A DNA stretch of 62,948 nt, the filler included, from Asterionella formosa (Eukaryota), in assembly GCA_002256025.1 (NCBI GenBank). It is 11 parts of 11 records of this genome, joined end to end, with 100 filler letters (N's around TTAATTAATTAA, not from the genome) between each part and the next. Parts side by side here need not be neighbours in the genome. Positions count along the whole stretch, not along the records: positions 1 to 24,381 come from NKIB01002262.1; 10 more parts are not named here. One strand, written 5' to 3'. The translations under genes were made by a program, and so were the position numbers. This document shows, in pieces, positions 1-62,948 of the stretch (position 1 is its first letter; the number at the start of each line of letters is the position of its first letter). The notes below the pieces were generated by a model. It did no database searches. It was given only the letters and a program-made list of their open reading frames with translations, and had not been told where the DNA came from.

Positions 1-769
1 CATTTATCCATGGGATTCTAGAGCACTGGTAATAGTTAAGAGGAATAGTGTATGATTTTATGCAGTTACAATGTCCAAATGAATTATTGCTGTTCCATTT
101 TTAATCCAAACACAGTTCCAGTACATTACCTTATACTCCCTCACAAAATATACCTACTAGTACATGCCGTATGTACACTGGTGAGACATGTATCATCGTG
201 GTACCAGGTACCAGGTCCAATACCAGCTTATCGCTCTCGATGTGAGTGATATGCTGATGATGTGATGCTCGATTTCGACATCAAGCATTACATCCAAGCT
301 GATTCTGGATTCCGTTTCTCCATATACTCGTGTGTAGAATTTGTCGTATGTAGATGGCTGGTACAAACGGAACACACCGACCTCAGTGTCCGGTAAAATG
401 GTTGTGCAACTCATCATCATTTTTCTTGGCTGTCGCCATGGCCCCACACACCCCAAAACATGACCAAGACACCACTGAAAAGTAGAATCCAGCAAAACTA
501 CCTCAGCATTGTGAGCTTCTTCAACAAGATTGAAATTTGAGTCAAAAAAGAGAATTTGAATTGTATCATCTTGCTTGGACCGCTTGCAGCGATTAACAAG
601 ACCAGAAGATCGGTTGCTTGGTCGTATGTCCTCGTTGTCATTCGAGAAGTCTTGGAGAGGAAGGGATGCCATCTCTGACCTCCCTTCATCCTTTGTCCAG
701 ATGAGGATGAAGACAGGATTGCAATATAAATGGATGACCATTGGTGAACACATAGTAAATACCTTGAGA

Positions 770-990
770 TTGATTGATGAGTTTATGTACTGGTAGGCAC
801 ATATATGCATACCTCTTTTGCTGAGAGCAGGCCATTTCAGGTATCAGCAAGCAAGTCTTGAAGTATCTCCGCAAATTATATGTAGTCATACATAAATATA
901 CATAATTTTATATAATGCACTGTTATTTCTAACTGTTAAAAAATTTGTGTTTTTGTTGACCTAATTTGGTAACTCTGGTTTGCACCTAAA
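770..990. repeat. Dispersed repeat, diverged inverted copy of ~47712-47945
   Basis: Reverse complement of ~770-955 (aaacacaaattttttaacagttagaaataacagtgcattatataaaa...ttcaagacttgcttgctgatacctgaaatggcctgctct...ggtatgcatata) aligns by eye with ~47762-47945. Segment 954-986 matches 47726-47758 in direct orientation. Confidence 0.85.
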
Positions 991-1341
991 AAACTGTATA
1001 AATGGTACAAAGTCAAGGATGAGGCAGCATTCTTCCCAAGGTGCCAGATGCAACTTGTGCCTCATCCTAGTGTAGGTTACCCAAGTCTGAAAATGTCTAG
1101 TAAATAAAACTAGGCCTGGAATACTGTACCAAAGAAAGTAAGTGACACCACCTCAGGAAGAGTTGTATAGATGTGGTTGTGTTTAAGTGTAAAATTTAAA
1201 CATGACTACCAAAGTCATGTGAATGATATTCATGTACTTGATATATGTAGGCATGAAAACTTCATTCCTTTCCATTATGTGTTGAAAGACTGGGGACAAG
1301 GTGTAAATGGATAGTAGTTCTTTACTGTCATTCGAGCAAGT

Positions 1342-2691
1342 TCAGTTTTCGTAGAAATATGGATGTTGCAAAGCAGCTTTGCAGGCAATTCGTCGATCGG
1401 GATCGTAATGGAGTAATTTGGTTAACAAGTCTGCTGCATTGACTCCTCCCAATTGATCCAATGAATAATGATCAGTAATGGGTGTTTCTCTCCATTGAGG
1501 GAATTCTGGATTGTAATGTGGTAATCTCAATACAGCTGGCCACATGTCCGCTGTGGGAGTGCCTCTACGTTGGAAAATTTTAAACAATTGATCAATATCA
1601 CTCCGTCCAGGGAACAACGGCATCCCTGTGGCCATTTCAGCAAATATGCATCCCACTGACCAAACATCGACAGCAGTACTGTACCGATTGGCACCCAATA
1701 ACAATTCTGGAGCTCGATACCACAATGTAACAACCTCAAAAGTATATGGGCCATTGGGTATGGCAGACAAGCGTGCTAGTCCGAAATCAGCCAATTTTAA
1801 TTGACGCCCATCTCTGGATATGAGAAGCTGTTGGTGTTTGTGTGTATAGTTGATGCATTACATATAAGAGAGATTTTAAGAGGGAGGGTGGGAGTGAGTG
1901 GTGTACCATAAGTTTGAGTATCAACAATACAAAAGAAATAAAATGCCGTACATTATGTGGCTTCAAGTCTCTATGCAACACTCGGTAGGTGTGACAAAAG
2001 CCCACCCCAGCCAAAATCTGTTTTAGGAAACTTTTCACCATTGGGCTTGGCAATCCAACTCTATCAGCAATGTCGTCACTGGTTTGATACTGATCCATAA
2101 AAGATTTCAAATCATGTGCGACGAATTCAAATACTAGATACAATCCACCAGGATGAGCTTGAATAATATCCAACAATTTGACAACATTGGGATGATTCAA
2201 TTCTCGCAATAAACTTATTTCACGAATGACATTGCAGGGAACTCCTCCCTCAGGTGTCGAATCAGCAAACGGGATACGCTTGATGGCAACAGTTTCACCT
2301 GTGGCGTTCGTGGTTCCTCTAAAGACAATCCCGTAGGCACCCTGGCCAATCAATTCCGTGCTGCCAGATATCAAGTTGGCAAGTAAGTGGAGGTACGATA
2401 TCAAGTTCTACCTCTATGCATATGTATTTCTGTAAATTAACTCTGCAAAGTAACAACGTACCGAGTGTAACCTTCCAGAGGTGGCTCATCATCCAATTCA
2501 GCCGCATGGACTCGTCGGGCTGCTCTGGCTGGGTCGACAGGGTCATTGTTGTTGTCTCTCACAATGGCGGCTGGATTATGATGGCGATGAGGGTGTGCAT
2601 CTCCCATAGCCACATCACGCTCATCGTCCTCCTCTTCTTCGTCATCACTCACTTCATCTAAAATATCATCTTCGAAGAGGTCGTCTTCCAT
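1342..2691 (-). CDS. Cyclin-dependent kinase (CDKA/CDK1-related, PCNVIRE variant), 3 exons
   Basis: Exons 2691-2462, 2360-1952 and 1827-1342, with GT-AG introns 2461-2361 and 1951-1828 that restore the frame. Motifs: IGQGAYG, VAIKRI, EGGVPCNVIREISLLREL, HRDLKPHN|LL, DFGLAR, VVTLWYRAPE, DVWSVGCIFAEM. Confidence 0.95.
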
Positions 2692-5249
2692 GGTGAAGAA
2701 GTATTGGATTGCTTTGTGGTTGGGATATTTTGTGTTTTATGATTTTATGATTTCATGTTCAGGCATGAAATAGCTTAACAAAAGATCATGATGATACATA
2801 CACAGTATTTATTACCGTACTGGTGGTACCTTTTACCAGGTACAGAATGTACTGGTATCCTCCTGCTAAACTACCTGGTACCCCCTGGTCCAAGAACGCT
2901 TACCGGTATTCTCCAACCTTTTCCTATATATGTCATCAATGATGAATACGTTTTATAAATGACGGAGTCGAGGAGGTATCATACTAGGTACCACCTGCCA
3001 TGTATTTCCCAAAAGTGTGTATGTACACACCGGTACTATATTCACACTCAGAAGTGATAGAGATGATGCAGCATGGATCTTCTGGTATGTACCCAGGTAC
3101 CTGGTACGAGTGTACAGTACAGACGTCGTGGTATCGTCCGCCATCTACGTACCGGTCCTGGTATCCGATCACGGAAAAGATGCGCTCGCAGTCGTTCCGG
3201 GCATGTCACTATCTATGCTTAGCGGGTTTGAGCTCGTAACGATCGAGGAGGTGCGCATTGGCTGCTTGGTTCTTATAATCACGACTTGTTGCTTATCGTC
3301 TGGCTACCGATAATATACATGTATCGTTATGAACCACAATAGCAAAGGCCTAAGAAAGGCTCCATCTTGGCATAGAGGTATATGGACTATGTTACTATCT
3401 CTGTTTTAATTAGTTTGTCTTTTGACAAATGTGTACTAAAGGTCGGTTTCATACGGGTAAAATACCGGTTTACCTGCCAGTGGTACTACCATCATCAGGG
3501 GCTGTCTAAATTGCATTCTATTTTATGTATGATGTGTACCAGTAAAGTAAAATTATTGCATTCTATATTATGTATGATGCTTCTTAATTGTTGTAAGGAG
3601 TGTAAGAATTATTTGGCAGCTTATATGGTTGACAGCAGAGATAGGAACATTCAAGATCAGCCCAATCCACCTGTAGACTATTTATATCTAATAAACCATT
3701 CCATAGGAGACTACCATAAACCTGGCATCCTACCCACCCCTGTACACAGCAGCCAAGGTTGATTTTACTGTGGGGTGCATGATGACTGAATTTTTTTAAC
3801 ATTATGAGCAAAACAATCAAACAACAACCTCAGAAGAACCTCAGATCAAAGGCAATGTGCTAAACCACTAAACTACTATTTATATTCCCTTGTTCTGCAA
3901 CTAAAATTCAGGAAATAGTAATAGAGAATCTTTTCTCGTTCTACAGATAAGGCTACTACAGACAAATTAATTGTTCATTTCAGTTCGGGAAATTTTAGGT
4001 GCGGGAAAACCTAATAATGACTTGCTGCCTTCAATACTTTTTTGTACAAGCAATATTCATTGTGTAAAACAGCCAGATGATGGATTTAGGTGAATCATAG
4101 ATTGATGGTGTTGGTACATCATGAATTGGGTCAAATTACCAGGTACCCTGGTATCAGTAAAAAAATGCCATGACCCATTGAGATAAGGTGTTTCGTCTCT
4201 TTGCTGCTCAAATGTAATCGGGTGAAAAAAAAGAAGAGCAAGGCGAGTTGAGTTTGTTAGCTTGCCCTCATAGAGAATATTGAGAGATATATTCACCCCT
4301 GGAAATGTCTTGATGGCACCATTCTCAACAGCAGCAGAGAAATACTTTAGAAATTTTTAAGAGGACCGTAAACGCTGCAACAGTGGCTTCGTAAATCTCC
4401 TTGATTTACCCCGAAGCTTTTTTCGTTTCCGAGGTAGACAATGGCTGCTTTTTTTTTTGAGGGGGCTGTGTGATGGATATAATCCTTCGCCTTGTTGACA
4501 TTCAGAGACCTTCGACTTTGCTCTGTCAACTTGGTTTGTTGACGCCAATACTGGCGTAATAGTACCAATCAGAAAAAAGATAGAACTGTTCCTGGGCACA
4601 AGCACCATCGTGAAATCTGAATGAAAAGTTAAGAAAATGACGATAGAATAATGAAATGAAGGAAATGAAATCATTGCAGATTTATGTTATATGAATATAT
4701 TGTAAGCATAGATTTCTATATAACTATTATTTTAATGTGACATATGATTTAACATCGAATTGCAAATATATCAGCAAGCCTAAGCCTAGTTTTTTTGTTG
4801 TGCTCAATGGACAAGATGCAAATTCAAGCCCAAATTTGTCGTGTTGGATGAATTATTCTCGAAATATTGGTTGCTTGCAACAGCCGGTAATTCTGCTGCT
4901 TTGAGAATATGTGAATTGTCCTTTTTAGATAAACTACCAGTATAGTTAGTTATATTTATACATATAAATATCAATTTTGTTTAGCTAAACCTCCTTTCTC
5001 TCAAGCCATCCCCTCTTTGGTTGCTGTAAAAAATTTTGTTCAGGTTGTTGTTGATTGTTGGCATCAGCTTAGAGATGCACAGTGGACCAATGAATCCCAG
5101 CAATCCGCCTGATTCTACCATTTGGCGTCTATGGCGAGATTCCAAGGCAGTCCTTGCATTGTTCCAATACAATCAGGGCCTTCTCTTGAGAAAAAGGCAG
5201 CTGCAGTAATCCTCGGTTCTTTGCAGTCCCATAAAACCTCTTCATCAAA

Positions 5250-7450
5250 ATCCTAAATTTGACTAGATGACATATTGCATTCCTCTTTTACATCCACAAC
5301 ACCAAATAACCTTATCGCCATCACTTATGGTTGCAAAAGGCACATCCTGATTGCCCAAAATTTTTTAGTTGGCCCATGTTCTTCACTTGATCCCCCAAAT
5401 GCCACAGGCAATATGCAATTGCAACAGTGGGACCTGTCAACCAACGGGAATACGCCTTAAAATTCTATCATGTGAATGCAAGGACAATTTTGACTCAAAT
5501 TAAGGCAGCCTGTGTGGTATGTATCAATTTTTTCAGCACCACCATTATGTTGATTTTTTATCATTTCATTCCTGATTCCATTCAACTGGTCCTTAATACT
5601 CTCTATACTTGACCTAACAACCTTCTGAACTCAACCATTCGAGAATCTGACAATTCACGTACAGATGTCCGATCATCAAGAAAACAATTTCGAACTCCTT
5701 AGCAGTAATAGCCCAAGTGCCTGTAGCTAGCTAAGTCGCCTCTCATTTTCCTGATGGCTGCAAGATGGGCAACATGAAGAGGTATACCTGCCTGTCAGCT
5801 TCACAGCGAATGAGGATGCTTCCTTGCATGAAAGCTATCGAACAGCAATATGTTCATCAACTGAAACAAGTCCCTTGATTTGTAGCTAGCAGTCTTACTC
5901 ACTGCTAACAACTTGTCAGTATGAAGTTGTTGGAGAGCGAAATTTTCTGTGGTGAAGGATACATGCTAGTCAAATACAAAGAAATAGAAGCGCCATAGCT
6001 TGCTGGCAAATCATGTCACCAAACAGGGAAAGTGAAGCCAGAATCACTTTTCCATCAAGTTCTGTTTGCTTTACTTGTTCATTTGCATCATTGGGGTTTC
6101 AAATCCAAAAGTTTGGTTCTGAAACAGAAAACGAGCAGGCAGCGCTGGCAGTCCAGCCAATATTCGACCAACTAGTGGCTGGTCACCTACCTTTTCATAT
6201 AGCATATATACAGCCATTTCGCACAGTGCCTAAAGTCCAACCACCTCGATTGTTGATCACTGCAATTGATGGACTTGCTGAAGCGCCACTCAATTCATAA
6301 GATGTTGCGCCATTTCTGATGCTGTGAGTACCAATATCATCCATCTCGTCATATCCATCTAGATTGCCTTCATGTCCATGAAGCAACCTCTTAATTCTAA
6401 ATCGATCCTCCTGCTCTGCACCAGGAAACAATGGACCATCTGTATCTTGTAGAATTTCCTGGAAGCATGTCATGTACACAAACAATGCAGTTATTGGGCA
6501 CAATGCAAAATCTTCAGGGTTGGTGTAGCAGTGTTGGGACTTGAAATTCTTAGAGCCATCTTGATTATTTTGTGTGTGAGAAAATCGAATTCCCACAGCA
6601 TCTTGACTCCAAACCAAATGTTTGATGCAGACACCATTAGTACTATCAACACAGCACATCTAATTCCAAGTTACATATAAAAATGCACGAGCAAAAAAAG
6701 CTGAGCGATGGAGAGCCATCTTCAATCAACCACATGTTTTTTTTCGGTACAGGTTGAATGTCAATTCGCATTTTCCCTCCTCAAGGCTACCTATCCCATC
6801 ATCCCATGCCATCCCATCAGCTCATCATCAAAGGAGTCTGTAGCCTGCATCTTATCCTTCTTTAACAAGTTGTAAAATGATATTTTCTTGTTTTGGGCAG
6901 CCTTTCACTGGATTACTGAGGGTCAAAAGATAATTTGCGAAGTCTGTAGGCTTCAAGTCTACAAATTCAATTGGATGCAATCCTGTAGAGACTTATTTTT
7001 TAAAATGAGTCTTACTGATTGTGATTTCTTCATGTGAATGGGAATGTTGTCAATATCATCAGTGATATATCTGATTTGCGCTAGCAACTCCGGTCCTAGC
7101 AGCTGGTCCTCATGTTTATATAAATATAACAGAAAGACATAATGTTTAGACTGGTGTTGGCTCCTCGTTGATTTTGCTCCTATAAATCCTTTCATATTTG
7201 CTAAATTCATGAGCTGTTATGACTTCATTTTATTTTCTTCCTTCTTAGATTTTCTTGAATCATGTTCCCTAATACTGCTGCCTTGTTCTTCAATCCCGCC
7301 CCTGGTGGTAAAATGCTATCCATGATCTCTGCATGTGCAGGTACTATTTTGTTGTCTTGTCTTTTATTGACGGAATCATGTCACCTCTCTTCATCTTGTT
7401 GTACTTGTTGCAATGCAGTTGCATCATCTGGATCCATTAGGGCTTGAACC
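5250..7450 (-). mobile_element. Degenerate tyrosine-recombinase transposon (Crypton-like) relic; boundaries approximate
   Basis: Fragmented frames at ~6140-6790 read EGKCELTFNLY, AFLYVTWN*MC, HLVWSQDAVGIRF, HCYTNP..LCPITAL, IGTHSIRNGA, RGGWTLGTV, then GDQ..VGRILAGLP after a frameshift. This resembles the YR catalytic region of stramenopile Cryptons. Catalytic residues are partly decayed, with in-frame stops. Confidence 0.75.
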
Positions 7451-7760
7451 AAGTTTTCATAGCAACAATGGAAGCATGCTGTTTTGACCTGAATATCTGC
7501 TTTTTCATGCAAATAAATGCACAGAGCATGAATGCTATACCCACATCCTGGGCAGTTAGTATGTCTGTGCAGTTGAACATGGTAGCTCCTTCACAATGCA
7601 TCTCTTTTGAGAAGTACAAACTATTTCTCCATTATGACTGATCTGATATTTTGATGTGGATGCTGTGGGTCGCTTCTATAGGTATATTGTTGATTGTTGT
7701 TTTTCTCAATTGATGTTCATAATTGAGTTGGAACCCCTACTATAGCTGTTTATAAATGTT

Positions 7761-7916
7761 TTGGGGGAGAAAAGTCTCCCCAAATAGCCACTGCTGACAG
7801 GATGGCTGCAGAAAATATGCATGTTACAAGCTGGAAGGGAATGAATGTGCATCAGCATCATGGAAAAAGGGGAGAATTTCTCCCCAAAATGTAGGAGAAT
7901 CTCGTAGATTCTCCCC
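7761..7916. repeat. Cluster of three short palindromes built from GGGGAGA/TCTCCCC boxes
   Basis: ttgggggaga-aaag-tctccccaa (7761-7783), ggggagaa-t-ttctcccc (7869-7885) and ggagaatct-cgt-agattctcc (7894-7914). Confidence 0.8.
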
Positions 7917-8327
7917 ATTTTTCCACGCTTCTGTTGTCCTCGGGAGGTGCATTCGAAGTTATTCAAGTGATATTTTCATAAAATCCATTGGATGCGGAGA
8001 CGAGCTTCAACAAGAATCGCCAGGAATTGACAAATGGAGTGTTCCCATGGCAGGATGATGCTATTCTGCAAGTGCACTCTACCTCGAAGGGAGACAGTAA
8101 CCTGTGACTCAGAAATCTGAATCACTTTGCGTCCTATCCAACCCCATGGATTATAGAAGAAACTAATGTAGTCTGCTTTAATGGGATGTGGCATCAAAAT
8201 TTCAAAGAAACGAGACGCTCCGAAATTGAAAAATAGAAGTATTGCCCACTCATAATCCAACAAAAAGTCAAGGAAATATTTTAGGACAATGAGGAGAACT
8301 ACACTCCCAAGATGCCCATCTAAACTC

Positions 8328-9770
8328 TTATCTACTTCTAAGAAAGGCTCTCGAAAACCATACCAGGTACACCATTAAAAAGCAAAACAATGATGTGACA
8401 CGGTTAGATGGGTATAGTGGTAGCATAACATCGGGTGACAAGTCTTTGGGAAAATTCAGTTGTTCATGGGGAGACCATATATGATTTAGCAAGAACACTG
8501 CTTCAGGTACACCAATTTTAGAACCATAGTGGCACCAATCTTCAGCAGTATCCCAAATTGGCCTTATGACTTCAGAAGTATCAACAAAACGAAGTTTTGG
8601 AAAAGCAGAATAGCTTTCCACAACCTGCCTCAAAATTTCGTTGTACATATCGACAAGAACAGGGGAGCGCCAATCCGTAGGTGGGCAGCTAAGACGCATC
8701 CTGTTCAAGGGAATATAGTGAATTGAACGGAAAATCAGCTTTTTATCAGGATGCTTGGCAAGAAATGAATCCGCTATTTTAGTCATATTCCCCTTGTAAT
8801 CTTGCTGGCTCTGAAATTGATCACCATTCTTAAATGACAAAGGCCATTGCCCTAATGCTACTATGACATCCTCACACTTTTCATCGCTGATCTTGAAATC
8901 AATGTCAAAGTAATTTTGAGGAAATTTGACCTCAAAATGGAGAACATTACAGGGTAGTTGTTTCATTACAAACAGCTCGTCCATGGCCTCTTTCATGAAT
9001 CTGGAATGACTGTCCCCAACAAGACAAATTACACAATTATTTCCAATGGGCCTCTGAACTAGGTCAGGCAATCTCATAGCATAGTTCTCAAACCAACTGT
9101 TGTCACATGTAGAACATATTTCGTTTTCCTGTGATTGCATTCTTGTTCTGATTCCACCATCCAACGTTAAATTGTTGTGGATATTCTCATGAATCCAGCC
9201 AATTGTAGTCGGGACATTGTTGCTTGATGGGCCAAGTTCAATTCTGAATTCTTCATTCATTGTGATCAAGTCACGAGAATTCGGCACGCAGTCAGTGATA
9301 AGGGATTCGTCACTTGAATTGCAAGTTAAGTGCAAGATCTCAAGAAAGTAAATTCCTCTGTACTGCACTGGAAAGAACTCCAGTACTGACAAAAGGGTAG
9401 TATACTCGTCGAACAGTGAGGGTGAACTTGACTCGAGAAATTGCACACTATTCCCTCCTTCCCGATAAATCACATCTCTAACCTTTGGGAGAGGGTTACC
9501 CTGCGAGTAATTGTAATGCATCATATGTTGTGTGGCTACCAAGGAAGGTCCTGATAGGCGAGCAAAATAGTATGGGCGAGGACAGGTGGATACAATGTTT
9601 AGTCCATAATGCCCTTCCTTGACCTCAAACCACTCAACATGTAAAACAGACTGATGAAAGATTGCTTTATTGGAAACTTGAATCTCCCTGTTTTCATTAC
9701 GATTGCGGCCCCAGCCGCCTAGAATATTCATTCGATCGTACTCAGCAGTAGGGCGGTTGACAACTGGCAA
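8328..9770 (-). CDS. SGNH/GDSL-fold (PC-esterase/TBL-like) protein; true start uncertain
   Basis: 480-aa ORF with CLVGDSHSR (GDS nucleophile block), VALGQW, and a C-terminal DWCHY (DxxH) motif; hydrophobic C-terminal tail. The ORF begins at a non-ATG codon. Confidence 0.7.
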   Translation of the reverse strand: MPVVNRPTAEYDRMNILGGWGRNRNENREIQVSNKAIFHQSVLHVEWFEVKEGHYGLNIVSTCPRPYYFARLSGPSLVATQHMMHYNYSQGNPLPKVRDVIYREGGNSVQFLESSSPSLFDEYTTLLSVLEFFPVQYRGIYFLEILHLTCNSSDESLITDCVPNSRDLITMNEEFRIELGPSSNNVPTTIGWIHENIHNNLTLDGGIRTRMQSQENEICSTCDNSWFENYAMRLPDLVQRPIGNNCVICLVGDSHSRFMKEAMDELFVMKQLPCNVLHFEVKFPQNYFDIDFKISDEKCEDVIVALGQWPLSFKNGDQFQSQQDYKGNMTKIADSFLAKHPDKKLIFRSIHYIPLNRMRLSCPPTDWRSPVLVDMYNEILRQVVESYSAFPKLRFVDTSEVIRPIWDTAEDWCHYGSKIGVPEAVFLLNHIWSPHEQLNFPKDLSPDVMLPLYPSNRVTSLFCFLMVYLVWFSRAFLRSR

Positions 9771-10005
9771 GGATCTCGTGGATTGCTAAAGACTAAACGA
9801 CGAAGATGACAAAATTATTTAATCCAGTTGTCCTGGTTTGTTGAAATATATTTATGGCGACTACTCTAGCGCGCTCCAGTACTGTCCTGGAATGACCGGT
9901 CAAGATCTATCTCGCGCCGCTCGTTTGCTTATTTTTCTACTACATAGAAAAAAATACTGACTACATGCCGGTATTTTCGTTTAGACATTCCTCAGATTTC
10001 ATCTA

Positions 10006-10652
10006 CCGTATACTTCATTGTCCTGGACCCCCCAATGTTCACTGCCGTGACTGAATTTGACTGATTTTACTTAAGGGGGCCCAGGACAATGAAGAGATTT
10101 CCCTTATAATAGACATAAGTAAATTTCTTTAGTTCTACAGGATAGCGCACATTTTTCTAAGATGTATTAATATGACAATTATTTCTGTCTTTTGAATATT
10201 GAGAGAGTTCTTCACCTCGCAAGAAAAACGCGACTTCATGTTGTTATCGGCGATCTCAATTTTCGTTGTCATTATTAGTGTTATTACTTTACTTCTTTTA
10301 CGATTGTATTTTCCGTGTCGTTCTTAATTCAGGCAGCAAGTAGCAAAGCGTCGTTCTCTATTTTCGTGGAGGTAATTCGTATTTTCGTCATGGTCAAGCT
10401 TGCGACAACATCATGAAGGATTCTCCAGCTGCTCACAGCCACTACCTGTCGTCTCTTGTGTTTTGTATGTACAAAAGAATCGCAAAATGGTAGCTAAATA
10501 ATTATATACTAGTGCCTACGAGGACAAAAAGAAATATAGCACGTTACTTTGTCTATGACAAGAAAATTATTGGGTGTTTGGTTCCACCTCGAGAAAAATG
10601 TACAGGGGGGTCCAGCAACCATAGGGGGGGTCCAGGACAATGAAGTATACGG
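10006..10652. mobile_element. Tc1/mariner-pogo-type MITE, 647 bp, 28-bp perfect TIRs, TA TSD
   Basis: TA|CCGTATACTTCATTGTCCTGGACCCCCC (10006-10033) and its exact reverse complement GGGGGGTCCAGGACAATGAAGTATACGG|TA (10625-10652). Partial internal TIR copies at ~10075-10094 and ~10605-10615. No transposase ORF. Confidence 0.92.
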
Positions 10653-10837
10653 TAGTCGTCGGACACATGTCGTCATCAACAGCCTAACAGACACACTCTG
10701 ACACTGATTTTCGTACGCTTGTATTTTAGTTCCGGTACAGTCCCCCTTTGCGCTTCATACAAACAAAGTTGACTGCCATTGAGCATGGTTTGACAACGAG
10801 TATCAAATATAATATGTACCTGGTACCTGCTGGTACC

Positions 10838-13800
10838 TGCGATAATAGCTATATCAATGTATGAGATTGAACTATAGTCTGAAGATAATCTAGCTAACAA
10901 CGTACTTTCGGAAGTAAATTCTAGATATTGTGAGTTAGATTAATCTGTATTATATTGACTTTGGCTGGGAGTCAAAGAGTAATCGAAACTGATGGCAGTT
11001 GACACATTGGAACAAGTGTGGATATAATAAAATATATATCAGTAACTGCAGCAAAGGAACAATGGAAGCCAATGACGTGTTACATCATAAAAGTTACCAT
11101 GAGATATATATCACGCACTCCCTCATGAAGAAGCAGAAGAAGGGGCAAAGAAAGATGAGGCAGGAGAAAACTACCAACCCATAAGTTTCTGCCTGAGGTA
11201 GTAGATAAAACTGATGGCTGGTAATGGTTTGGTAAAGATATTGGCAACTTGATCAAAAGTAGAGATAGAGAAAAGCTTGATGAGGCCCAAAGTGACGTGC
11301 GAACGGAAGTGATGGTACTTCAGACCAATATGTTTAGTGCGAGGTCGAGTTTTGCGGTCAAGAGCAAGGGCAAGTGCACCAGCATTATCTTCAAATAGCG
11401 AACAAGAAAGGAGTGCCTGATGCATAGGAAAAATGAAAACCTGTTGAAGTTCAGCGATGATGTTAAGAAGAGGAATGACATCACGGAGAGATTTCAAGAG
11501 GGCGATGTATTCAGCCTCAGTAGTAGAAAGGGCCACTTCACTCTGAAGTTTGGAAAGCCAGAAAATGGGGCAACCAGCATAACAGATGACAAAACCGGTG
11601 TGTGACATCACTGAAATCAGATTCTGGGCATCGCCAACATTCCAGAGGCGAGCAAAGTCAGCATCAATGTAGCAGTGAAGAGATTGAGCAGTGCCAGCTA
11701 AACATCAAGCAATGCATTTGACAGCCTGCTCATGAGATAGCTTGGGATCTAGGCAGAAACGAGCACATTGATGAACCGCGAAAGATGTATCAGAGCGGGT
11801 GCTGGCAGCAATATAGTTGAGAATGCCAATGGCGGAACGATAATTTCAGGGTTGCTTGCAAGGTGGGCCATCGAAGTTGGAGTGAAGGAGGCCTTTGTGA
11901 ATGACTGGTGTAACATGTGTTTTGGAACCGTCTCAAATACCAAGAAGATCGAGGATACGCTGAATCAAAGCGGGTTGGATGAGGTGAATGGTACGGTCGG
12001 AACGTTTAGAAACACGAATACCAAGGTAGTCTGCAACATCGCCCTTGTCAGTCAAGATGAAGTCGGATTGGAGGGAGAGAATGAGAGCAGAGGAAATAGA
12101 AGCAGCAGTACAGGAAAAGAGGAGGCAATCATCAACAAAGACAAGAAAAATAAAATCACATTTGATGAAACAGCAACAATCAACTGAAGATTGGTGGAAC
12201 CCATGATCTTTGAGGCCAGCACGAAGTTTCTCAAACCAAGTCATGCTGGCCTGTTTTAAACCGTAGAGATTCTTCTTGAGGAGGAGAACGGAGGGAATAG
12301 GACCTTCATCAAAACCCTGGGGAAGGTTCATGTAAATAAAAACATCAAGATCGGCTTGAGGAAAAGCTAAGATAAAATCAACCTGACGGGTATGGAGATT
12401 TTCAAGGGAAGCAATGATAAGAAGAAGGCGAACAGTGGCCCACTGGACAACAGGGGAATAGGTATCCCAGTAGTTCAATTCGAAAGCTTGGCGATGGCCA
12501 CCAGCGCAGAGACGAGCTTTATGTTTGACAAGGGAGCCATTGGGGCGAATCTTGCGTTTCATGGACCAGACAGCGGGGATTGGGGTGTGGTGTTTTGGCA
12601 TGGTGGAGCAAGGTACTTTAAGCCAATGACCACGAGCCACATGTTCACGGACTTCATGATCGGCTGCCCTTAAGAAATCAATGGCGTCGGGATCAGCAAA
12701 ACCCTGAGTGAAGGTGAGAGACTCAGAGTTGGGAGTAGACACAAGGAAGGTAAAAGGGTGAAGAAAATTGACGGTATTGTCAAGATTATCATAGAGACGT
12801 TCAACAGAAGTAAGAGCAAGAAGGGAGGTACAATTGAGTGGATAGGAAAGGAAAGCAGCTAGACGAAAGAAACGTCGAGTGGAATTGTGTTCTTGTTGAT
12901 GTAAAGAAGGGAGCCGGATGCGACCATAGCGAGAAGTAGAAGGAGGATCCAGAGGAGGAGCAAAATTAGCTCCCTCGGAGTTGTGATTGGAGCGCCAACA
13001 GTAGGAGGAGCAGAAGGAGCGGCTTCATCAAAAGAGGCAAGATGAGCTCCCTTGGGAGGGACAAGGAGAGCTCCCTCGGAAGCGGCGATTTGAGCATCAA
13101 CAGCAGGAGGAGCTGCTCCCTCGGGAGTGATGGCGATGGGATCCGAAAGGGGAGCAAGTGGATCGGCAGGGACCACCAGAAAAGGGACAGGAAAAGGAGA
13201 TAGTTGTGAAGGATTAGGTTTGGTAAGAAAATAGCGAGGACCAATATCGACAATAGGCTGCCATGCAATATGTTGTGTAGAGTCGAAGGCAGTAGAAGGA
13301 GGACCAAGAGTAGGGTCGAAGAGTTCATCGGGATCAACAAGACGGACATGGCGTTGGGCGTAAAGGTCAGCCCAATGATTAGGGACTTCTTGATGGGTCA
13401 GCGATTCCACAAAAGAAAAATCGTCATCGAAAGCGATGTGGAAAGGGGTAGTGACATGACCTGCAGCAAGATTAAGAACCAAAGGGACACGAGATGCATG
13501 ATACTTAGAACTCCCAAGGCATGCACCCACCCAGCAGCGTTGTTCCCAACGAGGTATACTATTGCCGGAGGACAACGACAGGGCAGCAAAATGGATGGTA
13601 GTGGGAAAATGAAGGCAACAAATCAGAGAGTTAAAGGCGCTGGAGGATGCACGGACCATCAGAACGAGGTTGAAGATTACAGAGATCATTAGTGAGGCAC
13701 ATAGCAAAGGGCCATAAAGCTGACTTCACAGCTTTGGGCCACAGAAGAGTAGTATGGAGTAACATGGAGCGAGCATTACTAAGGCACAAGACACCAATAC

Positions 13801-15590
13801 GATTCTCGGCTAAAGCATTTTGATGATGGCCACCAACACCGCAAACCGTGATGGATTGGTCAGCGGCCAGGATGGCTGCTTTGAAGACATTATCGGCGAA
13901 GACACATTGACGGAACGGTAAGTCACAATGGCCCAACCATATTTCGCCATTTGTCGTTCAAAAGTGCATTTGCCAAGAAGGGTTTGATCGGCATTGAGGC
14001 TGGTTTGTAAATGGACATAACTGACCATGCTTTCGGTGTCCACAAAAACAGCGTCGCCCCGAAAGGATTTCAAAGTAAGAGCGCCTTTGGAGTGACCAAC
14101 AGCCAAGGCCAGGTTCGGAACAAGAGAAGTGATCGATGGAAGCAGAGCCAGGACGAAGAGGGCCATCTGGGAGAATAAACGGCATAGACATGAGACTGTT
14201 GATAACCGAACCAGGAGGTTTCATAGTGCGCCAGGGTTTGCGATGGAGTTTACCATAAAGACATGCCGCACACTTTGGAAGCGGGCAGGTGGAGGTGTCG
14301 CGAATGGAGGTATGGATCTGTCCAGAGATGATCATGGATTGGACAACTGATAGATGCATGTTTCCCAGACGAGAGTGGAGGCGGAGGAGTTCGAGTTGAG
14401 CGGGAGAAAGAGGGACTACCGGATGGACCAAGGCAGGAAGATGGTGGACAACAGACACAGAGGCAGCAATCGGAGGGGCGGAACTGGAATGGGGAAGAAC
14501 ATTGGAGCAAGGATTGGAGTCACCAGGCGGACAGTGTAGAGACGGGCAAGGCATGATAGCAATCAACAAGGATCCATAGAGAGCAGTAAAAGGGCCTTCA
14601 AAAATTTTTCGGAAAGTTGTCAAACCAGGGCCACAAGTGAGAATGGGGATACCGGAGCAAGGGGGGTGAACAATAGTACATTCGAATTGGTGATGGTTGA
14701 AAACAAGAAGAGAGTGAGTACCATAGGTGGTAATGAAGGTACCATTGGTGTCAAGATCGGCGAAAACATCACGAGAAAAGGCTTGTGGGCGACAGAGGCG
14801 AAGAGGGCAGGATGGTAAATACGCCACATGAAGAATTCGAGCCGTATGAAGGAAGTGATTATCATCGCGGAAATGCCAGAGAACAATGCCAAAACCAAGA
14901 GGACTAGAGGGACCACCAACGCCATGGATGGGAACAGAATTAGGATCAGCAGGAATAAAATCGATAAAAATAAATCCCGTTTATCATTAGTAACGCAATA
15001 GGAGGTGGAGTTATCAAATACAAAGTCGTACGTGTCAACATCAAAGTTACTGAAGGGAGAAGGAAGGATATACAAAGCAGCCGCAGAAAGAGTCATGACA
15101 AATTGAGTGAGGGCGGCAGTCGTAGAAAGAGATAAACGTTGAGAGAAAACACATTTTAGATAGCCAAGATGAAAAATACGCTGGAGCGAAGCAAGAATCA
15201 AATAGAGAAGTGTATCTGAACCACTGGAAGCGGAATTATAGGTATCATATAGACCAGGGTAGATATAGATAAAGAGAGCTAGGTAGCTAGGAAACCATGG
15301 GGAGACGGAAAAATGGAACAAGAAAAACTGTCCAAAAAGAACAAAGAGCGCAAACGAGAGTGACCACGTAAAAAGAACATGAAGTGCGTAGAGAGCATAA
15401 CGTGGGAGAAAATAAGGAGTGTAGAGGGGTAGGCAGCGAAGTAGGCGGGAACAATGCGGGAAGGACCACAGAGGGAATCAATCAAAGTAGACGTGTAGAA
15501 ATGATAGCGCAGAGGTGATGAGTAAGAACGTGGAAAAGAACACCAGCAGCAAAGAGATGTGGAGAAGGAAGGAAACCAGACAAAAGATCT
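10838..15590 (-). mobile_element. Degenerate Ty1/Copia LTR retrotransposon (pol + probable 3' LTR; 5' end missing)
   Basis: Order on the minus strand is PR-like (FVFDNSTSYCVTNDKRD), integrase Zn finger (HSRLG...CAACLYGK), integrase core (GVGGHHQNALAENRI), RT (KARLCAGGHRQ, YSPVV, LYGLKQA, FVDD), RNase H (ALSTTEAEYIAL, EDNAGA, RTKHI). Many frameshifts. Purine tract GAGGGAG followed by TGCGTGATATA at 11117. The LTR distal end (~10838) is a guess. Confidence 0.9.
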
Positions 15591-15599
15591 TGGAACAGT

Positions 15600-18500
15600 T
15601 TGGCCTCAAGTGACAACGACAAATTCTCATGAGGATATGTTTCAGTTGGAAATAACTGTTCTTCAATTTTGTATCGACAAAATTTTGTCATCCTATTTAG
15701 ATTTAAAAATGTTGAACAAAGTATTTGGACGAGTTCCTTGCAACTCTTCTTTCAAGAAGGATGAAGTTGTCTACATAAAATCCATGAAAACAACAAAGTA
15801 ATGACAAACGTGCTCCCTTCAAATGGTATAATCATGCACCTCTTGGCCAAATTTCTGGATGCATCAAAATTGACAAAAAGTTGAAAGAAAATTTTGTATC
15901 TGATGATGGCCCTTCTGGAATCAACTTGAAGAAGTTTGCAGACTCATATCGAGCTGCAGTTGAAAAGTGGAGAAGCAAAATTTCGGACGAAACGAGAAGG
16001 ACAATCTTAGGTTCTTTGGGAGTGAAAAAGAACAAATAATGGACCATTGGATAATCATTTCTTAGGAAATTGTAGTTTGTGAAAACCTCATAATAACCAA
16101 TTTAGTATGCGAAACTATATTGTTACCATTATCATTTATATTATTCTGCAAATGATCACCAAGTCAGGATATTAAAAGGATAGAATGAAAATGAATTAAT
16201 TTAAAATAATAAATTGAGTGCCACTTCGAACATGCTGTGCTGGAAAATACAGAGACGTGAAATTATCACTCCACCATAGTAGTGAAAATGGAGGTATACC
16301 GCTACATACAGTACAGGCGGCACTAATAGTAATAGTAGTATAGAGCAACATCAATGTTTTCCTAACATCTATGATATGGTTTGTGCATTGTAGAAGTCTC
16401 ATACTAACTATATTAATAATATAACTACTAAGCATGCATTGGATTCTATTAGATCCATTCAAAATCAATGTCGTTATCAATGTCCCATTGATTAATGCGT
16501 TCATTGTAATCAATATTCTTCTCAGGAACATTTGGTTCAAGTGATTCAACAAATTGATGCATATCCTCTTCACTTACATTGGGAAATGAGAAGTATGAGT
16601 GTGGGTAGATGATATTTGCTGTGGGAGTAGCAATTCCACTAGGATTCCTTCCATATTCAGATCGATTCTTTGGTGAAAGTCCAGTGTAGATTTCCTTATA
16701 ATAAACGAGTAGATCATCAGTCCATTTATCAGTGAGACCATTTGAAACTGAACTTTCTTCCATTGCTCACACTTTTTTTGATAAGTGGTTTCCCACCAAT
16801 GTCGACAAAATCAGTAGAATGACGAATAGCTATCGTTCTCTGAAATTTCCTGCGTATCTGGATTGAAACCCAAAATTTTTTGCTACAATCGGAATTTTCC
16901 TTTTAGCACCAAGAAGCAAAAGGCTTCTGTACTGGCATTGATCAGCGAACCAACAAAACGTGTCTGCAAATCACACTGTGCCCGAAGACTGAGTTGAAAT
17001 TTGGTCATACCAGATTTTTCTCCTGTTAAAAATGGTTCTCCACGGCTTGTCCTGCCTGCCTATAAAATACACCGGAGCAAGAACATCACGCCAGACTTGG
17101 TATCCATGGCTTCCCCTTTCAATGTCCTTTGACTGCGCAAAACTATAAAGCGTGAACGCCCACCTAATAAAGTCATCAATATCCATAGTCTGGAAGTTAG
17201 CTATATTCTGTTAGACCAGCTGGTGTGTCATGAATTATGTTAGCATTTTTAATTCAAACATATTTGATAAGAATATAATCACCAACTCAAAACATCATGC
17301 TTTCAGAGCATCTCGGGCCCTGCAAGAACTTACCTAAGATTCCTTTAAATTGATTATTCAATAGATACATTCTGACATTCTCTCAACTTTTTAATGCACA
17401 TGCCACCAAATGTTGATTTGATGTAATCTAAACGTGCCTTGTTGGTACGTTCAATGGTCTGATTCATCGGAAGTAGTGCATCAAACTTACATGTTCACAG
17501 CAAAACTTCTTGGTCTTGAAAGTAAAAGCAACTCACAACCTTTGTTACAATTTATGGATCGGTTCAATTTTAGCTAAGCGAGAACGACGTTCTGATAAGT
17601 CTGCTGAAATTGAAGATTCTTGATAACCTCCTATGGACAAGCGAGTTTTGAACCGAATTACGACCTTTGTAGCGATGGAGTTTATTGACCAATTGATAAT
17701 ATCCTTTGGCAAGTGCAAAATTTTTTTCCCTCAGTTTGTCATGTACTTGTTGGTCCGTGCGATTAGAAAATTTGTGATATGGTACCATGTCGTCCATCTG
17801 CATCCGGGAGTTACTAATGGTATCATCGACAGGAGCCATTTTTCTTGTATCAAGAACTGAAAAAGAATATGTCATCATCTCTTTCAGTATCAATTATGGG
17901 AGCCTTTGTACTAGTAGCTGATGGTGTCCCCATCGACAATGGGGTAGTACCCCCACTAACTCCCTGTTGCCGATTGGGTTCCTTTGGATGATCGCCTATT
18001 CGCTTTTTCTTTGTTAACTCATTTTGGTACTTGATTCTTTGTTCCATACCGGCAGTATTTGCCACATGTCGCTTGTTTGTTTCATGAACCTTTTTATGGT
18101 TACTTGAAGACATTGTACTACTTGATAACTGTTGTCGTTGTCTTCCTTAAAGTTCGATGATCTTAAAATCAGGTGTTGCAAGCAAGCTACAATGAAATGA
18201 ATCATCAGCCACTACATATAATATTTTACGCTGTCTAGATATGATACCATAAAACCAACAGTGCTATTTACATTATCATATACAAAATCATAACCGAGTT
18301 TGAGTAATAGCATATTTTGTTTTCAATTATACGATTACACAATCCTAAAAATGTGATGATTTACTGTTCCGCTGCAGTAGCAACAGTCATGAACATATGG
18401 TGTTTTATTGCTCACTTACTTTTCCGACTATTCTCTTTCAATTTTATGATCATATGATCCTAAAACTATGATGATTTACTGTCCTGCTGCAGTAGCAGCA

Positions 18501-18850
18501 GTCATGAACATATGGTGTTCTGTTGCTCGATCACTAGTCCAACTATCCTTTTTCAATTTTATGATCATACGATCCTAAAACTATGATGATTTACTGTCCC
18601 GCTGCAGTAGCAGCAGTCATGAAGATGTGGTGCTTTTTTGCTCGCTCACTGCTCCGACTATCCTTTTTCAATTTTATGATCATACCATTCTAAAAGTTTT
18701 ATGATTTACTGTCCGACTGCAGCAGCAACAGTCATGAACATATGGTGCTCTGTTGCTCGCTTACTACCAGGTACCTGGTACTCTGACTACCTGGTCTGGT
18801 ACCCCCAGTATATCACTTCCTACCTGCTACTGGTACTCTGTATATATATA
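15600..18850 (-). mobile_element. Unclassified degenerate element: broken ORF remnants plus terminal tandem repeats
   Basis: Chain of short stop-riddled minus-strand ORF pieces (15832-18205). Its right end (18131-18167 and 18340-18852) is shared with 52904-53410 on another contig, so it is repetitive. No recognisable transposase motif. Confidence 0.5.
18320..18766. repeat. Tandem repeat, 115-bp unit, about 4 copies
   Basis: Unit atcctaaaactatgatgatttactgtcccgctgcagtagcagcagtcatgaacatatggtg... starts at 18342, 18457, 18572 and 18687 (exact 115-bp period). Confidence 0.95.
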
Positions 18851-20185
18851 TGTACTTGTCACCTGGTGCCACTTTGGATAGACACTCTCAGTTGTGATCA
18901 CAAAACAAGATGGGAATGCCATTAACAACACAAAGGCATATAGAAGGAAGCGTACCCCTCCTTCGCCAGTTATGTTTTTGCCTGATTCTTATGGCAAAGG
19001 GTAGGATTAGTCAGTTTATATATAATTATAGTGAATAATAAATTGTTACTCTATTAAAATTTGTCATTTCATGGGAGCAAATTAGTGTTAGTTACGAGGC
19101 TTCATGGGTGCAAAAAATCCAATTCTTTTCTTGCCACGCAGTTCAGGAAGTACCAGCAGTGCTACTTGTAATTGTCGTCGATTTCGAGGCAACAAAAAGC
19201 GATATTAAGCAAACACCTGATGGTCTGGGGTCTACTGATCCGCGCTTGAATTTCTTTGCTCAGTAGATTTTCGGCCCCAACATGGTGCTCGAGTTTCAAG
19301 TGCAGGCGGATGCCTGCATGGCATCTTCTGCCATGACAGAAAGGATCACTGATAACACTCTAAGGAAAGATTAAATCAAATAACTGGAAGGCAGTGAACT
19401 TCAAATGAATTGGAAGGGATGAAAATATTGGATTGCTCTTTGATGTGTTGTTTAACTGTCTCCTGACTTGTTCTCCCACTCATTATCAAGCAAGCAAATT
19501 GTTTGCAAATTCATCATGACACAATTTTTTCAGATGCTGGGGAATTTTCAACACCAATATCAAGAAATCCAGCTGGATTGATTGTTGAATGTACTTGGCA
19601 CCTTTGCCAATTGCCAAATTTCGTTTTCGCCCCATCCTGCACAGACATTTTTGAGATTTTTTTTGGCAGGCAGACTTTTCATGTATCTGAAATTTTAAAC
19701 CTATATAAACTTGTTGTCATGCATAACTACAGAAGGCTACAGTTCTGTAGATTTAGATTAACTTTTCAGAAATGAAATATCCATTGAATTGAGCCAGGGG
19801 CAAGGGATTGAAAACCCAGACTGAATCTAGTCTAGTAGACCAATACCCGGAGGTACATGGCGGCGAAGAACTGACAGGCAAAAGGGCGCGAAACCATCAA
19901 TCATTCTTGGAGCTCATGATACTTTTTATATAGCGAGAGTGTATTGACATTATTACGCTTCGCTTTTGTGTCTGCATTCATTGATTCTCTTACATGACAA
20001 CCGACCTACCGGTAGTTTGACTTGCTTTTGACCTGTATCGGGGAACACCGGTAATTATTTTGACTGACAGTCAACCTCATCATCAAGCCATTAGAGAACC
20101 ACTTTCCTCGTTCTTTATTTGCCTGATAAACCGAGAACTCGGGTTGTGTGTTGTTCCTTCGACGAAGTAGACATTTGAATTGATC

Positions 20186-21988
20186 ATGGGAGCGACACCA
20201 GCAGAAGAAATACAACGTCAACATGAAGAAGCCCTGGCCATGATTGGCTGCGGCAGTGTCAACAACAACAACAACATGGAGCAACAGCCAGTGCTTCACA
20301 GTGAGGAAATCTCCCTGCAACAGAAACTTGTTCCCATAGAAGACTTGGAGGAAACAAAGGGTATTGTTTGTATCAGCAGTCGAGCCAGACTCAATGTATC
20401 CGCCTTGCAAGATCTGATACGAGAAGGGTTCGACGAACCCAAGGTCGACGACTATAAACAGAAATCATTTTCCGTCACCAACTTATGGAACGAAACGAAC
20501 GCTGCCACGAACAACGTTCGCATCACAAGGCCGTCTCATGATGCTTGGGGGATTAAAAAGATTGTGCTACTCTTTTGTGATGATTTTTTACAAGATGTGT
20601 ATGAAATGCCCTGGTGGCATCAACGTGCCGACATTCGAGCCGCAGTTGCACCCATTTTACATGCCTTGCATCTGTCCTCGTCAGCAACACGTGTCGTACG
20701 GCTCCTTTTGGCAGCTCTACCTCCTGGTGTTACCATTCCAATTCATCACGATTCGGGAGAATGGGTCAAGCACACTCATCGAGTTCATGTCCCCATTCTT
20801 GTATCCGACCCAGCGAAGGTTGTATTTACGTGTGGATTGAATCCATCTGCGATGGAACGTGTCGATTGTACACCTGGTCATGTCTTTGAAATGAACAACC
20901 AAGCCAAACATGCTGTCAGTAATTGTGGAACAGACCATCGCGTGCATTTGATTTTGGATTACGTTGCAGAAGAGTTTGTCATCCAACGACGTGTCCTACT
21001 GGACCCTGGAGAACGATTGATTCAAACCCGTCGTTCCATTGATCGACTAGTGGAAAAAGGACGTCGTCCGACACCATCGTATCTTATTTTAGGGGTACAA
21101 AAGGCTGGGACAACATCCTTGTACGAATACATGGTACAACATCCTTTGATTGTTCGTGCAAAACGTCGTGAAACACATTGTTTGGATTGGAGATGGAATA
21201 ATTTTACCACCAATGTAACCAAACAACGAGATCATTGTTTAAGCTTTTATATGGCCAAGGAATTGGCATTGGCACCATCGTGTTTGTCGGGCGATTCGAC
21301 ACCCAGTTATTCTCTGGACAGTCGACGAGTTATTCCAAGACTCAAGCGGATATGGGACCATGACATTCAATTTTTTGTCATGCTTCGAGATCCAGTGGCA
21401 CGAGCCCTATCTCACTACTCCATGGTTACCAGTCCAGATGGAACACCAGAACAAAAGTTAGCCCGTGGAACAGAATGGAAAGGGAAGTCACTCATGGAAG
21501 TCATTTTGTTGGATTTAAGGAAGCTCAAGTCATGTGGTCTCATCCCCTATTGGAATATTGACGAGGGGACAATGGATTTAGAAACCTTTGACGCTTTCGT
21601 TGGAACGACACTAGAAGATGACGCTTGGGATGCCTACATGAAGGACATTCCCATTAATACTGGATCACATTCCTTGATATCCAGGGGTATGTATGAGTTA
21701 CAATTACGAGCATGGTATCGTGCCTTCAATCGAGACCGATTCTTGATTCTTAAATTGGAGGATTGGAAAACAGAGGGAGGAGTGGCACGAACTATGCTGA
21801 AAGTCTGGAAGCACCTAGGAGTGCCACCCTATCAAGTCCAAGATGAACAAGCCAAAAATACACGATCGTATACACCCATGGATGAGCACATCAAGGCATA
21901 CTTGCGAGCATTTTATGACCCTCACAATAAAAGACTGAAGGAATTGTTGATGCATGACGAGTGGATCAACCCATGGAACTATGAATGA
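20186..21988 (+). CDS. Fusion protein: Asp/Asn beta-hydroxylase-like 2OG-Fe(II) oxygenase domain + PAPS-dependent sulfotransferase domain
   Basis: Single uninterrupted 600-aa ORF. N-terminal half: LPPGVTIPIHHDSG (HxD), RVHVPI, HAVSNCGTDHRVHLILD. C-terminal half: ILGVQKAGTTSL (5'-PSB), MLRDPVARALSHY (3'-PB), SRGMYELQLRAW, AFYDPHNKRL, typical of HS 3-O/N-sulfotransferase-like enzymes. Confidence 0.9.
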   Translation: MGATPAEEIQRQHEEALAMIGCGSVNNNNNMEQQPVLHSEEISLQQKLVPIEDLEETKGIVCISSRARLNVSALQDLIREGFDEPKVDDYKQKSFSVTNLWNETNAATNNVRITRPSHDAWGIKKIVLLFCDDFLQDVYEMPWWHQRADIRAAVAPILHALHLSSSATRVVRLLLAALPPGVTIPIHHDSGEWVKHTHRVHVPILVSDPAKVVFTCGLNPSAMERVDCTPGHVFEMNNQAKHAVSNCGTDHRVHLILDYVAEEFVIQRRVLLDPGERLIQTRRSIDRLVEKGRRPTPSYLILGVQKAGTTSLYEYMVQHPLIVRAKRRETHCLDWRWNNFTTNVTKQRDHCLSFYMAKELALAPSCLSGDSTPSYSLDSRRVIPRLKRIWDHDIQFFVMLRDPVARALSHYSMVTSPDGTPEQKLARGTEWKGKSLMEVILLDLRKLKSCGLIPYWNIDEGTMDLETFDAFVGTTLEDDAWDAYMKDIPINTGSHSLISRGMYELQLRAWYRAFNRDRFLILKLEDWKTEGGVARTMLKVWKHLGVPPYQVQDEQAKNTRSYTPMDEHIKAYLRAFYDPHNKRLKELLMHDEWINPWNYE

Positions 21989-22367
21989 CTATCATACCAA
22001 ATATTAAGAAGCAATGAATTTAGTGGCTACTATTCTTTGCATATTTCCGTCAGTGACATGACAAAATTGCATCATTTAGAAAGTGATGCAACCGCTTTCG
22101 ATGGGAATAATAGTGACCTCAATTTTAAAACCTTCGTTTTTTCCGGTACATCACTTCTCTCGTTACTATGGCTAGCTACCGGTAGTAGAGTGGTCTGTGC
22201 AAAGAGTAATTACTATACATTGTGAAATATTCACTGGACAAATCAGCGAAAACGATTGAAGTACCGTAACCATCTACCATGTAGTAGCGACCCAGTCAAG
22301 TCTGGTTTCCGACTTGTTACAGGATTGTCCTGAGTCTTCCAAGGATGCCCTTGGAACAATCCTCTCG

Positions 22368-23117
22368 TTAATAAGTTGCATCATTACTACCAGCAAAAGA
22401 GTCTTGAAAATCGTGACAACTATCTCGTAAATAATGGGCTTGCTGCAGAGCATTCCTTTGGTTATCCTCAACCGATGGCTGTGGCTTTTTAAATCGGTCC
22501 ATTAGCCACGAGGTTCCCTTTCTTGAAACGACTGGGGAGTTGGCTGAACGGGATGGTGTTGCTTGTTCGAAGGGACTCGTATTGGCACGAGGTCGAAAAG
22601 GGTTTCTAAATGCAGGAGGCTTGATTTCCAAGTTCTTAAAAAATGTAGGCACTTGTCCAGGAGAATTCCTTGGAGGCGCTTGTACTCCCTCTTTCGGTTG
22701 CATTTTGATCAGTAAAAACTTAGGAAACCATTGCTCAATGAACTGCCAGATAAACCCCCGCTTGAGTGGCTCTTGCTTGGCACCTTGTTTGTTTCGTTCC
22801 TTTGCTTGCGCCTCGATTTCTTCGCGGGATGCCATCATCAAGGGATGAATATCCGTTGCGTCTCTATGCAGTTTGTAGATAGGTTTGTCTAGTTCTTCCA
22901 TGGTACGTCGATAGGAGGCTTCCAGCGCTCGTCGCTGATCGTCATCCCAGTGATAGTCCCTGGTCTCACATGATGTTGATTCAGCCGAAGCGGTCATTTT
23001 GCAGGAAATCTCTGATTCTGTCACGGACTCGTCGTCAGCGATGATGATCACTTGTTGTGGGATTGACCCCTGCGCTTGCACTTGCCCTTGAAAGCCCATA
23101 GTTGAATCTGACATCAT
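22368..23117 (-). CDS. Hypothetical protein (249 aa, low complexity)
   Basis: ATG-initiated ORF with coding-like composition; no recognised motif. Confidence 0.6.
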   Translation of the reverse strand: MMSDSTMGFQGQVQAQGSIPQQVIIIADDESVTESEISCKMTASAESTSCETRDYHWDDDQRRALEASYRRTMEELDKPIYKLHRDATDIHPLMMASREEIEAQAKERNKQGAKQEPLKRGFIWQFIEQWFPKFLLIKMQPKEGVQAPPRNSPGQVPTFFKNLEIKPPAFRNPFRPRANTSPFEQATPSRSANSPVVSRKGTSWLMDRFKKPQPSVEDNQRNALQQAHYLRDSCHDFQDSFAGSNDATY

Positions 23118-24381
23118 GATTGCTCGATGATGCTGATTGCCTCACGGTTAGATGATCGAGCGATGGAAATGGAAGTTGAATGATACCGGTAAAGAAAATT
23201 TTGATAAAGAAAGGCATTCAAAAATCATAGATATATATAAATTATAGTGATACCCCAGCGCAACGAATCATTGATTATTCCGAGCTCTGCATACAGAGTG
23301 AACGTGAATAATATATATTGAAAAAAGACACAGGAGCTGTACTGGACTCCTACGTACAACCAGACACAAAATAAAGTATAGGTTCTGTTCCTTTTGATCC
23401 TACATACCGGGTAATATACTTACCGATGGGTTCTAGTAATGTAGACTACCTGGTACTTTATATAGTCTACAGTTATCCATCCAAAGAGTGCAGCTGAATA
23501 AAAATGCTACATTCGGAATAAAAGTCACCATGTTTTGATTGCAATAACTCATTCGTTATTTCCAACACTGTCGGTGTTAATAATGTTACCCTCAATACCA
23601 ACGGAAACGCATACGAAATTGAGCTCGAGACAGCATACAAATCACTTCTCAATATCGTCGAAGCCAGTGACATGGCTAAGGGGGCACCAATAACAGTTGG
23701 ATCTTTGAGTGTCGCCAATACCAACTGTCCAGTAGCCCTTTCGCTCAGCAACATGCCACCTTGTCTTGGAAAAATTTACCCTCCAGTATTATCCAAGTTT
23801 GATTACTGGCATCCCCGGCCCTACTCTCATGCAAACGTCAATCAACGCTGGAAACTTGATTTACGAGCATAAGAGTCTCTATTCCGAGCTCGCTCCTCGA
23901 AGTGCAATCTGGAACTAAATGCTCCACCAACACGCGGGCACCGATCCGTGCTCCAGTAATAATGTTCTCATCAACTGGCGCACCAACGAGTCCCCCTCTT
24001 GCTTCAGCTACTGTTCAGCACATGTTTCGCATTCTGCATCCAAGCAAAATATCACAACTGCCATGTTGAAAGGAACCGTTGAATGCAGCAGCCATACAAC
24101 TCTTGGCTGCTTACACCTCTATGAATAACACGGCATTGATGGGGTTTACAACAATATATCCTGTGAAATATGGTGGTTATAAGATTGTCACCATTGCTGA
24201 CTCTGCTTTGTGCCACATCAAGCCCTGTCGGTTCACTACGCAACAACGTGACTGCATCGTTTGTATTGAATGTCACCTCGACTGATTCTAGTGCACCAAC
24301 AACAGTATCCAATCCTCGTCAATACCGCAATTTCGGCTGGCAAACTCGATTGCGAGCTCAAGATACTCTATCCAACCACAC

Positions 24382-24481
24382 NNNNNNNNNNNNNNNNNNN
24401 NNNNNNNNNNNNNNNNNNNNNNNNNTTAATTAATTAANNNNNNNNNNNNNNNNNNNNNNNNNNNNNNNNNNNNNNNNNNNN
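24382..24481. other. Artificial contig linker N44-TTAATTAATTAA-N44 (first of ten)
   Basis: Identical 100-bp six-frame-stop spacers at 24382, 48776, 50352, 51928, 53503, 55078, 56653, 58228, 59802 and 61376. The intervening contigs are sorted by decreasing length. Confidence 0.99.
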
Positions 24482-25779
24482 TTTTTTTTCAGAACACACC
24501 ATTTTGTCTGAAGAAGACCAAATGCCATTTCTATTCTTATCCTTAGCTGTGAAAGGAAAAAGTTAAATGTATCCTGTGTTGGATCATCACGTTGTGAGCC
24601 AACAAAGGGAACAAGCATTACATCAGACAATGTGTAAGCTGCATCGCCGACCAGATAAAAACCTGTGTTGAATGCTGCAACTTGATCGAAAATGGAAGTT
24701 TTTTCAAAAGCTACTTGGTCACTGCATTTTCCCGGTGCAATTACACCAAAATAAATAAATCTTGAGTCAGCATCACAAACAGCCTGGACATTGATTCCAT
24801 AAGTCATGTAGTGACCGGAAAAAAATGAACCAGGGTTGTTGCCACTTTCAACTATAGTCGGGCGGTTGATGGTGGCAAGGAAGCCGTCAATAGCACCAAC
24901 ACATCCTCTCATCACGCCCTCTGAGCTTTTGCATTCAAAGCTGGAAGCCAATTTGATAAATTCTTCTTTTTCTTTTGGAAAAATAATTTCGAGTTCTTCA
25001 CAGTTTAGTACAGCATCAATGAACAAATCACGACATCGATAAAGTGAAGCAATGCTACAACCGTAGGCATGACGAATGTCGATGTAACTGCCACCAGCCA
25101 GCCATCGCAAACCAATGGCTACCACAATTTCGGGAATTATGGGCTCAGAAGTGCCACATTTGGAATAATTCCCTGCAATCTGAATTTCCAGCATGGAGGT
25201 GAGTTTTTTGAATGCTCTGTGTGACATTCTGTATGTCTTCTCGAAAGCAATCTCGTGATTGAGTTTCTCGACATGTGATTGCCAGGAGATTCTTTCGTGG
25301 TGCCACTTGTGCCTTCGTTGTCGTCGTCGTTCAGATGACTGAAGCTGCCGTTTACAGCGTCGCCTTTGTCGTTTGGATGAGTGTTCTTTTTCCTCTGCTT
25401 CCTTAGTTAAATGACAGAGGAAGAAGAAATCAAGATCACTACTGTCATCGTCATTATCATCAAGTAAATCAAATGGCGACGACATGATTCATGCAAATGT
25501 GTGTTTTTAATATTATATTTAGTTTCCCGGTAATTATATTTTGTTGTTGCTTGATATCAAGACCATCATTATATTCCGGAGGGATATACACATGATCTTC
25601 GCCAGCCAGTTGCCGTTGAAGATTCATTTTACTCCATGATACAATGTGATCACAAATTAGTGATACAGTGACACTTTTGGAATGAATGAAATTCAGTTCA
25701 AATCGAGTTACCGTTGCTGATACATTTTCAAAAAAATTCAAATTCCGTGATACACGAAAAAAAATGATAAGAACGACCC
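24482..25779 (-). mobile_element. PIF/Harbinger DNA transposon, 5' part (transposase CDS 25485 to contig end)
   Basis: DDE_Tnp_4/HARBI1-like motifs YRMSHRAF, LRWLAGGSYIDI, GCVGAIDG, INVQAVCD, LVGDAAY, FNFFLSQLRIRIEMAFGLL. Candidate terminus TCA|GGGTCGTTCTTATC at 25779 (3-bp TNA target). The other end is lost at the contig break. Confidence 0.92.
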
Positions 25780-26138
25780 TGAGGATTCGTGTCATTTGTA
25801 CGCCATGAAAGTCCATGTGGTCCATGTTTCGGATCATCAAATAATGATGCTGGATCGAGGAGACGACAGTACAGTCTCGGTCTGGATTGGACCTGCTAGT
25901 TCAAGCTATCGAAGATTTTCATAGTCAGTAGAAACTATTGTTGGGAGCTAGTAAGTTATACAGGTCCTTCCTTTGATAGGTTCCACTCAGAGCTGCTACA
26001 CACTGAGCATGATGCTGCAGCTGATGCTGCAGCTCAGTTAGTACACCTGCATTATCTTGCTTTACATGAAACTGTTTCCCAATAAATATCGCTGCCTGAA
26101 GTCTAAATGAGGCTAGTTCATTGTCAGCATATGCAATA

Positions 26139-27019
26139 TCATTCATTCAAAAAGGCTGTGACATCCTTGATCACTTGCTCTGCATTTGTCACATGCATCC
26201 AATGCCCACCAGTCACATAAGGGATATGTTTGCATCCTGGGGTGGCTTCCAGCTGACTTAAATATTTGGGGGAATGAAAGTTGCACTTCTTTCTTTGACC
26301 ATATAAAAACAATTGAGGAACAGTTTTGCTGAATCTTGGCATACTGATGGGTTGGAGGAAAATCAGTTGAAAATAGGGGTAACATTGGTGGGGTCTAATC
26401 TTCTCCCATGGGAGGAGCTGCAAGTAAGAAGATTACAGAGATGAGAGTGGAGTGCAATAAAAATCCATATCATTGTGTTCTTCTACATACCTCGTTTTTA
26501 TTTAGTGGGCCAATCAATGCCCATGGATACAGATAAAAGATCCAACCCATGCACCTACTGGCTAGCTCATCATTTCCACAGAATAATCTGGAAATCAAGA
26601 AGATCCAAGCAAGAAATAATTGATATCCCATGATAATGAAAGCTTGCTTGATAGAAAGTGTGGAAACTAGTCCTACATCTTCCGCCACCAATTTTGAAAT
26701 AGTTTCAGGATAATGGTGAGCATAGCTCAACACCACCATACTTCCCCAATCATGACCAAATAAATAAATCCTCGCCTTGAGTCCCAATCTATCTCGATAC
26801 TCTTCCACGACTACTGCCAGAGCATCCACCACTTCCCGATTGGAATAACCCCAAAAGCGTCGAAGAGATGGCTGGTCCATGTCGGGATATGCCATTCTGA
26901 CAACATGATAAGTAGTTTCAAAGGATGGAGCGAGTTCGTTCCATGTTTCGACAGAGTCAGGAAATCCAGATAATAGCACTAGTACTGGAGGTGGGTTCTT
27001 CGGATTCGGCGGTAGGCCA
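26139..27019 (-). CDS. Alpha/beta hydrolase (epoxide hydrolase-like); first exon not resolved
   Basis: LLSGFPD oxyanion motif, GHDWGS nucleophile (Asp) motif, C-terminal GGHWMH. GT-AG intron 26490-26418; probable acceptor at 27020 and an upstream donor near 27160. Confidence 0.85.
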
Positions 27020-27692
27020 CTGTACAGGAAAGGTATTCTCAGTTGGACATGACATTCGAATCAACAATAGGAGGAACATTTCGATGCGAACGAACCTTCG
27101 ATGAACAACCAAAATGCCCTTTCTTTCAATAGGATTCATATCACTCATATCTCACTTACTCAAACCAATCAGATAAACCCAAGAAGAGACGAGAAGTGTA
27201 TCACTAAAGTAGTGATTCAAGAACAAGAAGTTGTGTTTCACAAGGAGAAAGCGAATTTTAGTTGATGTGAAATAGATTGATGTACCGGTATATGGAGTAC
27301 TTTTTTTGTCTTGAGGAGTTTCTGATGCTCAAAATACTGCCGGTAAGCGAGCAAGCAAGCAAGCAAGCAAAAAGATCACAACATGGAAATTAGGTGGGGG
27401 GTTGGATGGCTTTCATTTAGATCACTTTTTTGATTTTGAATGTTTCGAAATAGGATTCGACAACACATAAAATATGTAGCCAATGAAGTTACCGGTACCA
27501 TGTAGCTAAAGTATTGATAGAAGCATATTATACTGCCGGTTATAATACCGGTATATCACGATAGATACTGTAAGGAACATCTCATCACCATATAAAACTC
27601 TATGAATTGCATCCTCGTGTCAAAAAACTTGATCGAAACAAGGTCAAAAGTCGATCTGACAGATTTGAATCTTTTTCTGTTGAGGTCGAAAA

Positions 27693-28172
27693 ATGGTTCT
27701 CCTCACCAGAATGCTCTCTCGCATAACGCCTGAAAATTCTCCTAGCCTATGGATGACGTTGAATGCGTTCTGTTTCGGATTTGCAACCTTTCTCTTAGTT
27801 GTGGCGTTTTTGAGCGACGATGATCGGCCGGTCAAAATGTTTGCCAAACAGAGCTTTTTGCTGTTCAACTTTACAACGACGATTGTTTGGTGCATGCAAG
27901 CTGGATTAAATATTTTGGATACCGAAGTTTCACGAATTTCCCGATATCAAAGAATAGAACTTGCCGTTGCAGCCTATTTTCTGATTGATTCCACCGTTGT
28001 GTTGCTCCAGTGGAAGTTCAAGAAGCAAAAGATGTCTCTTGTGGATCTCGATACGGGGATCAATTTTATTGTTTATGGGACTAGATTGGTGGATCAGATT
28101 CTCACTCAGCGTAAGCGACATGAGTATGAGGCCACAACATCTCAACATGACGAAAGCCTACAGGCAACGTAA
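27693..28172 (+). CDS. Small multi-pass membrane protein of unknown function
   Basis: 159-aa ATG ORF with about 4 hydrophobic segments. Confidence 0.65.
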   Translation: MVLLTRMLSRITPENSPSLWMTLNAFCFGFATFLLVVAFLSDDDRPVKMFAKQSFLLFNFTTTIVWCMQAGLNILDTEVSRISRYQRIELAVAAYFLIDSTVVLLQWKFKKQKMSLVDLDTGINFIVYGTRLVDQILTQRKRHEYEATTSQHDESLQAT

Positions 28173-28243
28173 CTATGCCGTTCTGGTACAAACTACTTGA
28201 TGGTACACCAAACGAGCATCATCATCTAGTCTCCTAAACTTCT

Positions 28244-29105
28244 CTACTTGAAGAACTCAAGCAGATTTTGGAAGGGAGACAAAAAGTCTTTTGTTGCAAC
28301 AGGTACGGGCATCATTGGAATCGGCCTGGGTTCCACGGGCGCAGCAGCGGGAGATGTCAGTTTGCCGATCAGGAATGGGAAAAGAGCGCTCAGTAAAATG
28401 TCCCAGCCAGGAATAGAAAATCTATCTTCTTGGAAAGATATCAATCCTTCGTCATTGACCTTGAAGTCAGTGTAACAGATGTATGGTTTGATTGTCAACC
28501 CAGGTCCAATATTCACCTTGCCCGAAAGTCTCCAAGTTACCGTAATGGTGCGAGGAATTGTCTCATTCACAACAACAGAAATAATTTCAGCTCGAGATGT
28601 TTCTTGATCGAATAATTTGTAAACTCCTCTTGCATACTCTGTACGTCCAAACAAAAGAATGAGTAATGCATTCCCTATACTAAGGTTCGAGAGACGATGC
28701 TGACATACCTTCAATACCCTTGAGTTTTACATCAGGATCTTGGAACTCGAATTCATCAGAAAAGTACGACGGATTCACGTTACCAGTCACGAACCACTCC
28801 TTCGCATACAGTTCAGAATCAAGCATAACAGCTAGCGTCTCCAGAGCCACATTTGCAAGTTTTGGCGCAGAAAAATCAATTTTAGCTAATGGATCTTCCT
28901 TCTTCATTTGTGCTTTATTTTGCATAAAGTTAGACAAAATGCTGGTAGCTGCATTTCGGTATTCTTCCGGACCAGAGTACTTGTCAGGTGTAGCCAAAAG
29001 CGCAATTCGTCGATAGGGATTCGTCTCTCGAATAGGACTTTGGAACGCGAAACATGTCTGAATCAGAAGGATTGCAATTGAAGGTCGAGATATCATAAAC
29101 ATCAT
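28244..29105 (-). CDS. Plastid-targeted NTF2/SnoaL-like (DUF2358-type) protein, 2 exons
   Basis: Signal peptide ending CFA-FQSP (bipartite presequence pattern). Motifs WFVTGNV..YFSDEFEFQDPDVKLKGIEEYARGV and VTWRLSGKV. GT-AG intron 28708-28639. Confidence 0.8.
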
Positions 29106-29816
29106 GTGAGCAATAGTCGAAGGTCTTCGAGTTGACAAAAATTCAACAAGTTAATTGTCAGAAGTGAACAAAACCCCAAGGACACAAAGTCGAGATCCAT
29201 GCATCGCAGATTGCATGAAATAAAAGTGACGAGCAGGCAACGAAAAAGTTCCTTTTCATCATATCCTTAACCTATGAGTATATGCATGATGGGTATATTT
29301 GTTTTGCTGCAACAATTTCTTGCATTATAGCTAGCTACGAATACCACTACCGGTATCCAATAATCGCACTCGGGCCCAAATAAACAATGGACCACGCAAT
29401 TATTGTAGGACCGGTGTTATTTGTGTGCACGGTACAATCTGCATGTCCACCAGGCAAAAAAAATGTGGTAGACTACCGGAAGTCTAATCCAATTAACAAA
29501 AACATACAATAAGACTATACAGACCCGTACAATAAACAAAACAATTCCACTGCCTGCCAAGAAATCTGATCGGCATCCTATCTTACCGGTATGTACCGAC
29601 ACGGGTACCTGGTACCGGTATATAGCAATAGTCGTATGAATGTGAAAGATGGCTGTGCCAATCTATACCACTACCGGTATTCGTCCTCACCATCAGGCCG
29701 ACTACTGGTACATATGTACCAGTACCAGGGTACTCCCCTCGCATAACACAAGTGGAGTCCATTTCATCGTCGCCGCTAACTCCTACAGTGCCCATTGGTA
29801 GCAACTGCGCAGCGAG

Positions 29817-31814
29817 ATGACATCTACTTTTGAACGCGAAGTCCAATCAACCGCTTCCGCTAGCTTCGAAGCAGCCTTTGTGTCGGCCACTGCCCATGAG
29901 GAATGGACCACGTCTCCCAACCCATCGGAGGGATCTCTCCCGTGCACGAGTCTCCCCGAGGGAACCACGATTCGCGTGAATCCCATGAATCGTCAATACA
30001 ATGGCTGGAATGAAGCGCACTTTCACACCAACCTGCGTCTACCAATGGAGTGCAGCATAGCCAAGGGCCTTGTTGTTACATTGGAAGGTAAGTAACTATG
30101 GAAGGCCTCGGGGCTCATTCATTGCGGGCAAGCGAAACAATCTTACCCTCCGTTGGCTTCATTTCTCGCTATTGCTCTAGCGTCTGCTCGAGAATGCGTA
30201 GCAGTGGCCCTTTCCCCCAAGGACTACTTTGATTTGGGCAAGACATATGCCATCCACTTCGGAGCAGCCGGTAACACCAGTACTGTCATTCGGCGTCGTC
30301 TCATTTCTGGTCACGAAGCTGTAGATGTTGCTTTCCCTGGAAGGGTCTGTAGCGATCAAAAGTGGGTCAGTTATTGGATATGTTTACTGGCAGGACGGAT
30401 TTATGCTGGACTAGGCAAGCAGCCAGGACAGCAGTGTGTGGGATGCTTGGACGACACTCTTTACCATCAATTGAGAAGTGGAATGGATGCTGTGAGATTC
30501 GTAGGATTGGGCAATTCGGTCTTGGGCAAAAGTGCTACAGCCTTGAAGGTGCGCAACGTCTGTGTGTGCTCTGTACCAGAATATCTGGTGCAGGTGCTGG
30601 ACCAGCTACCATTAGAATTGCCAATTATCAACGTGGACGTGGTAGATTCAGGAGAACTGCAGAAATTGATGGAAGGCTATCAAAGGGAATGCTTGAAAGC
30701 CAAGAAGCGAGCGGAGAAATTTGGAATTCCATACAAGGCACCGCCACCACAGGCTTTTTTCCTATGGTCAGATGCAAGGAAGATTAGAGCGAACCCACAA
30801 AAGGGATTCATTACCGGCATGGATGTCATGTCACATGAAGAGTTGGAAAAGAAAAAGGCTCGAGCAGCTAGATTTGGTGCACAAAAGCGAGAAATTGACG
30901 ACGATGAAAAAACTGAAGTAACGGAAGAAGACGTCATGGAAGAAGAAGCTTTGCCGGTACACGAAGCGTGGGACAATGAGGAACTTGTTCAAGAACATAG
31001 ATGGGACCCTCCTACTTCGTTATGGATGGTGCCATCGGAAAATCAAGATGAAGCGGATGAAGCGAAGGAAGAGTATTCCATGGAGGTGACTACAAAGCCG
31101 AAACAAATGCCGGAAAAGGTCCATATTTGCAGCATCGATTGGGCCGCGTTCAAACAAATCCGAACCGACGACATGATGGCACACTTTTCCATTTATGGCC
31201 CATCCTATATCGAATGGCTTGGAGAGCTTTCTTGTAACATCCTGTTTGAAGACAAGTTTTCTGCTGCACGAGCGTTGAATGGAATGTCACAAGAACTTCC
31301 GTCACCTGCACCAGAAGAATTGAACAGACCGTCCACCACGGACGGTCAAGGTGCATATACGGCACCAGATTTTGGCAACATGGGCTGGCGATTTTGCCTA
31401 AAGCCCATCAGAAAGGTAACAAAAGATCGCTTTGGTCGAGTCGGTACAAGAGCCCGTATCCTGATGCGTATTGCTAATTCAACCGACGTTTTAGTGGAGA
31501 AACCCTCGACATTTCCCAAGCCACCTCCTGGTTTTACTACCAAACGTGTGCTGGGACCTGGAGACGACTTTGGCCATCGAAACAAACGTCAACGCCGAAT
31601 GCCTGAAGATGACGAGGAAATGAATCAGGAACATCCTGATCTCACGCGAGGGCTTCGCTCTGGTCGCGATGGTTACTCTGTCGAGGATTTGCGAGCTGAG
31701 CGATCCTTACCTTCACATGGTGATGCTACTTATGAAGTACGCAATGATTCTGAAACGGTAACATTCGACGACATCTTTCCATGGGACGAAGAGCCTAACA
31801 TTGCGGAAGCATGA
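29817..31814 (+). CDS. NCBP3: Nuclear cap-binding protein subunit 3-like, with extra N-terminal domain, 2 exons
   Basis: Intron 30088-30180 (GTAAGT...CTCTAG). FITGMDVMSHEELEKKKARAARFG and the RRM-like KVHICSIDW..IRTDD..HFSIYGPSYIEWLGELSCNILFEDKFSAARAL match remembered NCBP3 signatures. Confidence 0.8.
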
Positions 31815-32311
31815 ACTTGTGTTTCGGCTGAAGTATTCTTTCCATCCGACGTTAACGACTTCATGATTCTGGTTGGGTGTGTATTTTCTTTAGCTACTTT
31901 TTTTGAGTTTTTGTCGGGTTAGTCATTGTGCAATTGATCTGGTGTTACAAGGCTCTCCTTATTCTTCATGAAATGGCAATCATCGCCTGGCGAACGAAGA
32001 ATGGGCACGATTGGTACAACGCATGTTAAACAGCCAGAAAGAAGAGTCCATCACTCACTATGACTATGCTAGAATGAGAGGATATATTTGAAGATAGTTC
32101 ATTATCTTAATACACTGCCTAGATAATTGTTAAAGTTATCGAACGTCCGGGCATTCTCTTATTTAATGTTTGCTGTGCCTTCTTCGGACCTACGCTCCCT
32201 CCATGTGGCATCAAATCCTAGCTAGCTATCGCCAAAAGTAGGTCCATAGGTTAATCAGTTTTGTATGAATTTTACACTAATGTACAACACAGCACGATGT
32301 TCTTGATATTA

Positions 32312-33055
32312 CTATTCCAACGCTGCTAAGCGTTCCGCCATGGTCTTGCTCTCGAATGTCTTGCCAAACACAATTCGCTCCAATTGCTTAATTCGTTGCG
32401 AGCGATTCCCGTCTGGCTTGGTAACACCCCACGCTTGTTCAATTTGAACTATCCTTTGATCCCAGTTTGACACAGCAAGTATTTGTGATGCTGGCAACGG
32501 GTCAGTTTCCGTTAAATTTGCAAGATAAGTAATATGATTCGCAGCAACGTCATCGACGTCTCTGCCCGCGTGGTCGAGCAAGTGATGGCGGGCCATGAAT
32601 TTATGGATGAAGTGAGGCGTGATTTTGAGATTCTGAAGCGACCGTTGTTCTGCATCTATGGGTTCGTTGATATTTGCCATTAGGTGGTCCTTCGCCTGGT
32701 TCAGCCATAGTTTAATTGTGGCCCTTGACAGCCCGTCGTCCGGCTTGGTTGCACTCCGTTCTTGAATCCATCCCATGACCATGCTTTCGAGAGAAGGAAC
32801 TGTTGATTTATGTATGGACTTATTGCACCCCTTCATTGTACTCGCCGCATCTAGGATCGAAGTTTTTCGCATGCTCCATTTCCGAAGCGTTGACTCGGCC
32901 AATCCAAAGCGGGAGCAAGTATCAGTAAAACTGGCTGAATGCTGTTGCATCCAAAGGAGTACTTGGGCCTTGTCCTTGTAGTTCAACCTCTGACGATGTC
33001 GCCTGGTTGCATTTGGACAAGGGTTTGCTTTGACTGTAGGAAGTGGAGGTGTCAT
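32312..33055 (-). CDS. CENP-B/pogo-type double helix-turn-helix protein without DDE domain
   Basis: RQRLNYKDKAQVL...FGLAESTLRKW (psq-type HTH), then PSLESMVMGWI...LSRATIK...FIHKFMARH (Tc5-type HTH). Intact 247-aa ORF; no catalytic domain. Confidence 0.75.
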   Translation of the reverse strand: MTPPLPTVKANPCPNATRRHRQRLNYKDKAQVLLWMQQHSASFTDTCSRFGLAESTLRKWSMRKTSILDAASTMKGCNKSIHKSTVPSLESMVMGWIQERSATKPDDGLSRATIKLWLNQAKDHLMANINEPIDAEQRSLQNLKITPHFIHKFMARHHLLDHAGRDVDDVAANHITYLANLTETDPLPASQILAVSNWDQRIVQIEQAWGVTKPDGNRSQRIKQLERIVFGKTFESKTMAERLAALE

Positions 33056-34075
33056 GATGGATAATATCTGTATGTATGTATCATAAATATTTTAGCGACC
33101 TGGTACTCTACCCGGTAGACTACCTAGTACCTGGTACTCGGACTTTGGACAAGTCCTACAGTATACGTACGTGCGTACTGGTATATATATCGGACGAGAT
33201 TCGCACCAATCACAAAATTATGGGTCGACTTCCTTAAATATGCAGCTGCCGAAAAGATGATTGTTTTGATGTTTTGATCCTTCGTCCTAACGCGACATTC
33301 ATGTGAATGTATGTTTTTTGTAAGTATATCAGTTCAAGAGTTTAAACAAAGTAAAGTGTTGGATATAAATCTTCGTTAGAATCAGGTGTTAAAAGGATTT
33401 ATGGTATTTTCGTTGCTGTTCCCTAACGAAAATTAAGAATTTGTCAGTCAGGTAGGTATACATACAGAAATACATGGATTGTCATTGCTAGCAGGAAAGA
33501 AATGAGGAATTTAATCAATTTTGACTACTTGCTATTGCAGGTATTCCTTATTACCGGTATTTCAGGTAGGGTACCAGGTACCAGTAGCCGAATCTGGACC
33601 ACTAAATACTACCCAGTACCGGTAAATAATTTCTTGAAAAATACATACCGGTACTGGTATTAGTACATCTGATATATATAAATAATTGCGACGAAATGAA
33701 ATTCGGTAGCGACCTATGATTCCGCTTTGAGATACAAGGGCATGAATGGTCCTTAATTATCAGTATGTTTTGATCCTACCGCATAATTTTATTGTGATAT
33801 CATCTGTTTGATTCCCAAATAAACTGATGTGGAACCACTTTTAAACCGGTAATCCTTTTTTATCTTAGACATCCAAGCTAACGACAAAGAAGCTATTCCT
33901 GCAGTTGCTTAGTGTCTATACTTTGGGATAGCTGTAGACTACAGGTATATAGTCTAATTGGAAAGAGTGGCACTTTAGCTAGACAACCACCTGGGTTGGT
34001 TTTTGATGACCATTTCAACCTAATGATAGTAGCTACAACTGGTCAACGATAGTTGATGAAGGGACATCTCAAATT

Positions 34076-34492
34076 CTACATTTGTGATGAACCCAAGTTG
34101 CCAATAAGTTGATCTTTCGCAGCAGGATGTTCCCTTAGCCATTTCGGACTGTACGAAAATGTTACTTCCTCATCTATAATCTTTGCGAGATTGAAGTCCG
34201 TTTGAGTCAGTCCCCGCAGCTTGTGAGTCCACAATGATATCTTTACCTCACGATAATTGGTTAGCTGCAAGTCGGGGTGATGGCCTTCGCGTTCGGCGAC
34301 AGCACCAACGGCATTCAAAGCATTCAAGCCAGCCTGGAAGTCCTTGGCTGTAAATAGTCGTGAAATGCGATACGAGGGAGTCCTGCCATCATCCATGTCT
34401 TCGAGCGACCATAGTGGCATATCGGCTACTTGCGCTCGGACGTCTTCGATGGGAAGTAAGGCATCCATGCTGGAGGCACAAGGGGTGCACAT
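34076..34492 (-). CDS. PCBD: Pterin-4-alpha-carbinolamine dehydratase
   Basis: FTAKDFQAG, AEREGHHPDL, LWTHKLRGLTQTDFNLAKIID. First in-frame ATG at 34492. Confidence 0.92.
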   Translation of the reverse strand: MCTPCASSMDALLPIEDVRAQVADMPLWSLEDMDDGRTPSYRISRLFTAKDFQAGLNALNAVGAVAEREGHHPDLQLTNYREVKISLWTHKLRGLTQTDFNLAKIIDEEVTFSYSPKWLREHPAAKDQLIGNLGSSQM

Positions 34493-34853
34493 TGTACTCG
34501 TAGTACTACTGCGTGATGTTGCGAGCGAGGAACGAGTATTTCGTTGCTTTTCTTGTGAATTCTTGAACAACAATGGAGCTTTTTTATTTGGAAGGAAATG
34601 TGATCAATCGAACGCCATATTTTGTTACAGTTACTACCGGTACTGGTACAATGAATAAGGTTTTATACAAAGTAAGTTTTACGTTCAGAAGGGTACATTT
34701 CGGTATTGATTTTTGTTTGTACCCCTGGTACCAACCACAAAAAGCGGAAGTTCAATATCTGTAGAATTAATAACAAGGCCGAGCAAGTGACCAATAGAAA
34801 ACACCAGTATGGGCGCTACGGAACTCTAGTGCTAATATGTAAGGAAATGATTG

Positions 34854-35948
34854 CTAGTACAGTGCCGCCCAACAAGTCAATGCCTCGCTGCTGTCATTCG
34901 CCTCCTTCCTTGGGGCCCTCCAAAAATGATTGGGGTAGTCATTTTCAAGCGACACCTGATCAGTCAATGGGAGTGATCCAACAGCCTTGATAGTCAATAC
35001 CCCACCATAGGCCTTAAATATTCCCCTAACCAATTCCTCAGTTAACCAAGGTGTGTGGGACAGGTCCAGGACTTGCAATTTGGGAAGTAAGTCATGCATC
35101 TTCCAAAGAATTTCTGGCCCCGAATTGTAGCCAAGACTCCCAACAATTCCCAAGTGAGTTATGCCTCCACATTTCCGAAGCAACGCTGACAAAGTCTCCA
35201 CAGACAAGTGAGGTACATGTCCCAGTTCCAACCGTTGTAATTTGACACACCCTTTCCATGCGCCATCGAAAGTTGTTGTATCTTCTTCCCACGAGTTTGG
35301 AATCGTCTCACGTTGGATTCCCCACTGCGGAATAATTTCTAAAATGGCATCATCTGTTAGAGCTTTCCACCTAGAATCGTCTTCATCGTCTGTCTGGGGA
35401 GCTACTAAGCAGAGAGCTTTGACATGGTCATGTGGACCCAATACTTTGCAGATTTCGTTTGTCATGCCTATTTTGGAGCTGACCAATACAGACAAGTCCG
35501 TCAAGGTATCACTGGGCAATAAAGAAAGATGATACTGTACCAGTTCCGAACCCCAAGCATCAATGTAGTCTTGAAGTGCAGGTGCCAATGCTTGCAGGGC
35601 GAGTGATTGTAGGGAGGGGATCGCCCCGCTGGTATAGTCAGTGCGCGGGTCATCTGCCCCGTAGTAAACGACCCATCCCGGGGGATTTTGCTGCTTATTG
35701 GGATGATTGGTGACAGATTTTTTCTGTCTCATGGCACGATATTCTAGACGATCGTCGTATTCGCGTTGCTGCAGCAACCCTTGCAAGGAATGCCACTGAA
35801 TCTTCGGTCTCTCTCGAGCCTGGTCTGGTTTCTTTGCTGATCGTCGTTTGCGTGATGATGGCAACTGCTCGTGCCACTCCAGTTGAAACTGTCGGTTCAT
35901 AGCCTTGCTAGCAAAGGCGCCTGCTTGATGGCCTTTCCCTTTTCCCAT
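34854..35948 (-). CDS. RNI-like leucine-rich-repeat protein
   Basis: 364-aa ORF with a basic N-terminus, IPSLQSLAL (BC-box-like), and LRR-type segments CVKLQRLELG, ITHLGI, LPKLQVLDLSHTPWLT. Confidence 0.7.
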   Translation of the reverse strand: MGKGKGHQAGAFASKAMNRQFQLEWHEQLPSSRKRRSAKKPDQARERPKIQWHSLQGLLQQREYDDRLEYRAMRQKKSVTNHPNKQQNPPGWVVYYGADDPRTDYTSGAIPSLQSLALQALAPALQDYIDAWGSELVQYHLSLLPSDTLTDLSVLVSSKIGMTNEICKVLGPHDHVKALCLVAPQTDDEDDSRWKALTDDAILEIIPQWGIQRETIPNSWEEDTTTFDGAWKGCVKLQRLELGHVPHLSVETLSALLRKCGGITHLGIVGSLGYNSGPEILWKMHDLLPKLQVLDLSHTPWLTEELVRGIFKAYGGVLTIKAVGSLPLTDQVSLENDYPNHFWRAPRKEANDSSEALTCWAALY

Positions 35949-36024
35949 GTTTCACATTTGTTGGGAATACGCAATGTAAAGAATACAGGCCAATTCCTTC
36001 CTTGATGACAATCGCTACTGATGT

Positions 36025-36296
36025 TGTTTGAGAAATTATTTTAGGAAAGAAAATCCCGGTATAAATTACCTACTACATGTTGAATCGAATTAATCAAGAA
36101 AGAATGCCGGTATGGTACCAGAGAATTCGAAAACAATCTACGCCAACAGTAAAACCCATAATTCTATTAAAACTCTTAGGAACGATTACAATCGATTACG
36201 GATACATCGTTGTTCATATCTACAGCCTATTTGGTCCCTGACGTGTTCTTACAGGATACAAGAAAGCATAGAGTGCTTCGGGACGCAATTTCAACA
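36025..36296 (+). repeat. 5' LTR (272 bp)
   Basis: Aligns to 41318-41587 with about 8 substitutions and 2 indels (hand count). Confidence 0.95.
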
Positions 36297-36432
36297 GTTT
36301 TAATAGAATTAGCCGGCCAGGAAGAGCTGTGATATCACACAATCAACAACAGGTTGGACCGTTGAGAGTCCGGTGACAAGATCTGAGGGTACCAGACCAT
36401 CCAGAGTCTGAAGAAGTCGCACAAGGCGCATC

Positions 36433-39400
36433 ATGAGTGGCAAAGGAAAGTTCACCAAGAAGGCTCAAGCCAAGGGCAAGTTTCAAGCCAAGGGAGGAGG
36501 AAGCAATATTGCTTCTCACTCCATCAAGAAGTCAATCAATGACTACAGCTACTACCTCGGATCAGCAAAGCAGGCATCCGACTATGAGAATACTACGGAG
36601 TATCTCATAAACTACATCAAGAAAGTATTTGATTATGGCAGCGACATAGGAACCGCTCTCGAGTCATTAGAACCGATGAGCACCATGGCATGGAAGCCAA
36701 GTATGCAAGTGAGCATTGCAACAACAGAAGAAGATCGTGCTGCAGAGAATCGGCAATTTGAGATTGAGTTCAAGGCCGATTATGACACCTACAGTAAAAG
36801 GGTACAAGTCTACGAAAATAATAATACCAAGGCATATGCGTTGCTCTGGGAAAGATGCAACAAAGCCATGAAGAACAAAATTGAGGCGAGATCCGATTAC
36901 AATAGGATCCAAAAAAAACCAATAACATTGCTTATGGCAATTAAAGAACACGCACTAAATTTTCAAGAGAATCGATATTCAATGTCGATCATTTTAGATG
37001 CAACGAGAATGCTTTTATTTACAAAGCAGAAAGAAGGAGAAAGTCTACAAGACTACACCAAGAGATTTCGTGTGGCACGAGATGTGCTCAAGTCACACAT
37101 GGGAGGACCCATTATCCTCACCAAGTTCGTTGAAGCCATGGATGGATACAACGAGACCGACATCAAGCAACGAGATAAATTTCGTGAACAAGCATTCAGT
37201 CAATTTATGGCATATTTATATCTTGATAATGCCGACAAGGCCAAATACGGATCAATTATGACCGGACTGAACACTCAACAATCACTCGGCAACAATCAAT
37301 ACCCGAAGAGCATCACCGAATCAAATAATGTCCTCAGCAACCATCAGTTTGACGTAACAAACAACTACAAGAAACCAGGAGAAAATAATAAAGAGAGAGA
37401 ACAAAAGGATGCAGGCAAGGAAGATGAAGATGTGAACTTATCGTTTGCACAGTTAGAAGGAAAATGTTACTGCTGCGGAAAAGTAGGTCACAAATCTTCT
37501 TCGTGCCGAGACAAGAATAAACCCAAAGAGGAATGGGCAATTAACAAGGCCCAAAGCCATGCACATGCACAGGCTAATACATCCGACACAAGTACAGTTA
37601 CCTCCGTTAATTCCAACAACCCGCCATCATCACAAGCTTCACAACAAGCAAATGTCAATCAATTTGGATGGACGGGAGCTCATATGAAACTACAATTTTA
37701 CCAAGCATCTGAGATGCGTGACTGGATACTATTGGATAATCAATCAAGTGTCACAGTCTTTTGCAATCCAAAAATGGTTGAAAACATTCGAATGTCAACC
37801 AATGGAAGCATGCACCTGGCCACAAATGGTGGATCCATGGTCACTAATATGAAGGCTGATCTTCCAAAATGGGGAGAAGTATGGTTTAACGAAAAGGCAA
37901 TCACAAACATCTTCAGTTATGCCGAAATGGCAGATAGGTACAGAATTACCTACAACTCTGAGAAAGAAGATGCATTCATTGTTCATTTGCCTGACAAGCC
38001 AGTTCGATTCAAAAGAATTGGGATTAACTAATATGTTTTCAAGCCTACTACAAAAATTAAAGCGGAAAATGCTCAATTGTCAAATACACTTCAAAACATT
38101 TTACACTGAACGTCAATTTCAGAGAGCTAAGCAAGCTCGTGATCTATTTTATGCCTTGGGTACACCATCAACTATTGATTTCAAGGCAATAATTCGTATG
38201 AATACGATCAACAATAATCCAGTGACTACCGATGATATCAAAATTGCAGAGAAAATTTTTGGACCTGACATCGGAACACTAAAGGGCAAGACAACTCGTC
38301 GCAAGCCGCTGGCAGTCGTGAAGGACTACATCGAGATTCCTAAGGAGCTTATCCAAGCTCAACGCGAAGTGATTCTTTGCATGGATGGAATGAAAGTGAA
38401 TGGACAATCATTTCTCACAACAATTATCTCGAAACATTATGTATAGGACAGCGCAATGGGTCAAGAATCAGACAGCTGATGTCTATCGAGATGCTTTGAT
38501 TCAAGTATTCCGTGTTTATAATACCGGAGGATTTAAAATTACAACAATCCACTGTGATAACGAGTTTCGACCTTTGATGGAACAGCTTTCCAATGAATTT
38601 CAAGTCCACTATGAACTACGCAAATCCACAAGAACATGTTCCCGAAGCGGAGCGAAATAATCGAGTGATTAAAGAACGCGTGCGCGCAGCTTATCATCGA
38701 TTACCTTTCAAACATTTGCCACGACTGATGATTAAGATTCCAGTGACAAAATCTGCAAAGAAAATGGATTTCTTTCCGGCAAAGAACGGGATATCCCCGT
38801 ATCACTGTCCTTGTATGATTTTACATCAACGAAACCTGGACTATGCTCGACATTGCCAGTATACATTTGGCACTTATGTCCAAGCACATGAAGAATCTGT
38901 GTTTTCAAACACTAATGCACCACGCAGCCTAAATTGCATTTATCTACTACGCTACAATGACAACATGCAAGGAGGTCATGAATTGTTACACTTACCTACA
39001 AATTCATTGATCACTAAACGAACAGTTACTCCAATACCACTTACCCCAGCAATCATGAATCAAGTACACACTCTTGCTGTGCAGGAAAATATGCCAGATG
39101 GTCTCAAGATATCAAATCGAACGGGACAAGTATTTTATGATAGTGCTTGGATTGCAGGAGGGACTATGATAATGAAGCATTTGAAGATGCACAAGATGAA
39201 GATGATGAAGATCAACAAGATAGTGAGGACGATGAAAGCAATGATGAAATTCTTGGAGAAGATTATGATGAAATGACTCCAGATGAAATATGTGAAGCAG
39301 AACATCTTGAATTAAACAACAATACCCAAGATCAAGAGGATGACCCTGAACCTGAGGGCAACAATGAGAATAATATTGAAATGAATTCAGACGAAATCCA

Positions 39401-41295
39401 AGATGAGGATGAAGAACCAGCAAATGAAACTGAAAATGCAGAGGCATTGCTAGAAGTCAATCCAAGCACTCAGAATGAAACAGACCCAAATGTTAGAACT
39501 ACAAGGGCTGGAAGAGTCTCAAGACCACCATCAAAACTAACTATGGTCCAAAATCATTTGCATACCCAAGCACACTGTCAAGAAGAGTACACGACTGATA
39601 ATGCGAAAGTGATCTCAATGACAATGTGTTATATGAATGAGATGTTTATCGATAAAGAAGCATTTCACTTTGTTCAGTCATACAGCTTAAGGAAAGGCCT
39701 CAAGAAATTTGGTCAGAAAGGAAGAGATGCTGCCTATAAAGAAATGAAACAACAACATGATAGAGTTGTATTTGAACCGATTAGGACTGAAGACCTAACC
39801 GATATCGAAAAGCGACGTGCAATGGAAAGTCTAATTTTTTTGGTTGAAAAGAGAGACGAGAGCATTAAAGGCAGAGCATGTGCCAATGGCAGTTCGCAAC
39901 GTGAATACATGGAAAGAGATGAAGCAGCTAGTCCAACCACCATGACTGAATCTGTTATGATAACAGCAACAATTGATGCGAAGCAAAATCGCGATTTTAT
40001 GACTGCAGATATACCCAATGCATTTGTGCAAGTGGATATCGATGAGAAAGAAAAAGGGGAGCGAATCATTATGAAGATTAGAGGTTTACTTGTCAATATG
40101 TTGACAGAACTCAGCCCCGAGACTTATGAAAAATATGTTGTTTATGAAGGAAACAACAAGGTCCTATATGTTAGGATGATCAAGGCATTATATGGCATGT
40201 TACAGTCATCATTATTATATTACAAGAAATTTCGGAAGGATATTGAGTCAATTGGATTCAAGGTCAACCCATATGATCCATGTGTAGCAAATCGCATTGT
40301 TAATGGCAAACAGCACACAGTTACTTGGTACGTAGACGATTTGAAATCAAGTCACGTGGACAGCAAAGTGAATGATCAATTTTTGGAATGGCTCAAAAAG
40401 AAATACGCTTCTGACGAAATTGGTGAAGTCAAGGTCATGCGTGGAAATAAGCATGATTATTTGGCAATGACACTAGATTACTCTCTTCCAGGAGTGTTGA
40501 GGGTAGACATGACCAAATATGTGAAATCAATGATTAATGATTTTCCAGATAATCTTGAAGGTGTCGGAAAATTTCCATGGACAGATAAATTGTTCACAGT
40601 TGATACAAAATCAAAGAAGCTTGAATATGAAAAAGCAAAAATATTTCATACTTTTGTTATGAAAGGAATGTTTCTATGTAAGCGAGGAAGACAGGACATT
40701 CAACCAGGAATTGCATTTCTGGCAACCAAACCGAATGAAGGCGATTGGGTAAAATTAATCAAGATCATGAATTTCTTGAAAGCAACTCAAGACGAGGTTG
40801 CATCTATGAGTGCTCATGACACTCAGAGCATTAAATGGTAATGTTGATGCGGCGTTTGCAGTACACAAAGATTTTAAAAGTCACACAGGAGCTACAATGT
40901 CACTTGGAAACGGAATTATTTGTTCTATGTCTACAAAGCAGAAAGTGAACACTAGAAGTTCTACTGAAGCAGAATTGGTTGGTGTCGATGAAATTATATC
41001 AAAGGTGTTGTGGACGAAATTATTTATTGAAGCACAAGGACACAAGGTGACTACGAATGTCATTTACTGTGACAACACTAGCGCAATGAAGCTAGAAGCA
41101 AATGGAAAAGCAAGTTCAGGAAAACGCACGCGACATTTCAACATCAAGTATTTTTATATTACTGATCTTATTGAAAGAGAGGAAGTACAGTTTGAGTACT
41201 GTCCATCGGATGCAATGTTAGCAGACTACATGAGGAAACCACTGGTTGGAACGAAATTTATTCATTTTCGTCAGCAAATTATGAATTCAAAGTGA
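36433..41295 (+). pseudogene. gag-pol polyprotein, disrupted
   Basis: CYCCGKVGHKSSSC (CCHC knuckle), ILLDNQS (protease), CDNEF and EHVPEAERNNR (integrase), ADIPNAF, ALYG and WYVDD (RT), DAAFAVH and SSTEAE (RNase H). Stops or frameshifts near 38030, 38420, 38600, 39160 and 40840. Confidence 0.93.
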
Positions 41296-41317
41296 GCATC
41301 CATGTCCAGCAGGAGTG

Positions 41318-41587
41318 TGTTGGAGAAAATATTTTAGGAAAGAAAATCCCGGTATAAATTACCTACTACATATTGAATCGAATGAATCAAGAAAGAATAT
41401 GGTACCAGAGAATTCGAAAACAATCTACGCCAACAGTAAAACCCATAATTCTATTAAAACTAACTCTTAGGAACAATTACAATCGATTACGGATACATCG
41501 TTGTTCATATCTACAGCCTATTTGGTCCCTTACGTGTCCTTACAGGATACAAGAAAGCATAGAGTGCTTCGGGACACAATTTCAACA
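41318..41587 (+). repeat. 3' LTR (270 bp)
   Basis: TGTTGGAG...TTTCAACA, followed by TSD GATGT. Confidence 0.95.
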
Positions 41588-43060
41588 GATGTGGGCAGGA
41601 TGCCTACCGGTACCTGGTACTACGGTAACGCACGACATTGCGCGAAAGCATTGCGCACGTCAACTACAAACGAAAAACCAACAGGAACAAATTGAAAAAT
41701 CACTCTCTCATCCCTTGTGCCTCACCTTTAATGGTGCAAAGCTAAAATAGTTGGGAAATGTTTAAAACCAAGGAGATGAAGGAAAGTGAGATTCAAAAGT
41801 ATTGCAAAGTGCCGTATGATGGAACAGACGCTAATGAGTGAATTGGCTCAGAAGCCAAAAGGGAAATAAGGTTTTTGCTTCACTCATATTAACCAGATGG
41901 CAGTAGTTATGCATGACTATTGAGTATGAGGCCCTACTGACCCAGGCGGTGAATATATGGTTACTTGTTTCTGAAAATGGACTAGTATCCTAAGTTTTTC
42001 AAAATTGTGATTCTGAAGAGCCTGTAGGTCAGATTGGTGAGTCTATAAGCAATGTGAAAAATATAGCTGATTTATATGAAGTAGCTAACTAAACATAAGA
42101 AATATCAATCATATATTATACGTGAAAAATTCATGAGATTTGAAAAGCCACTTTGCCAGTATTTTTTGTATGTATGGTGAATAATTGTGGAGTTACTTTG
42201 TTTAAAAATGAATGAGCTTGTTAATCTAAATGTAAATTGAAATGTAGTTTTGATTGAAAAATGTAAACTCCGAAATGTTTCTGAAATTAATTGTTTATTG
42301 TTCTTTGGTAACGAGGTTCATCATTGTTACTAGAAGTGTAGCAAACTAGATAAAACCAACTTTACTTGTCGCATATACTACCTATCCCAGCCACCTAGCT
42401 ATGTCAGCAAACAGAAAACATCTTATTTGTGTGATGCATCTTATAATGAAAATGATATGATCCTACAATTTCAATATTTCATCTTGTATGTATAATAATT
42501 ATTGTCATAGAGAATATTGTAAAGCATAAATATAGGAAAAAGATATTTCGCCCCCGATTTCGATATTTCGTCCCCCTCTTTTTGATACACCTTAAACCCT
42601 AGCCTACATAGCTTTCATATTAACCTCGAATATTTTTCGCCACACGAATCTCAGTCGGCTGGATGACACTGTCATGACGGCTTCGAATCGAGTCTGATGC
42701 CTTAACCAACGCTGTCTGAACCTAATATTGGGGACAATGCAGAGGAGGGAGATGATATTTTACCCCACATAAATCTAATCGATCAAGTCACCTTTGATTT
42801 TTGAGAAAAATGCATTAAACTGTTACCAAGTATTAAAAGGATATGGAAGTGTTCCTGAAGTTTTACAGAGGCATCGATTTGAATATTTCAATGGAAATCA
42901 ATGCAATGTGGTAATTGCGGAGTGAATGGGCAAAATTGAGCGACGTACCTGTCCCAAATGAATTAATACACTTCTTTTTGGTAAATCATATATGTAGTCA
43001 ACGCACTATGAACTACTCTTTGCATGCTATTCATTGTGATACAAAGACTCAACAATAATA

Positions 43061-43160
43061 CACCTGCAAGTTGCGGTCATTTTGCTTAAACTAACATTTT
43101 AATCTGGGATAAAGATAGCTAAATCTTTAGTTTCAGCAAAATTACCGCAACTTGCTGGTG
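43061..43160. mobile_element. 100-bp hairpin MITE with ~34-bp TIRs and TA flanks
   Basis: TA|CACCTGCAAGTTGCGGTCATTTTGCTTAAACTAA versus TTAGTTTCAGCAAAATTACCGCAACTTGCTGGTG|TA (3 mismatches). Confidence 0.8.
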
Positions 43161-44543
43161 TATTGAATATTATGATCAATATTTTGTAGGTTAGGAGCAA
43201 AGAAACTCCCTTAGCACAATACCTGTTGATGCCACTACATGCCCATCATTGTTGAGCAATCTATTTTCTTCACCAGCGGTTTGTGCTCAGAGTCGAATCA
43301 CAAATTTTTATAAATGTATACATTGCTAACAATAAATTATGTTTAAAGATTCCTTTTCATGCATACTGGTAACACATCATATTGAAATGAAAGATCAAAT
43401 CAGCCACATGACAAGGAAATCTGAAGTGGCGCTATAACACAATGATAAAACTTGCGGCTTCGAAGGATTGAAAATGGAAAAGTGAATGGAACATATCTAT
43501 GGTATGCACGTCAAGGGCAGCACATGCCAGCCAGGATGATCGATTTCGGGGTTCCAAAAAGTCTAAATGATTGCTTCCTTGTTCTCAAGTGATTCAATAG
43601 CGCATTTTTCATTCGGTGAGAAACCGACAATGTGGAATAAAGAAATTCGTTAGTGCTCTTGTTGGATCAATGCGCAACTGTTAGAACATAACTGACTAAT
43701 GAGTGGTTTTTATCTTTCAGGATAATTGTAATCGAACAGTCTTTTTTTGTAAGTAAAAAATTACATCGGTGGAACGATTTATTGATGTGTACTTATGCGA
43801 TGCTGGACTGACACATTATTATTCAGAAATATTAGAAAATACATCAATAATTGGTATGTCAATCCAGAATTGGAGGAATTTGTTGTGTTTGTTGCAAACA
43901 AGCAAACCATAGTTAACAACTTGCTGCTTCTCATTGTCTCTGTGATTAGGATATCATTACAAAAATTGTAAATGAATCCGCATCTCATTTCGGTAGGACC
44001 TAGTATGGAAAGGAGCAATTATGTTCATATCAAGCATATTTAGTCCAAACATGAATTTACTCGATTCAACATTAACTCTCCGTTCAAAATCTTCCAAATG
44101 TTGACCGCCCTCAGTTTTAGGTGGTACCTGGTACCCCTGGTACCCTCCATTGCCTATAGATACCAAGCAATGTTAGGTTGTTTGTACGAGAACATGCTAT
44201 TATCCCCTCATCACTTATAGACAACAATGTTACCGGTAGGTTGTTTATGATAACCCTGCTTGGGAAAGTCGCGATCTAATTAAGAATCAGGAATCAGGAC
44301 ACTTTCTTTGTTCAACTATGAGGAGCCGTTTTGAGTACGGTATTCATCCTTCGATGAATGATGAAGAATTCCTCTGGCTGATGCATCTTGAGGACGCCAA
44401 AAGATACACCGGTATGTACATAAGTATCAGGTACACGAGATTCACAATGATAACAAATAGAATCTACCGGTAGCGGTGAGACAACGAAACAAATTCTGCT
44501 CTATTTCTTCTTTTAATTGGTACTTTTACTGCAGATTGACATC

Positions 44544-45420
44544 ATGGTTACCCCTGGAGCTCTCGGAAGGTTTAAGGTAAGTGTAGCAAGGAAGCATTGT
44601 GACTCAATGGACGAATGAGAGCGAACAACTTTTGATTTAGGAAGTTATTATTGCTCATCGCAATTGACCTTTCTCCCCTTGTACACTGTATGTTACAGCC
44701 CGGTCCTCCCTCCAAGACTTTATATATTGTTTTGATTGCGTCATTTTTGGTTTTTTCGATTACTGGAGGCTACATGGCCGGAACGCAACCAAAGGGCGCT
44801 GGATGGAGGGCCTTTTCCTGGCATCCAATGCTCATGACCTGCGGAATGGTTGGTATGGTCGGCTCTGCCGCCGTGACCAAGAAGCTTGGTGGATACACCA
44901 ATACCAAGGTGAGAACATTTCTGAAAGGTCTTTTTATATGGGTCAACAATTTAACCGTCGTTGTTCGTTTCTCTCCTGACTTAGTTGCATGGAATTTTTG
45001 CTTGGCTTGGAATGTTCATGGCCATTGGTAGGTTTCAGCAATTAGCTTGGTTTATCCTCAATACCTTGTGATTGTCTTGTCTTACCCTTTCTTTCATCAG
45101 GAGGCCTTTATGCAGTCTACTCTCATAAGGAAACCATGGGATACGGTCACTTAAAAACCAATCATGCGATTGCCGGTATTTCTGTTTTCCTTGGTTGCAT
45201 CATGATTGGAATGGCCGGTGGCATTTTCCTACATCCTGACTTTGGAATTGACAAAACAAACAAAACAATCCGATTCGCTCATAAGATGGCATCTCGTTTA
45301 CTGATTATGCTTGCATGGTTCACTGCCTTTATGGGATTGATGCAATTGACCACCGACACGGTGACATTGACTCTGTATGCAGCACCTCTCATTGTTTTGA
45401 CACCTTTGGCATTGCTTTAA
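44544..45420 (+). CDS. Cytochrome b561 family membrane protein, 4 exons
   Basis: Exons 44544-44576, 44699-44908, 44985-45027 and 45101-45420 (all GT-AG, frame-consistent). Four heme-ligand-type histidines: FSWHPMLM, KLHG, HLKTNHAIAG, FAHKMASR. Confidence 0.88.
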
Positions 45421-45628
45421 AACAAACTTTATCGAGAAAGTCGGTGTCAGGATGATTATTAGTTGGTATGCATGATTGGGTATCGCTATTACTGCAAGTG
45501 GTTAGCACTATATCACTACACAATTTCTCTCCATGTTGAAGTGGCTTACTAAATTATCCATGTCAGGCAGGTGTAGTGAAGACATTAATAAATCGGAGAA
45601 TATTTGATGAATTTTACAGCTTTAACTA

Positions 45629-47011
45629 CTATGATTTATGTTTACCTTGAAAAAAGCGAAAGAGTCGATTTAGAACGTGTTCTTTCTTTGAGAGATTTTT
45701 GTTTTGTACCATTTTTGTCACAATGGGAGGGGAATTCTCGTGACAAATGCTATTAAAGCTGATTCGTCGAGCAGAACGCTGGTCATGGCGAGATGGACGC
45801 CGTTGACCCTTGCTGTAGTGAAGATAATGCGCATCTGGTTCTGAATTTGACCTGTTTAGAGGAGCCCTTTCGTGTGCAGAACCCGACGATGGCATTTCAC
45901 ATAAAATAGCCCAATTGGCATTTGTATCTTTGTTGGTTGGTACAGCTGATTTTTTACTGTTGTTCACGGTGGTTGTAGGCTGGTGGATACTGCCTTCGGA
46001 TCTAGACTTTCTTTTGGTCCAGGCACTCGGGAAAGGGTCATTTTGAGTAGATCCTGAAATCGATGTCATTCTGGTGGGGGTGGCACCTATCGAAGGTCTT
46101 CTTTTCTGGTCCGAGACGTTACTTCGAGACTTGGGAAGCAAATGGTGTGCTTTGGTTCTTTCAAGTGATGATCGAAGCTCCAAGTGAAGTGTGGTAGCGG
46201 CGTTGCTGCTAGAAACCATATGATCTACACCGGATTCGAGTCTTTCATTGTCACTCGTGTGCTTGTCATAATCCCCCTCCAACCCGCTCCTTCTCCGACG
46301 ACTTGGATCATGGTATTTAGGAATTTTCTTAATGCCAAGTTCTTGAGACAACGAGGGCACGGAGATACTCAACTTAAGATGGTTATCTTTGGGGTGCTTT
46401 GCTGTTTGCAGAACCATTACCTCATTATTGTAATTGCTCCACTCGCCTTCGACAAAGATTTGCTGCCTTAGTTCTTCTTTCTTCTCAGAAGTGCCTTGTT
46501 TCACACGATGCATTGAATCCTTCCATTGTGGTTCCACATGTTCGAGCTTCGTAGGCCGATCAATACCGGTATTCGTGATTTCTCCATTTGTGACTTTCGC
46601 AAGTGGAAGAACTACAAGCTTGTTGGACTCGCTATGGGCTAATTCCACTGTTTGTGGCGCTTTCAATCTTCGATTTAGAGACCGTCCAGAATCCTGTTGC
46701 TTCGTAACCTTTGTTCTGGCCCGTCCCTCGACAACCGCATATAGGTCCACAAAACTTTCGTCATCGTCATCGTCATCGTTGCTGTTCTTGCTTACCATAT
46801 CGACACAAAACGAATTGATTTCCCTATCATCTCGGCTGTTTTCCGATCTCGCCAAATATCCATACGCATTTATTGTTGATGCCGGATTCGTTTCCATTTT
46901 GGTTACAATTAATTCTTCCCTTTTGACGACGAGATAAATATTTTTTAGCGGAATACATTTCCACACATATTGTGTGATAGATGTACTTTTTGCTCTTGTA
47001 GACGACTTCAT
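45629..47011 (-). CDS. Hypothetical Ser/Arg-rich, probably disordered protein
   Basis: 460-aa ORF with no recognised domain; the true start may be the internal MET. Confidence 0.65.
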   Translation of the reverse strand: MKSSTRAKSTSITQYVWKCIPLKNIYLVVKREELIVTKMETNPASTINAYGYLARSENSRDDREINSFCVDMVSKNSNDDDDDDESFVDLYAVVEGRARTKVTKQQDSGRSLNRRLKAPQTVELAHSESNKLVVLPLAKVTNGEITNTGIDRPTKLEHVEPQWKDSMHRVKQGTSEKKEELRQQIFVEGEWSNYNNEVMVLQTAKHPKDNHLKLSISVPSLSQELGIKKIPKYHDPSRRRRSGLEGDYDKHTSDNERLESGVDHMVSSSNAATTLHLELRSSLERTKAHHLLPKSRSNVSDQKRRPSIGATPTRMTSISGSTQNDPFPSAWTKRKSRSEGSIHQPTTTVNNSKKSAVPTNKDTNANWAILCEMPSSGSAHERAPLNRSNSEPDAHYLHYSKGQRRPSRHDQRSARRISFNSICHENSPPIVTKMVQNKNLSKKEHVLNRLFRFFQGKHKS

Positions 47012-47711
47012 CGGTGGTGCATATTCTGTTGTACTTCCACCGACTTCCGCGGATATATAAAGAAAAGAAGATTCTCCGCATTAGCTAAAACAGTTCTTCA
47101 TACCAAATTCTTCCTTCATAACAAAAGCTAAAAGACATTTTGTGTTTAGCATCAATCGAATCAATAGTGTATCAAGAACAAACGAATGTATTCTAGGGAA
47201 CAATGTTAATATGATATCGGTTGTCATGGACACTGTCCGTCGTGTCCTGCCGGAGAAAAAATCGAAACAAGCGTGATAGCTTGACCAAATAAAAAATGAT
47301 GATGGGGTCATTTCATATTATGACCCGAACTTTGTTTCAATCGAAAAATCATTTATTGTATCAAGAAAAACAAACGAATGTATTCTAGAAATTGGTTCTC
47401 GTGGAGACTGTAGAGCTTCTCCTGAAAAAAAAAGAACAGTTCAAGGTATAAAAATAATGCCGGGGTCATTTCTTACTTTGCGTTCTGACATCAAAAATTC
47501 ATTATCGCATGTGAGTTTATACATATGCAACCTTCGGCGTCGTTGAACATATGTAAAAGCCAGTTTGTTTTAGCATGCTTAAAACTTCTTCGAGTTTCAC
47601 CGAAATTTTAGTTGAACCATTCAGCAAACTACAATATTGGGCGCGCTCTGATAATAAAAAATTATTATATCATGTGTATTATAACACAAATCGTTGTGTA
47701 CCCATAACCCC

Positions 47712-47945
47712 AAAATTTGTCTTAGTGTTGACCAAATTTGGTAAACCTGGTAAGCACCTCGAAACACAAATTTTTTACAGTTATAAATAACAGTGCATTA
47801 TATAAAAAGATGTTTAGACATGAATGACTATATAGAATTTCCCGGAATATTTCAAGACTTGCTTGCTCATACTCAAAATGGCTTGCTCTTGCCAAAATAG
47901 GTATGCATATAGATATGCATATTGTTACATATCAATCAACCTCCT
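47712..47945. repeat. Dispersed repeat homologous to 770-990
   Basis: See 770-990. Lies directly upstream of the Myb/SANT-like ORF. Confidence 0.85.
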
Positions 47946-47981
47946 CAATAAATCGATCATCATCGCTTTTAGATTTCGGCC

Positions 47982-48775
47982 ATGTCTTCATCTTCTTCTG
48001 GTCAAAGGAGAACAGCCAGGGAGGGCTTCCCTTCCTCTCCAAGGCTGCTTGAACGTCGCCGTCACCAGCAACAAGTACAACAACAGACTCAACCAGAAGA
48101 AGAGGAGGACGACGATGACGACGAGAATGAAGATGACACTGGTGCTGATGAGTTTGCCAGTGATGATGAGGACAGTAGGATGGGTGTCCCAGGTGTTTCT
48201 CAGATTGGTGTTTCTGGGGTTACTCAGTCCCCATCAAGGAACAACAACGATTTTTCACGTGCTCCTAGTAGCTACTAGTTCAGTTTCAAGAACGGCAACT
48301 GCCAGGCGAGCACCAACGTTTCCAAAAGCTCGCCGAAGCATGCAGAGTCGGGGTCAACAGTTCAGGATCAATGAGATTCTCTCATTGCTGGAAACCATTT
48401 CTACTCACCTGCCAATTGGGTCCCATGAATGGGAAGTTGTTGCATCACAGCACAACGAGAATTTCCCAGACAAAGAACTGACAGGACCTTCACTTCGCCG
48501 AAAGTTTTCACAACGGCACAAAGTTAAGAAACCAACTGGGGACCCAACATACCCTGCTGAGGTGAGATATGCCAAACAAATTTTTCGAAGAATCGAGCAA
48601 CGAGCAGATGCAAGTGCTGAGATTGAATCCGCTGATCTTGGAATAGAGAGAGAGCCCAATGAGCCCAATATTGATGAGCCAAATGTTGATGATGATTTTA
48701 TAGCGATTTCTGGGGAGAGTGAAGACAATGGTGGAGCAACATCTGCCGCTTATGCTAATTTTTCTGGTTCAAGAT
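47982..48775 (+). pseudogene. Myb/SANT-like (DUF6818-type) DNA-binding ORF, frameshifted and truncated; possibly a transposon accessory gene
   Basis: Acidic N-terminal part (47982-48278). In another frame: RGQQFRINEILSLL..LPIGSHEWEVVASQH..SLRRKF..KKPTGDPTYPAEVRYAKQI. Runs into the contig end. Confidence 0.65.
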
Positions 48776-48875
48776 NNNNNNNNNNNNNNNNNNNNNNNNN
48801 NNNNNNNNNNNNNNNNNNNTTAATTAATTAANNNNNNNNNNNNNNNNNNNNNNNNNNNNNNNNNNNNNNNNNNNN

Positions 48876-50351
48876 CTGATGATACCAATAAATAATAGGA
48901 TTCGATAGTGATGTAGGAATAACAATACGTCAAGTATCTCCTGGATTCTTCACAAAATACATTAAATGTATATGATGAAAATTGATAGAGGGAAATTTTA
49001 ACAGATGTGTTTGGTTTGTTGATTGAGAATGAGATGAGTTGTTTGATTGAGAATCAATTGTATATCCAGCAATTGTCTATCATGTATGGAGTAATATTCC
49101 AGAGGATATTGAATATTGTCTGCCAAAATTGGATGATTGAGGGAACAGGTAAACAAAGAATCATCATCTACTTCAATTGAGAAAGTAGATATGGATGTTG
49201 ATGTCGAAAATTTCGGTCCAATATCATCCCCCACCAAAGACTCAAGCCTCGGGAGGCGAGAGATAGAATCTGTAATATTTCACATTATCAGTACCCTTCA
49301 TATTGTGAAAAGTGAGAAGATATTCTTCAATATAAATCCTCCACCGGAGAACACGCTGAGTTTCTGTGTAGGGTATTAAAGATAAAAATATGATGTTCAG
49401 TGTGAACATGCAGAACCGCATTCAATGACATAGAGCGAAATTCTTTGAAAGTTTCTTAATTGACAATCAGAAACCTTAGTAAAAAATATGGAAAGGAAAA
49501 TTACGATCAGGATAACTCATGAGTGTATCTGCAACTAACAATGCTTTCATTGATGCACAAGTTTGTTGATGTATGCATAGGTAACCAAACAAATGGTCTA
49601 GTTCCATTTCAATCCTGTTTTAAGATTTGAAGACCAAAATTTGAAGTCGGTTGGAGTTTATCGATATCCCAATGAGTCAGTTTCTTTAACAGACCATTTC
49701 ATATAGAATGGTGCTGGAGGACTTCAGCCATAACAGCATATTTCCGTATCTGTATAGTTAGGAGCTTGAATGTTCCATGTGTAAACATAATCCTTGATAG
49801 GTGTATCAAAATATATCAAACCATTGTGCAAATGTTCTGTACGTATCATTATAGGAATGCATGACATGCAGAAAAACACTGATATATCCACCATACAGAC
49901 AGGACATGGTATTTGTAAATTATCCGTCATAAAATAATCAGCTGGACAAATGAGCAAACTCGCAGAAGGTACTACGACCAGGTACTTCTGTTGCAAGATA
50001 CAAGCTGACGGATTAAATTTTGAGAGCATCATGCTGAGTACTGGCAAAGGAAGAAAAAGGTGGGATCATACCTGCTATGCATGGTATATATTAATTATAA
50101 ATGTTCGATTTACAACGAAATGTCCTGAAGTGCAATCCATTCATAAGTTAAAGATCAGGACCCACCGCGATCAAATAATATTCATCTTATGTCATGCATA
50201 TACAACGCAGCCACCAATGCTTGGGTTGCTTATGACATGAGAATGAAATGCAATTAAGCTTTGCATTTTAAAATATCCCGTGTTAAAATAGCGGTGATAT
50301 CCAACCTGTAATTATCCTGTAAATAACAAAAGTTATTCAGGTAATGATTGA
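48876..50351 (-). mobile_element. Highly degenerate Ty3/Gypsy pol fragment
   Basis: Minus-strand remnants KWSVKETDSLGYR*TPTDFK (~49640-49700), MKALLVADTLMSYPDRNFPFHIF..SDCQL (~49460-49550) and CSLNHP...YPLEY..I...Q resemble Gypsy RT-RNase H connection motifs. Confidence 0.65.
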
Positions 50352-50451
50352 NNNNNNNNNNNNNNNNNNNNNNNNNNNNNNNNNNNNNNNNNNNNTTAAT
50401 TAATTAANNNNNNNNNNNNNNNNNNNNNNNNNNNNNNNNNNNNNNNNNNNN

Positions 50452-51927
50452 GTCCCGCCACCCGTTGGTGGAGGTTCAGGTCCTCTGCCACCTGGTGACA
50501 TGTTGTAGTGAACTTCTTGGCCATACCATCCAACCTTTCCTGGTGGTAACTGGTGGGGTTTTCGAGTGAATGTGAACACTCGATTACATCCTCCAGGTCC
50601 TCCTCCAGCGAGTCAGCTAGTGGCTGCCAATAATTACTATTAGCCACGGTTACTTTGAGTTCCTTCTCCTCCATCACAATCCGCCGGTACAGTGATTCCG
50701 GCCGTGGTGGGGCAATCCCCATCTCTGGGATTCTGGTAAGCCCAGGTAGGTCCGCAACAACTGGGAAGTGGTCCGAAATATCCCATGTGTCGAGGACCCT
50801 GGCAGGGGGGACAGCCGCCACTGTGTCACCACAATATGTGATGAAATCAATGGCAGGTGTTGGCTGTCCCTCCCGCCGGCTTTGGCGAGTGGAGGCCCCC
50901 CCTCGGATGGGTAACACCCGAAAGGGAAGCCGCCACGGTCCCATCAGAATCTGCAACTCCGTCATCTTCATGTTGAAGTCTCCCATCATCACAATGGGAT
51001 CTTCTGGAAACTCCCGATGTAGAGCGTCCAAGGCTCGGGGCAGGGCCCTGAGCACTCGGATGCGATCCGCTCTGCATGGGACATAGATTGTTCCCACAAG
51101 AATAGGCCTCAAGAGCGTGGCCCCATAGACTCTCGCAAAAGTCCAAAATGGTGTGGCCTTACCAACTGGGGTACAGTTGAATTTGGTCGACACCAGTATT
51201 GCCACACCTCGCTGCGACGCTGTCAGGTCCCCCATTGCTGTGAGGCAATGGTAACCTGGCAAACGAAGCTGCCAATCCGTTGATCGGAGCAGCGTCTCCT
51301 GCACCGCCATAACATCACACCGGGTTTGTTGCAACAGAAACCGAAGATCGGTTTTTTTCCGCTGCAGCCCGTTGATGTTAAGGGTGCCCACCACCAGTGG
51401 TGCCCCACAGCCATCTGGTGGTATCATGGGCGTTGGGGATCCGGGTGGGTTTATCTGAGCAACTGCGGCCGCAGGTGCCAAGCTTGGTCCCACCCTCTCC
51501 AAATACGGTATGTGGTGGCGGAAATACCACCCATACCGCGCCTTTCCAGGTTCCATCTTCCCCAAGAATGTAGCAACATAGGCGCTTGTTACCCAAATGT
51601 CGAATCTGATGCGTGCCTTGCATTCCTGCCAGACCCGAACCACTTTCGTCACATGGTCAACAATCGTCGATGCACGACAGAGGTAAGAGAGGCGTTCCCA
51701 GAATATATTGAGACTGCCCTCTTCCCCCCAAACACACAACTGGACTTGGTCATTTCGGACTGCATCCTGTCGTATGAGCCGCGCCGGGAGTCGTGTTGGG
51801 AACTCCCCATGTGGTCCCCTGTTCTCCCCTACTCTCTGGTCACCACCCTGTGGTCTCCCCATGCTTCCTTCTCCTCCTGGTTCCTTTTCCTCCTCTCCTT
51901 GTGTCCCCCCTTGGAAAGGGCCCACAA
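50452..51927 (-). mobile_element. Non-LTR retrotransposon ORF fragment with APE endonuclease domain
   Basis: Open across the entire contig. Motifs GTLNINGL, VMAVQET, GVAILV, GTIYVP, MGDFN, IDFI, SDHFPV. RT domain not reached. Confidence 0.85.
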
Positions 51928-52027
51928 NNNNNNNNNNNNNNNNNNNNNNNNNNNNNNNNNNNNNNNNNNNNTTAATTAATTAANNNNNNNNNNNNNNNNN
52001 NNNNNNNNNNNNNNNNNNNNNNNNNNN

Positions 52028-52643
52028 TTGCGTGATATAATAATATATACCCTGTAGCACGATGCAGAATACAGTTGCTTCCCAATCATCTCATCATGAT
52101 TGATAAGATGATACTGTGATATCATGATAAGGTTACATCGATGCATACATCACCGAAGTATGATACGTAATATTGAATAAAGTACATCACATAGCTATGA
52201 TACATTGATCCTAAAATTATGATGATTTTATAAAATATATATGATATAATTTTGATCAAAATATGATCATGTAAAAATAGAACAATGACAATAAAATACG
52301 ATAAAATATGTACGCAAGTGTTATCGATACATCACAGAATATAAATCAAGCAATCATAAAGTATGTTAATTAATATATATGTTTGTCGTTTAATATATAC
52401 AGTTAAAGTCAACAGTTAATATGATAGTATTATACAGTGGATAGGATCTAAGTATTATAATATGATTTGTGATATGGATTGATGCATATCACATACCGGT
52501 ATCCTCAACAACCAGCCATCACATTCATTGTCGTGTCGTCTTTCCTTGTTTTAGCTATACCGGTATATATGCTCAGATCCGTTCCATTGCAAATCTTCCT
52601 TCAATAGGTCAAACTCATCATCCTTGAGCATTTGCCTTCCAGT
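52028..52643. repeat. Segment duplicated (inverted) at 55178-55811
   Basis: Reverse-complement match including the AT-rich block TGCGTGATAT...ATATCACA and the PGRL1 fragment end. Scattered substitutions and several indels. Confidence 0.95.
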
Positions 52644-52903
52644 GGCATCGTAGGACTGAAGCGCATCCAGAAAGATACGCTCCTTTTCGGCTACTGTGAG
52701 ACGAATGAGTTCCCCACTTTCCGGATCGACGACACAGTATTCCTCGTCAGGAATGCATTCTTCTTCCTGCAAGTTATTCTCAAAGAATCGTCTTGACTTG
52801 GCGTCGTAAGCGATTTCTCTCGTTCCGCTCGTAATGGTGATCTTTTCGTCGCTTCCTTCTTCGGCCATTAAAAGTGGACCAGCAACGGCCACACGACCAG
52901 CTG
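52572..52903 (-). pseudogene. PGRL1: PGRL1 (PGR5-like protein 1) gene fragment
   Basis: EYCVVD...LTVAEKERIFLDALQSY...MLKDDEFDLLKEDLQWNGS resembles the conserved PGRL1 block (E.EFL.ALQS(F)Y..G..IMS.EEFD.LKEEL.W.GS). Lacks a start and signal peptide, and ends abruptly in a TA run. Confidence 0.8.
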
Positions 52904-53410
52904 TTGTCGTTGTCTTCCTTAAAGTTCGATGATCTTAAATTCATTTACCGGTACTGTCCCGCTGTAGTAGCAGCAGTCATAGACATATGTATTTGGTGTT
53001 CTATTTATACAATCCTAAAACTATGATGATTTACTATGGTGTTCTATTGCTTGCTTATTACTCCGACTACCGGTACCTCTTTTCAGTTTCACGATCATAC
53101 AATCCTAAAACTATGATGATTTACTGTCCAACTGTAATTGGAACAGTCATGAACATATGGTTTTCTATTTGTTTCTAGTTTTACGATCATACGATCCTAA
53201 AACTATGATGATTTACTGTCCCAATGTAATTACAACAGTCATGTTTTTTGGTGTTTTTTACGATCGTACGATCCTAAAAATATGATGATTTACTGTCCCA
53301 CTGCAGTAGCAACAGTCCTGAACATATGGTGTTCTGTTGCTAGTTTACTACTCCGACTACCCCCAGTATATCACTTACTACCTGCTACTGGTACTCTGTA
53401 TATATATATG
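52904..53410. repeat. Deleted derivative of the 18.1-18.85 kb element end (degenerate 115-bp units + shared terminus)
   Basis: 52904-52938 matches 18131-18165. Repeated atcctaaaactatgatgatttactgt units. Shared end ccccagtatatcactt.ctacctgctactggtactctgtatatatatatg. Confidence 0.92.
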
Positions 53411-53719
53411 ATATATTGTTATTGTCATACCGGTATGATGTACCGGTACACATGAAGAGCTCCCGACAAAAAAAGGGGCTTAAACAATTTGCTACCAAAA
53501 CCNNNNNNNNNNNNNNNNNNNNNNNNNNNNNNNNNNNNNNNNNNNNTTAATTAATTAANNNNNNNNNNNNNNNNNNNNNNNNNNNNNNNNNNNNNNNNNN
53601 NNTTCACAAATATTTCAAGGGGAAATACAAATAATGACCAACACAAGCAATGCAACAAAGAATGGTCAGTCGAATGTTCATATAATCACTGGAAAGGAAA
53701 AACTTTTTCCAGATATCTC

Positions 53720-54940
53720 CTAATGCATGATCATTATGACCAACACACCAATGCAACAAAGAATGGTCCACCCAATGTTCACATTATCACTGGACAGGAA
53801 AATGTTGTTCAAGGTAGATCCTGAGGCATGAGGATTATCTTCATTATTCAAATCCTGGTAATTTGGGATGTTGGGTGGGAATGATTTGATGAACATGGTT
53901 TTGACTATGTCCTTCATTTCAATTATAAAATGAAATGCCATTGCATTCACAATAATGTTAATCTTATCTTTCTGGATGAAAAGATAGAATACATTGATCA
54001 GGCTCAAAAGAGGCTCATACGCATAGGACATGATTCGGTCAAAGAGCACAGTGTTCTGAAGTTTCCCACCTTGAGCAGTTTTAGTTAGTGGACTCCCTTT
54101 TAACTCTCTGTGTCTTTGCATTCCCAGCAAAGCCAGGTTGACAAAGTAAATGAAAGCAACAAAACAAGCAAGTGTTTTCTGGTCATTGCTTATTCCAGTT
54201 GAAATTTTATAACATGTCAAAGCATTTTGAAGCAACACAACAAAAAGATACCACTGAATGATGAAAATAGAAAGCAGCACAAATTTGCCAAAAGGTAAAA
54301 AAGAAGGGAAAAAACCCGTTTCCTCGGGAATGACTGTATGACGAAAAAATAAGGTAATCAGGCCAATATCCTGATGATTAGCAATGTAATCTTTCCATTT
54401 GTCAGTTCTGGAAGTCTCTTCCAGCTTATTTTTTTCATTTTCTGAAGCCAAGGACAGGCTTTCAACCGTTCCTTCCAGAGATACCAGTTTGCATTTGCTG
54501 ATTTCCTCTTCTTTTTTTTCCGTTTCAGCGTTCATCTTTTTTTTAATATAGGCATCATGTAGAAGCTGTTGGACATGAGAGATTGCTCCTTTATCATCAT
54601 TCAGTTCCTTTGCATCGTCATCGTCATCGTGATTACATTCATAGAAAGCTCCACCCATCGCTTTAACGCAATTGAATATCTCTGTAGCATCTTTTGAAAA
54701 TTCTTCTAGTTTGTTGTTGTAAGTTGTATCAGGTTTCAACTTTTCGAGATCATGATCAATCAGAGAGTCAAGGAAATATTTCCAGTATCTCTTAGAGTCT
54801 CGGATGGGTTTAGATTCACTTTCTGAATCTGTTTTTGAAACTTTCGTAAAAACTTCAATAGGTTTAGCCTTTTCAGAATGATCTTCAATGAAGGAGGTTG
54901 TACTTTTACCCGGCAGCGCAATCTTTTGCCACGTATCCAT
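53720..54940 (-). CDS. Hypothetical multi-pass membrane protein
   Basis: 406-aa ATG ORF with a charged N-terminal half and 4-5 hydrophobic segments, including IIVNAMAFHFIIEMKD. Confidence 0.7.
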   Translation of the reverse strand: MDTWQKIALPGKSTTSFIEDHSEKAKPIEVFTKVSKTDSESESKPIRDSKRYWKYFLDSLIDHDLEKLKPDTTYNNKLEEFSKDATEIFNCVKAMGGAFYECNHDDDDDAKELNDDKGAISHVQQLLHDAYIKKKMNAETEKKEEEISKCKLVSLEGTVESLSLASENEKNKLEETSRTDKWKDYIANHQDIGLITLFFRHTVIPEETGFFPSFLPFGKFVLLSIFIIQWYLFVVLLQNALTCYKISTGISNDQKTLACFVAFIYFVNLALLGMQRHRELKGSPLTKTAQGGKLQNTVLFDRIMSYAYEPLLSLINVFYLFIQKDKINIIVNAMAFHFIIEMKDIVKTMFIKSFPPNIPNYQDLNNEDNPHASGSTLNNIFLSSDNVNIGWTILCCIGVLVIMIMH

Positions 54941-55177
54941 GGTTCGATTGTTGGAATAGAATGTGAAGTGAGCAAGAAGAGTAAGAGATGCAAATTAATG
55001 AAGATGATCAAGATCCTTCCACCAGTGCGCAAAAAACCTGAGTCGTCGATGTATATAGAAATTGTTTAGGCCGTTGCNNNNNNNNNNNNNNNNNNNNNNN
55101 NNNNNNNNNNNNNNNNNNNNNTTAATTAATTAANNNNNNNNNNNNNNNNNNNNNNNNNNNNNNNNNNNNNNNNNNNN

Positions 55178-55811
55178 ACTGGAAGGCAAATGCTCAAGGA
55201 TGACGAGTTTGACCTATTGAAGGAAGATTTGCAATGGAACGGATCTGAGCATATATATAGCTAAAACAAGGAAAGACGACACGACAATGAACGTGATGGC
55301 TGGTTATTGAGGATAGTACCGGTATGTGATATGCATCAATCCAAATCACAAATCATATTATAGTGATGTACATATCAACGCATCCGTATACTTAGATCCT
55401 ATCCACTGTTTAATACTATCATATTAACTGTTGACTTTAACATATATTAAACGACAAACATATATATTAATTAACATACTTTATGATTGCTTGATTTATA
55501 TTCTGTGATGTATCAATAACACTTGCGTACATATTTTATCGTATTTTATTGTCATTGTACTATTTTTTACATGATCATATTTTGATCAAAATAATATCAT
55601 AAAATTTTTATAAAATCATCATAGTTTTATGATCAATGTATCATAGCTATGTGATGTACTTTATTCAATATTACGTATCATACTTTGGTGATGTATGTAT
55701 CGATGTAACCTTATCATGATATCACAGTATCATCTTATTAATCATGATGAGATGATTGGAAAGCAACTGTATTCTGCATCGTGCTACAGGGTATATTATT
55801 ATATCACGCAA
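55178..55811. repeat. Second copy of 52028-52643, including the PGRL1 fragment end (55178-55249, + strand)
   Basis: Direct sequence comparison. Confidence 0.95.
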
Positions 55812-56752
55812 TTTCGTAGCGAAGTCACTCCGCCTGTAATGTACTAAAGTCGACAGTGCACATACCGGGTACTGGTACTCAAACGCTAATCAGGTTTGAG
55901 GCAACGGACAGTGGTTCGAACGAGCGAATGATGATATGATACCAATTTTTCCAACAAAAGAACTTGTCTCTCTATTGATGAGGATGACACGGACACGGAC
56001 ACCGACTTTTCCAGGAGCAAACAACAATGAAGAGACCCACTTGTCGCTCTATTGATGGTAACAAAGATGCGGACAAGTTCAACAGTGAATACAAGAACAA
56101 CATACCATTGAAAACAAGTCGACAGTGTGTGCAAACACACGCCAAGCAAGTTTGAGTCAACGGACAATTCTACAATTCTAACAAGCAAATGACGATACAG
56201 ATATCAAATTCTTCCTACGAGCAAACAACAATGAAAAGAGCCACTTGCTTTCGCTCTCTTGATGGTATCAAAGATGCGGACAAGTTCAATAGTTAATTCA
56301 AGTACAGTATACCAAATGCAGAAACGAGCGAGCGATATGAAAATGAAATGCGTTCTAATCAGAATCATTCTATAACTATAGCTATGTGGACAGTAGTCTG
56401 TTACGCACATTTTCGTATCTCCTTCTATGCTGAATCGAAATAGTAGATGTAGTATCATGTGAGAATTGAAAATTTCAACGAGAACAAGTACCGATAGAAT
56501 GTGTTTGTTTACGGGTTGATTGGCGAGATTGTCATGATGAAGTGGACGAAACGGATATACTTTGTGCGCAAAATCGGAAGTTGGTAGGGTTTATAATGTC
56601 GTTTATTTCTCCGTTCTGAATGATTGGACCATTAATAGCAGCAGCATCATGANNNNNNNNNNNNNNNNNNNNNNNNNNNNNNNNNNNNNNNNNNNNTTAA
56701 TTAATTAANNNNNNNNNNNNNNNNNNNNNNNNNNNNNNNNNNNNNNNNNNNN

Positions 56753-58227
56753 GCTATGATCTCCTTCTTCTTCCATGACACAACGGAAGATGGGCTGCCA
56801 CCAATTTGGAAATGCAAGAAATGCCTTCAGTATAAGAAGAAGAGTGGTGGTTGGACAAATCTCCTCAATCACCTGAAAGCGTGCGTTGGACCGAAATATC
56901 AAGAAGAATATGTACAGGTTGTGAAGGACAATGTCTTTGCAGCATTCAAACCTACAGTCAGTAAGAGGGAGGCAGACATGTTTGGCTGGATTGAATGGGT
57001 TGTCATGAGAAACATGCCGCTTGCTGAGGTTGATGATGAGATAACTCGAACTGGAATGCGTTATGGTCCCATCACATCCAAACTACTACGAAAAATGCTC
57101 TTTTTGCTTCAAGCTGAAGTCAATTGTCAAATCAAGGAGAAACTGCCTGATCAAATTGTCATTGTATTTGATGGATGGACTGAGGGGTCTGATCACTACA
57201 TTGCTGTTCATGCTTCTTACATTGATCCCATTTCAAATGTTGCTGTGGAGACACTGCTTTCCATTCGACCCCTTCTTTGTGATGGAGTATTGGGAATGAC
57301 TGCAGCAGATCATGTGCATCACATTTCAAAAACTTTGTCATTATATGGGAAGACAAATGAAAATATTGTATGCTTAGCAGGTGACAACTGCAGTGTAAAC
57401 CAGAGAATGGCAAAACTTCTTGGTGTGCCATTATTGGGTTGCGGGTCTCATAAATTCAACTTGGCAGTTAAAAGTTGGATGGCAGACAAACCAACTCTTA
57501 TCAAAATTGTTGCAAGGCTTAGCATCCTCATGAAGAAGGCAAGCACCCTCAAAAACACAGCCGCTTTAAGGCAGTATACTTGCCTTGAGGCAGTGACTGA
57601 AAATGCAACCAGGTGGTCTTCCCAATACATGATGATTGCTCGCTTTTTCCAGATTAAGTCTCATTTAGAGCAGGTTGAGTCATTGGCACCCAGCATGCTC
57701 TCATTTGTTGAGGTTCGGGAGCTGCAAGCCTCATTCACACACATGAAGAAGTTTAATGAGGTGACACTGGCTCTACAGAAGCAGGGCATTACATGTTTAA
57801 ATGTCCGAGATATCTTTGATCATGTACTAGAAGACTACCCTGAATTCCAAAAGCACCTGGGAGTTGATGCTAACATTGTGCAGGACAAGGTATTTGAGAT
57901 AGCCACCACAAAGATTATGAAAGGGGAACCATTGAATGACATTGAGAGTCGGGCTGTGATAAGACTCAGGAAGAAGACAAATGCTGGTCTCCCCCATTCA
58001 CTGCTAGAAGACGATAATGATTCTCCCACTAGTGCTGAAAGTGGTGAGGAAATGGTGTCCCAGATCAATTATGCTGACACAATTCAGCAGAGAATCAAGC
58101 GACGCAAGAGTGCTCTTGGGTCTGTCTATGATGATTACATTTGTCTTGACCTTCTTGTGGGAACAAGTGTCAGCTGTGAGAGACTCTTCTCTATTGCTAA
58201 ACATATTTTAACATGTGTCAGAAAGTC
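56753..58227 (+). mobile_element. hAT-superfamily transposase with BED zinc finger (contig-bounded)
   Basis: Open across the contig: WKCKKC...WTNLLNHLKAC, FDGWT, GDNCSVN, CGSHKFNL (CxxH), TRWSS, TSVSCERLFS. Confidence 0.93.
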
Positions 58228-58327
58228 NNNNNNNNNNNNNNNNNNNNNNNNNNNNNNNNNNNNNNNNNNNNTTAATTAATTAANNNNNNNNNNNNNNNNN
58301 NNNNNNNNNNNNNNNNNNNNNNNNNNN

Positions 58328-58451
58328 CTTGTGCCATTTTTTTAACGACAAAAGGAGGCAGTGAATGTCGCGTGATGGTGGGAGATACAAAGGCTTGACT
58401 GCCCCATGAGGCGGAGAGAGCCATTAAAAGAATTGCCGTCAATCGGAACAT
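58328..58451 (-). CDS. 5' end of a plastid-targeted protein (bipartite presequence only)
   Basis: MFRLTAILLMALSASWGSQA-FVSPTITRHS: signal peptide, AF cleavage motif, Ser/Thr/Arg-rich transit peptide. Cut off by the contig end. Confidence 0.7.
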
Positions 58452-59901
58452 GTTTCGAAAACTAATATCAAGTAGCAACGAGAGTGCGAGCCGAGATGAT
58501 CTAATGCAATATATGACGCATATCACCTCCAAGGTCAGAAGCAATAATATAGCTAATCATGCATCTCGGAGTGAATGAATCAGCCGTCATAATGTGTCGT
58601 CCTCATTTTATTGAAGGCGACACCTGAATCAAGATTTTTAGTCAAAGAGGTCAACGGAAGTGCCGGTGGCACGACTACGTACCTTGTACCTGTGCGTGAT
58701 ATGCATGTACATCACACCAGGTACAGTATGTAGCTATTTAACTAGGTGGTACTACTATCGGTAGTCCTACCAGTAGTCGTACATATTCAACAACTCGCAA
58801 ACGCGTTTGTACCGGTAGCTGCCTCCTATACATTCGTGCCGGCAGACTCGCTTTGTTGCATGCACCACATCCAAATGGAGTTTGTCTGGTCCAGTACCTG
58901 GTACCTGGTACCAGGTACCAGGGTATTCTACCAGGAGCTATGTACAGGTACGGTACCAGGTAATGGATTGCCAGTATACGGTCGTTAGTTAGTATGTTCT
59001 TTTATTTTTACTTCGACAAACAACGCATGTACCGGTATACTACTACCGGGTATTATTCAGATCCGGGTGCTGTCGGTACATGCCCTCTGAAGTTGTGGGC
59101 AAAAACAGGTTGTTGGCTGAAAAGACAACACATGCGACAGCGATTTGCAGCTTCTTATGTACCGAGCAGGTTATTTCTTAAGGACGGATTACGTAGAAAA
59201 CTTATTATTGTGGATGGATATTATTTTTTTCGGATATGCTCCCGATCTTTTCCATTTCTCCGTTTATGAATACTGGCACCGGGACTCTGCAGCCATATTT
59301 CCCGGTTCATCAGGTCTGAAAACTATCATTGTTATTTACCTACTAATTACAGTAGACTACATACAAGTAGAATAAAGAAAAGGTTCTTACTATGAGCAAA
59401 ACACAGCTAAATATCTTTTTTCCGCAATTTGCTCTCTGCCTCTGATGGTCACAGGAGTGTCTCTTTGACGTGCAAAACACAGATGACTACGGTATAACTG
59501 AAATGATGTGCAAAACACAAACACAGAAGACTTTAACTGATGGTACACCAAAATGTTGCAGATTATATACCGGTACCATTGGTGGGATGCGTCATATTAG
59601 CTTACACCTTTTGTTGCCAAATCGAACTTACTGCGCTGCAGCATCAAGGCCACACCGCAACAAGGAGAATCGTGCCGCGGGATGACAAGACTATCGTTTG
59701 GTGTAGGCGATCGCGGGTACTCTGATTTTACACAATTGGTCCACAATGACGAGCTCCTTAGAGACGATTCCGACAATTCAACGCTTTGCGAATTGAGACC
59801 ANNNNNNNNNNNNNNNNNNNNNNNNNNNNNNNNNNNNNNNNNNNNTTAATTAATTAANNNNNNNNNNNNNNNNNNNNNNNNNNNNNNNNNNNNNNNNNNN
59901 N

Positions 59902-60688
59902 GAAGTTGAATGGTGATAGGGTTGGTGGTAGGTCGTTTGTTGATGACAGGTAAATCAACAGTGGCGTAATTGCCAGAACTACCAGAATCAGCAATGAGTG
60001 TGACGGGGGGACAAGTGATGGGAGATAAGTTTGTGTTAATAGTATTATCGACAGCAACTTGCTCCCCTCCACATCAAGCAAGTGGTGAAGGTGGCGGTGA
60101 AACACGGGGTGGCCGGGTAGGACGGGGACCATCACTGAAAAGACGGACGCTGCCACCGAGACGTCGATCAAGGGTGGCATTGAGTTGATGGCCAGAAGCT
60201 GGATGCTTGCAAGTTGCACTGGTATGGTCAGGGTTTTTGGTAAGACCATGAGTCCAACAATAGCCTAATTGGACATTGTTGTAAGTGTATCCAGAAGGGA
60301 CAGCACGAGCAGCGGCAGCAATAGCTGGCAATGGGGGAGGGCCACTGGTTTGAATGGCAGCATGGGCACCATGATAACCGGCAGTGGTGGCGGTGGCAAG
60401 GCGCAATCGTTCCTTATCAGCATGCAAGAAATGTGGGCAAAAATTAACCCATGTACGGTCCAGCTCAGCGCGATCACGCCAAGTTTGAATGCTATGAGAA
60501 TATACACCAGCCTTTTCTAAAGCAGAAAGAGTCAATCGCATGACAGTACTGTCAGAGAAAGGTTCCCCACCAGCATCAGCAATGGCACGAAGATGTTTGA
60601 TGCGGATCCATAAATGCTCAATAGGTTCCTCTGGTGTCCAAGCATCGGCCAAGCGCATGCGATTGAGTTCCAAATCATCTGCACTCAA
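59902..60688 (-). mobile_element. LTR retrotransposon gag-protease fragment (Copia-type)
   Basis: WTPEEPIEHLW; YCWTHG....HTSATC.....GH...AT.....GGS gag motif; followed by IADSGSSGNY (aspartic protease DSG). Confidence 0.8.
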
Positions 60689-60742
60689 TGTTCATCTAAG
60701 ACGCCGTTTACGGCACTTTTTCGAATTTATGTGTAAAGTGAC

Positions 60743-60822
60743 GTATTTATGCTACTTTTTTAAAATATTATGTTACTTTTCTAAAATATTATGTTACTTT
60801 TTTGAAATATTATGCTACTTTT
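60743..60822. repeat. Short tandem repeat, ~21-bp unit x4
   Basis: (aaaatattatgYtactttttt) repeated. Confidence 0.85.
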
Positions 60823-62090
60823 TCCCTAATTTATTCGGGTTAAACAAAAATTTATTTCACTTATCGAATAATTATGTGATCACACCAATAATTATGTGTG
60901 TTCGTGACAATATATGTTGACCAACTAGCCATCGCAACAGTTTAAAAGCGAAATTATGCTGCTCTGCCGCAATATTATGCTGCTTTCACCATATAATGAA
61001 CGAAAGAGTCGCCAATTCCGATTCACTTATTATTTTTTCCGCTCCGACATATTTCTTTGATCTGAACTGGCGAAGAATAACACATGCAAGAGGAAGATTC
61101 ACACTGTAGAATTCAGCACACGTAGTAGTAGTTGATGTTGTAGACACATAATTAAGTCATTGTTGATTGTAGAGATTACAATAGCCTGCCAGATTGGAAA
61201 TAAAGCACCGTTGGTACTTGTTGAGCATCGTTGAGCATTGCATGTCTCCGTAGTGAATCGAAATTGAGATGTGCCACAATGGCCTTCTCCGTCTCGGAGC
61301 AGCTACAAATAGTCTACAGCGATAACTCTAGCAAGTACAATATAGAAAAAGAACCAGAGGATGAGTAGCTGACAANNNNNNNNNNNNNNNNNNNNNNNNN
61401 NNNNNNNNNNNNNNNNNNNTTAATTAATTAANNNNNNNNNNNNNNNNNNNNNNNNNNNNNNNNNNNNNNNNNNNNGCCTGCCTTCTCAAGACTGAAGATG
61501 CCATTCTGAAAGAACTGCTTTGTTTGATTGCATATCGAGATTTGTTTCCCATGTAATGTGAAATACCGGTTGTTGAATTAGTAATCAACATTATTTGATA
61601 GTCCTTTTAAAATACGTAAAAAAATTTAATAAATTACGTGAACCATATTATGGAATTACGTGAACAAAAATTTAAGGCAATGTGAACTCAATTACAGAAT
61701 TAATTGAAGTATTTCAAATAATTATGTGAAGGTGATCATCTCTACGTATATGTATGCAAAACAAATATTTTGTGATCCTAAATTTCCAACTTACTACAAG
61801 CCACGGGCGGCTACTCTGCTGGTGAACCCGGCTACCGGTATATTAAAACAGGAGAATTACCATCGGAGCTTGCGCTTGATGGGGGCACAGAAGTTTGGTT
61901 GCAACTACGATACACTGGGCACATCATGCATGAATGGGGGGAGTGCATCAAGCATTGGTTCAACAAAAATCATAACGCATAGACACAGAACAACACTACA
62001 AATTGCATCTTCATGTATTGGACGCTGTAATTCCTTTCAACAACAAGTCTTCCTCCAGTCAGCATCACTAGTTCCTAATTTTATCCAAGC

Positions 62091-62930
62091 ATGTGTAAAA
62101 ACCCTGCAAATAAACAAGTAAGAACAGAAAAGGGAACCATTAAGAAAAAGTCAATTCCTCGAATCAGCACTCAAGGACGCGCTCGAGCAAACGAATGCAT
62201 ACAATGCTGGGCTCACAAACGTTCCGGTTTTCGTTGCCTTTCCATGGTTGAATCTCGCGAAGGGGAGCCAATTCCAATTCCATACTGCGAGGCTCACTTA
62301 AAGTCTGGTGATGCTGCTGTAAAGGTCGTGTCCCACCCATTTGCGGGAAAGACTCTAGTTGCCAACTGGGCGTTACCCAAGGATTATCGCATGGTCTTTT
62401 GGGGCTACCGAGGCAAATGTCCAACTTCGAACAAGGAAGATCGTAGCATATCATATTATCCACCCAATCGAAAGACAGGTCGTAACCTTATTCCACATAC
62501 AAGAACCTTGAAGACGGACAATTACAACGGAGTCTTGAATCCCAAAGGGACCGGAGATATTTTACAGTATGCTGCTTGTCCAGGCCCCAGCGAGAGACAG
62601 AATATGAGGTAAGAATAATTGCATATATTTTTATATATTCGCGTAAGTTACCATTACTGTCCCGACCGAATCTCATCGTTTGCTGTGTACAGATCCACAT
62701 TTCAATACTTTGGCCTCCGAAATGGTAACGTGGGAGGATTGGAGTTCATCACTCTCGAAGAAATTCCAAAAAACACCCAGCTTTGTCATTGGTATGGGAA
62801 GGGATGGTGGAGTGCTCGTGGGATCAAGAGACAAGATGTCGCGACCGAAAAGTATCCTGCTCCAAAACGAAGGAGCTTGAACCAGTTGGATGCATTGACC
62901 AAGTCAAGCAACAAGTCAAAAGTGTTTTGA
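62091..62930 (+). CDS. Divergent SET-domain-like protein with N-terminal C3H finger, 2 exons; start uncertain
   Basis: GT-AG intron 62609-62692. QCWAHKRSGFRC...YCEAH finger; SHPFAGKTLVA..ALPK (SET-N-like); LEFITLEEIPKNTQLCHWYG (SET-C-like). Confidence 0.6.
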
Positions 62931-62948
62931 TGCTGTTAATGAATACGT

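Follow-up and report, generated by a model that had tools for sequence, protein, structure and literature searches.

The DNA analysed here, which we refer to as the window, is 62,948 bases long; it consists of separate contigs chained by ten N44-TTAATTAATTAA-N44 linkers and is not one molecule. Two long contigs (24,381 and 24,294 bases) are joined to eight short ones (1,476 to 1,474 bases) and to a final 1,473-base piece reaching the window end. Thirty-two ORFs of at least 155 codons cover 47% of the bases. One ORF is a fusion of an Asp/Asn-hydroxylase and a sulfotransferase, with its nearest protein cluster in diatoms, and a 9.9-kb stretch of the window is present in 20 public runs from 16 studies, whose labels include algae, freshwater and lake-water metagenomes, with two of a coded 'organism A' and four that bear no label besides. 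We take the source to be a freshwater diatom. Among 50 ORFs scanned with Pfam, out of 67 listed with 110 codons or more, matches comprise a Harbinger-type DDE_Tnp_4, two RVT_2 and one HTH_28 ORF. The window also holds a copia-type retroelement and copies of a 115-bp satellite. A scan for TA-flanked inverted ends, run first on ends beginning with CC and then on any ends, recovered two TA-flanked TIR families. The first, with ends CCG...CGG, is represented by a non-autonomous pogo-like element at 10004..10654 on the plus strand (TA + 647 bp + TA), whose perfect 28-nt TIRs read CCGTATACTTCATTGTCCTGGACCCCCC. The second is a miniature TIR element at 43059..43162 with ends CACCTGCAAG..., a CAC-ended MITE that serves as a control below. 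A start in CCG and a finish in CGG have a chance of roughly 1 in 64 per family.

Short units with TA on both sides are strongly over-represented in this sequence. TACCGGTA occurs 30 times in the 62.9 kb, against 0.28 occurrences expected from dinucleotide shuffles, and none of 100 shuffles reached 30; TACCWGGTA occurs 19 times, against 0.21 expected in such shuffles. In an unbiased k-mer ranking these units were the most enriched 8-, 9- and 10-mers once the artificial linker words had been set aside. A TA stands on both sides of 30 of the 112 CCGG words (27%), 19 of the 118 CCWGG words and 15 of the 460 CCAG/CTGG words, as compared with about 0.2-1.2% for ordinary words in the same flank count of the window. 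Of the TACC-N-GGTA words in the window, 19 have a central A or T and 4 a central G or C, and the 19 TACCWGGTA units divide into 8 with A and 11 with T. Related metagenome loci, 27.8 kb in all, carry 12 TACCGGTA and 14 TACCWGGTA, a density like that of the window; 12 TACC-N-GGTA words there have a central A or T, and none has a central G or C.

The units lie almost entirely outside coding sequence, since only 1/30, 2/19 and 1/15 of the three types fall inside the 32 long ORFs. Exact units add up to 403 of 62,948 bases; they take up 0.64% of the window, or about 1.2% if the DNA beyond long ORFs alone is counted, so that the claim of the sequence-only reading that they build much of the intergenic sequence was overstated. 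Decayed units would raise the total of 403 bases.

Comparison of related copies established that the units are discrete insertions at TA, that they can be stacked, and that the insert is the same whatever its flanks; these properties had been proposed from the sequence alone and are borne out by six filled/empty pairs and by eight pairs of adjacent units. All six pairs are real, although the insert in the retroelement LTR, TGCCGGTA, is not an exact unit. The linkers between contigs mean that five of the pairs (all but the LTR case) set different contigs side by side, and the contigs compared may be paralogues (paralogous repeats) or separately assembled haplotype copies.

The first pair lies in the last, partial unit of the 115-bp satellite, where 18761-18801 reads ttacTA-ccaggTA-cctggTA-ctctgacTA-cctggtctggTA-ccccc and the related copy at 53345-53364 reads ttacTA-ctccgacTA-ccccc, with a single mismatch in 50 bases of the common right-hand flank. 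Three units account for the difference. The unit TACCAGGTA (18765..18773) adds CCAGGTA at the TA of 'cttacTA' and is missing both from the copy, at 53349-53350, and from the satellite consensus; TACCTGGTA (18772..18780) is stacked on it in the opposite orientation through a common TA; and TACCTGGTCTGGTA (18788..18801) is a CCTGG unit at the TA of 'gacTA', where the related copy has a plain TA (53358-53359). This last unit contains an internal 5-base duplication, with CTGGT present twice (18790).

Compared with the 115-bp unit, two further satellite units have one +CCGGTA apiece, inserted at a TA. One TACCGGTA (52946..52953) occupies a site at which other copies read tttaCTgtccc with a single TA, and another (53068..53075) sits behind 'ccgac', where a plain TA stands in the other units. 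Where two short contigs align over 645 columns, TACCGGTA at 52558..52565 faces a plain TA at 55259 in an inverted copy (55811-55178) of 91% identity, and the other four indels of this alignment are +TA, +A, +ACA and a 25-base block. The same two contigs have a TACCGGTA in common (52494 and 55314..55324), to which one copy alone adds an extra CTA at its TA (55316). Finally, TGCCGGTA at 36105..36112 lies in the 5' LTR of the copia-type retroelement and holds six bases more than the TA of the 3' LTR at about 41398; it is one base off the exact unit, of which it is a variant or mutated form.

The polarity of these events is that of insertion rather than deletion, as had been supposed. The satellite consensus and the other satellite units have the empty form, which makes the inserts the derived state. 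Likewise, 22 contig loose ends of one run (X1) agree with the LTR form that lacks the six bases, which identifies the LTR event as an insertion after integration, and its proposed younger age relative to the retroelement is upheld by the presence of the six bases in the 5' LTR and their absence from the 3' LTR.

We compared positions 24482-36400 with contigs of four runs (X1, X2, X3 and X7) from four studies. Run X1, which is probably the source of the window, shows zero differences to it in the long pieces shown, and runs X2, X3 and X7 show scattered single-base differences. At 33646..33653, TACCGGTA abuts an older TACTGGTA unit common to all samples. All X1 contigs have the unit, and one contig each of X2, X3 and X7 lacks six bases, so that TA-CCGG-TA-CTGG-TA in the window corresponds to TA-CTGG-TA in the three other runs, which come from freshwater samples. 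One CCGGTA unit is thus a polymorphism of natural samples, and this TACCGGTA is a newer unit seated on the TA of an older one. It is the only one of the 11 TACCGGTA sites in 24482-36400 with an indel among the indels listed, and this count of polymorphic indels is a lower bound. At 33704, run X3 also has +GGTA behind cGGTA, which may represent either a minimal scar or the outcome of plain slippage.

These comparisons also bear on the notion that the motifs are an artefact of assembly or sequencing, to which we give practically no credence. The window is indeed a chain of contigs with artificial linkers. Yet four runs from four studies agree over 24482-36400 with few differences, including the one site in 11 just described, and the metagenome contigs of other projects have the same motif density; the agreement across runs together with this density refutes an artefactual origin.

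Units also occur next to one another more often than random insertion at TAs would place them. We re-inserted the same 64 units at random TAs of the 33-kb stripped sequence, a crude simulation in that coding sequence was included, and obtained in 500 trials 2.1 adjacent pairs with a common TA on average and 7 at most, against 8 observed; successive units at most 30 bases apart numbered 16, against a simulated mean of 5.1 and maximum of 12. In seven of the eight adjacent pairs the units differ in type or orientation. The longest arrays are a mixed stack just beyond the 3' LTR (41605..41627), TA-CCGG-TA-CCTGG-TA-C-TA-CGG-TA, and three exact units at 58895..58917, TA-CCTGG-TA-CCTGG-TA-CCAGG-TA, followed by ccagggta.

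Part of this stacking, and some of the single events, might be due to slippage or short tandem duplication of 6-7-base units with subsequent point mutation, which we regard as unlikely, if worth keeping in mind. The array at 58895-58917 is a tandem CCTGGTA x2 before CCAGGTA and the imperfect ccagggta, a 5-base tandem duplication lies within 18788-18801, the X3 +GGTA after cGGTA at 33704 can be read as a plain tandem duplication, and the polymorphic TACCGGTA at 33646 is one base from a duplicate of the adjoining CTGGTA. On the other hand, the first unit at a site cannot come from slippage, and the inserts at 52558, 52946 and 53068 have no similar unit nearby as a template. Nor can slippage make the seven adjacent pairs of mixed type or orientation, and so it does not explain them. 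The earlier statement that the units are not slippage thus holds for the main events, which have no adjacent template, but not for the CTGGT duplication at 18790, the tandem CCTGGTA at 58895 or the +GGTA of run X3, all of which fit slippage.

A candidate source for the units is the CCG-ended element of the window. A TA-flanked TIR family ending in CCG had been predicted from the units, and 10004-10654 is a member of it. Its inverted arms are 31 nt long and 100% complementary (28 nt without the flanking C-TA), and a subterminal copy of the repeat core lies at 10075-10094 with 95% complementarity. Scanning metagenome contigs with 21 bases of the element end gave 11 loci. With the window included, all 17 of the ends examined come directly after a TA, and deduplication leaves 13 ends at 9 distinct sites; all four copies seen whole, in the window and at loci L003, L009 and L010, have TA on both flanks. 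With nine distinct flanks and every end placed after a TA, the CCG-ended family is mobile and targets TA. The sequences seen include no empty site of the element, and a duplication of TA on its insertion would follow by analogy from the rule of the family. The whole metagenome copies are 97.1-97.4% identical to the window copy and 99.5-99.8% identical among themselves (1-3 mismatches in 652-659 bp), and this near-identity indicates that the family moved recently.

Another metagenome locus, L004, holds a longer version of 2.3 kb, whose second end lies beyond the contig end. Between subterminal regions of 86-94% identity it contains a 395-codon ORF (L004:969-2156(-)), which matches DDE_1 (PF03184) with an E-value of 3.1e-22 and 79.4 bits (cut-off 22) over profile positions 3-177 of 177. 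At its N-terminus there is a weak match to the CENP-B_N helix-turn-helix (19.7 bits, under the cut-off of 21.2). The 90%-identity cluster of this ORF has 88 members; among the 15 listed, four are 394 aa long, one 395 and one 396; a single member of 394 aa turned up on 13 contigs. In the protein atlas the ORF lies nearest to clusters of the DDE_1, Tigger and pogo families, of which those from oomycetes come closest; solved structures yielded zero sequence matches to it. The autonomous transposase that had been anticipated for a CCG-ended family is therefore represented by a predicted pogo-type DDE_1 ORF on a metagenome contig. By Pfam, the same 50 of 67 listed window ORFs of at least 110 codons include no Tc1/mariner or pogo transposase, and the HTH_28 ORF (P0002), considered as a relative of the pogo-type transposase, is dissimilar to it in sequence. 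To judge from these matches, the CCG-ended family is a pogo-type member of the Tc1/mariner superfamily, and the window copy is a deletion derivative.

The TA-CCGG-TA units are, in our view, probably the donor-site scars of this TA-inserting, cut-and-paste transposon, a pogo-type Tc1/mariner element with ends CCG...CGG. Tc1/mariner excision is described as producing 3' overhangs, with NHEJ leaving the terminal 2-4 bases between the TA copies, and Sleeping Beauty, with CAG ends, as giving the footprints TACAGTA/TACTGTA, in the two accounts that we draw on here (PMC6943129; PMC2874221). Insertion of the diatom element would duplicate its TA target, and a later excision cut on the non-transferred strand, placed a few bases inside the element, would leave the flanks with TA plus CC or CCG. 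Three-base CCG overhangs might then pair through their CG and be end-joined to TA-CCGG-TA, and two-base CC overhangs, filled in and joined, would also give TA-CCGG-TA. By either route the net outcome would be +CCGGTA at the former TA, whatever the flanks. This predicted outcome, flank-independent insertion of CCGGTA at TA, is the pattern seen in the window, and the inner bases of the units, CC(G)/(C)GG, agree with the element ends. Each hop would write one scar, and an active family would leave a trail of identical scars that survive only outside coding sequence. As each scar would hold two TAs, it could be hit again, which would produce stacks.

Several counts bear on this proposal. Minor scar types predicted for CCG ends are found, namely TA-CGG-TA and TA-C-TA in the stack at 41605-41627 and the +CTA at 55316, which is a minimal TA-C-TA scar on an older scar. 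The alternative joins TACCGCGGTA, TACCGTACGGTA and TACCATGGTA each had a count of 0. The control shows no enrichment of the scars that the CAC-ended MITE might leave (TACACGTGTA 0, TACACTA 1, TAGTGTA 3). A full-overlap route, by strict analogy with Sleeping Beauty, would give TACCGTA/TACGGTA; outside the element's own ends these occur 8 times, one of them in the 41605 stack, against 30 occurrences of TACCGGTA, and this rarity counts against an excision origin. The literature on pogo/Fot1 footprint geometry offered no usable detail on the stagger. In the window, the 11 loci and the four runs, which together make up a tiny part of the genome, no locus carried the element in one sample and a scar in another, and the link from element to scar is accordingly indirect; we infer both that excision of the CCG-ended element makes the TACCGGTA scars and the size of the stagger.

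It is quite improbable, by comparison, that the units were written at TA by a repair or nuclease process that needs no full visit of a transposon, such as abortive nicking by a transposase with the addition of fixed bases, or templated synthesis by a repair polymerase. No locus both occupied and scarred was found to speak against it, the TIR scans did not reveal a source of the CCWGG units, and uniformity of this kind is unusual beside the footprints that a rice survey describes (PMC4423477). However, such a process gives no reason to expect an insert identical with the ends of an element that moves within the same genome and targets TA, and templated fillers copy nearby sequence, whereas the insert here is constant whatever its flanks.

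Excision of the CCG-ended element, which remains our preferred source of the CCGG units, would also provide a background against which the units with other inner words can be read. The one-mismatch neighbours of TACCGGTA number 42, of which 15 are CpG transitions (TACTGGTA 10, TACCAGTA 5), and CpG stands at 0.72 of expectation in the window. On these grounds TACTGGTA and TACCAGTA look like CCGG scars after deamination of the central CpG, and the +CTGGTA/+CCAGTA insertions, which had been listed as a type of their own, are better read as CpG-deaminated CCGG units.

Point mutation cannot, in contrast, produce the CCWGG units. The TIR families with CCA/CCT or CAG ends that had been expected for them were not present in the window, and TIR scans for CCA-, CCT- or CCAGG-ended families were negative in both the window and the 27.8 kb of related loci; the scan of the 11 metagenome loci returned the CCG family only. 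TACCATGGTA, the product expected from CCA overhangs joined without overlap, has 0 occurrences. We infer an origin of the CCWGG units from excision scars of the same type, for which two routes can be envisaged. In one, the same CC ends would receive a single untemplated A on either strand before joining; addition of one A would give a W centre and both orientations, as observed. In the other, a sister family not seen here, its ends being CCA/CCT or CCAGG, would leave an A:A mismatch at the centre, which could be repaired in either direction, much as in the TAC(A/T)GTA of Sleeping Beauty. Either would result in +CCWGGTA.

The distribution of the units might also suggest that TACCGGTA and TACCWGGTA are cis-regulatory words under selection, for instance sites for dimeric factors, their mode of insertion being secondary. 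They are palindromic, nearly all lie outside long ORFs, most intergenic spacers of the two long contigs contain them, and only one of the 11 TACCGGTA sites in 24482-36400 has an indel among those listed. Neutral insertions of 6-7 bases would, however, be equally expected to avoid ORFs. Moreover, the units also occur within the satellite, within the LTR and beside the retroelement, and they decay by CpG transition like neutral DNA, and we consider selection for such words a very improbable explanation.

If the units are excision scars, their arrangement suggests that TAs next to older scars are preferred or that the element hops locally, although the numbers are small. The evidence consists of the stacks, the newer unit at 33646, the +CTA at 55316, and two of the nine element insertion sites (L006 and L008), which lie on the TA of a CGG-TA scar. 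A more specific proposal, which we put forward tentatively and consider less likely than not, is that the pogo-type transposon prefers scar-flanking TAs (GG-TA-CC) and leaves one near-invariant palindromic scar per hop, repeat visits building up GGTACC-rich arrays. Hints of such a preference come from the 8 adjacent pairs against 2.1 simulated and from the events at 33646, 55316, L006 and L008. Were it true, scars rather than transposon copies would be the most over-represented words of the genome, and promoters would receive a steady supply of new palindromic sequence.

The closest known counterparts of the units are the excision footprints of Tc1/mariner elements such as Sleeping Beauty, Tc1, Tc3 and Mos1. 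They likewise have a TA on each side, inner bases that equal the element termini, a small insert of fixed size, and an origin, proposed in the case of the units, in end-joining after a staggered cut. The inner word differs, being CCGG (net +6) or CCWGG (net +7) in the diatom and C(A/T)G (net +5) in the footprints. Furthermore, Tc1/mariner footprints are known as excision products and have been seen in assays, whereas for the diatom scars excision is the origin that we propose, and they are the top over-represented 8- and 9-mers, are stacked, and are fixed or polymorphic in the wild. The proposed mechanism is that of classical Tc1/mariner footprint formation; what is unusual is the density, the uniformity, the single dominant scar and the stacking.

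The element itself resembles pogo/Tigger transposons and their MITEs, of which Arabidopsis Lemi1/Emigrant is an example, in its TA flanks, its TIRs, a subterminal repeat of the binding core, and a predicted DDE_1 transposase with an N-terminal helix-turn-helix, as well as in having short non-autonomous derivatives with common ends. It differs from them as a new family with CCG...CGG ends, whose nearest protein clusters are from oomycetes.

The rice survey likewise deals with excision scars, which it treats as giving rise to indel differences between close genomes; it reports among its results that only 8 of 94 excisions left exactly two TSD copies and that most had deletions or fillers (Roffler and Wicker 2015; PMC4423477). 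In contrast to these heterogeneous scars, as far as that survey describes them, one exact product dominates in the diatom, and such uniformity would need a very regular repair route.

An over-represented word of similar appearance is found in cyanobacteria, where HIP1, an 8-base palindrome, is vastly over-represented genome-wide. HIP1 itself is not known as a discrete insertion at a fixed dinucleotide. The likeness is one of appearance only, as the diatom units are seen to be inserted at TA and a matching transposon is present. A search of the literature outside subscription journals and preprint supplements returned no report of such scars in diatoms, and the 20 papers listed, out of 509 that contain the string TACCGGTA, had nothing to do with transposons or diatoms.

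Should the units indeed be excision scars, the genome would keep a countable record of hops, one scar for each, a kind of record that the usual heterogeneity of scars seldom allows one to recover. Population data from a wild alga could then serve to measure hop rates, target choice and repair fidelity, and the footprints of DNA transposons, beyond their copies, would be seen to shape intergenic sequence and the indel spectrum visibly. The predicted, apparently intact pogo-type transposase and its short non-autonomous partner are together a candidate genetic tool for diatoms. As palindromic sequences that lie in short spacers beside genes, the scars are also candidates for newly created regulatory sites.

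The interval 24430-25780, at the start of the second contig, carries a Harbinger/PIF-type transposase ORF (DDE_Tnp_4, E = 1.4e-23). The summed contig depth over this interval was well above that of neighbouring unique DNA in all four public runs, which come from four different studies, and position 25780 was the start of many different contig loose ends. Together, these two observations indicate that the Harbinger/PIF-type element is high-copy, with its right border at about 25780.

Retroelements are represented by a copia-type LTR element at 36025-41588 (RVT_2; 273-bp LTRs, 93.5% identical) and by a second RVT_2 fragment in the first contig (11933-13024). Furthermore, a 259-codon ORF on the minus strand (32312-33091) encodes a transposase-type helix-turn-helix (HTH_28, E = 3.6e-5) without a catalytic domain; directly upstream of it is an array (33099-33180) of scars, the short insertions at TA sites read as transposon excision footprints. 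This ORF displays no similarity to the pogo-type transposase borne by a metagenome copy of the CCG-ended element family (best E = 0.16).

A TA-flanked 100-bp palindromic miniature element was found at 43059-43162, with ends CACCTGCAAG... and 45-nt arms that are 87% complementary; scars of the type predicted for it are not enriched in the window. A composite repeat enclosing a 115-bp satellite is present at 18129-18852 and 52901-53410. The two copies share their borders, the left 38 bp being identical and the right 50 bp nearly so; satellite copy number (3.9 copies at 18320-18767) and unit structure differ between them.

Linkers of the form N44-TTAATTAATTAA-N44 are artificial and join separate contigs (24382-24481, 48776-48875, and eight more sites up to 61376-61475). 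The two long contigs so delimited measure 24,381 and 24,294 bases; they are followed by eight short ones (1,476-1,474 bases) and a final piece of 1,473 bases that reaches the end of the window. In k-mer counts of the window, TTAATTAA and TAATTAATTA only appear enriched, because of this linker. TAGCTA (TA-GC-TA) may be a further small palindromic unit at TA sites. It occurs 33 times throughout the window (for example at 32220-32230), the TA-flanked share of GC dinucleotides is 1.2%, against about 0.4% for most words, and GCTAGCTA is enriched 13-fold.

Other indels were observed between samples. With respect to the window, runs X2, X3 and X7 have 18 additional bases at 33274 (TGATTGATCCTTCGTTCC) and an additional C at 33712, and X3 and X7 lack four bases at 33365. 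Finally, two metagenome contigs matched by the end of the CCG-ended element represent one locus, with 99% identity up to a break point, past which a replacement of 346 bases in L002 (1159-1505) versus 850 bases in L005 (2688-3538) is followed by renewed matching at 92%; in L005, a direct repeat roughly 50 bases long precedes this replacement.
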